From assembly GCA_964609665.1 (NCBI GenBank), contig CAZSTV010000001.1:34733-81914 (forward strand): DNA of 47,182 bases, in the 5' to 3' direction. The notes beneath the pieces were generated by a model. The model saw nothing but the letters and a program-made list of their open reading frames with translations. It made no database searches and had not been told where the DNA came from. A program made the translations under genes and the position numbers. This DNA comes from an uncultured Acidimicrobiaceae bacterium (GTDB lineage: Bacteria; Actinomycetota; Acidimicrobiia; Acidimicrobiales; SZUA-35). Each line of letters opens with the position of its first letter. Position 1 is the first letter of the stretch. This document shows, piece after piece, positions 1-47,182 of the stretch.

Positions 1-2
1 TG

Positions 3-392
3 CTGAGCCGCCTCGATCAGAACTCAAGTGTTGCGATACCGGCGGTAGCGCTGGTGATCGTCGGCGTCAGCATGAGCATCTATGGCGTGCCGAACATGCG
101 CTACGTGATGGGTGCCATCGGGCCGGAACACCAGGGGGTGGCGGGTAGCACCGTCCAGATGATGCGCATGGTCGGAATTGTCGTTGGGGTCTTTGCCGCG
201 AGCGCCTGGTTTGAGGTGCGGCGATCCAACGTTGCAGTGTCGCTCGGGGTGGCTGCGGACGGTCCGGCAAGCTTCGTTCCCGCCTTTCGGAGCACGCTTG
301 GTATCGCCACCTTCGTCGCAGGGCTGGCACTTTTGATTTCGGCGGCACAGGTTGTTGCGGAAAGGACCGCCGAAAGGCCGCCCGTGGCCTGA
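3..392 (+). CDS. MFS-type transporter, C-terminal fragment (5' end lies outside the window)
   Basis: The frame is open from base 3 with no stop. Hydrophobic helices (AVALVIVGVSMSIYG, MMRMVGIVVGVFAASAWF, IATFVAGLALLISAAQ) resemble the last TM helices of drug-efflux MFS proteins. Stop TGA at 390-392. Confidence 0.55.
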   Translation: MSRLDQNSSVAIPAVALVIVGVSMSIYGVPNMRYVMGAIGPEHQGVAGSTVQMMRMVGIVVGVFAASAWFEVRRSNVAVSLGVAADGPASFVPAFRSTLGIATFVAGLALLISAAQVVAERTAERPPVA

Positions 393-452
393 GTCATAAA
401 GTTGGACAACGGGGTTTTTCATATCGGTCGCTCGCTGCCTACACTCCGGCCC

Positions 453-1229
453 GTGGAATGGCTATCAGACCCCTCGGCTTGGAGTGCCCTCGTTGCGCTC
501 CTGACTCTTGAAATCGTGCTCGGCGTTGACAACGTCGTGTTCATTTCGATCCTTGCGAACAAGTTGCCGGAAGGGCAACAGGACAGGGCCCGCAGGGTCG
601 GTATTCTCGCCGCAGGTGGCATGCGGGTGGTGCTGCTGTTGGCCGTTGGGTGGATAATCACGCTCAAGAACGAGCTGTTTGAGCTCTTCGGGCGTGGTTT
701 CAGCGGAAAGGACCTGATCCTGTTAGCGGGTGGTGTCTTTCTGATCTACAAAGCCACGAAGGAGATACACGACAAGCTCGAAGGTGAGGATGAGCATGGC
801 GAGGCGAAGGTGGCACCAACCTTCGCAGCGGTGATCGCCCAGGTCATGCTCCTGGACCTTGTCTTCTCAATTGACTCGGTCATTACCGCTGTCGGCATGA
901 CCGACATCATTGCGGTCATGGTAATTGCCATCATGTTGGCCGTTGTCGTGATGCTGGTGGCCTCGAAGTCCATCTATCAATTCGTGAACCGACACCCATC
1001 GGTGAAGATGCTTGCGCTCGCCTTCCTGCTGCTGATCGGCATGACGCTCATCGCCGAGGGTCTCGGCGAGAAGATTCCCAAGGGCTACGTCTACGCCGCG
1101 ATGGCGTTCTCAGTCTTTGTCGAGGTGTTGAATATCGGTAGCAAGAAGCGCCGTGACGCTGCTGCTGAACCGGTGCACCTGGCGGAGAAGATCAGCCCCG
1201 AGCCCGGGTCGGAGTACGCCAGCACCTGA
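453..1229 (+). CDS. TerC-family integral membrane protein
   Basis: VEWLSDPSAWSALVALLTLEIVLGVDNVVFISILANKLP matches the conserved N-terminus of TerC/YoaE-type proteins, and there are several TM segments. GTG 453 is preferred over the ORF-track start at 402 because the family-like sequence begins there. Confidence 0.75.
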   Translation: MEWLSDPSAWSALVALLTLEIVLGVDNVVFISILANKLPEGQQDRARRVGILAAGGMRVVLLLAVGWIITLKNELFELFGRGFSGKDLILLAGGVFLIYKATKEIHDKLEGEDEHGEAKVAPTFAAVIAQVMLLDLVFSIDSVITAVGMTDIIAVMVIAIMLAVVVMLVASKSIYQFVNRHPSVKMLALAFLLLIGMTLIAEGLGEKIPKGYVYAAMAFSVFVEVLNIGSKKRRDAAAEPVHLAEKISPEPGSEYAST

Positions 1230-1333
1230 TCACCAACCGCAGTTCTCTTGCCAGGACCTGGCCCCGACTCGCTGTGGTAGGGTTTCGGACGATAAGCTTG
1301 CTTTACGCTCCGTGACCGGTGAGAGGACAACGT

Positions 1334-2023
1334 ATGCAGTACGAATCGACCGAACATCACCCTGCATTCGAGGAGTACAGCGAAACCATCTTCGAACTCG
1401 AAGAAGATGGCATCGACGTCATTCAGGCCCGTATCGCTGAGCGCCTTGAAGTTTCGCGGCCAGCGGTGTCGGAAATGATCAAGCGCATGACCAACGAGGG
1501 CCTCGTCCAAGTCGACGAACAGTCACGAGTGCAGCTGACGGCATCCGGTCGCTCCCTCGCCAAAACCATCGTGCGTCGTCACCGCATCGCCGAGCGGTTC
1601 CTGACCGATGTTCTCCAGCTCGGTTGGGCTGAGGCACATCATGAGGCCGGTCGCTGGGAGCATGTGATCTCTCCGGTGGTGGAAGAAGCGATGATGCGGC
1701 TTCTTGACGACCCGACCACCTGCCCGCACGGCAACCCGATTCCCGGCACCGACTATGCAAGTCCGGTGTCCGCTCAGCCGCTGGTTGAACTTGCGGCCGA
1801 TGATGAGTTCACGGTGGAGCGCATCCCTGAGGAACTGGAATTCCAGGACGGTCAGCTGGCCTACCTGGAAGGCGCTGGCCTCTTGCCAGGTCGGACCGGC
1901 ACCGTCGTATCGATCGGACCCGAGGGCACGACGACCGTGATGGTGGACGGTGTCCCGGTCGGGATCAGCAGTTTCGCTGCATCACGCATCATCGTCCGAG
2001 ACGTTGAGACCGCCACCGCCTGA
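1334..2023 (+). CDS. DtxR/IdeR-family metal-dependent transcriptional repressor with C-terminal SH3-like (FeoA-type) domain
   Basis: Winged-helix segment IQARIAERLEVSRPAVSEMIKRM, dimerisation/metal region RRHRIAERFLTDVL..WAEAHHEAGRWEHVISP..CPHGNPIP, and a C-terminal FeoA-like tail. ATG 1334 is preceded by GAGAGGA about 7 nt upstream. Confidence 0.85.
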   Translation: MQYESTEHHPAFEEYSETIFELEEDGIDVIQARIAERLEVSRPAVSEMIKRMTNEGLVQVDEQSRVQLTASGRSLAKTIVRRHRIAERFLTDVLQLGWAEAHHEAGRWEHVISPVVEEAMMRLLDDPTTCPHGNPIPGTDYASPVSAQPLVELAADDEFTVERIPEELEFQDGQLAYLEGAGLLPGRTGTVVSIGPEGTTTVMVDGVPVGISSFAASRIIVRDVETATA

Positions 2024-2068
2024 TTGCAACGGCTGACGGCCTCAACATCTGAGATGGTCTTGCGAGGC

Positions 2069-3217
2069 CTACTCCAGCTCGCCGATGTCCTCGGCAGAGA
2101 TGCCAAGCTCGTCCCAAGCGGGCTGTAGTGCCGCTCGGATCTCATCGCCATAGCCGTTCGCACCCGGCTCGTTGCTGAGATCGAGCACAGCGTTGATCGC
2201 TTCCACATCGGCGCCCGCCTCGGCAACGTACGCTTCGATGACCCGCCAGAAGGCAAAGCCCTCGGCCTGATGAACTCTGGCCGTTTCGTTGTCGTCGGCG
2301 GCGAGATCATCTTCGATCAGGCTGGCGTAGCGGATGGTTGCTTGTGAGTACGTCACGATGACGTTGCGCATCGCGTCTTCGGATGCTGCTCGGGCTCCGG
2401 CAGCATCCTCGGCCAGCAGCGCGTCTCTGCCCGCGATCATTGCGCTGAGGATCCCCTCATTGGCGAGCGCCGTTGTGCCGTCGGCTCCGACGGTGCCGAA
2501 GTTGGCGGCTCGTTTGTCTCCAGTTGCATACGGGGCGCAACCCGGCTCGCTGCCGTGGAAGAACGCCCATCCCTCGTCCCAGTTGTGTACAGCACCTTCG
2601 GCCACATCGAAGTTTCCGTCGTCGGCCTTGGCCAACGCCGAGTTCAACTCGTGGACGAGCCAGGCGACCATCGTCTGGTTCTGGATGCCCTTCTCAACGC
2701 CCTGAGCCCGAACGGCGTCGGATTCACCGGAGAAGGCGCCGGTGCCGTCAAGGGCGGCGCTCACAAAGTCATCGAGCGGTGTGGCGGTGCCGTAGTACGT
2801 GTCCAGTCCGTGGCTGCGGTCATCCCGTGACGCAAAGCCGCCGATGGAGCGAACCGAACCGTCGCTGTTGACCGAGTTGGCGCCGTCACGGTAGATGGTG
2901 GCGGCGGCGTCGAATCCGCCATCGTCCAGGAGGGTGGCGATGGTGCAGATGTCTGCAACCACGAGGCGGTGGGCGTCGACATTCGATGCGTACTCGTAGC
3001 CGCCTTCGCCGACGGTGCTCGTCGCCGCTCCCTCACCGGCAGGCGCGGACGCGCTGGCGGAAGAAGACGCGCTGGCAGAAGCAGATGCACTGTCGGACGT
3101 TCCGTCCTCAGCGCCGAGATCGCGGACTGTGGCCCCGTCGTCGGAGCCGCACGCTGTGGCCAGCAGTCCGAACGAGGCGAGAACTGCGACAGACAGCGGT
3201 CGAATGGAAATGGTCAT
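2069..3217 (-). CDS. Secreted lipoprotein of unknown function, Ala/Asp-rich and predicted helical
   Basis: Lipobox signal MTISIRPLSVAVLASFGLLATAC-GS followed by an Ala/Ser-rich linker. Long ORF with coding-like composition. I recognise no family with confidence. An alternative upstream start is at 3253. Confidence 0.6.
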   Translation of the reverse strand: MTISIRPLSVAVLASFGLLATACGSDDGATVRDLGAEDGTSDSASASASASSSASASAPAGEGAATSTVGEGGYEYASNVDAHRLVVADICTIATLLDDGGFDAAATIYRDGANSVNSDGSVRSIGGFASRDDRSHGLDTYYGTATPLDDFVSAALDGTGAFSGESDAVRAQGVEKGIQNQTMVAWLVHELNSALAKADDGNFDVAEGAVHNWDEGWAFFHGSEPGCAPYATGDKRAANFGTVGADGTTALANEGILSAMIAGRDALLAEDAAGARAASEDAMRNVIVTYSQATIRYASLIEDDLAADDNETARVHQAEGFAFWRVIEAYVAEAGADVEAINAVLDLSNEPGANGYGDEIRAALQPAWDELGISAEDIGELE

Positions 3218-3270
3218 GGATTTTCGGTGCCTTTCGTGGCGATGAACGCTCATGGTTCGAGAAGGATCGT

Positions 3271-3300
3271 ATGGTAAGTACGCTTAACAATTGTTGTCAA
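3271..3300 (-). promoter_or_regulatory. Candidate sigma70-type promoter with an embedded perfect palindrome AACAATTGTT
   Basis: On the minus strand: TTGACA (3300-3295), an 18-nt spacer, then TACCAT (3276-3271). The 10-bp perfect palindrome at 3286-3295 fills the spacer and touches the -35 element. The patch is locally AT-rich within a GC-rich genome. Confidence 0.4.
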
Positions 3301-3309
3301 CAGTAAATA

Positions 3310-3332
3310 CCACACCGTTGGTCGGGGTGTGG
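3310..3332 (-). terminator. Hairpin directly after the GT2 gene stop
   Basis: CCACACC (3310-3316) and GGTGTGG (3326-3332) form a perfect 7-bp stem with a 9-nt loop, 2 nt after the stop codon (3335-3337). On the minus strand it is followed by TATTTACTG. Confidence 0.5.
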
Positions 3333-3334
3333 TG

Positions 3335-5050
3335 CTACTTCGTGTTGAGCTCCCGGTAAACGGCCGGGCCGACGTTGCGCAGGTAGTTGCCGAGTTTGAT
3401 GAAGCTCTCGCCCTCGGTGCGGAAGTGGTAGCTGATCGGCACCTCGCGGTGTCGGTAGCCCTTGGCCAGAAGGTCAAGGGTCAGCACCTGGGCGTAGTTG
3501 AAATCGTGGATTACCTCGGCGTCGGCAGCTGCCGTCGGAGAGAATGCCCGGTAGCCGGTTTGCCCGTCGGTGATTTTGCGTCTCGCTGCGAGCGACAGGA
3601 GTCGGGTGAGTACAATGTTGCCGAGCCGACGGTGCGGGCGCATATGGTCGATGCGTCCCAGGAAGCGGCTTCCGGTGACATAGTCCGCTTCGCCCGCGAT
3701 GATCGGGCCGACGAGCGTGGCCAGCTCCTCCGGCGGATATTCGCCATCGGCGTCACAGAATGCCACCGCCGCAGCGGAACGGGTAACACCTTCGGCTAGG
3801 CCCACCCGTACCGCGGCTCCCAGTCCCCTGTTCTGGCCGAGCGAGAGCACGTCGGCCCCCGCCGCGGCGGCAACCGCTCCGGTGTGGTCGCTGGAGCCAT
3901 CGTCGATCACCAGGGTTTGTACCGGGTGCCCAAGCATGTGGGAGGGGGCCCGAGCGATGCAGGCTCCGACCGAACGTTCCTCATTGTAGGCAGGCATGAA
4001 GAGCAGAATCGGCGCAGCGGAATCAGTGTTGCTTGCGGTCTCGCTAGACGCGCTCATGATGTCGCCGGCGTGAGTACTCGGAGATGTCGGTTTTTCGGGA
4101 AGTGTTTGGGACAACCGGAAGCGGCCGAGGAATCCGGGAGTAGGGAAGAAGAGAGCCACGGCGCCGACAGTCAGCGAGTACGCCGTCTTTAGAGCGTGGG
4201 CACCGAGGGCTGCAACGAGTGCCGCCTCCGGGTCATGGCCGAGCGTTGCGTAGGCCGCCACCGCCGCCGCTTCATAGGTGCCGAAGCCACCCGGCGCCAC
4301 CGCCGCGACCTGGGCCGCTACCGCCACCGCGGTAACGAACGCAGCGTCGGACCAGGAGATCTCAAGGCCAGCCCATCCGGCCGCTTCGCGAACCAGGACC
4401 GATTCGAACAGCCACGCCACGACAGAGAGTGCGAAGGTCAGCGGGTCAGGAAAACGCACATCGTTTCGGCGACGGGCGATCGCCGCAAGCCACTGCCACA
4501 CGTATACCGCTCCGGCCGCCACGCATGCCAGCAGGATCCAGCCGATCGGCCCGATAAGCCCGAGAAACGCCGCCGGGGCGACCGCCAGGCCAATCGTGGC
4601 GACGGCCAGAACATCGGCAAACCGAAGCGTGACCGTCGAAGCGGCAGCAGCGTCAAGGGAGATGTTGGCCCGCCGGGTGACGCTGAGGACTCGGAACGGT
4701 TCCCCGAGCCGGAACGGCAGGACGTGGTTGGCGCCGAGCGCCAGGTGGATGGCGCCAAGGGCATGGCCGAATCCAAGTGTTGGGAGCAGTCGACGCCAGG
4801 CCACGCTCCGCACCGCAAAGGCGAGACCGAATGCCGCGAGCGCCAGTCCCACCCTGACCGGCTGGGAAGCGGCCTGCCCCGCCGCCCGTCGCAATGCGGC
4901 CACGTCTACGGACCTGGCAAGGTAGATGATGGCAATCATCGTCACGGCGACGGCGAAAATCCGGACCGCTCGGCCCAGCGGAGACCGACTGCCGGAGCGG
5001 GTTTCGGTCGGGCTTCCCTGTGCCTTAGTCGTTCCGTTCACGATACGCAC
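3335..5050 (-). CDS. Fusion protein: N-terminal LPG-synthase-type (flippase-like) TM domain plus C-terminal family-2 glycosyltransferase (polyprenol-phosphate sugar synthase-like)
   Basis: N-terminal half is polytopic (RSVAWRRLLP..GANHVLPFRLGEP..). C-terminal half carries GT2 motifs ILLFMPAYNEE, LVIDDGSSDHT, FCDADGEYPPEE and TDGQTGYRAF. GTG start at 5050. Confidence 0.8.
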   Translation of the reverse strand: MRIVNGTTKAQGSPTETRSGSRSPLGRAVRIFAVAVTMIAIIYLARSVDVAALRRAAGQAASQPVRVGLALAAFGLAFAVRSVAWRRLLPTLGFGHALGAIHLALGANHVLPFRLGEPFRVLSVTRRANISLDAAAASTVTLRFADVLAVATIGLAVAPAAFLGLIGPIGWILLACVAAGAVYVWQWLAAIARRRNDVRFPDPLTFALSVVAWLFESVLVREAAGWAGLEISWSDAAFVTAVAVAAQVAAVAPGGFGTYEAAAVAAYATLGHDPEAALVAALGAHALKTAYSLTVGAVALFFPTPGFLGRFRLSQTLPEKPTSPSTHAGDIMSASSETASNTDSAAPILLFMPAYNEERSVGACIARAPSHMLGHPVQTLVIDDGSSDHTGAVAAAAGADVLSLGQNRGLGAAVRVGLAEGVTRSAAAVAFCDADGEYPPEELATLVGPIIAGEADYVTGSRFLGRIDHMRPHRRLGNIVLTRLLSLAARRKITDGQTGYRAFSPTAAADAEVIHDFNYAQVLTLDLLAKGYRHREVPISYHFRTEGESFIKLGNYLRNVGPAVYRELNTK

Positions 5051-5107
5051 TGTAGTTAGTTAGGCCTGCTTTACCAAACGGGAAAAATCCCGCTACCCTC
5101 GGCACTC

Positions 5108-6181
5108 ATGTCACGACGACTTGCAGCAATGGCGGCTCCTCTAGCTATGGCCCTGTTGGCCACAGCATGTGGTGGAACCTCGGAACGAGTTCTCGAAGGG
5201 ACCGCCGCAGACATCTACGGCGGCACCTGCGCTTCAAGCTCCGGTGGGTCGGTCACCATCTTCTCCGGCAGGACCGAGAACCTGATTGAGCCGGTCCTGG
5301 ACGCGTTTGCCTGTGAGACCGGCATTGAAGTGGCAGTTCGGTGGGGATCGTCCACCGACCTCGCACTGCTTGTGGCCGAAGAGGGCGATCGCAGCGCCGC
5401 CGATGTCTTCCTGTCCCGATCGCCGGGGCCGGTCGGCTTTCTTGAGTCCGAAGGCTTGCTCGGCACGATCGACTCGCAGGTCTTGGACCTGGTGTCGAGC
5501 GACAACCGGTCTGCAAGCGACACCTGGGTCGGCTTCTCCGGCCGCAAGCGGGTGCTGGTCTACAACGAAGACATGCTCGACGCGGGCGAGTTGCCGTCCT
5601 CGGTCTTCGAGTTGACCGACGAGCGTTATCGGGGGCAGGTCGCCATCCCCGCCAACAACGGGTCCTTCGTCGACTGGTTCACGGTCTTTCGTGATCAACA
5701 CGGCACCGATGTCGCAACCCAGTGGCTCGATGACATGGTGGCGAACGACGCTCAGTTCTATGCCAACAACCGAGCCATCGTCGAAGCCGCCGGTAGAGGA
5801 CAGATTGAGATGGGGCTCGTCAACCACTACTACAACTATCAGGAGCAGATCGCCCAGGGCGACGACCACCGGGCCGAGAACCACAACTTCGCCGACGATG
5901 ACATCGGATCGCTCCTGATCATTACCGCCGCGGCAATTGTCGATGGCAGCGAAAACGCAGACGAGGCCAACCAACTTCTCGACTACCTGCTGTCAGCGCC
6001 GGTGCAGACCTACTTCAGCGAAGAGACGTTTGAATACCCGTTGGCGGCGGGCATTGAGCCGGCCGAGATCCTGCCCCCGCTTACCGCGTTGGAGATCGGG
6101 TCGGTTGACTTTGATGCGCTCGGCGGTGGATTTCAGGAGACCACGGCCATCATCGAGGCGAGCGGTATCTTGAATCCGTGA
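5108..6181 (+). CDS. Fe(III) ABC transporter substrate-binding lipoprotein (FbpA/FutA/IdiA-like)
   Basis: Lipobox LLATAC-GG. Family-1 SBP pattern VTIFSGRTENLIEPVLDAF and FLSRSPG, plus the tyrosine pair in VNHYYNY that is typical of ferric-ion binding proteins. Confidence 0.8.
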   Translation: MSRRLAAMAAPLAMALLATACGGTSERVLEGTAADIYGGTCASSSGGSVTIFSGRTENLIEPVLDAFACETGIEVAVRWGSSTDLALLVAEEGDRSAADVFLSRSPGPVGFLESEGLLGTIDSQVLDLVSSDNRSASDTWVGFSGRKRVLVYNEDMLDAGELPSSVFELTDERYRGQVAIPANNGSFVDWFTVFRDQHGTDVATQWLDDMVANDAQFYANNRAIVEAAGRGQIEMGLVNHYYNYQEQIAQGDDHRAENHNFADDDIGSLLIITAAAIVDGSENADEANQLLDYLLSAPVQTYFSEETFEYPLAAGIEPAEILPPLTALEIGSVDFDALGGGFQETTAIIEASGILNP

Positions 6182-7821
6182 CGGTGGTCGAACAGCGGAA
6201 TCGTCCCGCTCCAAGGGTTGCGGCGCTGCCCGCTCGGCCTCACGCCCCGATACCGCTTCGGATGGGCGGTGTTCTCCTCGCGCTCGCCTTCGCGTTTCCC
6301 GGCTCCTACTTGATCTGGCGCAACTTCACCACCGGCGCTGACCCGGCAGGTTTGCTGCTGTCCCGACAGACCCTTGACCCGCTGTTCCGCACCTTGCAGC
6401 TCGCGGTACTCGTCTCACTTTCGGCCATGGTGCTTGGCACATCGCTGGCCTGGCTGACGATCAAGACCGACATTTCGGCTGCTCGGTTCTGGCGGATCGT
6501 GCTGCCGATCCCACTGGTCTTTCCCACCTTCATCGGCGCGGCGGCACTGATCCGCACGTTCAACCCCGGCGGACTCGCCAACGACATTCTGTTGGCCGTC
6601 GGCGTCGACCGAACACCGGAACTCCGCGGCCTGTTTGGCTCGTGGTTTGTCCTGACGCTGTTCACCTACCCCTACGTGTATCTCCCAGTTGCGGCCGGCC
6701 TCCGGCAACTGTCGGGCTCCTTGGAAGACAGCGCCCGGGTCCTTGGCGACAGCCCGTGGCGGGCGTTCCGTCGCATCTGTCTGCCCCAGGTCTCCTCGGC
6801 AATTGGAGCGGGAACGCTGCTGGTCTTCCTGTACTCGGTCAGCGATTTCGGAGCGGTCCAGCTGCTGCGCTACGACACGCTGACTCGGGCCATCGCTACC
6901 AACCGGTTGGCCAACCAGCCGGTGGCGCTCGCGCTGAGCCTGATGCTTCTGGTGCTCGCCGCGGCGGTTGTCACCATCGAGCGAACGTTCTCGAAGCAGA
7001 TGCCCGACGGGGTCAGGCAGCGGACCTCTCGACCGGTCGTCTACTCGCTCGGTCGCTGGCGGATACCGGCCCACCTGGCGCTCGTCCTTGCGTTGGCGGC
7101 ATCGGTCGGTGGGCCTATGGTTGCTCTGCTCGACTGGTCCATCGAGGGACTGATGCGAGTGCGAGGTGGTGGCCGTGGCCTGACCATCGATGGCGGCGAC
7201 GTCTGGACCGCAACGCTTGGCACGCTGCAGGTCAGTGTGTTGGCGGCGCTCGTGTCGGTTGCCGCGGTGCTACCGATCGCCTACCTGGTTGGCCGCTATC
7301 GGTCGAGAGCAGGAAACGTTGCGAACGCCATCATCGTCAGCACGTTCGCACTGCCTGGCATATTGATTGCGCTGTCGATGCGGTTCTGGGTGCTGCGTTC
7401 AGACATTGCATTCGAACTGTTCGACAACACCATGGCGATGCTGATCTTCGCCTACGTTGTCCGGTTCGGTTCGCTGGCGATGGGGGTGACGCTGGTGGCG
7501 GTTCGCTCCGTGCCAGACCGACTGAACGATGCCGCGGCAACCCTTGGCGCCAGTGGCATCAAACGGCTCTTCACCATTGACCTGCCCATCATGGCCCCAG
7601 GCTTGGCGGCCGGTGGCGGCCTTGTGTTGCTCTCGGTGATGAAGGAGCTGCCAATCACCTGGCTCATCTCGCCGATCGGGTTTTCGAGTCTGGCCACCCG
7701 CATCTTCTCATCGTTCGAAGATGCGTTTGTTGCCGAGGCCGGGATCATGGCCGTTGTGCTCGTCGTTCTGTCGTTTGTGCTCTCATGGTTCTTGGTAATC
7801 CGAAAAGCCGATCATCTCTAG
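6178..7821 (+). CDS. Fe(III) ABC transporter permease, duplicated two-module type (FbpB-like)
   Basis: 547 aa with about 12 TM segments in two similar halves. GTGA overlap with the binding-protein gene. EAA-like loops (EDSARVLGDSPWRAFRRICLP and NDAAATLGASGIKRLFTIDLP). Confidence 0.8.
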   Translation: MTVVEQRNRPAPRVAALPARPHAPIPLRMGGVLLALAFAFPGSYLIWRNFTTGADPAGLLLSRQTLDPLFRTLQLAVLVSLSAMVLGTSLAWLTIKTDISAARFWRIVLPIPLVFPTFIGAAALIRTFNPGGLANDILLAVGVDRTPELRGLFGSWFVLTLFTYPYVYLPVAAGLRQLSGSLEDSARVLGDSPWRAFRRICLPQVSSAIGAGTLLVFLYSVSDFGAVQLLRYDTLTRAIATNRLANQPVALALSLMLLVLAAAVVTIERTFSKQMPDGVRQRTSRPVVYSLGRWRIPAHLALVLALAASVGGPMVALLDWSIEGLMRVRGGGRGLTIDGGDVWTATLGTLQVSVLAALVSVAAVLPIAYLVGRYRSRAGNVANAIIVSTFALPGILIALSMRFWVLRSDIAFELFDNTMAMLIFAYVVRFGSLAMGVTLVAVRSVPDRLNDAAATLGASGIKRLFTIDLPIMAPGLAAGGGLVLLSVMKELPITWLISPIGFSSLATRIFSSFEDAFVAEAGIMAVVLVVLSFVLSWFLVIRKADHL

Positions 7822-9269
7822 CAAGCGATAGCGGCCCCGAGTCTTCGACACCGTCCGGAGCGCCGGCTGGTCGAGGTTTTCGTGGTGCGCTTGTGATCGT
7901 TGCGCTGATCACGTTCCTGTTCGCCCTGGTCGGCCTAAACGTCAGGGCTACCTACGGGGCCCAGGTGACGTCCGACGAACCGCAGTACCTGCTGACAGCG
8001 CTGAGCTTGGCAGAAGACGCGGACCTGGACATCTCCGACGAACTTGTCGACGGGCGGTTTCTGGATTTTCACGAGGTGCCGCTCAACCCTCAGACATTGG
8101 ACTTGACCGAATCGGGGCAACGACTCAGCCCCCACGACCCCGGTCTGCCGCTCCTCCTGGCCGGACCGATGCGTCTTGGTGGCTGGCGTTTGGCAAAGGT
8201 TGCGCTGGCGGTGGTGGCTGCAGTGACGGCCGCGCTCACCGCATGGGTCGCCGTTCGACGGTTTGGTGTTGGTGTGGGTACAGCGTCAATTGTCGTCTGC
8301 GGGTTCTTCGTGGCCCCTCCCCTGACGAGCTACGCAACACAGATCTATCCCGAAATGCCTGCGGCGCTCCTGGTCATGGTTGGGCTTGCGGCGCTGACCG
8401 GCCGTACCGCCGCTCCGTATACCGCTGGTCGGCTGGTAGCGTTTGCGGTCAGCGCAATCGTGCTATTGCCATGGTTGTCGATCAAGTACGCGCCGCTCTC
8501 CGTGGTCCTGGCGATGGCGTTGGGTGGGAACCTGCTGCGAGACCGACGAAGCGGTCTGCGTACGGCTACGACCACGGCCGTAATCGGCTGCGGAGTCTTG
8601 GTGCTGTCTGGGGTGGTCTACCTGGTGGTGCATCAGCGGGTGTACGGCGGCTGGACGGTGTACGCGGCCGGGGACCACTTCGTCGATGGCGAGTTCCAAG
8701 TGGTCGGGGTGGACCCGGACTATCTCGGTCGGACCCAGCGACTTACTGCCCTACTCCTCGACCGGAGCTATGGCCTGGCGGCCTGGGCGCCGGCGTACCT
8801 GCTGGCGGTGCCCGCCCTGGGATTTGTTGTCAGAAGCAGGCGTCCTGGCACCGGGACAGCGATCGGCGTTGTGGCGGCCGGATGGGCGGTGGCGACGTGG
8901 TTGGCGTTGACGATGCACGGCTGGTGGTGGCCTGGCCGTCAGGTGGTGGTGATACTGCCGGTCGTGGCAATCGTCGTCGCTCAGTACGTCGAGCACCGAC
9001 CGAAGGTGCTCGTCGGGTTCGTTGCGGCGTCAACACTCTCGACGGTCAACTGGCTGTGGCTGGCCATCGAGGCCTCCACCGGTCGTCGAACCCTGATCGT
9101 TGACTTCTTCGAGACCGACAGCCCGCTCTATCGCCTCTGGTCGCCGCTGCTCCCCGACTATCGAGTATTCGCCGGGCGAGATCTAGCGCTGACCTGCATC
9201 TGGACGGCGGTGCTTCTGTTGCTGGTGTGGGTCGGCAGCCGTCAGGCTGCGGCCGCAACCTCGTCCTGA
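7785..9269 (+). CDS. Polytopic membrane protein, GT-C-like glycosyltransferase (ArnT/PMT_2-like)
   Basis: First extracytoplasmic loop carries SDEPQYLLTALSLAED (the DE..Y signature of GT-C enzymes). At least 10 TM helices. The start is uncertain; ATG 7785 overlaps the permease gene by 37 nt. Confidence 0.55.
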   Translation: MVLGNPKSRSSLASDSGPESSTPSGAPAGRGFRGALVIVALITFLFALVGLNVRATYGAQVTSDEPQYLLTALSLAEDADLDISDELVDGRFLDFHEVPLNPQTLDLTESGQRLSPHDPGLPLLLAGPMRLGGWRLAKVALAVVAAVTAALTAWVAVRRFGVGVGTASIVVCGFFVAPPLTSYATQIYPEMPAALLVMVGLAALTGRTAAPYTAGRLVAFAVSAIVLLPWLSIKYAPLSVVLAMALGGNLLRDRRSGLRTATTTAVIGCGVLVLSGVVYLVVHQRVYGGWTVYAAGDHFVDGEFQVVGVDPDYLGRTQRLTALLLDRSYGLAAWAPAYLLAVPALGFVVRSRRPGTGTAIGVVAAGWAVATWLALTMHGWWWPGRQVVVILPVVAIVVAQYVEHRPKVLVGFVAASTLSTVNWLWLAIEASTGRRTLIVDFFETDSPLYRLWSPLLPDYRVFAGRDLALTCIWTAVLLLLVWVGSRQAAAATSS

Positions 9270-10273
9270 CCGCCCCGGTGCTGGCGATGCCAGCCCCACT
9301 GTTGACGGATGCCGTCCAGGAGGGAGGTTGTCGGTCGCCATCTGAGGAGGTCAGCGGTGGGGGCGATGTCGGCCGCTGTCGCCGTTGGGTCTCCCGGTGC
9401 CGTCGGGCCGTCAACGACCATCGGGGCCGTGCCGGTCACCGCTGTCACGGTTGAAATCACCTCGTTGAGCGACACCGCGCAGCCACCGCCGACGTCGAGG
9501 GTTGCTCCGGCCAGGCCTGGGTGTGGAGACAATCCTGCGGCCACCGTTGCCGCCACCACGTCTGCGACGAAGGTGAACTCCCGCATCTGGGTGCCGGGGC
9601 CACGTCGGGTGAATGGTGCTTTTTCGTGACGAGGGGCGGTGGCGGCCAGGAGTCGTTCGATGGCCATATCCGGGCGCTGTCGCGGCCCGAAGACGGTGAA
9701 ATATCGCAGGTTGACCACATCGAGCCCCAGGTGGCCGTAGACCCTTGACAACTGCTCCCCTGCCGCCTTTGAAACGCCATAGGGGCTGACCGGGTCGACC
9801 GACCGGGAGCCGGTTGTGGCGCCATTCCCGTACACCGACGAGCTGGATGCGTTGACCAGCCGGCCAACGCCGCTGGCGGCCGCGGCCTCCAGCACCTGTT
9901 GCGTCATGGTGATGTTCAGTCGGCAGGTGTCCTGAAAGCCGCTGCCCCAGGATTGCTGCACACCGGGTCTGGCGGCCAGGTGGAAGACAACGTCCACGTC
10001 GGAGAAATGATGGGCCAGGTCAGTGCTCGCCATATCTGGGCTCGATATGTCAGCTTCGACGAGACGAAACCTCGGATGGGTCGTGGCCGACACCAGGTTG
10101 CGTCGCTTGTGGGCGGGGTCATACCAGGGGTCGAAGTTGTCGATCCCGGTCACCTGACAACCCTCGGCCAGGAGCTGATCGACCAGATGAGATCCGATAA
10201 ATCCCGCTGCGCCGGTGACGACAGTGGTTTTTGGTGTCCGAATCGGCTCTTCACCATGGTATTCAGAAATCAT
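9242..10273 (-). CDS. NAD-dependent nucleotide-sugar epimerase/dehydratase (extended SDR)
   Basis: VVTGAAGFIGSHLVDQLL Rossmann motif, a YGVSK catalytic Y-x3-K, and RYFTVFGPRQRPDMA, typical of UDP-sugar 4-epimerase/decarboxylase enzymes. Confidence 0.85.
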   Translation of the reverse strand: MISEYHGEEPIRTPKTTVVTGAAGFIGSHLVDQLLAEGCQVTGIDNFDPWYDPAHKRRNLVSATTHPRFRLVEADISSPDMASTDLAHHFSDVDVVFHLAARPGVQQSWGSGFQDTCRLNITMTQQVLEAAAASGVGRLVNASSSSVYGNGATTGSRSVDPVSPYGVSKAAGEQLSRVYGHLGLDVVNLRYFTVFGPRQRPDMAIERLLAATAPRHEKAPFTRRGPGTQMREFTFVADVVAATVAAGLSPHPGLAGATLDVGGGCAVSLNEVISTVTAVTGTAPMVVDGPTAPGDPTATAADIAPTADLLRWRPTTSLLDGIRQQWGWHRQHRGGQDEVAAAA

Positions 10274-10331
10274 TAGGCATACTTTACATTGTGATCTGCG
10301 GAATGTCCCAAAAAATGTTGTGTGTAACCGG

Positions 10332-11732
10332 ATGAGCGATGTGGTGGTACTCGGTGCCGGTCCGGCTGGACTGATGGCAGCGCTGACGGCGGCTCGTGCT
10401 GGTCATCAGGTGACCGTGCTTGAGGCCTCATCGCAGGTCGGGGGCATGGCGGGGAGCTTTGAGGTGGCGGGACAGCGGGTGGACTTTGGGTCCCACCGCC
10501 TCCATCCCGCTACTCCCCCGGCGCTGCTTGGGTTGATCCGTGAGCTGCTTGGCGAAGACTTGCAGTCTCGCCCGAGGGCTGGTCGCATCAGGCTCGGTGG
10601 CCGTTGGGTCGGGTTTCCGTTGCGGGCTGCCAACCTCGTCAGCAGCCTCCCGCCGACCATGGCGGGCAGACTCATGGCTGATGCCGCGGCGGGCACCGTC
10701 GGCCGAGTGATTAAGCGCGGTGCCGGTGCGGTGGAGGGCGCGTCATTCGCCACCGAGATTCTGCACCGCTTCGGGCCGACCGTGCTGGCCGAGTTCTACG
10801 GGCCGTTTGCGACGAAGCTGTATGGTGTTGACCCGGCGGACCTGAGTGGCGAACTGGCTCGGCGGCGGGTGTCCGCATCATCGCCTGGTGACATCGCCAA
10901 ACGCTTGGCCCGAGCCGCTCGTCCTGCGGGCCGCACGTTCTACTATCCGCGACGCGGCTACGGTCAGATAGCGGAACGGTTGGCCGATGCCGCCATCGAC
11001 GCGGGGGCCACCATTGCGCTGAACTCGCCTGTCGATGGCGTACAGGTTGGGGCCGACTGTGTCACGATCAGCGCTGGAACGTCATCGGTGGAGGCTCCGG
11101 TCGGGTTGTCGACCATCCCCGTGACCACGTTGGGTGCCATCATGGACCCGGGACCGTCAGCCGACGTTGTGGCCGCGCTCGATGCCGTTGAAACCCGGGC
11201 GATGATCCTGGTGTACCTCGTGCTTGATCGGCCGCAGTACACCCCCTTCGATGCTCACTACCTTCCCGGTCTGGATACCACGGTGGCTCGACTGTCGGAG
11301 CCAAAGAACTATCGCACCGCGGATGATCCGCCCGGTACGACCGTGTTGTGCGCAGAGATCGCCTGTTGGACCACCGACGACATGTGGCAGTGGCCCGCCG
11401 ACCGGCTGGCCGAGTTGGTGGTGTCTGACCTGGAGCGGTCGGGTCTGCCGACGGTGCACCATGTCGGGTGTGAGGTGAAGCGACTTGGGTCGGTGTATCC
11501 GGTGTACCGCCGGGCGACCGAGTCTGATCGGGCGATGATCGACCGGTGGGCGTCGTCCAATGATCGGCTGCTGTCACTCGGTCGGCAGGGCCTTCGGGCG
11601 ATCGACAACCTCCACCACGTTTTGGCCATAGGCGAGGGGGCCGCCTCATCGATTGCTCATGACGGTGCGGTGGACCTGCACCATTGGCGGAATCAGCTCA
11701 CACAATTCGCGAAGCACACAGTCGAAGACTGA
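10332..11732 (+). CDS. FAD-dependent oxidoreductase (amine-oxidase / protoporphyrinogen-oxidase / UDP-galactopyranose-mutase-like fold)
   Basis: DVVVLGAGPAGLMAALTAARAGHQVTVLEASSQVGGM dinucleotide-binding motif begins right after ATG 10332. The upstream extension to 10215 overlaps the divergent epimerase gene start. Confidence 0.75.
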   Translation: MSDVVVLGAGPAGLMAALTAARAGHQVTVLEASSQVGGMAGSFEVAGQRVDFGSHRLHPATPPALLGLIRELLGEDLQSRPRAGRIRLGGRWVGFPLRAANLVSSLPPTMAGRLMADAAAGTVGRVIKRGAGAVEGASFATEILHRFGPTVLAEFYGPFATKLYGVDPADLSGELARRRVSASSPGDIAKRLARAARPAGRTFYYPRRGYGQIAERLADAAIDAGATIALNSPVDGVQVGADCVTISAGTSSVEAPVGLSTIPVTTLGAIMDPGPSADVVAALDAVETRAMILVYLVLDRPQYTPFDAHYLPGLDTTVARLSEPKNYRTADDPPGTTVLCAEIACWTTDDMWQWPADRLAELVVSDLERSGLPTVHHVGCEVKRLGSVYPVYRRATESDRAMIDRWASSNDRLLSLGRQGLRAIDNLHHVLAIGEGAASSIAHDGAVDLHHWRNQLTQFAKHTVED

Positions 11733-11833
11733 AGTACGCAGTCGAAGACTGAAGTACGCAGTCGAAGACTGAAGTAGACAGTCGAAGACTGAAGTAGACA
11801 GTCGAAGACTGAAGTAGACAGTCGAAGACTGAG
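11719..11833. repeat. 20-bp tandem repeat, about 5.7 copies, each carrying the inverted repeat CAGTC-GAA-GACTG
   Basis: The unit CAGTCGAAGACTGAAGTA(CG/GA) starts at 11719, 11739, 11759, 11779, 11799 and 11819 (last copy partial). Copies 1-2 end in CG and copies 3-5 end in GA. Copy 1 contains the last codons and the TGA stop of the FAD oxidoreductase. Confidence 0.95.
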
Positions 11834-11848
11834 TCCTTCCGGCGGCGC

Positions 11849-12493
11849 CTATTCGGCGTCGTCGACGGCGCTCATCACGTCCAGCCCGGCGTAGTTGCCC
11901 TCGGGGTCCGGCACCTCGACCACTCGATCGTCGACGTCGTCGTACTCCAAGCGGAGCGCCTTGGTCATCGTGGCGTGCATGGCGTAGGTGCACGTGGTGT
12001 AGGTGAATTCGAGAATCTCCTCATCGGAGAGGTGGTTCGTGAGCTCGTCGAACAGAGCGTCCGGTACTCGACCGTGTTGGAGGGTGAGGCAGTCGGTGTA
12101 GGCCAGGACCGCGCGTTCGGCCGGGGACCAGCAGTTCGCTACCGACCACGAGGGAATCGCGGCGACCTGTTCGTCGGTGAACCCCACGTCCCGGCATGCC
12201 TTGCAATGCTGGCTGAAGACAAACTGGCTGCCGACGGTCCAGCCAGCCCTGGTCTGGCCGAGTTCGCGGAGCTTTGGATCCAGCTGGCGGTCGGGCGAAC
12301 GGTAGAACTGGAAGCCTGCGGTGGTGTGGTCGAAGGCGTCCGGCACCAACGCGAAGACCGTCCACCAGTCCCCGGGGGTGCCGCTGGCCGTTCCCGGCTC
12401 TTCGACGGGGTCTCGGTCGCCGAACAGGAACGAGTACATGGACTTTGCGAAACCGTGCGCTTCGCTCTTTGGGACCTGCCGTAGCCGTGGCAT
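11849..12493 (-). CDS. Carboxymuconolactone decarboxylase (AhpD-like) family protein
   Basis: AhpD-like core with a CxxC (FSQHCKACRDVGF) and the typical helical repeat LSDEEILEFTYTTCTYAMH. The start shares one base with the upstream VOC gene stop. Confidence 0.7.
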   Translation of the reverse strand: MPRLRQVPKSEAHGFAKSMYSFLFGDRDPVEEPGTASGTPGDWWTVFALVPDAFDHTTAGFQFYRSPDRQLDPKLRELGQTRAGWTVGSQFVFSQHCKACRDVGFTDEQVAAIPSWSVANCWSPAERAVLAYTDCLTLQHGRVPDALFDELTNHLSDEEILEFTYTTCTYAMHATMTKALRLEYDDVDDRVVEVPDPEGNYAGLDVMSAVDDAE

Positions 12494-13032
12494 CAGTTCG
12501 CTCCCTGTTCTTGTTCTTCGGTTGCCTTGGCTTTGGCTGCCTTGGCTTCGGCGGCCGGGTCTGCGGTGAGCAGCCGCTTCGCCTCGGCCGGGTCTTTGGT
12601 GAAGCCTGGAGCGTCACGGCAAAGTTCCACCATGATTTGGTTGGGGTCGAGATAGTACAGCGAGTGACACCAGCCGTGATCCAGTTCCATCAGCGGCTCG
12701 ATCCCCGCGGCGGTCATGCGTTCCCGGACCTCTTCCTGCTTCTCGGCGGTGGCTCTGAACGCGCAGTGGTTCACCCAGACCGGTAGTCCGACCCCTTTCG
12801 AAAGGTCGGTGGTCCAGTCGGGTAGCTCGCCGATTTGTTCGAACTGGAAGAACGCTATCGACTCCGACTCGCCGTCGCCGTTGGGGCCAATGTCGTAAAA
12901 GACGTGACGGACCCAGCTGTCTCCCTGGGCCTGCAGCTCGGTGTGTACGAGCGGAAAGCCCATCAGATCCTCATAGAAGTGGGTGGTGGCCTCCACATCT
13001 CTGGTTGCGTACGCGACGTGGTGGATTGGCAT
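12493..13032 (-). CDS. VOC (glyoxalase/bleomycin-resistance/dioxygenase) family protein
   Basis: MPIHHVAYATRDVEATTHFYEDLMGFPLV is the classical VOC N-terminal beta-alpha-beta module, and HCAFRA forms a second module. Lys/Ala-rich C-terminal tail. Confidence 0.8.
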   Translation of the reverse strand: MPIHHVAYATRDVEATTHFYEDLMGFPLVHTELQAQGDSWVRHVFYDIGPNGDGESESIAFFQFEQIGELPDWTTDLSKGVGLPVWVNHCAFRATAEKQEEVRERMTAAGIEPLMELDHGWCHSLYYLDPNQIMVELCRDAPGFTKDPAEAKRLLTADPAAEAKAAKAKATEEQEQGAN

Positions 13033-13112
13033 GGACCTGCTCCTCGAGGTTCTGGTAGCGAAGGGCTGTTGTTAGAGGGTATGTGAGCCGACGTGGTTGG
13101 GCGAGCCGAGCT

Positions 13113-14192
13113 TCAGCAGCCGCCGGGATTGGCGGGGAGGTGGTCAAAGACACCGACCGGTCGGGTCTTGGCGTATTCGGTGACGACCGGGCGGAGCTGG
13201 TCTGGGCTTGCGCCATGGAGAATCACGCCGTCGCAGCCAAGGTCGAACTGTGCCCGAACCGTCTCGACACACTGTTTTGGGTCTCCGGTGGCGGCCGGAG
13301 CGAGCCACTCATCCGGTATCAGCGTTGCGATGTGTTCCAGCTGCTCGGTGGTGGCAATCGCGTCGATCGATCCGGGGAACGTTGCGACGAGTGGGTCTGC
13401 CCGAAAGCGTTCGAGTGCGGCCGGGTCCCAGCCATTGGTCTCAACCATGAGGTCACCGTAGGCCTGGAGGTAGGTGCCCATTCGCCCGACGGTCTTCTTC
13501 AACCGGACCGGTTCCGGAAGGTGATCGCCTACGGTGGCAAGACAGGACCACACCCGAACCGACGCCGGGTCACGCCCCGCCTGTTCCGCCGCGGTCTTGA
13601 CGGTGTCGACCACCCTGGCCGTAGTCTCGTCGGTGAAGAACGTGTGGAGCACGACGGCGTCGAAGCATCGGCCGCCGAGCGCCAAGGAGTTCGGTCCGAA
13701 GGCGGTGAGGGTCATTGGGATGTGGTGCTCTCCTACCCCACGCATGGCAAGCGCCGGGTAGGCCCCGGCCGGACCGTCGTGGCCGATCACCGCCTCACCT
13801 CGCCACACCCGTCGCATCAGGCCGACGAAGTCCTCCATTTGTGCGGTGGTGATGGGTTTGAGTCCGTAAGCGGCGAACACGCGGTCGATGCCCCGCCCAA
13901 GCCCCAGCGAGAAGCGGCCGCCGGTAAGCGCGTGCATTGTCATGGCGTGGGCGGCGGTGACCATGGGGTGACGGGTGCTGTGATTGGTTGCGGCGGTCGC
14001 AATGCCGATGCGTTCGGAGGCAACGCCGACGGCTCCACAGATGGTGGCGGCTTCCTTGATGTTGAACCGCTCGCTGACGAACGCCGCGCCGATGCCTAGT
14101 TCCTCGGCCTGCCTAACCTCGTCGATGAGGTCTCGTGGGGATTCGGGGGCTCCGGCGAGGGTATAGAAACCCAGCTCATTCATCTGCGTCAT
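13113..14192 (-). CDS. Luciferase-like monooxygenase (LLM-class flavin/F420-dependent oxidoreductase)
   Basis: LGFYTLAGAPESPRDLIDEVRQAEELGIGAAFVSERF and RFSLGLGRG are typical LLM motifs. ATG 14192 is chosen because the family-like sequence starts there. Confidence 0.8.
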   Translation of the reverse strand: MTQMNELGFYTLAGAPESPRDLIDEVRQAEELGIGAAFVSERFNIKEAATICGAVGVASERIGIATAATNHSTRHPMVTAAHAMTMHALTGGRFSLGLGRGIDRVFAAYGLKPITTAQMEDFVGLMRRVWRGEAVIGHDGPAGAYPALAMRGVGEHHIPMTLTAFGPNSLALGGRCFDAVVLHTFFTDETTARVVDTVKTAAEQAGRDPASVRVWSCLATVGDHLPEPVRLKKTVGRMGTYLQAYGDLMVETNGWDPAALERFRADPLVATFPGSIDAIATTEQLEHIATLIPDEWLAPAATGDPKQCVETVRAQFDLGCDGVILHGASPDQLRPVVTEYAKTRPVGVFDHLPANPGGC

Positions 14193-14322
14193 CACCGCCA
14201 CGAAACCACGAAAGTGACGGTCACACCAGCTGCGTAGCAAAGCGGTGGCACGGGCCACAGCCGGACCGGTCCAACCGGTAGAGTTTTCGCCATGAGCGAG
14301 CGGCGCCTTCAACCGACGACGG

Positions 14323-14667
14323 ATGCTCGGTTCGCGGTGCAGTTCTTCTGGCGGAGCGAGAGCAGTAGTGGTCGCTGAAACCCATAGTGCCTATGACGAT
14401 CTCTCCAAGAGCGACGTTGTCGACTTTGTCCTGAACGTGGTCGCCGGGTTGGACCTTGATGCGTCGGCGGGCGTTTCGACCACGCTGGCCGATTGCGACG
14501 TGCGCTCCAGCGCCGACGTTGCAGAGCTGGCGGACCTGGTCAGCGAAGAGTATGGCGAGCGGACGTTGCTCGGCATTGACCTGGAGGACGTGGAACAGAC
14601 GTGTTCTGTCGCCGACTTTGTTTCGCTGCTCTACCCCGACCTATCCGACGACGCCGGCGATGGGTGA
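14323..14667 (+). CDS. Small, very acidic hypothetical protein (possibly an ACP-like helical bundle)
   Basis: Its stop overlaps the next gene start (ATGGGTGA, 14660-14667). GC-rich third codon positions. Segments LADCDVRSSADVAELADLVSEEYG and VADFVSLL loosely resemble carrier-protein helices, but there is no clear DSL phosphopantetheine site. The start is uncertain. Confidence 0.45.
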   Translation: MLGSRCSSSGGARAVVVAETHSAYDDLSKSDVVDFVLNVVAGLDLDASAGVSTTLADCDVRSSADVAELADLVSEEYGERTLLGIDLEDVEQTCSVADFVSLLYPDLSDDAGDG

Positions 14668-16021
14668 TCTCCTCGCCGAGCTGACGGCTCGGCTCCCCGC
14701 CAGCCGGATTCAGCAGGACCCTGATGTCGTTGATGCGTACGCACAGGACCGTGCGATCTTCGAGAAGGGTGGGACGGCCGCAGTCCTTGTGAGCCCAACC
14801 TCAACCGAGGAGGTGGTGGCGGCTGTAGCCGCGGCGATCGCCGCCGATGCCATCATCGTGCCTCGCGGCGCAGGCACGGGCCTCACCGGCGGAGCAAACG
14901 CGGTCGACGGGTGCATGATGCTGTCGCTGCACAACATGGCCGAGGTCATCGAGATCGACCCGGTCAACCGGACGGCCAGGGTCCAGCCGGGCCTTATCAA
15001 TGCCGATCTGAAAGCTGCGGTCGCCGAACACGGTCTCTACTACCCGCCGGACCCTGCCAGCTACGAGATGTCGAGTATCGGTGGCAACGTCGCCACTAAT
15101 GCCGGTGGCTTGTGCTGTGTGAAGTACGGCGTCACGAGAGACTATGTGATGGGACTCGAAGTGGTGCTGGCAAACGGGGACGTGATCCGCACCGGACGCA
15201 CCACCATCAAGAGCACGACCGGGCTTGACCTGACCGGCCTGTTCGTCGGTTCGGAAGGATTGCTCGGGATCATCACCGAGATCACCGTAAAACTTGAACC
15301 GGCACCGGCGCCGCCGGCGACAGCCGTTGCCTACTTTGCTGATCTGCCGTCGGCGGGAACCGCCATCAAGCAGATATTTGCCGAAGGTCTTGAACCGGTG
15401 GTCATGGAGATCGTCGATCAGTGCTCGTTGCGGTTCGTCGAACAGTTCTTTCCCATGGAACTGGACACCGAGGCCGCATGCCTTCTGTTGATGCAGGCAT
15501 CGGTGGCCGAGCAACCGATCTCCGCCTTCGTCGATGTGTGCCGGGCCAACGGCGCCACGTCGGCGTACCAGACCGACAATCCCGAGGAAGGCGAGATGAT
15601 GCTCGAGGTGCGGCGCAAGGTGTGGCCCGCCCTGGAGCGGCTCGGTCGGTCGTTGCTGCCAGAGGACGTGGCGGTCGGCCGCGACCGACTGCCTGAACTG
15701 TTGGCAGGAATTGTCGAAATTGCTGAGAGACACAAGGTGATTACGCCGGTCATCGGGCATGCCGGTGATGGCAACATGCACCCGATCTTTGTTTTTGACG
15801 AACACGACCCCGACGAGTTGGAGCGGGCAAAGCAGGCCTTCGCCGACATCGTTGCCCTGTCATTGAAGTTGGGCGGCACGATTGCCGCCGAGCACGGCAT
15901 CGGCACCTTGAAACGGCAGTACGTCTCAGATGAGGTCGAACCGGTGCATCTGGCGGTCCAGCGTTCGGTGAAGGACCTGTTTGACCCCCACCACCGTTTG
16001 AACCCTGGCAAGGCGCTCTAG
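14660..16021 (+). CDS. FAD-linked oxidase (GlcD / D-lactate dehydrogenase-like)
   Basis: FAD_binding_4-type motifs VSPTSTEEVVAAVAAA, IVPRGAGTGLTGGA and MSSIGGNVATNAGG. C-terminal oxidase domain HAGDGNMHP..GGTIAAEHGIG. Confidence 0.85.
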   Translation: MGDLLAELTARLPASRIQQDPDVVDAYAQDRAIFEKGGTAAVLVSPTSTEEVVAAVAAAIAADAIIVPRGAGTGLTGGANAVDGCMMLSLHNMAEVIEIDPVNRTARVQPGLINADLKAAVAEHGLYYPPDPASYEMSSIGGNVATNAGGLCCVKYGVTRDYVMGLEVVLANGDVIRTGRTTIKSTTGLDLTGLFVGSEGLLGIITEITVKLEPAPAPPATAVAYFADLPSAGTAIKQIFAEGLEPVVMEIVDQCSLRFVEQFFPMELDTEAACLLLMQASVAEQPISAFVDVCRANGATSAYQTDNPEEGEMMLEVRRKVWPALERLGRSLLPEDVAVGRDRLPELLAGIVEIAERHKVITPVIGHAGDGNMHPIFVFDEHDPDELERAKQAFADIVALSLKLGGTIAAEHGIGTLKRQYVSDEVEPVHLAVQRSVKDLFDPHHRLNPGKAL

Positions 16022-16048
16022 CAACGCCACGCCGCTGCCAACGAGTAG

Positions 16049-17596
16049 CTACTCGAACGGGTTGGTGCCGGTCTGCAGCTGTTCAATCCACTGACCGATG
16101 ACCTCGTCACCGCCGGTGAGTTCACCGGCTTCGTCGCCATAGGCCAGGTAGGACGAGAGGTCCTCTGCCGCTCCGGTAAGGTCTCCCGAGCCTGCTTTCG
16201 CCTTGCTCCTGGCGAGAAGAACGGTGCGCGGGGTGAGTTCGAAGCCGTAGTCGATTCCCCAGTACCCGCTGTCCATCTCGGCCAGCACCACGGTGAAGTC
16301 AAGGATGGCCTCGGTCCAGCGGCGGTCTGCGGCATAGATCTCGCCTCGGAGGAACTGGGCATGGGAGTCGCCGTTCTGGACCGCAGCTTCGTAGTCGGCG
16401 AGGGCGTCGGCTCTACGTCCGTTGGCGAAGTGCAGCTGACCTCGCTGTCGAAACGGGCCCCATCCGTCACCCGCTGCGATGGCCTGGTCGTAATCGGCAA
16501 GCGCTCGGTTGGTGTCGCCGTTCATTTGGTAGGCGTCGGCCCGTAGCGTCAACACGTAGCTGTCATCGTACGTGCCGAGCTCTAGGGCCGCGGTGTAGTC
16601 GGCGATTGCCGATTGTTGATCACCGAGTTGCTGGTAGGCGGACGCTCTGGAGATGTAGTCGTCTTCGTTTGGGTACAGGTCGATGGCTGCGCTGTAGTCA
16701 TCGATGGCCAGCTCCACCTCTCCGATCCGCTCCAGCAGCCAGGCTCGGCTCCTGAACACGTCATCTCGTCGGGGCTCCAGCTCGATAGCGCGCTCGTAGT
16801 CGGCGAGGGAACTGTCATAGTCGGGCAGCCATTCGTAGACGCCTGCCCTGCCGAGGAAGTGTTCTGCGTTGCGAGGCTCAAGCTCAATGGCCGTGGTGTA
16901 GTCGGCAATGGCCCCGTCTTGGTCGCCGTTCAGGTTCAGCAGGGCGGCTCGCTGCGCGTAGTAGTACGCATTGTCGGGCTCCAGCTCAATGGCCCGGGTG
17001 TAGTCGGCGATGGCCTCGTCATAGTCGTAGTTGTCCCAGTAGGCCTCCGCCCGCTCCGTGTACACCACCGCAGAGTTGGGATTGGCGTTGACCGCATCGG
17101 TGAACTCCGCAATCGCATCCGACTCGTCTCCCCACGGGTCGGCCGACAGGTCAGGGCCGGGATCGTCGGTGGACAGGGCGGTGACGAAGCCGCCGAGGAT
17201 TGCCCCGAAAATTGTCCCGACGAGCAGAAGGGCGACCGCGCCCGGCCACCCGAATCGAGCCGAGCGCTCTTCCTCATGTGTCTGTGGGAGCGCAGTTTGG
17301 TACGTGACCTGCGCGGGCTGCGAATACTGAGGTGGCTGTTGGAAGGTGTTTTGACCATACGGGCCCTGTCCCTGCGGGGGTTGGCCCTGCGGAGGTTGAC
17401 CGTAGGGGCCCTGGCCCTGTGGTGGCTGGCCGTATGGGGCGTGGCCGCCGAGTCCCGGCGGCGGAGCGCCGGGGCTGACCGGTGGTCCCGCCGGCAAAGG
17501 TCCGGTGCTACCGGGAGGAGGCACAGGCGGCAGCCCGCCAGTCTCGCCAAAGCGCGGTGACGTACCATCTTGCCGGGGTGCCCGATCCGAACCCAT
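16049..17596 (-). CDS. Membrane-anchored TPR-repeat protein with Pro/Gln/Gly/Tyr-rich cytoplasmic N-terminus
   Basis: N-terminal PPQGQGPYGQ repeats, one TM segment (GAVALLLVGTIFGAILGGFVTAL), then about 9-10 repeats of the type AIADYTRAIELEPDNAYYYAQRA. Confidence 0.8.
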   Translation of the reverse strand: MGSDRAPRQDGTSPRFGETGGLPPVPPPGSTGPLPAGPPVSPGAPPPGLGGHAPYGQPPQGQGPYGQPPQGQPPQGQGPYGQNTFQQPPQYSQPAQVTYQTALPQTHEEERSARFGWPGAVALLLVGTIFGAILGGFVTALSTDDPGPDLSADPWGDESDAIAEFTDAVNANPNSAVVYTERAEAYWDNYDYDEAIADYTRAIELEPDNAYYYAQRAALLNLNGDQDGAIADYTTAIELEPRNAEHFLGRAGVYEWLPDYDSSLADYERAIELEPRRDDVFRSRAWLLERIGEVELAIDDYSAAIDLYPNEDDYISRASAYQQLGDQQSAIADYTAALELGTYDDSYVLTLRADAYQMNGDTNRALADYDQAIAAGDGWGPFRQRGQLHFANGRRADALADYEAAVQNGDSHAQFLRGEIYAADRRWTEAILDFTVVLAEMDSGYWGIDYGFELTPRTVLLARSKAKAGSGDLTGAAEDLSSYLAYGDEAGELTGGDEVIGQWIEQLQTGTNPFE

Positions 17597-17673
17597 CGTC
17601 GGCCATTGTCGCGGGAAACTTACGTTCGTGCCAGGGCCTTTGTGACTACCACCTGCCCGCTGCTCTAGGCGTT

Positions 17674-17711
17674 GACCGTGACGTAGCGACAGTGACTTAG
17701 CGACCGTGACC
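17674..17711. repeat. 14-bp tandem repeat, about 2.7 copies
   Basis: GACCGTGACGTAGC (17674-17687), GACAGTGACTTAGC (17688-17701), GACCGTGACC (17702-17711). It lies between the OmpA-like gene stop and the TPR gene start. Confidence 0.85.
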
Positions 17712-17716
17712 TTGAT

Positions 17717-18355
17717 CTAGAGGGCCGTGACCAGGAACTCGACGCGATTGTTGGCGTCGCGCTCTTCCCTGGTCTGTCCCTCGTCGGGGTTGGCGGGAAC
17801 GACCACCAGCTCCGAACGACCGAGCCCTGTCGCCCGGATTCGGCTCTCGTCGATGCCGTGGTTGCTCAGGTGGAGGAAGATCTGTCGAGCGGGACCAACG
17901 GTGAGATGCAGGTCGTTCTCGGCGGTGGTACCCGGGCCGAAACTGGCGAGATGGACTCGTATATCCAATTCCACGGTGGGGTTGGCCAGTAGGAACAGCC
18001 GAACTCGCTCTACCTCGGACAGCTCCGGTTCCCTAAGCGAAGTGAGGAACCGAAGCGGTTGGAGTTCCAGTCGCTCGGTCAGGTCATCACCGATGGCGAG
18101 ATCGTCGATGACGGGCGGCGCTACCGGTGAGCTGGTTGAAGTGGAACTGCTGGCGGATGTCGAAGTGCTGACGGGCGTCGAAGTGCTGATGGACGTTGAG
18201 GTGCTGACTGACGCCGAAGTATCTGTAGAGGCGGTCGGGTCTGGCGAGGTCCCAGCCGTTTGGCTGTCGTCACTCGAAGCGCAGCCGACGAGAATGCTCG
18301 CCGTTGCCGCAACTGCCACCACTAACTGCTGCCACCGGCCCGCCACGACGGCCAT
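17717..18355 (-). CDS. OmpA/MotB-domain lipoprotein with Ser/Thr-rich linker
   Basis: Lipobox ILVGC-AS. Hexapeptide-like linker TSASVSTSTSISTSTPVSTSTSASSSTSTSS. C-terminal ATGLGRSELVV..ERDANNRVEFLV matches the OmpA_C peptidoglycan-binding motif. ATG 18355 avoids overlap with the helicase gene. Confidence 0.7.
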   Translation of the reverse strand: MAVVAGRWQQLVVAVAATASILVGCASSDDSQTAGTSPDPTASTDTSASVSTSTSISTSTPVSTSTSASSSTSTSSPVAPPVIDDLAIGDDLTERLELQPLRFLTSLREPELSEVERVRLFLLANPTVELDIRVHLASFGPGTTAENDLHLTVGPARQIFLHLSNHGIDESRIRATGLGRSELVVVPANPDEGQTREERDANNRVEFLVTAL

Positions 18356-18360
18356 GTTAG

Positions 18361-18393
18361 CTCTGCCGGTCCTCGCTCTGCCGGTCTTAGCTC
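18361..18393. repeat. 15-bp tandem repeat, about 2.2 copies
   Basis: CTCTGCCGGTCCTCG (18361-18375), CTCTGCCGGTCTTAG (18376-18390), CTC. It lies in the 62-bp gap between the helicase stop and the OmpA-like gene start. Confidence 0.85.
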
Positions 18394-18417
18394 GGGGTCT
18401 ACGAGGGCAGTGCAGCG

Positions 18418-20328
18418 CTACCAGTCGACACAGGAGCACTGCACGGTCCGCTCCAGGGCCTGCCACTTGAATTCGCTTGGCGAGGATGTTTCGCCGCAGC
18501 CGAAGCAGCGCACTGCCCAACCGCCACCGGGCACCTCGACCAGGCCAACGGGTTGCTGGCCGGTGGAGAGGCGATGTTTCTGTGGTTTCGCTTTGCCAAT
18601 CTCCGGTAGCTCGGCGACCTCGAGTTCAAGGTACTCCGGCTCCGGAATTGCCTCGTCGGGATACAACTCCCAGACCCAACGGTGAAGCCAGGTGGCCTCA
18701 TCCCACGGGAGGTAGCTCACGTGGGCGTAGAGGGTTTGCATGTCTATCCGTTTGAGCAGACGGTCGACCATCGGCCGGCCGGACTCGCTGGACAGCGCTG
18801 TCCACGCCTGATGGTCACCGCGGAGCAGAGCATCGATGTACTCCTCGTCCACTTTGGGCGCCTCTGTGGTGTCGGTTCCGGCGGCCATCGGACCGATCCG
18901 GTTTGGCACGATGATGGTCTCTGGGCCCGAGTAGTCCAAGAAGTCGACCAGGCGATCACGGTCGTCGTTGTCGAAGACCCGGGCGTTTTCAGATATCCGC
19001 TCGATCTCCTCCAGGAAGCCGTCCCGCTCCTGGTTGGCCATGGGGTCTTCCAGGGTGTCCCTGGCAAAGATGATGACGAACCGAGCGCCGCTGCCCTGTT
19101 CCTTGCGGCGCAGAATGCGGCCCATCCGCTGAATCATCTGCCGCCTCGTACGGCTGGCGCTGACAACGATGCCAAGGTTGGCATTCGGTACGTCGATGCC
19201 CTCATCGAGCACCCGAGGAGCAGCGACAGCGTCCAGGTCCCGGGTTCGGAGGTTGTCCAGAATCTTCTCTCGGGCCTTGCGTCCGGTCTCGCCGGTGATG
19301 ATCTCAATGTTGACGTGCGGATCAAGCCGGTTGACCGCGTGGTTGGCGGCCCGCACCGTTTCGGTGAAGATCAATGCGCCGTCGGCATCCTTGATCGCTT
19401 TTGCGAAGCCGCCGAGCGCCTCGTATTTGGAAGTACTGGCAGCGACAATTTCTCGCCGGTGGCTAAACGAGCGGAGGTAGTCGTTGGCCGCCGTGCCGTT
19501 TGGCCCGGCATCGTTCTCTGCGAGGTGGTTGACCGCAGCCAAGAAGTCGCCGAACGGTTCGAGCGGCATCTGGGGAATCGACCGGAGGATCGATCGTGAC
19601 GCGACCAGCTTCGCCTCGGCGGCGATGTAGTCCTCTCGCTCGTTCTCCGAGAGCGCCACCGACACAAAGGCGACCCTCGGCTGAGCGCACACCCCGTCGC
19701 GAATGGCGTCGTGGAAGTCATACCGGTAGCACACCCCACCGAAGTACGGCACCAGAATCTTCTCGACCGCATCATCGGAGCGTTCCAACGTTGCGGTGAG
19801 GCCCAGTCGTTCGCCGTAGTCCTTGATCAGCGAGCGGCGAAGCTTGCCGCCGCCGTAGCCGTGGCACTCATCAGCCACCAGCAGGCCGCCGGCTTCGGTT
19901 GGGGGAAGCGGCCGGTGCGACGCCGCCGAATGCCTGGTGGCGATCAGAACATCACAGCGTTCCGGGTAGTCCCGGTGGTTGTCGCCGAGACGGCCGATCG
20001 TGCAGTCGGGAATCAGCTCGGTGAGCCGCTCGTGCCACTGGTTGATCAACACCCGTGACGGCACGATGACGAGTACGAACAACCCTCGCCGGTGCGCATC
20101 GACGATGGCAGCGATGGCGAGGTTGGTCTTGCCCGAGCCTGTTACCGCCTCAATGACTCCACGGCGTCCGCACCTGAGCCACGTCGCGAGAGCGTCAACC
20201 TGCCATTCATACAGTGCACCGGCCTGATGGATGCCGGGGGTGCCGACGTGGGTTTCGGTCAACTGGGTTCCTGTGATGGCGAGGGGCGGGGCGTGCGCAA
20301 CGCAGCACACCGACGTGGTCTGCGACAT
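18418..20328 (-). CDS. Superfamily-2 helicase (type III restriction Res-subunit / XPB-like core) with about 200-aa C-terminal extension ending in a Cys4 cluster
   Basis: Motif I AVTGSGKT, motif II VADECH, motif III LTATLER, motif VI QRMGRILRR. The C-terminal region has no motif I recognise and ends in RCFGCGETSSPSEFKWQALERTVQCSCVDW. Confidence 0.8.
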   Translation of the reverse strand: MSQTTSVCCVAHAPPLAITGTQLTETHVGTPGIHQAGALYEWQVDALATWLRCGRRGVIEAVTGSGKTNLAIAAIVDAHRRGLFVLVIVPSRVLINQWHERLTELIPDCTIGRLGDNHRDYPERCDVLIATRHSAASHRPLPPTEAGGLLVADECHGYGGGKLRRSLIKDYGERLGLTATLERSDDAVEKILVPYFGGVCYRYDFHDAIRDGVCAQPRVAFVSVALSENEREDYIAAEAKLVASRSILRSIPQMPLEPFGDFLAAVNHLAENDAGPNGTAANDYLRSFSHRREIVAASTSKYEALGGFAKAIKDADGALIFTETVRAANHAVNRLDPHVNIEIITGETGRKAREKILDNLRTRDLDAVAAPRVLDEGIDVPNANLGIVVSASRTRRQMIQRMGRILRRKEQGSGARFVIIFARDTLEDPMANQERDGFLEEIERISENARVFDNDDRDRLVDFLDYSGPETIIVPNRIGPMAAGTDTTEAPKVDEEYIDALLRGDHQAWTALSSESGRPMVDRLLKRIDMQTLYAHVSYLPWDEATWLHRWVWELYPDEAIPEPEYLELEVAELPEIGKAKPQKHRLSTGQQPVGLVEVPGGGWAVRCFGCGETSSPSEFKWQALERTVQCSCVDW

Positions 20329-20430
20329 TCCAGCTTAGGTGGGACAAGCCCTAGCCCCGCTACCGGGCGACCAGAGATGTAAGACCGACATGCAATTGTC
20401 TGGAGGCGACGCGGCGGGTCCCAGATTCGC

Positions 20431-21639
20431 TTAGGAATTGGTGGCCACCGCAACATAAATCCACGGGTATGTCACCGCAGCCACAGGCACTCGCGTCTCG
20501 TCTGCGACGTTGAATTCGATCACCTGAAATTCCTGTCCATCGTAGCCCACGGTCACCAGCGTCTCGTCCGATGTCCAGGCAAACTCGCGGTCCACGACGT
20601 CGCCAAGAGTTGCCCGGAGCTCTCCGGATGCTCGGTCGACAATGGCAATCTGGCCGAGTGATGTCAGAGCGTGTCGCTGGGCGAAGGCGATGAGCGAACC
20701 GTCGGGTGAGAGCGCACCACGTTGCGCGTCCGGCTGGCTCTGCATTGCCACCTCGGTGGTCTCACCGGTCAGCAACCGGTAGCTGATGACGGTGTCCTCA
20801 CCAGCCAGGATGACCAACTCGTCGGTGCCGCCGAGGAGCTCGAACCCCGGCGGAGCGGGAATCGATGTGAGGCCGCCGATCGGCGACCAATGGGCGAGCC
20901 GCCCGAGACCGGACTCGATCGGTGGCGCGACGACAAGGCCGTCTCCGGCGGCGGTCAACGCCCGACCGCTCCCGGCGAAGTCAAACGTCTGGCCGGCAGT
21001 GTCCTCGGTTAGCCGGAACCGGCGGACCATCCGCTCCCCCGCTTCGACCACCCAGAACTCGTCGGCACCGAGACCATCGAGAACGCTGAGACCACGGCCC
21101 ATGACCATCGACTCGCCGGTGCCGATGTCGATGGCGACAATCTCACCCCTGCTCGGGTAGATGACCGTGGAGTCGGCGACCAGGAACGGGCGTGTCGTCG
21201 CCCCTGGCCAGGCCGGCCACTGATTGGCGCCGAGGACGACCGGGTTGTTTGCCGAGGTGGAGCGACCCTCCAGATCTACCAGTCGTACCGAGTGCTCACC
21301 GCTTGTCAGCTGGCTCAGTTCGACCAGCGAGAACGGCGCCGCCAACGCCTCCGGGTCGGTCAGGAGCCGGACGGTCGCAGCGTTGGTGCCCTGTCCCCTG
21401 TCGGCCCCTCCCAGTTCTGCTTCGCCCGGCCCCGGCTGCGTGACCAACGAGGTCTGGGTGGTCCGAGGGGTTGGTGGGTCCGGATCGATGGTGGTTGCCG
21501 GAGGCGCCGCATCCTGGTCGGACGCGATGCCTGGCATGGCAACAATGACCGCTAGCGCAACGACGATGACGGCAGCGATCGCGGCTAGCCATTTCGGGTT
21601 GGTAGTGCTCGGCGGGGCATGGTGTACCGGAGTGGCCAT
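20431..21639 (-). CDS. Membrane-anchored hypothetical protein with probable beta-propeller (TolB/PD40-like) ectodomain
   Basis: TM anchor WLAAIAAVIVVALAVIVAM, a Pro/Thr linker, and repeated strand-rich segments including LSPDGSLIAFAQ (PD40-like). An alternative GTG start at 21747 would add an Arg/Asp/His-rich tail. Confidence 0.55.
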   Translation of the reverse strand: MATPVHHAPPSTTNPKWLAAIAAVIVVALAVIVAMPGIASDQDAAPPATTIDPDPPTPRTTQTSLVTQPGPGEAELGGADRGQGTNAATVRLLTDPEALAAPFSLVELSQLTSGEHSVRLVDLEGRSTSANNPVVLGANQWPAWPGATTRPFLVADSTVIYPSRGEIVAIDIGTGESMVMGRGLSVLDGLGADEFWVVEAGERMVRRFRLTEDTAGQTFDFAGSGRALTAAGDGLVVAPPIESGLGRLAHWSPIGGLTSIPAPPGFELLGGTDELVILAGEDTVISYRLLTGETTEVAMQSQPDAQRGALSPDGSLIAFAQRHALTSLGQIAIVDRASGELRATLGDVVDREFAWTSDETLVTVGYDGQEFQVIEFNVADETRVPVAAVTYPWIYVAVATNS

Positions 21640-21657
21640 CTCCACGACGTACTCACC

Positions 21658-21717
21658 GTGGTGGTCGTTTCGGCGGTGATCGATTCGGTGGTGGTCGTCT
21701 CGGCGGCGGTCGTCTGG
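21658..21717. repeat. Imperfect 30-bp tandem duplication (24/30 identical)
   Basis: GTGGTGGTCGTTTCGGCGGTGATCGATTCG (21658-21687) versus GTGGTGGTCGTCTCGGCGGCGGTCGTCTGG (21688-21717). Confidence 0.8.
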
Positions 21718-21739
21718 GCGGCGACGGCGTCGGCGGTGG

Positions 21740-22147
21740 TCAGCCACCCCTGGATCGCCTGAGGTCCCGCCAGGTCTGGACAACCTCGTCCGGGTCGAGG
21801 GCGGCATGTTGTTGGAAGGTGGTCCTGCTGTTGTACGCAACGATCTGTTCGTTGAGATCCCGAACGGCATCACGCAGCAGTTCTTCGGAGCCAAGTCGCC
21901 ACAGCGTCGGCTTGGCCCGCTTGATCTGTCGGTCCAGTTCCTCGTACCGCATTTTGTTGCGTTCCTCGGTCACCACCCGGGATGCCCACCAGCCCGGTGG
22001 TCGTTCCCGGCCAAGGTCGGCAATGGGCTTGCCCGCTCCCGGCAGGTTGTCGAAGAGGCCCGCTCGGCGAGCCTCCTGTATGCGACGGTCTGCGATCGAC
22101 TCGAACAGCCCCACGACGTCAGAATACTGGACGTCTGGAATTCCCAC
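21740..22147 (-). CDS. DUF1992 (DnaJC28-like) family protein
   Basis: IADRRIQEARRAGLFDNLPGAGKPI is the hallmark DUF1992 motif. GTG 22147 is chosen so the gene does not overlap the divergent CoxL-like start; the ORF-track start at 22285 is less likely. Confidence 0.65.
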   Translation of the reverse strand: MGIPDVQYSDVVGLFESIADRRIQEARRAGLFDNLPGAGKPIADLGRERPPGWWASRVVTEERNKMRYEELDRQIKRAKPTLWRLGSEELLRDAVRDLNEQIVAYNSRTTFQQHAALDPDEVVQTWRDLRRSRGG

Positions 22148-22200
22148 CGAACCGCGCAGAATCGGTCGCGCCACACCGGTCGGCGCAATACAGTTCTGAC

Positions 22201-24453
22201 ATGACCGAGCCCACAGGAAAAATCGCCACGGGACAGCCGATCCTCCGGGCCGAGGATCAGGCGTTACTGCAGGGAACCGCCGCATTTACCGCGGACATCA
22301 GCGACCCGCTCCTTGAAGGATCCCTGTACGCAGCGTTCGTCCGGTCTCCGGTCGCAGCCGGGACCGTTGACCACATCGATGCCTCCGACGCCAAGGACAT
22401 GCCCGGTGTGGTCGCCACATTGACCGGTGCCGACTTCCCCGACCTTGCGCCCTATGCACTTCCCCTTGGTGACCACTACGCCCAGCCGCTGCTCCCCCAG
22501 ACCGCCATCGGGTTTGCCGGTCAGGCCCTGGCGGTTGTCGTTGCCGAGACGGCAGCCCAGGCCGCGGATGCCACGGAGGCGGTGCAGGTTGATGTGTCAG
22601 CGGTCGAACCCATGCTTGACCTCGTCGAGGCGGCGGCCTCTCGACCGGTCGGCGAAGTCACCGTTTCTTGCGAACATGACCAGACTCGTTTCGATGCCGA
22701 GGTGGTGATCACACTCACCCAGATGAGCCCCCGTCAACTCCCCACCCCGATCGAGGGTCGCTCGGTCGCCGCGGTGGAAGCGGATGGTCGGCTACTGCTT
22801 TGGTCAGCCACCCAGACGCCACACGCCTTCCGCCAGAACCTGGCCAAACTGTTCGAGTTGGAGACCTCCGACATCCGCGTGATCGCACCCGCTGTCGGCG
22901 GTGGTTTCGGCGGAAAGGTGTCCCGAACGGCCGAGGAGTACCTTGTCCCGGTCCTTGCACGCATGCTGGGGAGGCCGGTTCGCTGGAACGAGACCAGGTC
23001 GGAGTACTTCGCTACCGCCACCCAGGGCCGCGGTGAGCTGTTCACCATCACCCTTGCCGGGGACCGAGACGGCAACATCGCCGCGTTGCGGGGCGACATG
23101 ATCAAGGATGCAGGGGCCTACCCCCTCGTCGGGGTCATGCTCCCGGGGGGCTACACGGCCAAGGTGGCGAACGGCTGCTACGACATTGGCCATGTGGAGT
23201 TCGGCTCGGTCGCCGCCATGACGAACCGGCCGCCGACGTCGGCCTATCGAGGGGCGGGCCGAAGCCCCTACATCGGCGCGTTGGAGCGTACGATCGACCG
23301 GTTCGCTCACGAGGTGGGAATGGACCCCGCCGAGATCAGACGCCGGAACCTGATTCGACCGGAACAGATGCCATACGAGACGCCAACGGGCGCCCGCTAC
23401 GACGAGGCGGACTATCCGGGCGACCTCTCGCGGGTTCTCGACGCCGTGGGCTACAGCGAGTTGCGGGAAGCGCAAGCGCAGCGCCGCTCCGGTGGCGCTG
23501 CGGTGCAAATGGGAATCGGCATCTCCTGCTACAACCACATGACCACCGGCGGCGGTGGCGAGGAGGCCGCGGTCACCGTGCACGACGACGGGTCGGCCGT
23601 GGTGGTCACCGGCACGACCTCACAGGGTCATGGTCATCAGACAACCTGGGCCCAGATCGCCGCCGACGTGCTGCACATCGACACGGCAAGAATCACGGTG
23701 GTTGAGGGCGACACCGACGCCATCGCCACTGGAGTCGGAGCGGTCGGGTCTCGTTCGCTACAGACCGCCGGCATGGCCATTCACCGGGCATCGACCGAGC
23801 TGATGGACCAGGCTCGAGCGTTGGCGGCTGAGCAACTGGAGGCGTCGGTTGGCGACATCGTCAGCGCAGCGGACGGCTCCGGGTTTCATGTCGTCGGGAC
23901 ACCGGCCCGCGCCGTCACGTGGGCTGACGTGATCGATCAGGGGCCCGCCGACGAGATGACCTGCGGAGATTTCTATGACACCGAAGGTCGAAACACGTTC
24001 CCTTCCGGCGCCCACGTTGCCGTGGTGGAGGTCGACACCGAGACCGGCATGACCCGGCTCGTTCGTTTCGTCGGCGTTGACGACGCCGGCACGCTGGTCA
24101 ACCCGATGATCGTCGAAGGCCAGCTCCACGGCGGCATTGCCTCGGCGATTGGCCAGGTCCTTGGCGAGGTCGTCATCCACGATGATGCAGGCAACCAGGT
24201 CAGCGGGTCGCTTATGGACTATCCGATCCCCACTGCAGACCAGTTGCCAAGCTTTGAACTGATCGCATCGCAGACCCCGAGCAGCTTCAACGCGCTGGGT
24301 TTCAAAGGGGTTGGCGAGTCCGGCACAGTGGGCGCCACGGCCGCGGTGCACAATGCCGTCGTCGACGCGGTGAGTCACCTTGGCGTGTTGCACCTCGACC
24401 TGCCCTGCACTCCCGAGCGAGTCTGGGAGGCGATCAGGTCCGCGGCCTCGTGA
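22201..24453 (+). CDS. Molybdopterin-binding large subunit of the xanthine dehydrogenase / aerobic CO dehydrogenase family (CoxL form II-like)
   Basis: N-terminal a/b-hammerhead ILRAEDQALLQGTAAFTADI, active-site loop PPTSAYRGAGRSPY (the AYRGAGR type found in form II CoxL-like proteins), and C-terminal GVGESGTVGATAAV. ATG 22201. Confidence 0.85.
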   Translation: MTEPTGKIATGQPILRAEDQALLQGTAAFTADISDPLLEGSLYAAFVRSPVAAGTVDHIDASDAKDMPGVVATLTGADFPDLAPYALPLGDHYAQPLLPQTAIGFAGQALAVVVAETAAQAADATEAVQVDVSAVEPMLDLVEAAASRPVGEVTVSCEHDQTRFDAEVVITLTQMSPRQLPTPIEGRSVAAVEADGRLLLWSATQTPHAFRQNLAKLFELETSDIRVIAPAVGGGFGGKVSRTAEEYLVPVLARMLGRPVRWNETRSEYFATATQGRGELFTITLAGDRDGNIAALRGDMIKDAGAYPLVGVMLPGGYTAKVANGCYDIGHVEFGSVAAMTNRPPTSAYRGAGRSPYIGALERTIDRFAHEVGMDPAEIRRRNLIRPEQMPYETPTGARYDEADYPGDLSRVLDAVGYSELREAQAQRRSGGAAVQMGIGISCYNHMTTGGGGEEAAVTVHDDGSAVVVTGTTSQGHGHQTTWAQIAADVLHIDTARITVVEGDTDAIATGVGAVGSRSLQTAGMAIHRASTELMDQARALAAEQLEASVGDIVSAADGSGFHVVGTPARAVTWADVIDQGPADEMTCGDFYDTEGRNTFPSGAHVAVVEVDTETGMTRLVRFVGVDDAGTLVNPMIVEGQLHGGIASAIGQVLGEVVIHDDAGNQVSGSLMDYPIPTADQLPSFELIASQTPSSFNALGFKGVGESGTVGATAAVHNAVVDAVSHLGVLHLDLPCTPERVWEAIRSAAS

Positions 24454-24456
24454 CCG

Positions 24457-25104
24457 TCAGATGCCGGCTCTGACCTCTCGGTAGCGTTCCTGCAGCTCAC
24501 GGTTCTTGTTGATCGGGTCGTGCGCTCCGTCGGGCACCGCTCCTCCCTTGATCCCGCACGAGTTGAGGAACAAAAACATGTCGGCCAGATGAAGCAGCCG
24601 CTTGTCATCTTCAGACTGTGGGTCTCGGCTGTCGCGGAGCTCAAACGCTCGCTCCATCACTGGCACCTCGTCCGGCAGGCCTGAGTCAATCAGCGACTGA
24701 GCCAGCGCCTGCTTCGCCGCTTCCTGGCGTCGCTCTTCGTCCGGGGCCGCATCGTCGCCGTCTCCGGTGTTGATCAGCTTGATCATGTCGTGCTCGGAGA
24801 TGCTGTATAGCCGGTCCTGCTGCTCGAAATAGTGCAGCTGGAACGCATAGGCGTGACCGTACGCGCAGTATTCACAGCCGTTGACAACCGAGAGCGCCGT
24901 TGCGATGAAGTGGGTCCGCAACGGACCCCATTCGGACAAGATTTTCTCGTATGCCGGCATGTTCTTGGCGAACCAGGACACGGACCGGACCGGACCGTGC
25001 TGGTCGACGATGTCTTCCATCAGGTTGGCCCGGAGGTCCCAGAGTTTGGAGCTGACGCCGGTCAGCATTCTGGTCGCAACTCTGTCGGGTATCGACGATC
25101 CCAT
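24457..25104 (-). CDS. AhpD/carboxymuconolactone-decarboxylase-like protein with CxxC
   Basis: ALSVVNGCEYCAYGHAYAF is the AhpD-core CxxC..H motif. The start is ATG 25104 or ATG 25143. Confidence 0.6.
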   Translation of the reverse strand: MGSSIPDRVATRMLTGVSSKLWDLRANLMEDIVDQHGPVRSVSWFAKNMPAYEKILSEWGPLRTHFIATALSVVNGCEYCAYGHAYAFQLHYFEQQDRLYSISEHDMIKLINTGDGDDAAPDEERRQEAAKQALAQSLIDSGLPDEVPVMERAFELRDSRDPQSEDDKRLLHLADMFLFLNSCGIKGGAVPDGAHDPINKNRELQERYREVRAGI

Positions 25105-25246
25105 GTTGTATTTCCGCCTCGGTTGGTGGCCCGCGATAACCATTCTAGTTGTACAAAGCTGAACGGCGAATCGCCGTGCTCGGGGGGAGGCCTTGTGGGC
25201 TAGTGTGATCGCCTGCGAATGGCGACCCGCCCGAAGGGAAGTTCTC

Positions 25247-26296
25247 ATGCTGCGTTGGGCAATCCTTGGCACCGGGTTTATCTCCGGCACCGTTGTCGAA
25301 GCCATCTCCGCCAGTGACGGATCGCGAGTCGAGGTTGTCTCCGGACGCAACCCCGACCGGCGTGCCGCCTTTCAACGCCAACACGGGATCGCCCGGGGTG
25401 TTGCCAGCTACGACGAGGCGGTGGCAGACCCGAACGTCGACGCTGTCTACATCGGCCTGCCGAACCACATGCACCACGAGCCGGCGATCGCCGCAGCGGC
25501 GGCCGGCAAGGCGGTCCTCTCCGAAAAGTCACTGACGACGACCATGGCCTCCGCCGATGCGCTGATCGACGGCGTGCGAGCAAACGGCACCTTCTTTGTT
25601 GAGGGCCTGATGTACCTGGCCCATCCGATGTATCAGCGAGTCGTCGAACTGTTGCTCGACGGTCGGCTCGGGCAGGTTCGCTCCATCAGCGGTCGGTACG
25701 CGGCGAACATTTGCCAGGTCGTGAACCCGCAGGGCATGGGCACGATCTACAACCTCGGCTGTTACCCGGTTTCGCTCCTGCACCTGGTCATGACCACAGT
25801 CTATGGGCGGGAGCAGTTCGACGACCGGTCAATGACGGCCGTGGGCAATCTGGCCGAGCCGGTGGAGCAGACCGATGGTCACGGCGCCGGGACCATCGGA
25901 GACGCGGCCATGGCGGTCAAGTTCGGCAACGGTGTGCTCGCAACAATCCAGTCCACAGACAACTTCGGAAACGACAGCGACTTCGCCATTGTTGGTGACC
26001 GAGGAACGCTGCGCTTCGACACCAACCCATGGCTCCCCGAAGCTGGTGAGAACGTGCTCACCTGGACGCCATTCGTCGACGATGGATCCAGCCCCGCAAC
26101 GGAGCGCATCGTGATCAACGACGAGCATGATGCCTTCTACCATCAGATCAAGCTGGTTGAGCGATGCGTGGCTGACGGGTTGCTCGAAGCGCCACGACCA
26201 TCGCCGAACCTCGATGACTCTCGACAGATCATGGCAATGCTGACCGAGTGGGAGGAGCGCTGCTGGGCCGACGACAGTCAGTTCGGAGAGATTTGA
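25247..26296 (+). CDS. Gfo/Idh/MocA-family NAD(P)-dependent oxidoreductase
   Basis: MLRWAILGTGFISG Rossmann start, VYIGLPNHMHHEPAIAAAAAGKAVLSEKSL (EKP-like motif), and a C-terminal alpha/beta domain. Confidence 0.85.
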   Translation: MLRWAILGTGFISGTVVEAISASDGSRVEVVSGRNPDRRAAFQRQHGIARGVASYDEAVADPNVDAVYIGLPNHMHHEPAIAAAAAGKAVLSEKSLTTTMASADALIDGVRANGTFFVEGLMYLAHPMYQRVVELLLDGRLGQVRSISGRYAANICQVVNPQGMGTIYNLGCYPVSLLHLVMTTVYGREQFDDRSMTAVGNLAEPVEQTDGHGAGTIGDAAMAVKFGNGVLATIQSTDNFGNDSDFAIVGDRGTLRFDTNPWLPEAGENVLTWTPFVDDGSSPATERIVINDEHDAFYHQIKLVERCVADGLLEAPRPSPNLDDSRQIMAMLTEWEERCWADDSQFGEI

Positions 26297-26380
26297 CCGG
26301 AGCCCTCGACGGGCGAGCGAAGGAACGCGGCCAAACCTAGTGGTCGGGAAGAGAACCGCTGCCGGCACGGTTACTCGATA

Positions 26381-27406
26381 ATGCTCCAAGGTCGCGGTCT
26401 GTATCTCTTGGGTGTTGCGGCGCTGCTCGTGACATCAGCCTGGGCGTTTAGCGAGCCCGCTCAGCAGCTCACGGTTGGCCCCACCAACGTTCGGGTCGAT
26501 CCGACCGGGGTGTACAACCCGGTGCTGGCAGGTGAACCGCTACCGGACGGCTTCCGCCAGATCCTCCCCCGCGATGCCATCGCCCCCGTGTACGAGCCCG
26601 AGTTCGTCGATGGTCGAGACATCGTCTGGCCTGACGACGCTCAGGTGATCGGCGTGAGTTCCGGCGGTGAAGCCAAGGCCTACCCGGTGAGCTTTCTCAA
26701 CGGTCGGGAGATGGTGGTCGACGAGATTGACGGCATACCGATACTTGTCACCTGGTGACCGCTGTGCGCAACGGCGATGGTTCATCGCCGAGACGTAGCG
26801 GGAGAGACACTGGTGTTCGGCGTTCACGGCGCGCTGCTTGGCAACGCCATGACCTGGTGGGATCACGACACCGGCAGCATCTGGAGTCAGCCAACCGGCA
26901 CCGCGGTGGCCGGACCTCGCAAGGGGCAGACGTTGGAGCTGCTCCCCGTCAGCTTCAGTACCTGGGACGCGTGGCGTGACGCTCACCCTGACACCCTTGC
27001 GCTTGCCGCTCCGGCCGACCGGACCGGCTTCGACCTCGCCGACTTCTACATCGTCGTTGACTTCACCGACGATGTCGCCGCGTACCCTGTACCGGAGCTA
27101 CAGAGCGTCGGTGCGATAAACGACGTCGTGGCCGGGGTGGACATTGCGGTGGTAGTAGATCCGGCCGATCAGGAACGGTGGAAGGTCTTCTCCCGGCGTC
27201 TCGATGAGCAGGTCGTTGAGCTGACGGTCGAGAACGGAGTGCTGAAAGACAGGGGGACCGGAACCACGTGGGACCCCGTGACCGGAGTGGCCCTCGAAGG
27301 GGAACTCGCCGGGCAGATCCTTGACACCCTGCCCTCCCTCACCTCGTTCCCCGGCGACTACGACACGTTCTGGCCGGACGGCCGCGTCTGGAGCCCGGAC
27401 CAGTGA
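26381..27406 (+). CDS. DUF3179-family exported protein read through an in-frame TGA (26756-26758): candidate selenocysteine codon, or a nonsense-disrupted pseudogene
   Basis: ORFs 26381..26758 and 26777..27406 are in the same frame, separated only by TGA plus six sense codons. The joined sequence ..IDGIPILVTW-TGA-PLCATAMVHRRDVAGETLVFGVHGALLGNAMTWWDHDTGSIWSQ.. reproduces the DUF3179 core, with the TGA at the first Cys of CPLC. The signal peptide (LLVTSAWA-F) is present only on the upstream part. Confidence 0.6.
26772..26790 (+). promoter_or_regulatory. SECIS-like stem-loop 13 nt downstream of the in-frame TGA
   Basis: CGGCGATG-GTT-CATCGCCG forms a perfect 8-bp stem, or a 7-bp stem with loop GGUUC. 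The loop G residues sit 23-24 nt from the U of UGA. A lower stem is possible (C26769-G26792, G26768-C26794, C26767-G26795). Confidence 0.35.
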
Positions 27407-28014
27407 ACGACGATGTGCAACAGTCACAGGTGACCGAGGCGGCTTACGATGCCGCCGGCGGCTCTGGGTTGAGCGGCGGCGCTTGGATGCTCCGGTTGAC
27501 GACGGCCCGCTGGGAGAGCATTCCGCCAGCGCCTCCACTGAAAGCGGCGGCAACGGTCATCGGCTCGTGGCTGGTGTTGGCGTGGGGCCGTTTCGGGTTT
27601 CAGGGCATTGCCAGCCCGCGGGCGTTGACCCGCTTTGTCCTGGTCGGGGTCTACGGCTGGCTCGCCGTAGCGGCAGTAGCCTGGCTTGGTTCCGTGTTGC
27701 TTGCCAGGGTCCGAGATGAACGGCGACCCGCTGACCCGGTCCGGGTGCTACAGGTCACCGGATTGAGCCACCAGCCGCTGTTGGTGTTCGGCGTCCTGTT
27801 GCAGGTTGGGCAGCTGGCACCGATCCCCGGCCTAATGACCGTTGTTGCGGTGCTGACGATCGCTCTGTGGGCACCGGCGATTCTGGCCGCGGCGCTTGCA
27901 GCGACACTTGGGCCGCCCCGCCGTTCTGCTCTGGCGACCACCGCGGTTGCAGCCGGGCTGTGGTTCATCGTCAGCGGCCGTTACCTCTTGGCCCAGCTCG
28001 GCCACCTGTTCTGA
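27403..28014 (+). CDS. Polytopic membrane protein of unknown function (Yip1-like topology), Cys-free
   Basis: GTGA overlap with the DUF3179 gene stop. About 5 TM helices follow a 40-aa soluble N-terminus. No motif that I recognise. Confidence 0.55.
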   Translation: MNDDVQQSQVTEAAYDAAGGSGLSGGAWMLRLTTARWESIPPAPPLKAAATVIGSWLVLAWGRFGFQGIASPRALTRFVLVGVYGWLAVAAVAWLGSVLLARVRDERRPADPVRVLQVTGLSHQPLLVFGVLLQVGQLAPIPGLMTVVAVLTIALWAPAILAAALAATLGPPRRSALATTAVAAGLWFIVSGRYLLAQLGHLF

Positions 28015-28063
28015 GATTCGCCTTTGCGACTAGCTGCCGAGACTTGGCGTTGAGATACCGGCC

Positions 28064-30109
28064 CTAGTCCGACAGGTGATGCAGCAAGAACGCGTAGATA
28101 TCCGCTGACTCTTCGATCACCTTGGCGGTGGGCTTGCCAAGCCCGTGCCCGGCTCGGGTTTCGACCCGCAACAGCAGCGGATTCTCCGATGACCCACCGG
28201 CACCGTGTTGCACCGCGGCCGCGAACTTGTGGGAGTGCATTGGGACCACCCGGTCGTCGGATTCCGCGGTTGCTATGAGCAGCGGCGGATACGTGCTGGC
28301 ATCGCCGACGTTGTGGAGCGGCGAGTAGGCGATCAACCACTCGAATGCTTCGGGATCGGCTGCGTCGCCGTACTCCACGGTCCAGAAGCGGCCGGCCGTG
28401 AAGTGCTGAAACCGCAGCATGTCGGTCACCGGCACCTGCGAAATGACGGCCCCGAAAAGGTCCGGGCGTTGCACCATCGTCGCCGCGGTCAACAGGCCGC
28501 CGTTCGACCCGCCTCTGATCCCGAGCTTCGATGGCGTGGTGATGCCGTCGGCCACCAGCTGCTCACCGCAGGCGATGAAATCATCAAAGACCTGCTGCTT
28601 ATTGGCGAGCATTCCCTGCTCATGCCATTGCTCGCCACGCTCTACTCCGCCCCGCAGATTGGCGATGACAACGATGCCGCCGGCCTCGATGAAGGCAAGC
28701 CTGGCGGGGCTGTAGACGGGGGTCATGTTGATTGAGAAGCCGCCGTACCCGTACAGCTCGACCGGGCCTGGAAGTGGTCCGTCCGTGCTGCGGATGACGA
28801 ACATGCCAACCTCAGCGCCGTCGGTTGATACCGCGGTCCGCCGTTCGACGACCATGTTGGCGGTGTCGATTGGGAGCGGCGACGCGGCGTGCATCGACGT
28901 CTCCCCCTGTGACCACCGCAGGACCATCGGCGGCTCAAGGAAGGACTGGTAACCGATGTAGACATCGTCGTCTTCGAACCGGCCGGACAGCCCGACTACC
29001 GAACCGAGGCCCGGCAACTCGACCGTTCCCAGCGGCTCGCCTGTTGGGGTGTATCGCTCGACCACGTGCGATGCGTCTACGAGGCGTAGCACCAGCAACT
29101 CGCCTGCCACCGCCATCGCGCCCTCGATCGCGGCGTCGCTCTCGGGCACGATCACCGACGTCGGGGCCGAGGAGTCAAATGGCATGTGGACGATTGCGCC
29201 GTTTGGCGCATCGCGATCGGTGTGCACCAGGAGGCCGTCATCGGTATGGAGCAACACCGAATGGAGCGCAACGCCCAGGTCGACCAACCGGGTCCAGCGT
29301 GGTTGGGTGCCATCGTTCGTTTCGTCGTTGAGATCGGCCAGGTCGAGGTAGAGCAGCCCCGTTTTGTGGGAGGTGCCGAGGTACTCCGACAGCACGATGT
29401 ATCGGTCGTCGTGGGTGACCTGGGCGCTGTAGCTCGGCTCGGGATCGTCGTCGTTGTGAAAGACGAGCCGATCGGCATCTTGTGGGTCGCCGATGCGGTG
29501 GTAGTGAATTGACGGGTCTCGGACCGGGTCGGTGGAGTCGGGGTCGGTGACCGGCCACCGTGTGTAGAAGAAGCCGTTGTCGTACCAGGCCACCGACGTA
29601 AACCGCAGGTGGTCCAGGTGGTCATCAAGGTCCTGTCCGGTGCGCGTGTCGCGCAACCGAAGCTGTTGGCGGTCACTGCCCGCTTCGGAGACGGTGTAGG
29701 CGAACAACTCCCCGTTCGGAGCAAGCGACGACATGACCACCGCCACCGCGCCGTCTTCGGCCAAGGTGTTCGGGTCCAACAGGACTCGCTCATCCTGCCC
29801 CGGGTGTTGCACATAGAAGACCGGCTGATCCTGCAGACCATCATTGTGGGACCAGACCGACACTCCCTCTCGAATGGCAGGAGGACTGGTCCGGGGTACG
29901 TCCCACAGCTCGGTCATTCGATCTTCTAACGCCTGTCGGTTCGCCAACCCTGCCAGGTGTGGCATCGTGATGGCGTTCTGGGCGGCAACGAACGCCTTGG
30001 TCTCCTCGGCATCGGGGTCCTCAAGCCAGCGATACGGGTCGGCGACTGTTTGCCCGTGGTAGTCGTCTGTCACGTCGGAGCGTCTGGCGGCGGGATACGA
30101 GAAGGACAT
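28064..30109 (-). CDS. Prolyl oligopeptidase (S9A family)
   Basis: N-terminus DDYHGQTVADPYRWLEDPDAEETKAFVAAQN, a beta-propeller middle region, the catalytic serine motif GGSNGGLL, and C-terminal DDRVVPMHSHKF with catalytic Asp/His. Confidence 0.9.
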   Translation of the reverse strand: MSFSYPAARRSDVTDDYHGQTVADPYRWLEDPDAEETKAFVAAQNAITMPHLAGLANRQALEDRMTELWDVPRTSPPAIREGVSVWSHNDGLQDQPVFYVQHPGQDERVLLDPNTLAEDGAVAVVMSSLAPNGELFAYTVSEAGSDRQQLRLRDTRTGQDLDDHLDHLRFTSVAWYDNGFFYTRWPVTDPDSTDPVRDPSIHYHRIGDPQDADRLVFHNDDDPEPSYSAQVTHDDRYIVLSEYLGTSHKTGLLYLDLADLNDETNDGTQPRWTRLVDLGVALHSVLLHTDDGLLVHTDRDAPNGAIVHMPFDSSAPTSVIVPESDAAIEGAMAVAGELLVLRLVDASHVVERYTPTGEPLGTVELPGLGSVVGLSGRFEDDDVYIGYQSFLEPPMVLRWSQGETSMHAASPLPIDTANMVVERRTAVSTDGAEVGMFVIRSTDGPLPGPVELYGYGGFSINMTPVYSPARLAFIEAGGIVVIANLRGGVERGEQWHEQGMLANKQQVFDDFIACGEQLVADGITTPSKLGIRGGSNGGLLTAATMVQRPDLFGAVISQVPVTDMLRFQHFTAGRFWTVEYGDAADPEAFEWLIAYSPLHNVGDASTYPPLLIATAESDDRVVPMHSHKFAAAVQHGAGGSSENPLLLRVETRAGHGLGKPTAKVIEESADIYAFLLHHLSD

Positions 30110-30138
30110 TCTGTGGATCGTACCCGGCGCTCATTGGT

Positions 30139-30169
30139 GGGAAGTTTGCGACGTGGGAGTTTGCGACGC
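30139..30169. repeat. Tandem direct repeat, 16 + 15 bp
   Basis: GGGAAGTTTGCGACGT (30139-30154) followed by GGGAGTTTGCGACGC (30155-30169), in the divergent promoter region between the peptidase and crotonase genes. Confidence 0.85.
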
Positions 30170-30214
30170 CGCTGTCCGCCATCACAGACTGATGGCAAGG
30201 ACGACAGGAGCGCT

Positions 30215-31063
30215 ATGGACTACGAACAGATCGAGGTTGAGGATCGAGGGCCTATTCGAGTGGTCACACTCTCCCGGCCCGACCGACTGAACGCGTGGAC
30301 TCGGAGGATGAACGCCGAGTTGCTCGACACGATCGACGAGGGAAACGCTTCTGATCAGATCGGCGCATTTGTCTTCACCGGCGCAGGCCGAGGGTTCTGC
30401 GCAGGAGCGGACATGACCGACGAGTTCGGGGGTGGTGCCCCAGGTTCGGACTCATCCGGCTCGAACTCCTCAGGTTCAGAGTCATCTGGCTCGGGAGCAT
30501 CGAATTCCAGTTCGGACGACAAGCCTCGGAGGGATACCGAATCTCGCAACTGGGTGGACGTTGTCAGGCAGTCCAAGCCGATGGTGGCTGCGGTCAACGG
30601 GCCGTCGGTCGGCGTCGGACTCACCATGATTTTGCCGATGGACTACCTCGTTGCCGCCGAGTCAGCCAAGCTCTCGGCCCGCTTCGTGCGCATGGGCATA
30701 GTGCCCGAGCTGGCATCCAGCCATTTCCTTGTGCAGCGCTGCGGCTGGGGCGCGGCCAGCGACCTTGCGCTCTCGGGTCGGATGATGTCCGGCGATGAGG
30801 CGCTTTCCATCGGATTGGTCGACCGGGTCGTCGCCGATGACGCGCTGCTCGAGACCGCCATCGCCCATGCTGAGAGCTACGCCCAGAACCCTCCCGAGGC
30901 GCTGCTGATGATCAAGGAACTGCTGACGGTAAACGGTGCCGACGCTGACTTGGCCGCCGTTCAGCAACGAGAACTCGCCCACCTTCGCACCGCGTTGCGC
31001 TCGGCAGAGCACAAAGAAGCGGTCTCGGCGTTTATGGAGAAGCGAGAACCGAACTTCCGCTAG
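30215..31063 (+). CDS. Enoyl-CoA hydratase/isomerase (crotonase) family protein with a Ser/Gly-rich loop insertion
   Basis: IRVVTLSRPDRLNAW, FTGAGRGFCAGADM and AAVNGPSVGVGLTM are crotonase oxyanion-hole motifs. ATG 30215 is preceded by AGGACGACAGGAG. The low-complexity insert GSDSSGSNSSGSESSGSGASNSSSDD maps to about 30428-30520. Confidence 0.85.
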   Translation: MDYEQIEVEDRGPIRVVTLSRPDRLNAWTRRMNAELLDTIDEGNASDQIGAFVFTGAGRGFCAGADMTDEFGGGAPGSDSSGSNSSGSESSGSGASNSSSDDKPRRDTESRNWVDVVRQSKPMVAAVNGPSVGVGLTMILPMDYLVAAESAKLSARFVRMGIVPELASSHFLVQRCGWGAASDLALSGRMMSGDEALSIGLVDRVVADDALLETAIAHAESYAQNPPEALLMIKELLTVNGADADLAAVQQRELAHLRTALRSAEHKEAVSAFMEKREPNFR

Positions 31064-31803
31064 CTGGCGGTACAGACCCGCCAGTCGTCTCCCTCTTTGA
31101 CCAGGTTGTAGGTGACCGACCGAGCGATGCCGTCCACCTCGATGGTGCCGCTCACCGTTGCCGTGGACTGTTGGCCACTCGATGAGGAGACCGAGGCCTC
31201 GGTGAAGCTGAAGTCGGTGATCTCCCCACCGATCCCCGCTTCGGCTTCTGCCGCCCACTGGTCGGGGTCGGCGGCACCCTTGGTGCTGGTGCACAACTGG
31301 TTGTAGGCCGCGGCGTAGTCCCCGTTGTCGAGGTCAGCGACGAAGGCGTTGGTGGCATCAATCGGCGCGCCGACGGAGCTGATGACCAACGCAGTACACC
31401 CGCCGATTCCCAACAGAAGCAGCAGCGGGATGGCAAGGAGAATCCAGAGCCACTTCTTACTCTTCTTCTGCGGCACGGCTTGTCCCGGTGGGTACGCCTG
31501 GTGCCCGCCAGGTTGGGCGTACTGCTGTTGCTGCTGGCCGTAGGGATCTTGAGGCACCGGTTGTTGCTGACCCGGCTGGCCGTATTGGAGGCCGGGTTGC
31601 GGCGCACCCTGACCGGGAGGGGGAAACCCCTGCGCGGGCGGAACGTTGGGTGGCGCACCAGCCTGCGACGGAGGAAACAACGGCGTCTGCTCCTGCCCCG
31701 GAGTGGGAAACGTGCCCGGCTGTTGCGGCGGCTGGCTCGGCGGAAGCTGCCCGCTCGGCGGCCCTGATGGCGGCTCGAAATCGAACTGATCGTCTGATGA
31801 CAT
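31060..31803 (-). CDS. Membrane-anchored protein: Pro/Gln-rich N-terminus, one TM segment, small NTF2-like (DUF4878-like) ectodomain
   Basis: PPSQPPQQPGTFP..PYGQQQQQYAQPGG, TM segment WLWILLAIPLLLLLGIGG, and a C-terminal domain ending in TYNLVKEGDDWRVC. ATG 31803 is preferred to 31848. Confidence 0.6.
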   Translation of the reverse strand: MSSDDQFDFEPPSGPPSGQLPPSQPPQQPGTFPTPGQEQTPLFPPSQAGAPPNVPPAQGFPPPGQGAPQPGLQYGQPGQQQPVPQDPYGQQQQQYAQPGGHQAYPPGQAVPQKKSKKWLWILLAIPLLLLLGIGGCTALVISSVGAPIDATNAFVADLDNGDYAAAYNQLCTSTKGAADPDQWAAEAEAGIGGEITDFSFTEASVSSSSGQQSTATVSGTIEVDGIARSVTYNLVKEGDDWRVCTAS

Positions 31804-31872
31804 TGGTATCCGCTCCCAGTGGATGGGCCCCAGCTTCTGCATGGGCACCAGCCGAGACTAACGTCTCACGTC

Positions 31873-33021
31873 ATGACGGCAAGTATTTCGTCGACCGAGG
31901 CCGACACGGCGTTGGTGATTGGGGGCACCGGTCCGACTGGGCCATTCGTTGTCAACGGTCTCCTGGAGCGCGGCTACGACGTCACCATATTGCACACCGG
32001 TCGACACGAGCTGGACGAGATCCCGCCGCAGGTCCGACACATTCACACCGACCCGTTCGATGCCGAGGTCACTGCCGCGGCGCTCGATGCTGACACCTTC
32101 GACCTCTGCGTTGCCATGTACGGTCGGCTGCGGACGTTGGCCCCGATGCTCGTTGGTCGGGTCGGGCGCTTGATCACGATTGGTGGGGTCGGGGCGGTCA
32201 AAGGTTGGGTTGAGCCGGGCGACCTATTCCCCTCGGGGATGACGGTGCCGGCTCCTGTGGACGCGCCGCTCGCCGGTTCGGATGAACCGGTCGGCAAGAT
32301 TCGACGAATCGTTGCAACCGAAGCGCTTGTCTTCGACCATCACCCAGATGCGGTTCATCTTCGATACCCGATGCTCTACGGGCCCCGCCAGATCATCGCT
32401 CGGGAGTGGCCAATTGTCCGGCGAGCATTGGACAAGCGTCCGTTCTTCATCGTCGCTGACGGTGGGCTGACCTTGAAGTCGGCGGCGTACGTCGAAAACG
32501 CGGCGCACGCGGTCCTTTGTGCGGTAGATCGACCCGATGCGGGACGAGGTCAGATCTTCAACGTCACCGACGACCGGGCGCTCAGCATCAAACAGATGGT
32601 TGAGATCATCGCCGACGAACTCGACCACCGGTTTGAGATCATTTCGATGCCCTCCGCGGTAGCGGCGCCCGCGAGACCGGTGGTCATGCATCACGCGACC
32701 GAACACCGCGTGGTCAACAATCGCCCCAGTGCCGAAGTGCTCGGCTACCGAGACGCTGTCACCCCGGAAGACGGGCTGCGACGCACCGCTCGATGGTTGG
32801 CCGAACATCCACCATCGGGACGGGCCGAAGCGCTGCTCCAGGATCCGTTTGACTACGACGCAGAGGATGCGCTGGCCCAGCGCTGGGCTGAGACCGTCGC
32901 AGCATTCGCAATGCCGACGTTCACGACCGAACCAGGCTACGGCGGCGCCTACTACGGCCGCTCCCCCAACCCCGCCACCGGCACCAGCCGAGTCGAGCCG
33001 GTCAGCGGCGCCGGCGACTAG
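31873..33021 (+). CDS. NAD-dependent epimerase/dehydratase-family (atypical SDR) protein
   Basis: ALVIGGTGPTGPFVVNGLLERGYDVTILHTG Rossmann motif follows ATG 31873. The long C-terminal substrate domain has an extended-SDR-like layout. Confidence 0.7.
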   Translation: MTASISSTEADTALVIGGTGPTGPFVVNGLLERGYDVTILHTGRHELDEIPPQVRHIHTDPFDAEVTAAALDADTFDLCVAMYGRLRTLAPMLVGRVGRLITIGGVGAVKGWVEPGDLFPSGMTVPAPVDAPLAGSDEPVGKIRRIVATEALVFDHHPDAVHLRYPMLYGPRQIIAREWPIVRRALDKRPFFIVADGGLTLKSAAYVENAAHAVLCAVDRPDAGRGQIFNVTDDRALSIKQMVEIIADELDHRFEIISMPSAVAAPARPVVMHHATEHRVVNNRPSAEVLGYRDAVTPEDGLRRTARWLAEHPPSGRAEALLQDPFDYDAEDALAQRWAETVAAFAMPTFTTEPGYGGAYYGRSPNPATGTSRVEPVSGAGD

Positions 33022-33066
33022 CTCCGAACCTGTGGAGCGGTTGCGGCTCGGTGGCACACTACGGCA

Positions 33067-33798
33067 ATGGCGACCACCTCCGATCCGGGCCCACAGCACT
33101 TCGAGGAGTTTGCCGATCCCATCGACGGCACACGGTGGCGCGTCGACATGTCATTCATGTCTTCCAACTGGCACTGCATCTGGGGTGACGGTTGCGAGGG
33201 CATTCTCGAACACCGAGCGGCAGCGCTCAACCAGGGGTGCTGCTCGGTCGGCGCCCACCTGATCGACGACGATGAGGCCAGGGCCATCGGCGCACTGGGC
33301 CTCATGCTCGATCCACAGCGCTTCCAGCAGCACGAAGCAGCGGCGGCCGGTGGTGTGCTCGCCGATGGGCCGCAACCGGCGACACGTGTGGTCGACGACG
33401 CCTGCATCTTCTTCAACAAACCGGGATTTCCCGGCGGCGTCGGGTGCGCGCTGCACCTAGCGGCCGAGGACGAGGGCGAATCCCCGATGGACTGGAAGCC
33501 GTCCATCTGCTGGCAGGCACCGCTCAAGGTTGATACCAACCCCGACGGCACCAAAACACTCCGACCGTGGCAGAAGACCGACTGGGGGCCCGGCGAACAG
33601 CTGGCCTGGTGTTGCACGGAGCCGAACACCTCACCCGCTGATGGTCCAAGCGCCTACAGCGGCACGGCGCCGGTGGCGGAGTCACTCTCGGCGGAGCTGA
33701 CCGGACTGGTCGGTCCAGAGGTGGCGGTCGAGATCACCCGTCGGGCCGATGCCGCTGCATCAACCCGACAGTGGCGTACCAGCGGGTCTGGGCCATGA
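33067..33798 (+). CDS. Conserved-looking Cys-rich hypothetical protein (possible metal or Fe-S binding)
   Basis: Cys clusters NWHCIWGDGCEG, QGCCSVGAH, DDACIFFN, GVGCALH, PSICWQ and AWCCTEP. Coding-like composition. The family is not identified with confidence. Confidence 0.5.
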   Translation: MATTSDPGPQHFEEFADPIDGTRWRVDMSFMSSNWHCIWGDGCEGILEHRAAALNQGCCSVGAHLIDDDEARAIGALGLMLDPQRFQQHEAAAAGGVLADGPQPATRVVDDACIFFNKPGFPGGVGCALHLAAEDEGESPMDWKPSICWQAPLKVDTNPDGTKTLRPWQKTDWGPGEQLAWCCTEPNTSPADGPSAYSGTAPVAESLSAELTGLVGPEVAVEITRRADAAASTRQWRTSGSGP

Positions 33799-34869
33799 CC
33801 CAACGCGAAACAGCACCTCAAGCGGACCGAACCGGAACCACTGCCGCCAGGTGAAGGCAAAGGCCATGAAGACCACATAGATTACCAGCGCGGTGAAAAG
33901 CTCTCGGGGCTGACCAATCTCTCGAGGGTCGGCGGTGACGCGAATGATCAGCGCCTGGGCGACATAGAAGGTCAGCGACAGTTGGCCAAGCGCCACAAGC
34001 GGCCCCACCAGTGCCTCGACCCGTGGTGCAAGCCACAGGCACGCGCCGAGCACCGCCGTCGAGGTTCCCGCCGCGCTGATCACCCAGGCCAACATCTCTG
34101 AGTGGCCCTCGGTGTCGAGGAGGCGACCCCAGGAGAAGGGAGCGCTGCGCCCGAAGGTGTCGGTTTCGACCCCAAACGTTGCTCGGGCGACCGAAGCGGC
34201 CACCAGCGCACCGAACCCGATGATGGATCCACCGATGGCAAGGCGGGCCGCATTTGTGGACGAGCGCAGGTTCGTTCGCCCGATCGCCATGCCGAGGGCG
34301 AAGAACGACGCGATGGGAAAGAACGGATACCGTCCGTTGAAGAGCAAGGACCAGACAACGGCATCGGGTTCGGTGAGCAGCTGCCCTGGTTCGGTCCACC
34401 GGCTGAGTTCGAAGGTGGCAACCTGATAGCTCCAGGTGCCAATCAGTGCGATCACCGCGGCGACTGCCAGGAGCAGTTCGTTCGGGAGCCTGCGGAGACC
34501 GATGGCCGCCAAAAAGAACACGGCGTAGTACTGCAGGATGATGGCCAGAAAGACGGTGGCTTCCTGCAGCGCAACCCCCATTGGGAAGAGGATGGCGGCC
34601 CGGATCAACAGTGCCCGGTCGGGGTGGGCCGAGCGGGCGGCCAGGAACGAAACGCCAAGGCCGCCGAGCATGACGAACAGCGGCATCGCCCGACCTTGGA
34701 GTTGGGCCGCCACCCGGTCGATCCACGTATCGGAGCCGTCCGGCCAGACATAGTGAACGAGGACCATCGCAAACATGGCGAGCGCCCGGGCCACGTCAAC
34801 GCCGGTGATGCGCCTGGCGACGATGGCCGGAGTTCGTTCGACATGCTGGTCCGATAACACACCTCGCAC
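33760..34869 (-). CDS. DUF1624/DUF418-like (YeiB-type, acyltransferase-like) polytopic membrane protein
   Basis: N-terminal RRITGVDVARALAMFAMVLVHY motif and about 10 TM helices. It overlaps the convergent Cys-rich gene by 39 bp. GTG start at 34869. Confidence 0.55.
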   Translation of the reverse strand: MRGVLSDQHVERTPAIVARRITGVDVARALAMFAMVLVHYVWPDGSDTWIDRVAAQLQGRAMPLFVMLGGLGVSFLAARSAHPDRALLIRAAILFPMGVALQEATVFLAIILQYYAVFFLAAIGLRRLPNELLLAVAAVIALIGTWSYQVATFELSRWTEPGQLLTEPDAVVWSLLFNGRYPFFPIASFFALGMAIGRTNLRSSTNAARLAIGGSIIGFGALVAASVARATFGVETDTFGRSAPFSWGRLLDTEGHSEMLAWVISAAGTSTAVLGACLWLAPRVEALVGPLVALGQLSLTFYVAQALIIRVTADPREIGQPRELFTALVIYVVFMAFAFTWRQWFRFGPLEVLFRVGSWPRPAGTPLSG

Positions 34870-34922
34870 GGTAGTGATGGCTCGTTAAAACCAGCGAAAA
34901 CCGCCCGGGCCCCAGACGCGAC

Positions 34923-34961
34923 CGTTCCCGGCTGACGGGGAGAGGCCGTGAGCCGGGAACG
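34923..34961 (-). terminator. Long hairpin downstream of the lipoprotein gene
   Basis: CGTTCCCGGCT (34923-34933) and AGCCGGGAACG (34951-34961) form a perfect 11-bp stem. An inner ACGG/CCGT pairing leaves a 7-nt loop. There is no adjacent T-tract; TTTT runs occur about 25 nt further along on the minus strand. Confidence 0.4.
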
Positions 34962-35020
34962 ATTGGGTGGTGACCGTTGGCGGACGGTGCTGTGCTGTGC
35001 TGAGTCGGACGTGGCTCCTG

Positions 35021-36064
35021 CTAGTTGAGGGTCGCCTCTCCCGTGGGGAATGCCGGGCCCTGGCCGAGGATGATGGCCTCATGGTCGCCGATACCGGCGG
35101 GAACCTCGGCGGCCAGCGGCTTGAAGGCGAACGGTGCGGGGCTGTCATCGTCCTCAGGCTCGATGCTGATAACAACGGTTGCACCGGTGAGGTCGGTGGG
35201 GAACGTCACACCGTCAGGTGCGTTGATGATGAAGTCCTCGCCGGGGTATGCGGGGCCGCTGGCGTCGGTGCCGGAGAAGCCGTCGAAGTCATCGGCCGCA
35301 CCAGGGTCGGTGAAGCGGCCGGTGCTGAGCGGCTGCCCGTCGACGACGGCCCAGCCTTCGTATACCCAGCCAGCCGGGAGCTCTGGCAGTTCAAGGCCGG
35401 CTCGTGTTGGGCTTAGCTTGATGAACCACACGCCTGAGAGCTCGTCATCGGTGGTGGCTGAGGTCGGGGTTGCAAGTACGAACTCACCTGCGGCGGTCGA
35501 GAAGTCGTTCCCGAGCGCTGCCGGATGGCCAACGGTGAGCGCCGCCGCTCCGTCGACCACATCTCCGGCGAGGACATGAGCGTCGGCGGGCGCAGGGTCA
35601 TCGCCCTCGGCCGGTTCGATGGTCAATACGAAAGCGGTGGCCGTGCTGACATCGGTCACGAGCGACTGGGAGTGGAAGGTCTGCGTGCCGTCGGCATCGA
35701 GGCTGAAGCGTCCGGTACTGATGGGCGCATCGTCGATCACGACCCAACCCTCATAGACGAAACCTTCGCCCAGTGGCTCGAGTCCTTCGAAGCTCACTTC
35801 GACGGGGCTGTAGTCCGCGTCCTCCATGGCGTCATCTTCCATGGCGTCCTCGTCTTCCATGGCGTCTTCGTCTTCCATGGCGTCGTCTTCCATGGCTTCT
35901 TCGTCTTCCATCGCCTCGTCATCGATGGCGCTGGCGACTTCCTCGGTTTGGGGTTCGTCGGCCGCCGTCGTGGACTCACTGTCGTCCGCGCCACACGCAG
36001 CGGCGAGCAATGAGAGTGCCAGAACGAGGCTGGCCGCCTTGGGGAGTTTCGATCGCTTCAACAT
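35021..36064 (-). CDS. Lipoprotein with a Met/Asp/Glu repeat region and two anti-sigma-K RskA C-terminal-like domains
   Basis: Lipobox LLAAAC-GA. Repeats of the form (A-M-E-D-D/E)n. Two paralogous modules, GFVYEGWVVIDDAPISTGRF and GWVYEGWAVVDGQPLSTGRF, resemble the RskA extracytoplasmic domain. Confidence 0.6.
   Translation of the reverse strand: MLKRSKLPKAASLVLALSLLAAACGADDSESTTAADEPQTEEVASAIDDEAMEDEEAMEDDAMEDEDAMEDEDAMEDDAMEDADYSPVEVSFEGLEPLGEGFVYEGWVVIDDAPISTGRFSLDADGTQTFHSQSLVTDVSTATAFVLTIEPAEGDDPAPADAHVLAGDVVDGAAALTVGHPAALGNDFSTAAGEFVLATPTSATTDDELSGVWFIKLSPTRAGLELPELPAGWVYEGWAVVDGQPLSTGRFTDPGAADDFDGFSGTDASGPAYPGEDFIINAPDGVTFPTDLTGATVVISIEPEDDDSPAPFAFKPLAAEVPAGIGDHEAIILGQGPAFPTGEATLN
35813..35923 (-). 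repeat. Coding tandem repeats (15/18-nt units) encoding DDEAMEDEEAMEDDAMEDEDAMEDEDAMEDDAMEDAD
   Basis: The unit CCATGGCGTC(N)TCTTC recurs on the plus strand, with period 15 or 18 nt, in frame. Confidence 0.85.
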
Positions 36065-36216
36065 CGGAGGGATCTTGCCTTTCGCAGTTCTTGAGGGAGT
36101 GTTGTTTCTGCTGGGAAGGAAATGCACAGGCGCGCCAAGAAATGCCCGAACCGTCACCGCTTAAGCGGCTGTTCAGAATTCCCCGGTGTCAGGCCCGGCC
36201 CGGTAGGTCGCGTGGC

Positions 36217-37101
36217 CTAGCCGGGCGACGACGCGGCAAGCAGATCGTGGATGATCTTCGTGGTTGGCACGTCGGTGCCGAACTCGGCGGCCTTGCGGAG
36301 CACCGCTCCATGGATGGCGTCGTGCTCGGTCCCTCGGCCCGCTTCGCGGTCATGTTGCATCGAGGTTCGACCCTCGGCGTTCTTGGCGATCTGCGACACC
36401 ATCTTTGGCACGGAGTCGATGTCGAGGTCCACGCCTGCAGCCCGGCCCGTGGTCCAGCACTCGGTCAACAGCGCCGTGGCGATGTCACCAATTCCGTCCT
36501 CGGAGAGCACTCCGGACGGCTGACCGGTCAGGCCGGTGAGACCGTTTACTGCGGAGTTGATACCGAGCTTGACCCACGCGGAGCGGTCGAACCCGGCGGA
36601 CGGGTCGATGGTGAGTGGCGTATCTGCGCACAGCTCCTGTAGCCGGACCCCGTCTGCGCCTTCGGCCACGATGAGCCGGGCGGAGCGGTCATGGCGGATG
36701 TGGCCGGGCGCAAGCAACTCGGCGCCGCAGTACACAACGCTGGACAGGACGGCTGCCCCATTGGCGTGGGGGTTCAACCGCTCCCGACCTTCAATGCCGT
36801 TCTGCATGACAACAAGGAGAGTTTCGGGACCACAGAGTGGAGCGAACCAGTGGGCGGCCCCTTCGGTGTGCTGAGCCTTCACCCCGACGAGCACCACGTC
36901 GGCCGGGCTGTCCCAACCGAGATCATCGGGTGAGGTGACCGCACGGGCCGCCCCCTCAAACGGAAGCTCCGGCGACTCAACCCGGTACTGGTCAAACGGC
37001 CGCCGAACACAAGCGACGACGTCATGGACCGCTGACAGGTGGGCGGCAAAGACGCCCCCGACCGCTCCGACCCCAACCACTGCAACCCGTTGTGCGCTCA
37101 T
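36217..37101 (-). CDS. panE: 2-dehydropantoate 2-reductase (ApbA/PanE family)
   Basis: VAVVGVGAVGGVFAAHL Rossmann motif follows ATG 37101. The C-terminal helical domain contains SMQHDREAGRGTEHDAIHG (the conserved K/E/D region of PanE-type enzymes). Confidence 0.75.
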   Translation of the reverse strand: MSAQRVAVVGVGAVGGVFAAHLSAVHDVVACVRRPFDQYRVESPELPFEGAARAVTSPDDLGWDSPADVVLVGVKAQHTEGAAHWFAPLCGPETLLVVMQNGIEGRERLNPHANGAAVLSSVVYCGAELLAPGHIRHDRSARLIVAEGADGVRLQELCADTPLTIDPSAGFDRSAWVKLGINSAVNGLTGLTGQPSGVLSEDGIGDIATALLTECWTTGRAAGVDLDIDSVPKMVSQIAKNAEGRTSMQHDREAGRGTEHDAIHGAVLRKAAEFGTDVPTTKIIHDLLAASSPG

Positions 37102-37126
37102 GACCGACAGTCTATGGACGGACCGT

Positions 37127-37203
37127 CGGCGCAACCTATTGGCGGGCCTTCGGCGCAACCTATTGGCGGGCCTTCGGCGCAACCTATTGGCGGGCCTTCG
37201 GCC
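37127..37203. repeat. 24-bp tandem repeat, about 3.2 copies
   Basis: CGGCGCAACCTATTGGCGGGCCTT occurs at 37127-37150, 37151-37174 and 37175-37198 as three identical copies, followed by a partial CGGCC. It lies in the 146-bp divergent gap between panE and the LLM gene. Confidence 0.95.
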
Positions 37204-37247
37204 CGACGAACTGTTGCACGACGAGGGGCCGGATTAGAGTTCGGAAC

Positions 37248-38363
37248 ATGCCGCTACAGGTCGTCGGGATGATCGGGGTTGCTCCGCCACCGGACGATGC
37301 AACGGTGCACATCATCGATGGTGGCGTGCGCCCGGAGTATCTGGTCGAGTTCAGCCAGGCCCACGACCGAGCCGGGTTCGACCTTGTCCTCGTCGGCTAC
37401 ACCTCAACCTCGGCCGACGGGTGGTCCGTGGCCACCCACGCCGCGGCAAACACCGAATCGGTCGGCTACCTCATCGCACACCGTCCCGGATTTGTTGCGC
37501 CCACCCTCGCTGCACGCAAAGCGGCCACGTTTGACCGGATGAGTAGCGGTCGCTTTGCACTGCACATCATTGCCGGGGCCAGCGACCGTGACCAACAACG
37601 CGACGGTGACTACCTCGCCAAGGCGGACCGCTACGCCCGGGCTGGCGAGTACCTGGAGGTGATGCGCAAGACCTGGACCGCCACCGAACCATTTGATCAC
37701 GAGGGTCCCTTCTACCGGATGACCGACGTGCGTTCCGATGTGCACCCACTGCAGCAGCCCTCTCCCCCGGTGTTCTTCGGCGGTTCATCGCCCGAGGCGT
37801 TGGCGATGGGAGCAGAACACTGCGACGTCTACGCCGTCTTTGGTGAGCCGCTGGCGGCCACCGCCGAACGGTTTGCCGACTTCCGGCACCGGGCCGCGGC
37901 GTTCGGGCGGACCCCAACCTTCTCCATGAGCTTCCGCCCCATCCTCGGCCGAACCGAGGGCGAGGCATGGGACCGTGCTCACAAGATTCTGGCGGCCATC
38001 GAGGGCGACGGCTCCAAGCGGTCAAGCCGGCTCAGCGGCGGCGGCCCAAAGCCATACGACCACAGCGGGGAACGGATGCTGGCCCACGCTGCTGCGGCAG
38101 ACGTGCACGACGAACGGCTGTGGTTGAAAGTGGCCGAAGCAACCGGGGCGCCCGGAAACACCTCGTGCCTTGTCGGCACCGCCGAGCAGGTGGCAGACGC
38201 CCTCCTCAAGTACTACGAGCTTGGTGACCTCGGCTACGTGCTGCTTCGCGGCTTCGACCCGCTAGCGGATGCCAAGGAGTTTGGCGAGGAGTTGATTCCT
38301 CGGGTCAAGGCCGGAGCGCTGGCAATTGACGCCGGCTCAATTGCGTCCGCGGGTTCCCGGTAG
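37248..38363 (+). CDS. LLM-class flavin-dependent monooxygenase (SsuD/SfnG-like)
   Basis: FDLVLVGYTS, GYLIAHRPGFVAPTLAARKAATFDRMSSGRFALHIIAG and DYLAKADRYARAGEYLEVMRKTW are typical of the alkanesulfonate/dimethylsulfone monooxygenase branch of LLM enzymes. Confidence 0.75.
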   Translation: MPLQVVGMIGVAPPPDDATVHIIDGGVRPEYLVEFSQAHDRAGFDLVLVGYTSTSADGWSVATHAAANTESVGYLIAHRPGFVAPTLAARKAATFDRMSSGRFALHIIAGASDRDQQRDGDYLAKADRYARAGEYLEVMRKTWTATEPFDHEGPFYRMTDVRSDVHPLQQPSPPVFFGGSSPEALAMGAEHCDVYAVFGEPLAATAERFADFRHRAAAFGRTPTFSMSFRPILGRTEGEAWDRAHKILAAIEGDGSKRSSRLSGGGPKPYDHSGERMLAHAAAADVHDERLWLKVAEATGAPGNTSCLVGTAEQVADALLKYYELGDLGYVLLRGFDPLADAKEFGEELIPRVKAGALAIDAGSIASAGSR

Positions 38364-38375
38364 CAGACTCTGGCC

Positions 38376-39314
38376 GTGGCAAACGCAGACAAACTCGGGG
38401 TGCGATGGGGCTTAGCGGGCGGCGTGGCCCTCTCCACAATCGACGAGGTGAGACGGGCTGCGACCTGGGCATCCGACGTCGGGTTCGACGGCTTCTGGAT
38501 TTCCCAGGCCAACGCGGTCGACCCCATCGTGGCACTGGCCGCTGTCGCCGACGATGTCAGCGGACTCTCCGAGGTCGGCACGTCGGTTGTCCCGCTCTAT
38601 GGCAGGCATCCGCTCGGCCTGGCCCAGATGGTTCGCACCGCCCAGTCGGCCCTCGGCGGCCGGTTGACCCTGGGCATCGGGCCGTCCCATCGGGGGCCCG
38701 TCGAGGATTCAATGGGTCTGGCCTGGGATCGGCCATTCGGCTACACCACCGAGTTTCTTGATGGCCTCGAGCCGCTGCTCGCAGGTCAGGCAGCGGCGGC
38801 GGTTGGCGAACAGCTCACCACCAGAGCGGAGCTGAACATAGCGGCTCCCGACACCTCTATTCTCCTGGCTGCGCTCGGCCCTCGGATGTTGCGCCTCGCC
38901 GGACAGCGGACAGCGGGAACCACCGTCGGCCAATGTGGCCCCAAGACGATCAGCGCCCACATTGCGCCATTGATCAACGAAGCAGCAGCCGAAGCGGGAC
39001 GAGAGGCACCGCGCATCATGGCGCTGATCCGGCTGTGCGTCACCGACGATCACGCCGGCGCGTTCGCGCTGGCCCAAGAAGTCGGCGCCCGCTATGCGCA
39101 GTGGCCGTCGTACGCCGCGGTGTTGGAGAAGGAGGAGCTCGACCAACCGGGAGAGCTTCACCTCATCGGCTCGGCAGCCCAGGTGCTGGACGGTCTTGGC
39201 CGCTACGCCGAGGCCGGCGTCACCGACTTTCGCCTCGAGGTGGCGGCCCACAATGAAGCCGCGGCCGAATCGAGCAGGGCGGCCCTGGCCGACTACTTGG
39301 CCGCGCCTTCCTAG
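38376..39314 (+). CDS. LLM-class (probably F420-dependent) oxidoreductase
   Basis: VRWGLAGG..ASDVGFDGFWISQA and GGRLTLGIGPSH are LLM motifs. GTG start. Confidence 0.75.
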   Translation: MANADKLGVRWGLAGGVALSTIDEVRRAATWASDVGFDGFWISQANAVDPIVALAAVADDVSGLSEVGTSVVPLYGRHPLGLAQMVRTAQSALGGRLTLGIGPSHRGPVEDSMGLAWDRPFGYTTEFLDGLEPLLAGQAAAAVGEQLTTRAELNIAAPDTSILLAALGPRMLRLAGQRTAGTTVGQCGPKTISAHIAPLINEAAAEAGREAPRIMALIRLCVTDDHAGAFALAQEVGARYAQWPSYAAVLEKEELDQPGELHLIGSAAQVLDGLGRYAEAGVTDFRLEVAAHNEAAAESSRAALADYLAAPS

Positions 39315-40216
39315 CCGGTTCGCTCCAGCGTTGTCATCACATGTTGGTTTGCCGCTTCGGCGTCCACGGTGACCGCCGCAGTTACGTTCGCTGCGCCGTC
39401 AACAACCGTCGTCACGCCAGCGTCGTCCACCTCGATGCATTGATCGGCGAACCCGCACAGTCCTGGCTCAGCAAGCACCGCCACCGTCAGCGGATCATGT
39501 AGCGCGACAAGCGGGTGTTCAACACCAAGCTCGTCGCTCTGGGCCACCAGCCACCGTTCACACAGCAGCGCTAACGCTCGGTTGAGCGGGTCACCCGTTG
39601 CCAACCGTTCGATGTCGGGCCGATGCAGACGGGTCTGGAAAGTCACGTCGGCCGGGATCACCGTCATTGTGTCGCGAGCGCCACCGACAACGTGTTGCAC
39701 CGACACCGGGTCGCAGTGCCAGTTCCATTCGCCGACATGATCTGACATGCCTGGCAGTTCGTCCTTGGTCAGCCGGCCCCCCATTACCGTCAGCGGCGGC
39801 AGTGAAACACCGGCGGCGGCCAGCGCTCCGAGGTTGGTCATTGGGCCGATGGCCACGACCATGTCCGGCGCCGAGCGATCCAGTTCGGCCGCCAACGCCT
39901 CGATCCGCTGCGGCGCCCCAGACTCCTCCCGCTGAATTCGGACCGGATCGGCGTCGGCGAGCAGACCGTCGCCCTCGTGGCCGAACATGAGGCCATGGCG
40001 GCGGTCGGTCAGCGGCACCGCCATCCCGGTCAGCACCGGGACCGATTCGACGCCGGCCAGCCTCAGCAACTCGGTGGCGATGCGGCCCCGGACCGACAGG
40101 TCGCCGAACACGGTGGATATGCCGACCAGTTCCAGGTCGGGGTGTTTGAGCAGGTATCCCAACGCCAGGGCGTCGTCGACGTCGCTTCCGATGTCGGTGT
40201 CCAGCCAGATCCGCAT
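39311..40216 (-). CDS. Nucleoside hydrolase (inosine/uridine-preferring, IUNH family)
   Basis: MRIWLDTDIGSDVDDALALGYLL carries the DxDxxxDD calcium/ribose-binding signature. ATG 40216. Confidence 0.85.
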   Translation of the reverse strand: MRIWLDTDIGSDVDDALALGYLLKHPDLELVGISTVFGDLSVRGRIATELLRLAGVESVPVLTGMAVPLTDRRHGLMFGHEGDGLLADADPVRIQREESGAPQRIEALAAELDRSAPDMVVAIGPMTNLGALAAAGVSLPPLTVMGGRLTKDELPGMSDHVGEWNWHCDPVSVQHVVGGARDTMTVIPADVTFQTRLHRPDIERLATGDPLNRALALLCERWLVAQSDELGVEHPLVALHDPLTVAVLAEPGLCGFADQCIEVDDAGVTTVVDGAANVTAAVTVDAEAANQHVMTTLERTG

Positions 40217-40298
40217 GCAACGAACAGTACGCACCCACGCCGCAGGTGGACAACATCGGCTTTCGTTTGCCGCTTCCTTCTGCACTAAGTTCGGGCCC

Positions 40299-41141
40299 GT
40301 GGACGCTGTCAGCTCCAACGTGATCGAGCGTTTCGCCGAGGACGGCTATGTCATCACGGACAACATGCTGTCCGCAGACGACGTTGACGCGTTCGCCGCC
40401 CCCATCGATGCCGGGGTTGCCGCTCGCACGGCGGGCGACGACCGATCGGTAGCCGAAAAGGACACCTACGAGCAGTCCTTCATCCAATGCATGCGCCTGT
40501 GGGAAACCGACCCGGACGTAGCGCCACTGACATTCCACCCCAAACTCGCCGAAACGGCGGCGCGGCTACTCGGCGTTGCTTCCGTGCGGCTGTGGCAAGA
40601 TCAAGCGCTGTACAAAGAGCCGGGAGGCCGTATTACCGACCCCCACCAGGACGCAACGTTTTGGCCCGTCGGTGAGGCGCCGATGATCTCGGCCTGGATA
40701 CCGCTCGATGGTTCGACCATCAACGGTGGCGCCATGGGCTACGTTGCCGGGTCTCACCGGGCCGGACCGCTGCGAACGGTCAACATCATGCACACCAGCG
40801 AGGTCTACAACATCCTGGATGACCCGGCATTACATGGCCGCCAACCGACATACGTCGAGGCGCCAAAGGGCTCGGTCGTCTGGCATCACGGCTTCACCGT
40901 CCACACCGCTGGCCCCAACCGCACCGATGCCACGAGGCGGGCGTTCACCATCGTGTACCTGGCCGATGGCTACCGGCGGACGAAACCGTGGCCGAACTTT
41001 CCACTCGACCGGGCAGGCGTCGAGGTCGGCGAACTGATGGAAGGCGATGGGCTACCAATGGTGTGGCCACCGTCGAGTGACCGACTGCCCGAGCCGCCAG
41101 CGGTGATCGGCGAGCCGACGGGACCGCAGAGCGGATCGTGA
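40299..41141 (+). CDS. Phytanoyl-CoA dioxygenase (PhyH) family Fe(II)/2-oxoglutarate oxygenase
   Basis: RFAEDGYVITDNMLS, the HxD facial triad in TDPHQDATFWP, the distal His in WHHGFTVHTAGPN, and RRAF. The GTG start is at 40299 or 40320. Confidence 0.75.
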   Translation: MDAVSSNVIERFAEDGYVITDNMLSADDVDAFAAPIDAGVAARTAGDDRSVAEKDTYEQSFIQCMRLWETDPDVAPLTFHPKLAETAARLLGVASVRLWQDQALYKEPGGRITDPHQDATFWPVGEAPMISAWIPLDGSTINGGAMGYVAGSHRAGPLRTVNIMHTSEVYNILDDPALHGRQPTYVEAPKGSVVWHHGFTVHTAGPNRTDATRRAFTIVYLADGYRRTKPWPNFPLDRAGVEVGELMEGDGLPMVWPPSSDRLPEPPAVIGEPTGPQSGS

Positions 41142-42586
41142 GCGTTCCCCAAAGCAACGACGCCCGAAAGCCGCCAAACGTGGTTGTGCTGTTTCCCGAT
41201 CAACTCCGGGCAGCGTCGCTTCCGCTCTACGGTGAGCGAAACATCGAGACGCCCAACATCGACCGTCTGGCCAACGACGGTGTTCGCCTCACCAACGCCA
41301 TCTCAAACTGCCCGGTGTGTACGCCGGCCAGAGCGATGCTTGTCACCGGACGCCACCCTCAGACCACGGGTCACCTGATCAACACCACCCGGACCAGGCA
41401 CTCGGAGATTTCGATCGCCGATGCCTTTGCCAACCAGGGCTACCGCACGGCGTGGGTCGGCAAGTGGCACCTTCACACCGGACTGTGGCCTGCGCTCGAC
41501 CGAATGCCGCAACAGCCGGACTGGGTGCCGGAAGGTCGCGATCGTCTCGGCTTTGAGTATTGGCGGGCCTACAACCAACACATGGTCTATTTCGACGGGT
41601 TCGTGCAGTCGGGAGACTGGAACTACGAGCGGTGGAACGGCTACGAAACCGACGGTCTGGCCGACTATGCGTTCGAGTTCATGGACACGCCAAGCGACGA
41701 TCCATTCCTGCTGTTCCTCTCGCCCCACCCGCCTCACTACACCCCGTTCGATTTCGCTCCTGAGGATTGCTACGAGGGGCTACCGGAGGTGTTCGAATTC
41801 CCCGACAACGTCGGATCCCGGTGGGCGGAAGAAACTCAGGAGATGTACCGCCACTACCTGGCCATGATCCGGGCCGTGGACAAGATGGTTGGCAAGGTCC
41901 TCGACTACCTCGATCGCCGTGGCCTGGCGGAGGACACGATTGTTCTGCTGGCGTCTGACCATGGCACCCAGGGCGGCGCCCACGACGTTCACCCGTGGCA
42001 GAAGAAACATCCCTACGAGGAGTCGATTCGGATTCCCGGGATCGTGCGGTATCCGGGCGTGATCGAACCAAACACATTGAACGACGAGCTGTTCGGACTC
42101 CCCGACTTCTTTCCAACGCTGTGTGGCCTTGCCGGGGTGCCGGTGCCTCGCAGCGTCGAGGGCCACGATCTCTCAAACAGCTTGATGTCCGACGCGCTGG
42201 TCGGCCGACGGCCCCAGACCGCACAGGACGCGCTGCTGATCATGAACTTCTCGAAGTACTACGACTGGTTCGAGGACGGCGCCGAGTGGCGAGGGGTCCG
42301 GACAAAGCAGGCGACCTACACCGAGTGGCTCGACGGTCGAGTAGAGCTGTTTGACCTGGTCGAAGACCCACTGCAGCTCACCAACCTGGCCACCGATTCC
42401 CGCTATCGATCCATGCGCTCCGAGCACGAGGCCGCGCTTCGGGACCTCCAGGCCGTGCGTGGCGACGAGCTCGTTCCGTGCTCGGCATGGAAGCACTGGT
42501 TGGACGAACAGCGCAGGGTTGTCCGCAACGGCTATGGCGAGCTCAGCCACCCCGAGACCATCCCGGACTGGTCCCTGCTGAGATAG
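41138..42586 (+). CDS. Cys-type sulfatase (formylglycine-dependent arylsulfatase family)
   Basis: NVVVLFPDQLR, the signature CPVCTPARAMLVTGR (C-x-P-x-R), GKWHL and LLASDHG. GTGA overlap with the PhyH gene. Confidence 0.9.
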   Translation: MSVPQSNDARKPPNVVVLFPDQLRAASLPLYGERNIETPNIDRLANDGVRLTNAISNCPVCTPARAMLVTGRHPQTTGHLINTTRTRHSEISIADAFANQGYRTAWVGKWHLHTGLWPALDRMPQQPDWVPEGRDRLGFEYWRAYNQHMVYFDGFVQSGDWNYERWNGYETDGLADYAFEFMDTPSDDPFLLFLSPHPPHYTPFDFAPEDCYEGLPEVFEFPDNVGSRWAEETQEMYRHYLAMIRAVDKMVGKVLDYLDRRGLAEDTIVLLASDHGTQGGAHDVHPWQKKHPYEESIRIPGIVRYPGVIEPNTLNDELFGLPDFFPTLCGLAGVPVPRSVEGHDLSNSLMSDALVGRRPQTAQDALLIMNFSKYYDWFEDGAEWRGVRTKQATYTEWLDGRVELFDLVEDPLQLTNLATDSRYRSMRSEHEAALRDLQAVRGDELVPCSAWKHWLDEQRRVVRNGYGELSHPETIPDWSLLR

Positions 42587-42671
42587 CGGCGTTGGTGTCG
42601 ATCGGACAATCGAGGCGGTTCGTGCTGGCCGAAGTGGCCTCTCGGGTCGGCGAACCGTACAGTCTGGGTCC

Positions 42672-44756
42672 ATGACTGCACTAACCGAATCGGTCCATCT
42701 CGAAACCCAGGGCAACGTTGCGCTGGTCGTCGTCGACAATCCTCCGGTCAACGCCCTCAGCCACCACGTCCGGCAGGGCATTCTCGACGGCATCAACGCC
42801 GCCGTGGCCGACGACAATGTGAAAGCCATCGTCTTGACCTGTCGCGGTCGGACCTTCATCGCCGGCGCGGACATCAGCGAGTTTGGCAAGCCGCCCCAGG
42901 GGCCGGGGCTGGGCGACGTCCAGGCCGCCATGGAGGACAGCCCGAAGCCCATCGTCGCGGCGATTCACGGCACCGCGCTCGGCGGCGGGTTCGAGGTAGC
43001 GCTGTGTGCTCACTACCGGGTGTCGGTCGCGTCGGCGAAGTTCGGGTTCCCCGAGGTGAAGCTGGGTCTCCTTCCGGGAGCTGGCGGAACCCAGCGGGCA
43101 CCACGGGTCACCGGTGCGGCGAAGGCCTTGGAGATGGTGGCCAAGGGCGACCCGATCAGCGCCAAGGAGGCGCTTGCTGAGGGACTCATCGATGACATCG
43201 TTGACGACCACGAAGCGGGCGCGGTGGCGTTCGCCGAGCGGGCCGTTGCCGAGGGCATGCCGCTGAAGCGACTGCGGGACCTGCAGGACAAGGTCGAGGC
43301 AGACCGGGCGAACCCGGAAATCTTCGACGAGTTCCGCAAGTCGATCGCTCGCAAGAGCCGAGGTTTCCTCGCTCCCGAGTACAACATCCAGTGCATCGAG
43401 GCTGCGGTCAACCTGGATTTCGAAGCTGGCATCGCCAAAGAACGTGAGCTGTTCGGTGAGCTGATGAGTGGTACACAGTCCGCCGCGCAGCGCTACTACT
43501 TCTTTGCAGAGCGTGAGGCAGCAAAGGTGCCAGACGTTCCAAAGGACACCCCGCAGCTCGACATTCAAACCTGCGGCGTCCTCGGCGCAGGCACGATGGG
43601 CGGCGGCATCGCCATGAACTTCGCAAACGTCGGTATCCCCGTCACCATCGTGGAGCGCGACGAGGCATCGCTCGATCGCGGCATGGGGGTGATCAGGAAA
43701 AACTACGAGCGTTCCGCGTCACGAGGCAGCATCTCCTCCGATGATGTTGAGCAGCGGATGCAGTTGATTACGCCATCGCTCGACCGCGGTGACTTCGCCC
43801 AGTGCGACATGGTCATCGAGGCCGTGTTCGAGGACATGGAGTTGAAGAAGGAGATCTTCCGGGACCTCGACAAGATCTGTAAGCCCGACGCACTGCTCGC
43901 AACCAACACCTCGGCGCTCGACGTCAACGCCATCGCCGCAGTCACCTCGCGGCCCGAAAGCGTTATCGGGATGCACTTCTTCTCCCCCGCCAACGTGATG
44001 AAGTTGCTCGAAAACGTCCGAGGTGAGAAGACCTCCGATCAGGTCATCGCCACCACGATGGCCATTTCGAAACGAATCAACAAGATCCCCACCCTGGTCG
44101 GCGTGTGCCACGGCTTCGTCGGAAACCGGATGCTGTTCATGCGGGGCATCGAGGCCAACAAGATCATCCTTGAGGGCGCAACCCCAGCCCAGGTCGACAA
44201 GGTCATCTTCGACTTTGGATTCCCGATGGGCCCGTTCGCCATGAGCGACCTGGCCGGACTCGACATTGGCTGGAAAGAAGAAACCTCGACGTCGTCGACC
44301 GTTCGGGAACTGCTCTGCGAAAGCGGCCGTCGAGGTCAGAAGAACGGTCGTGGCTACTACACCTACGATCCCGAGACCCGGGCCTCTACGCCGGACCCCG
44401 AGGTCGAGCAGATGATTCGTGACTTTGGGGCGGCGCAGGGCATTGAGCAGCGTGAGGTGAGCGACCAGGAGGTACTGGAGCGCTGTCTGCTGCCAATGGT
44501 CAACGAGGGTGCCAAGATTCTTGACGAAGGCATCGCTATTCGAGCGAGCGACATCGATGTGGTGTGGGTAAACGGCTACGGCTGGCCGGTCTATACCGGC
44601 GGCCCGATGTTCTGGGCCGACACGCTCGGCATCGAGTCGGTTGTCGAGAAGATCAAGGGCTATCACGAGACTCTTGGTGGCGATCACTGGGCCCCGGCAG
44701 ATCGCTGGAGCGATGTGTTGGCCAGCGGCAAGGCACTGCACACCGCAACCAGCTGA
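42672..44756 (+). CDS. Bifunctional enoyl-CoA hydratase / 3-hydroxyacyl-CoA dehydrogenase (FadB/FadJ-like)
   Basis: N-terminal crotonase domain ([38 protein letters not shown]) followed by the NAD-binding [17 protein letters not shown] and 3HCDH C-terminal repeats. Confidence 0.9.
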
Positions 44757-44790
44757 GGCGGTTTCTGAGGCCGCCACCGTTGTGATGTAT

Positions 44791-44826
44791 CCGGACTGGG
44801 CCAGTGGCCTAGTCCGGGTGCGTTTT
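44791..44826 (+). terminator. Intrinsic terminator after the fadB-like gene
   Basis: CCGGACTGGGCC-AGT-GGCCTAGTCCGG forms a 12-bp stem (one G-T pair) with a 3-nt loop at 44791-44817. It is followed by GTGCGTTTTAGGG, with TTTT at 44823-44826. Confidence 0.7.
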
Positions 44827-45255
44827 AGGGCCCAGAACGCGGCAAATCGACCTACATGCATGTGTGTTGATCCTGGTATAACGTTCGAGAGAGATTGAAG
44901 GGTCGCGTCCCGCGTGGCCGTGACGAGAGGAAGAAGGGCATTCGAAATGCCCACGATCAGCTGGGCGGCGCTGGCGTAATGGAACAGATCGAGATAGTGA
45001 ATTCCAAGCATTGCATCGCTGTGGTCCCGGCTCTGACCAAGCTTGGGGCAATGTCGCCGCAGGTTACACTGGTCATTGGCATCAGCGGCAGGGCATTTCA
45101 CACCGCAAGCAGCTGACTGGCCGTTCGGGCTGCCGCAGTAAACGTTGATGTGAAGAGCACGGCGCGAACTTCGGTATCGCCGGTATGGCTGACCGCTGTC
45201 AATGACCACGCCGACCTTTTCAGGTTGACGACCGCTGGAAGGAGGACCTAGTCCC

Positions 45256-46227
45256 ATGGAACATACGGTTGACGGCCGCTTTGGCGGCACCTCAGCAACT
45301 CCATTTTCGCTACCCGATTCGGATCAGCTGCTGGCTGGGGCTGATCAAGAGGCCGTGTTCGTCATTGGAGCACCCCGATCAGGCACCACCCTGCTGTACA
45401 AGATTCTGTGTCTGCATCCCGAGACGTCGTGGGTGTCCAACTACCTTCGTCGGATGCCGAGGCTTCCGGCCGTTGGCGCGCTTAGCCGCGCCACCGCCAA
45501 GCCGGACGCTCGGCTGAATGCCTGGTTCGGCGATGGGCAGGCGTACCGGTACGGCAGCCAGAGGAAGCTCCGTGAGTGGGCGTTCCCTTCGCCGGTCGAG
45601 GGCGAGCCCTTCTTCGCGCTTTGCGGCTTCACCGCCGATGGTTCCCGGTCCGGCATCGCCCGCGTCGAGCAGAAGAGACGCTTGCTTGAGCAGGTCCGTT
45701 CGCTGTGCAAGGCGCAGGGCGGCGACCTGTTCGTGAGCAAGCGAATCGCCCACAACCAGCGGTTGCCGCTGCTCGGTGAGGCACTGCCAAAGGCCAGGTT
45801 CATCCACCTCGTCCGTGACGGTCGTAGTGTCGCTAAGTCGCTACGCAACGTGGACTGGTGGCCAGAGAGCTACCTGCCGTGGTTCGGCGGCTCCCCCACC
45901 GACTGGCTCGAAGAGGGTCGTGATCCATGGCACGCTGCCGCGCTGCACTGGGTGCACGAACTCGCCGACATAGAACGCGGCTTTTCCCAGGTCGATTCCA
46001 GCCGAATTCTCCAGCTTTCCTATGAAGAGCTTCTCGCTGCGCCGATCGATCAACTTGAACGCCTTGCCAACTTTGCCGGGCTCGAGGTGACAGAGACAAT
46101 GAACGAAGCCGCGTCGACGTTGCGGCCATCATCTGGTGGCTCGGGTCTCGATGCGAGCACACAGTTGATCATCGACGAGATCCAGCACGACACGCTGTTG
46201 AAGTACGGCTACGAGTCCACCGCATGA
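45256..46227 (+). CDS. Sulfotransferase (PAPS-dependent, Sulfotransfer_3-like)
   Basis: 5'-PSB loop VFVIGAPRSGTTLLYKIL and 3'-PB motif FIHLVRDGRSVAKSL. Strong RBS GGAAGGAGG at 45237-45245. Confidence 0.8.
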   Translation: MEHTVDGRFGGTSATPFSLPDSDQLLAGADQEAVFVIGAPRSGTTLLYKILCLHPETSWVSNYLRRMPRLPAVGALSRATAKPDARLNAWFGDGQAYRYGSQRKLREWAFPSPVEGEPFFALCGFTADGSRSGIARVEQKRRLLEQVRSLCKAQGGDLFVSKRIAHNQRLPLLGEALPKARFIHLVRDGRSVAKSLRNVDWWPESYLPWFGGSPTDWLEEGRDPWHAAALHWVHELADIERGFSQVDSSRILQLSYEELLAAPIDQLERLANFAGLEVTETMNEAASTLRPSSGGSGLDASTQLIIDEIQHDTLLKYGYESTA

Positions 46228-47108
46228 CACAGCCGGTTCACTTCGTCGTCGGCACCGGTCGATGCGGCTCTTCACTGGCTCACGAGATGATGTGCCGGCA
46301 CGAGTCGGTCGATTTCGTCTCCAACCTCCAAGACCGCTTCGGCTTGGCCAAGACTCAGCAGTTGAACAACCGGATCTTCCGGTCACTGCCGCCGTCGGCC
46401 AGCATGAAGGGTCGGCTGCGGTTCGCACCGTCCGAGGCCTACGAGGCGCTTGAGCGAGACATCGGGCCGTTCATCGTCGACCCCTACCGCGATCTTGTCG
46501 AAGCGGACGCAACGGGCGCGGTCGCGGCCAGAATGCAGCAGTTCTTTGCCGCCAATGGCAGTGACGATCGGCCGCTCATTCACAAGTTCACCGGATGGCC
46601 TCGGGCTCGCTTTCTTCAGGCAATCTTTAGTGACGCGAAGTTCGTTCATGTCGTTCGAGATCCTCGTGCCGTCGTAAGTTCGTGGCTGCGGATGTCATGG
46701 TGGCGAGGTCACCTTGGCCCCGAAGGCTGGCACTTTGGGCCGCTCGATGAGTCGCAGACCGAGATCTGGAAATCCAGCGGTGAGAGCTTTGCGGTGCTCG
46801 GAGCCCTCGGCTGGCAAATTGTGATCGACGCTGTCAGCGAGTGCCGTGCGGCACTGGGTGATGCATGGCTCGACATCCGCTACGAGGACCTCTGTGCCAA
46901 GCCGAACGAGACCCTCACCACAGCGATGGAACATCTCGGCCTTGACGCAACCCCGGACTGGTTGCAGCAGCTCACCCGCTATGAGCTCACGAGCCCGCGC
47001 ACGGGGCCTGGAAGTTGGCCAGAGCTCGGCGACGACCTACCGCTGATCGAGAGCGTCTGCGCCGATGGCATGGCCACTTTCGAGTACGCAAGGTCGTCTC
47101 AGTTATGA
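46224..47108 (+). CDS. Sulfotransferase paralog
   Basis: HFVVGTGRCGSSLAHEMM (a variant PSB loop) and FVHVVRDPRAVVSSWL. ATGA overlap with the upstream sulfotransferase. Confidence 0.75.
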   Translation: MTQPVHFVVGTGRCGSSLAHEMMCRHESVDFVSNLQDRFGLAKTQQLNNRIFRSLPPSASMKGRLRFAPSEAYEALERDIGPFIVDPYRDLVEADATGAVAARMQQFFAANGSDDRPLIHKFTGWPRARFLQAIFSDAKFVHVVRDPRAVVSSWLRMSWWRGHLGPEGWHFGPLDESQTEIWKSSGESFAVLGALGWQIVIDAVSECRAALGDAWLDIRYEDLCAKPNETLTTAMEHLGLDATPDWLQQLTRYELTSPRTGPGSWPELGDDLPLIESVCADGMATFEYARSSQL

Positions 47109-47182
47109 GTATTCGAGAGGCGGTACGCTTGCAAAATCTCCACCAGCAGAAGAATAAAATCGAGCAGGTCCTACAGATAAAT
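47105..47182 (+). CDS. Start of a further gene (partial), lower GC, function unknown
   Basis: ATGA overlap with the second sulfotransferase stop. 26 open codons (MSIREAVRLQNLHQQKNKIEQVLQIN) run to the window edge. I count 34 G+C out of 78 nt, clearly below the rest of the window. Confidence 0.35.
   Translation, partial: MSIREAVRLQNLHQQKNKIEQVLQIN

Follow-up and report, generated by a model that had tools for sequence, protein, structure and literature searches.

An in-frame TGA codon followed by a conserved SECIS-like hairpin points to a member of a known selenoprotein family, DUF3179, in an Acidimicrobiia genome

The DNA considered here, referred to below as the window, is a stretch of 47,182 nucleotides from an uncultured Acidimicrobiaceae bacterium. 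The ORF list and the translation place two ORFs of its forward strand (+), 26381..26758 and 26777..27406, in a common reading frame. They are separated by a TGA codon (26756-26758) and the codons CCG CTG TGC GCA ACG GCG (P L C A T A), after which the second ORF opens with an ATG. Translated throughout, the frame 26381-27406 comprises 342 codons and shows no lesion besides this TGA. Read as one gene, it would constitute the CDS of a DUF3179 selenoprotein (26381..27406, +) of 341 codons plus stop, with a putative ATG start at 26381 and Sec as codon 126. The joined protein, in which Cys was placed at the TGA for the Pfam query, matches PF11376 (DUF3179) in two stretches with an E-value of 2.8e-53 and a score of 181.7 bits against a cut-off of 27, so that the original prediction named the correct protein family; NCBIfam contains no model for the joined DUF3179 protein. 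At its N-terminus the translation, read by eye, begins with a segment MLQGRGLYLLGVAALLVTSAWA (26381..26446, +) that resembles a signal peptide or a membrane anchor. Judged by eye only, cleavage would seem to occur between MLQGRGLYLLGVAALLVTSAWA and the F that follows it. A hydrophobic N-terminal start is also seen in the alignment of DUF3179 homologues, and the protein is presumably exported or anchored in the membrane.

Full-length homologues read ...PILVTWCPLCGTA(M/L)VHRR..., which aligns the TGA with the first Cys of CPLC, as had been proposed. Cys-form homologues have VTWCPLCGTA where the window has VTW*PLCATA (the asterisk being the TGA), and the W, C/U, P and C columns are invariant or nearly so both in alignment A1 and in the set of related loci described below. 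The in-frame TGA (26756..26758, +) would thus encode Sec at the position of the first Cys of WCPLC in the Cys forms. Together, the conserved motif columns define a U-P-L-C (UxxC) motif (26756..26767, +) that is a putative redox or metal-binding active site. Since TGA serves as the ordinary stop of many other genes in the window, the genetic code is standard and the codon has not been reassigned. Elsewhere in the window, the same-frame ORFs 3-392 and 393-1229 are likewise joined by a TGA; the first is the end of an ordinary gene for a transporter-like membrane protein, and the second is an ordinary gene of the TerC family. The other in-frame TGAs of the window with coding potential on both sides turned out to be antisense or inter-gene artefacts only.

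Immediately downstream lies a gene for a Yip1-like membrane protein of 203 aa with several hydrophobic segments (27403..28014, +), whose GTG start overlaps the DUF3179 stop by 4 nt. Because of this overlap, the two genes are probably co-transcribed and translationally coupled. Among the best 80 of 220 related loci, at least 37-38 have a Yip1-like homologue directly 3' of DUF3179, and the window protein is 29-47 % identical to its orthologues. One of these orthologues (L025) matches Pfam Yip1 (PF04893) with 29.4 bits against a cut-off of 28.6; the window copy itself gives no match at E <= 0.01. About nine of the best 80 of the 220 loci moreover carry, 2-3 kb from DUF3179, genes for a CcdA-like DsbD_TM protein and a TlpA-like redoxin, a minority context that would suit an extracytoplasmic thiol or selenol protein in need of reducing power. 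On the other side of the gene, neither the upstream GFO/IDH/MocA oxidoreductase nor the other upstream genes of the window are conserved beside DUF3179 in the 80 loci.

A protein search returns two kinds of homologues: about 40 full-length Cys-form relatives of 300-390 aa that are 48-64 % identical to the query, and about 80 relatives of about 207 aa that start with MVHRR and match it over the C-terminal 60 % only. The latter are what gene callers make of a gene split by TGA. When each GTDB species was represented by a single genome, a scan yielded 220 relatives; the 80 best matches among them serve here as loci (L001-L080), and their orthologues share the architecture of the window gene. Nearly all of these 80 come from MAGs of Acidimicrobiia, Acidimicrobiales or Ilumatobacteraceae produced by many independent studies. 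Of the 82 gene copies they contain, 79 have TGA as the codon of the Cys column (80 of 83 including the window), a ratio that describes the clade of the query and not all DUF3179, the best 80 being the loci most similar to it. The three remaining copies have TGC (two) or TGT (one). The TGA-bearing proteins are 50-94 % identical in pairwise comparisons (median 61 %), their reading frames are intact before and after the TGA, and the codon alignment of the TGA copies contains conserved residues upstream as well as downstream of it. One of the three Cys forms (L060:10379) shares 91 % identity with the Sec copy of another locus (L080) and stands in tandem with a Sec paralogue; from the sequences, it looks like a recent replacement of Sec by Cys.

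These counts dispose of the simplest competing explanation, namely that a Cys-form DUF3179 gene has recently become a pseudogene by a TGC-to-TGA change, or that position 26758 was miscalled. TGA and TGC do lie a single base apart, and gene callers do split the gene into two ORFs. However, neither a fresh mutation nor a read error would be expected to recur in 79 of the 82 orthologous copies, that is in about 79 other species, with both halves of the gene intact and conserved, in TGA-bearing assemblies that stem from many independent studies. The hairpin downstream of the TGA is, in addition, constrained at synonymous sites (see below). The conservation of the TGA across species thus refutes a pseudogene or a read error, and the likelihood we would still grant to either is negligible.

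The second feature that sets the locus apart is the RNA structure that follows the TGA. A perfect inverted repeat, CGGCGATG-GTT-CATCGCCG, spans 26772-26790 and begins 13 nt past the TGA. The corresponding RNA would form a bacterial SECIS hairpin (26772..26790, +) with an 8-bp stem, CGGCGAUG/CAUCGCCG, and the loop GUU, which is GUC in most orthologues. G26779 and G26780 lie 23 and 24 nt from the U of the UGA. Coordinates and translation are therefore in accord with the initial description of one frame, a single TGA, an 8-bp hairpin and a spacing of 23-24 nt. The minimal hairpin of 23 nt has a folding energy of -12.8 kcal/mol and a z-score of -4.7, and none of 200 shuffled sequences was equally stable. 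A wider region of 81 nt yields a z-score of -0.8, which is ordinary at 64 % G+C, so that the local hairpin alone stands out.

Comparison of orthologues carries more weight than the folding energy and is decisive here. To what degree the hairpin is maintained at the RNA level can be read from a codon alignment of 80 TGA-bearing genes, in which 87 columns, the Sec column excluded, are degenerate and have an amino acid that is conserved to at least 90 %. Synonymous variation is entirely absent from only three of the 87 columns: Thr+5 (ACG, 80 of 80), Ala+6 (GCG, 79 of 79) and His+9 (CAT, 80 of 80), and all three lie inside the stem. At the fourth degenerate stem position, Arg+10, CGC (73 copies) alternates with CGT (6 copies), and either C or T pairs with the opposite G. 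The remaining 83 conserved degenerate columns, located outside the stem wobbles, all show variation; the only other conserved His of the gene, for example, is encoded by CAC in 75 copies and by CAT in 5. The loop codon also varies (GTC 69, GTT 9, GTG 2), and synonymous sites are free to vary at codons +1 to +3 ahead of the stem and at codon +11 behind it. RNAalifold derives the same 8-bp helix as the consensus of the 80 sequences, with 637 of 640 cells paired. The deviations within the stem amount to six G-C to G-U changes and to single mismatches in three loci (L022, L028 and L043). Because the stem is invariant, no pair in the same 80-sequence alignment has changed on both sides in a compensatory way, and the covariation term is about zero. 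The hairpin thus appears to be under purifying selection at the RNA level, the support for which comes from conservation and not from covariation.

The Cys forms provide a natural comparison. In two of them, L040 (TGT) and L041 (TGC), codon changes destroy the helix and neither sequence folds into the hairpin, while the third, L060:10379, still carries it. Loss of the hairpin from L040 and L041 and its retention in the apparently recent Cys form are what would be expected if the hairpin serves the TGA. Conserved homologues with Cys in this column, and TGA orthologues in which the hairpin has been kept, had been named at the outset as the evidence to seek; both exist, and in the TGA copies the synonymous sites of the stem are frozen. 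Together with the TGA in 80 of the 83 copies, this sustains the earlier preference for a Sec codon over a recent pseudogene.

The hairpin can also be set against a published description of bacterial SECIS elements (bSECIS), which specifies an apical loop of 3-9 nt, an upper stem of 4-16 bp, an MFE of -7.5 kcal/mol or below, and a distance of 16-37 nt from the UGA to the loop, with a G in the first two loop positions that is usually followed by G or U (PMC13188914, Fig. 2). With a loop of 3 nt (GUU), a stem of 8 bp, a spacing of 21 nt (26759-26779) and an MFE of -12.8 kcal/mol, the window element lies within the published limits on all four counts, and its small apical loop has G and then U; comparison with a SECIS model and the folding energy had been proposed as checks, and both speak for this hairpin. 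If the closing G-C pair is opened, the loop reads GGUYC. It then presumably resembles the GGUC loop of the SECIS of E. coli fdhF, from which we take the window hairpin to differ in having no bulged U and in carrying its GGU 2 nt farther from the UGA. Rfam yields neither a SECIS nor a tRNA-Sec match, whether for the whole window at gathering scores or for 26600-27000 at E <= 10, where chance matches only were obtained. Bacterial SECIS elements are poorly represented in Rfam.

Another rival accepts the conservation of the TGA and takes it for a true stop. The locus would then specify an exported N-terminal fragment of 125 aa and a separate cytoplasmic protein of 209 aa initiated at the ATG at 26777. 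This ATG is indeed kept in 79 of the 80 TGA copies, and proteins of about 207 aa starting with MVHRR are predicted in dozens of assemblies. However, the same Met codon occurs in many Cys-form homologues that are made as a single chain, and in the window it sits inside the 8-bp stem, which would hinder initiation. Moreover, a split gene would have to be broken exactly at a catalytic-type Cys column and in the middle of a compact fold. The AlphaFold2 model of a Cys homologue (P0003), built from 37 sequences, has a mean pLDDT of 92.1 and a pTM of 0.89, and its pLDDT reaches 95-97 over residues 101-130, the very region in which the chain would be interrupted. Nor would two separate proteins account for a hairpin that matches the SECIS model. 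We regard a split gene as very improbable.

Decoding of UGA as Sec requires a dedicated machinery, which was sought in the window and in the related loci. ARAGORN detects no tRNA in the 47-kb window, and a Pfam scan of its approximately 38 genes reveals no selA, selB or selD. In the 80 loci, ARAGORN found 7 tRNAs and 1 tmRNA, with no tRNA-Sec among them, and E. coli SelA, SelB and SelD, used as tblastn queries, found no match in the window or in 1.22 Mb of related loci. Since neither the window nor these 1.22 Mb of related flanks contain it, the Sec machinery of the source genome is assumed. One publication on Ilumatobacter that came up as a literature lead (PMC11122139) deals with GlnRS/tRNA engineering and is irrelevant here. 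Independent evidence for Sec decoding in these lineages comes from other genes. The flanks of three loci (L016, L037 and L051) contain AhpC/TSA-family genes with an in-frame TGA at a UxxC motif, in the contexts ...FNRGDW-U-PYCHG..., ...FHRHIH-U-LPCAA... and ...FLRHAG-U-MICRA..., and Pfam assigns all three to AhpC-TSA with E-values of 1e-14 to 1e-23. As judged from these sequences, the lineages appear to use selenocysteine beyond DUF3179 too. According to a 2026 preprint, the 84 complete genomes of Actinomarina, an order of this class, all contain selA, selB, selC and selD.

These observations also bear on the possibility that the TGA is read through without Sec, by a near-cognate tRNA-Trp or tRNA-Cys or under stimulation by the hairpin, which would place Trp or Cys at this position. 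The lack of Sec machinery in the window and in the 1.22 Mb of related flanks fits such a mechanism. Structures downstream of a stop codon are, in addition, able to stimulate read-through in other systems. On the other hand, all Cys-form relatives have Cys in this column, and the pairing of Cys with Sec is typical of selenoproteins; the same lineages harbour the other UxxC genes with TGA (AhpC/TSA), and Sec machinery is reported in the same class (Actinomarina). Furthermore, DUF3179 is already recognised as a selenoprotein family. Read-through by a tRNA other than that for Sec is, in our estimation, hardly likely, to about the same extent as a split gene.

The explanation that best accommodates the data is that the TGA at 26756-26758 is a genuine Sec codon, served by a bacterial SECIS, in an exported or membrane-anchored DUF3179 protein, and on the strength of sequence comparisons we hold this to be very likely. 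What the sequences themselves show is the gene structure, the alignment of Cys and Sec forms, a TGA that persists among orthologues, and a hairpin of SECIS geometry that is conserved at the RNA level; the insertion of Sec, like the export and the biochemical role of the protein, is an inference. The steps proposed are those of established bacterial Sec decoding. As the ribosome nears the UGA, the hairpin at 26772-26790, which starts 13 nt after it, would act as the SECIS by virtue of its 8-bp stem, its G-U-Y apical loop and the 21 nt between UGA and loop. SelB-GTP-Sec-tRNA(Sec) would bind the hairpin and, competing with release factor 2, place Sec in the A site. Whenever selenium or SelB is limiting, translation would terminate at the UGA and release the 125-aa fragment. 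The full-length product would have a U-P-L-C site where its Cys-form relatives have C-P-L-C, and its probable partner is the Yip1-like membrane protein whose gene overlaps the DUF3179 stop.

What this protein does can be approached through its predicted fold. The P0003 model is nearly all-beta and two-lobed, with a pattern of strands and one short helix that occurs twice. A Foldseek comparison of this model with the PDB gives no match at E <= 0.001, and sequence and profile searches of the PDB detect no relative of the DUF3179 protein. The best Foldseek matches are Rieske ferredoxins (2qpz, 6llh_F and 3gce), with E-values of 0.03-0.1, probabilities of 0.97-0.99 and target TM-scores of 0.5-0.59. 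Alignment A1 shows C111, C114 and H120 (P0003 numbering) to be invariant and H147 to be nearly so; DUF3179 thus combines a weak resemblance to the Rieske ferredoxin fold with two conserved Cys and two conserved His. In contrast, the CxH...CxxH motifs by which Rieske [2Fe-2S] proteins bind their cluster are absent from the DUF3179 sequence of the window. Membership of the Rieske domain family was rejected, there being no Pfam Rieske match, no cluster motifs and no Foldseek E-value below 0.03. Since the cluster motifs are missing, the resemblance suggested by the model should be taken as a lead and not as a classification.

The motif of DUF3179 also occurs as UxxT (PMC9312934, PMC13188914). CxxC, CxxS and CxxT are redox motifs, and tolerance of Thr at the second position favours a catalytic redox motif over a structural two-Cys metal site. 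Following the logic of the motif and the minority gene neighbourhood described above, the U-P-L-C site is probably a catalytic redox centre located outside the cytoplasm, of the selenenylsulfide or selenol-thiol type, and less probably a metal ligand.

A bolder reading would join the leads on fold and neighbourhood: an exported selenoenzyme derived from the Rieske fold and a coupled Yip1-like protein would form an undescribed extracytoplasmic Se-dependent module that is widespread in Acidimicrobiia. This is speculative and we think it rather unlikely as a whole. If it were true, U-x-x-C and the two His would bind a metal or a cluster, or else constitute a selenenylsulfide redox centre of an unusual kind, and the near-invariant 20-nt SECIS would reflect sequence-specific recognition by a divergent SelB of Acidimicrobiia.

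For annotation, the locus is a typical case of a selenoprotein gene split by gene callers. The dozens of database fragments of about 207 aa that begin with MVHRR should each be one Sec protein of about 340 aa. At the level of the lineage, the Sec form of DUF3179 is the preferred one in many Acidimicrobiia (Ilumatobacteraceae and relatives), their SECIS scarcely differs between species, and the gene is coupled to one for a Yip1-like membrane protein. Being well conserved, probably exported and provided with a confident structure model, the selenoprotein would reasonably lend itself to biochemical study, which is an incremental opportunity and no surprise.

No new selenoprotein family is added by this gene. 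DUF3179 (PF11376) is tabulated among prokaryotic selenoprotein families, with the motif UxxC/T and example accessions, in reviews of 2022 (PMC9312934) and 2026 (PMC13188914). Both credit it to the study of Olavius symbionts by Zhang and Gladyshev in 2007 (PMC1976440), which uses older family names such as OS_HP1 and OS_HP2. The texts of the two reviews make no mention of Actinobacteria or Acidimicrobiia. NCBI already names the Cys-form relatives from Ilumatobacteraceae and Acidimicrobiia MAGs 'DUF3179 domain-containing (seleno)protein'. In the literature, we found neither experimental selenium incorporation for any DUF3179 protein nor a biochemically characterised member of the family. Of the initial proposal of a candidate new selenoprotein, the Sec UGA and its SECIS stand, while the novelty does not: the idea that DUF3179 lies outside the classical families is contradicted by both reviews and by the NCBI names.

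Two known groups of selenoproteins are among the closest points of comparison. AhpC/TSA (pfam13911, UxxS) is a listed selenoprotein family (PMC9312934), and the UxxC/UxxS selenoproteins of this type also have their UxxC at the position of a redox-active Cys. Their TGA genes are found on the same Acidimicrobiia contigs, in one case (L016) only about 540 nt from the TGA of DUF3179. However, AhpC/TSA proteins have a thioredoxin fold, whereas the DUF3179 model is all-beta and two-lobed, and the hairpins downstream of the two kinds of TGA differ. With the catalogued DUF3179 selenoproteins, the gene of the window shares the Pfam domain, the position of the motif and its form U-P-L-C, the existence of Cys homologues and a stem-loop after the UGA. 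There is no essential difference from them, and the gene is a member of this already known family; what characterises the window copy is its origin in a clade of Acidimicrobiia with mostly Sec forms and a SECIS that hardly varies.

The DUF3179 gene and the membrane-protein gene that follows it form a conserved two-gene unit. The second gene (27403-28014, + strand) encodes a protein of 203 aa, starts with GTG and overlaps the DUF3179 stop codon by 4 nt, and a homologue occupies the same place in at least 37–38 of 80 related loci, the best 80 of 220 relatives. The window protein itself is without a Pfam match; its orthologue in the related locus L025 scores above the Pfam threshold for Yip1.

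Redox genes are also found close to DUF3179 in a minority of the loci. About nine loci carry a CcdA-like DsbD_TM gene together with a gene for a TlpA-like thioredoxin-fold protein (WCPSC), 2–3.3 kb downstream of DUF3179, as for example in L059 (~9870-10780, - strand) and L061 (~13020-13585, - strand), which hints at an extracytoplasmic thiol-reducing pathway encoded near DUF3179 in these loci. No member of either gene cluster lies within ~6 kb of the window DUF3179 gene.

For P0003, a Cys-form homologue of the window protein, AlphaFold2 gives an all-beta model of very high confidence (pLDDT 92) in which a pattern of strands recurs, suggesting an internal duplication. The model's sole resemblance in the PDB, a weak one (E ≥ 0.03), is to Rieske ferredoxins. 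The conserved residues C111, C114, H120 and H147 could constitute a putative 2Cys-2His site.

Several genomes contain two DUF3179 paralogues, either within one locus (at 10379 and 11531 in L060 and at 3506 and 10316 in L029) or as two loci of the same MAG (L011/L040, L038/L052, L055/L073, L016/L071 and L009/L070). The Cys copy of L060 (TGC), which stands in tandem with a Sec copy, still has an intact hairpin. Its 91% identity to the Sec copy of L080 suggests a recent change from Sec to Cys that left the hairpin behind as a “fossil” SECIS.

Eight loci (L004, L016, L026, L027, L059, L065, L071 and L077) hold Acidimicrobiia-like Sec-DUF3179 genes in MAGs labelled Gammaproteobacteria, Kiloniellales, Acidobacteria, Gemmatimonadales or Saprospiraceae. 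Misbinning or mislabelling is the probable cause, rather than horizontal transfer.

Elsewhere in the window, genes related to iron cluster at 1319-7821. The first codes for an iron-dependent repressor (1319-2023) and the next, on the - strand, for a Fea1-like periplasmic protein of the low-iron-inducible type (2069-3253); an ABC solute-binding protein and a permease are encoded at 5108-7821. Three luciferase-like monooxygenase genes, one sulfatase and two sulfotransferase-family genes are located at 13113-14312 (-), 37248-39314 (+) and 41138-47108 (+). Several sizeable ORFs, at 7785-9269, 17717-18520, 20431-21894, 24457-25350, 31060-31848 and 33067-33798, are without a Pfam match.

Three AhpC/TSA-family (peroxiredoxin-like) genes, all on the - strand, have an in-frame TGA at a UxxC position: L016 (9237-9956, TGA at 9818), L037 (2983-3708, TGA at 3441) and L051 (1657-2223, TGA at 2085). 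Each of their contigs also bears a Sec-DUF3179 gene; in L016 its TGA is on the other strand, only ~540 nt from that of the AhpC/TSA gene. All three genes probably encode additional selenoproteins of these lineages. The hairpins downstream of their TGAs are unlike the DUF3179 hairpin.
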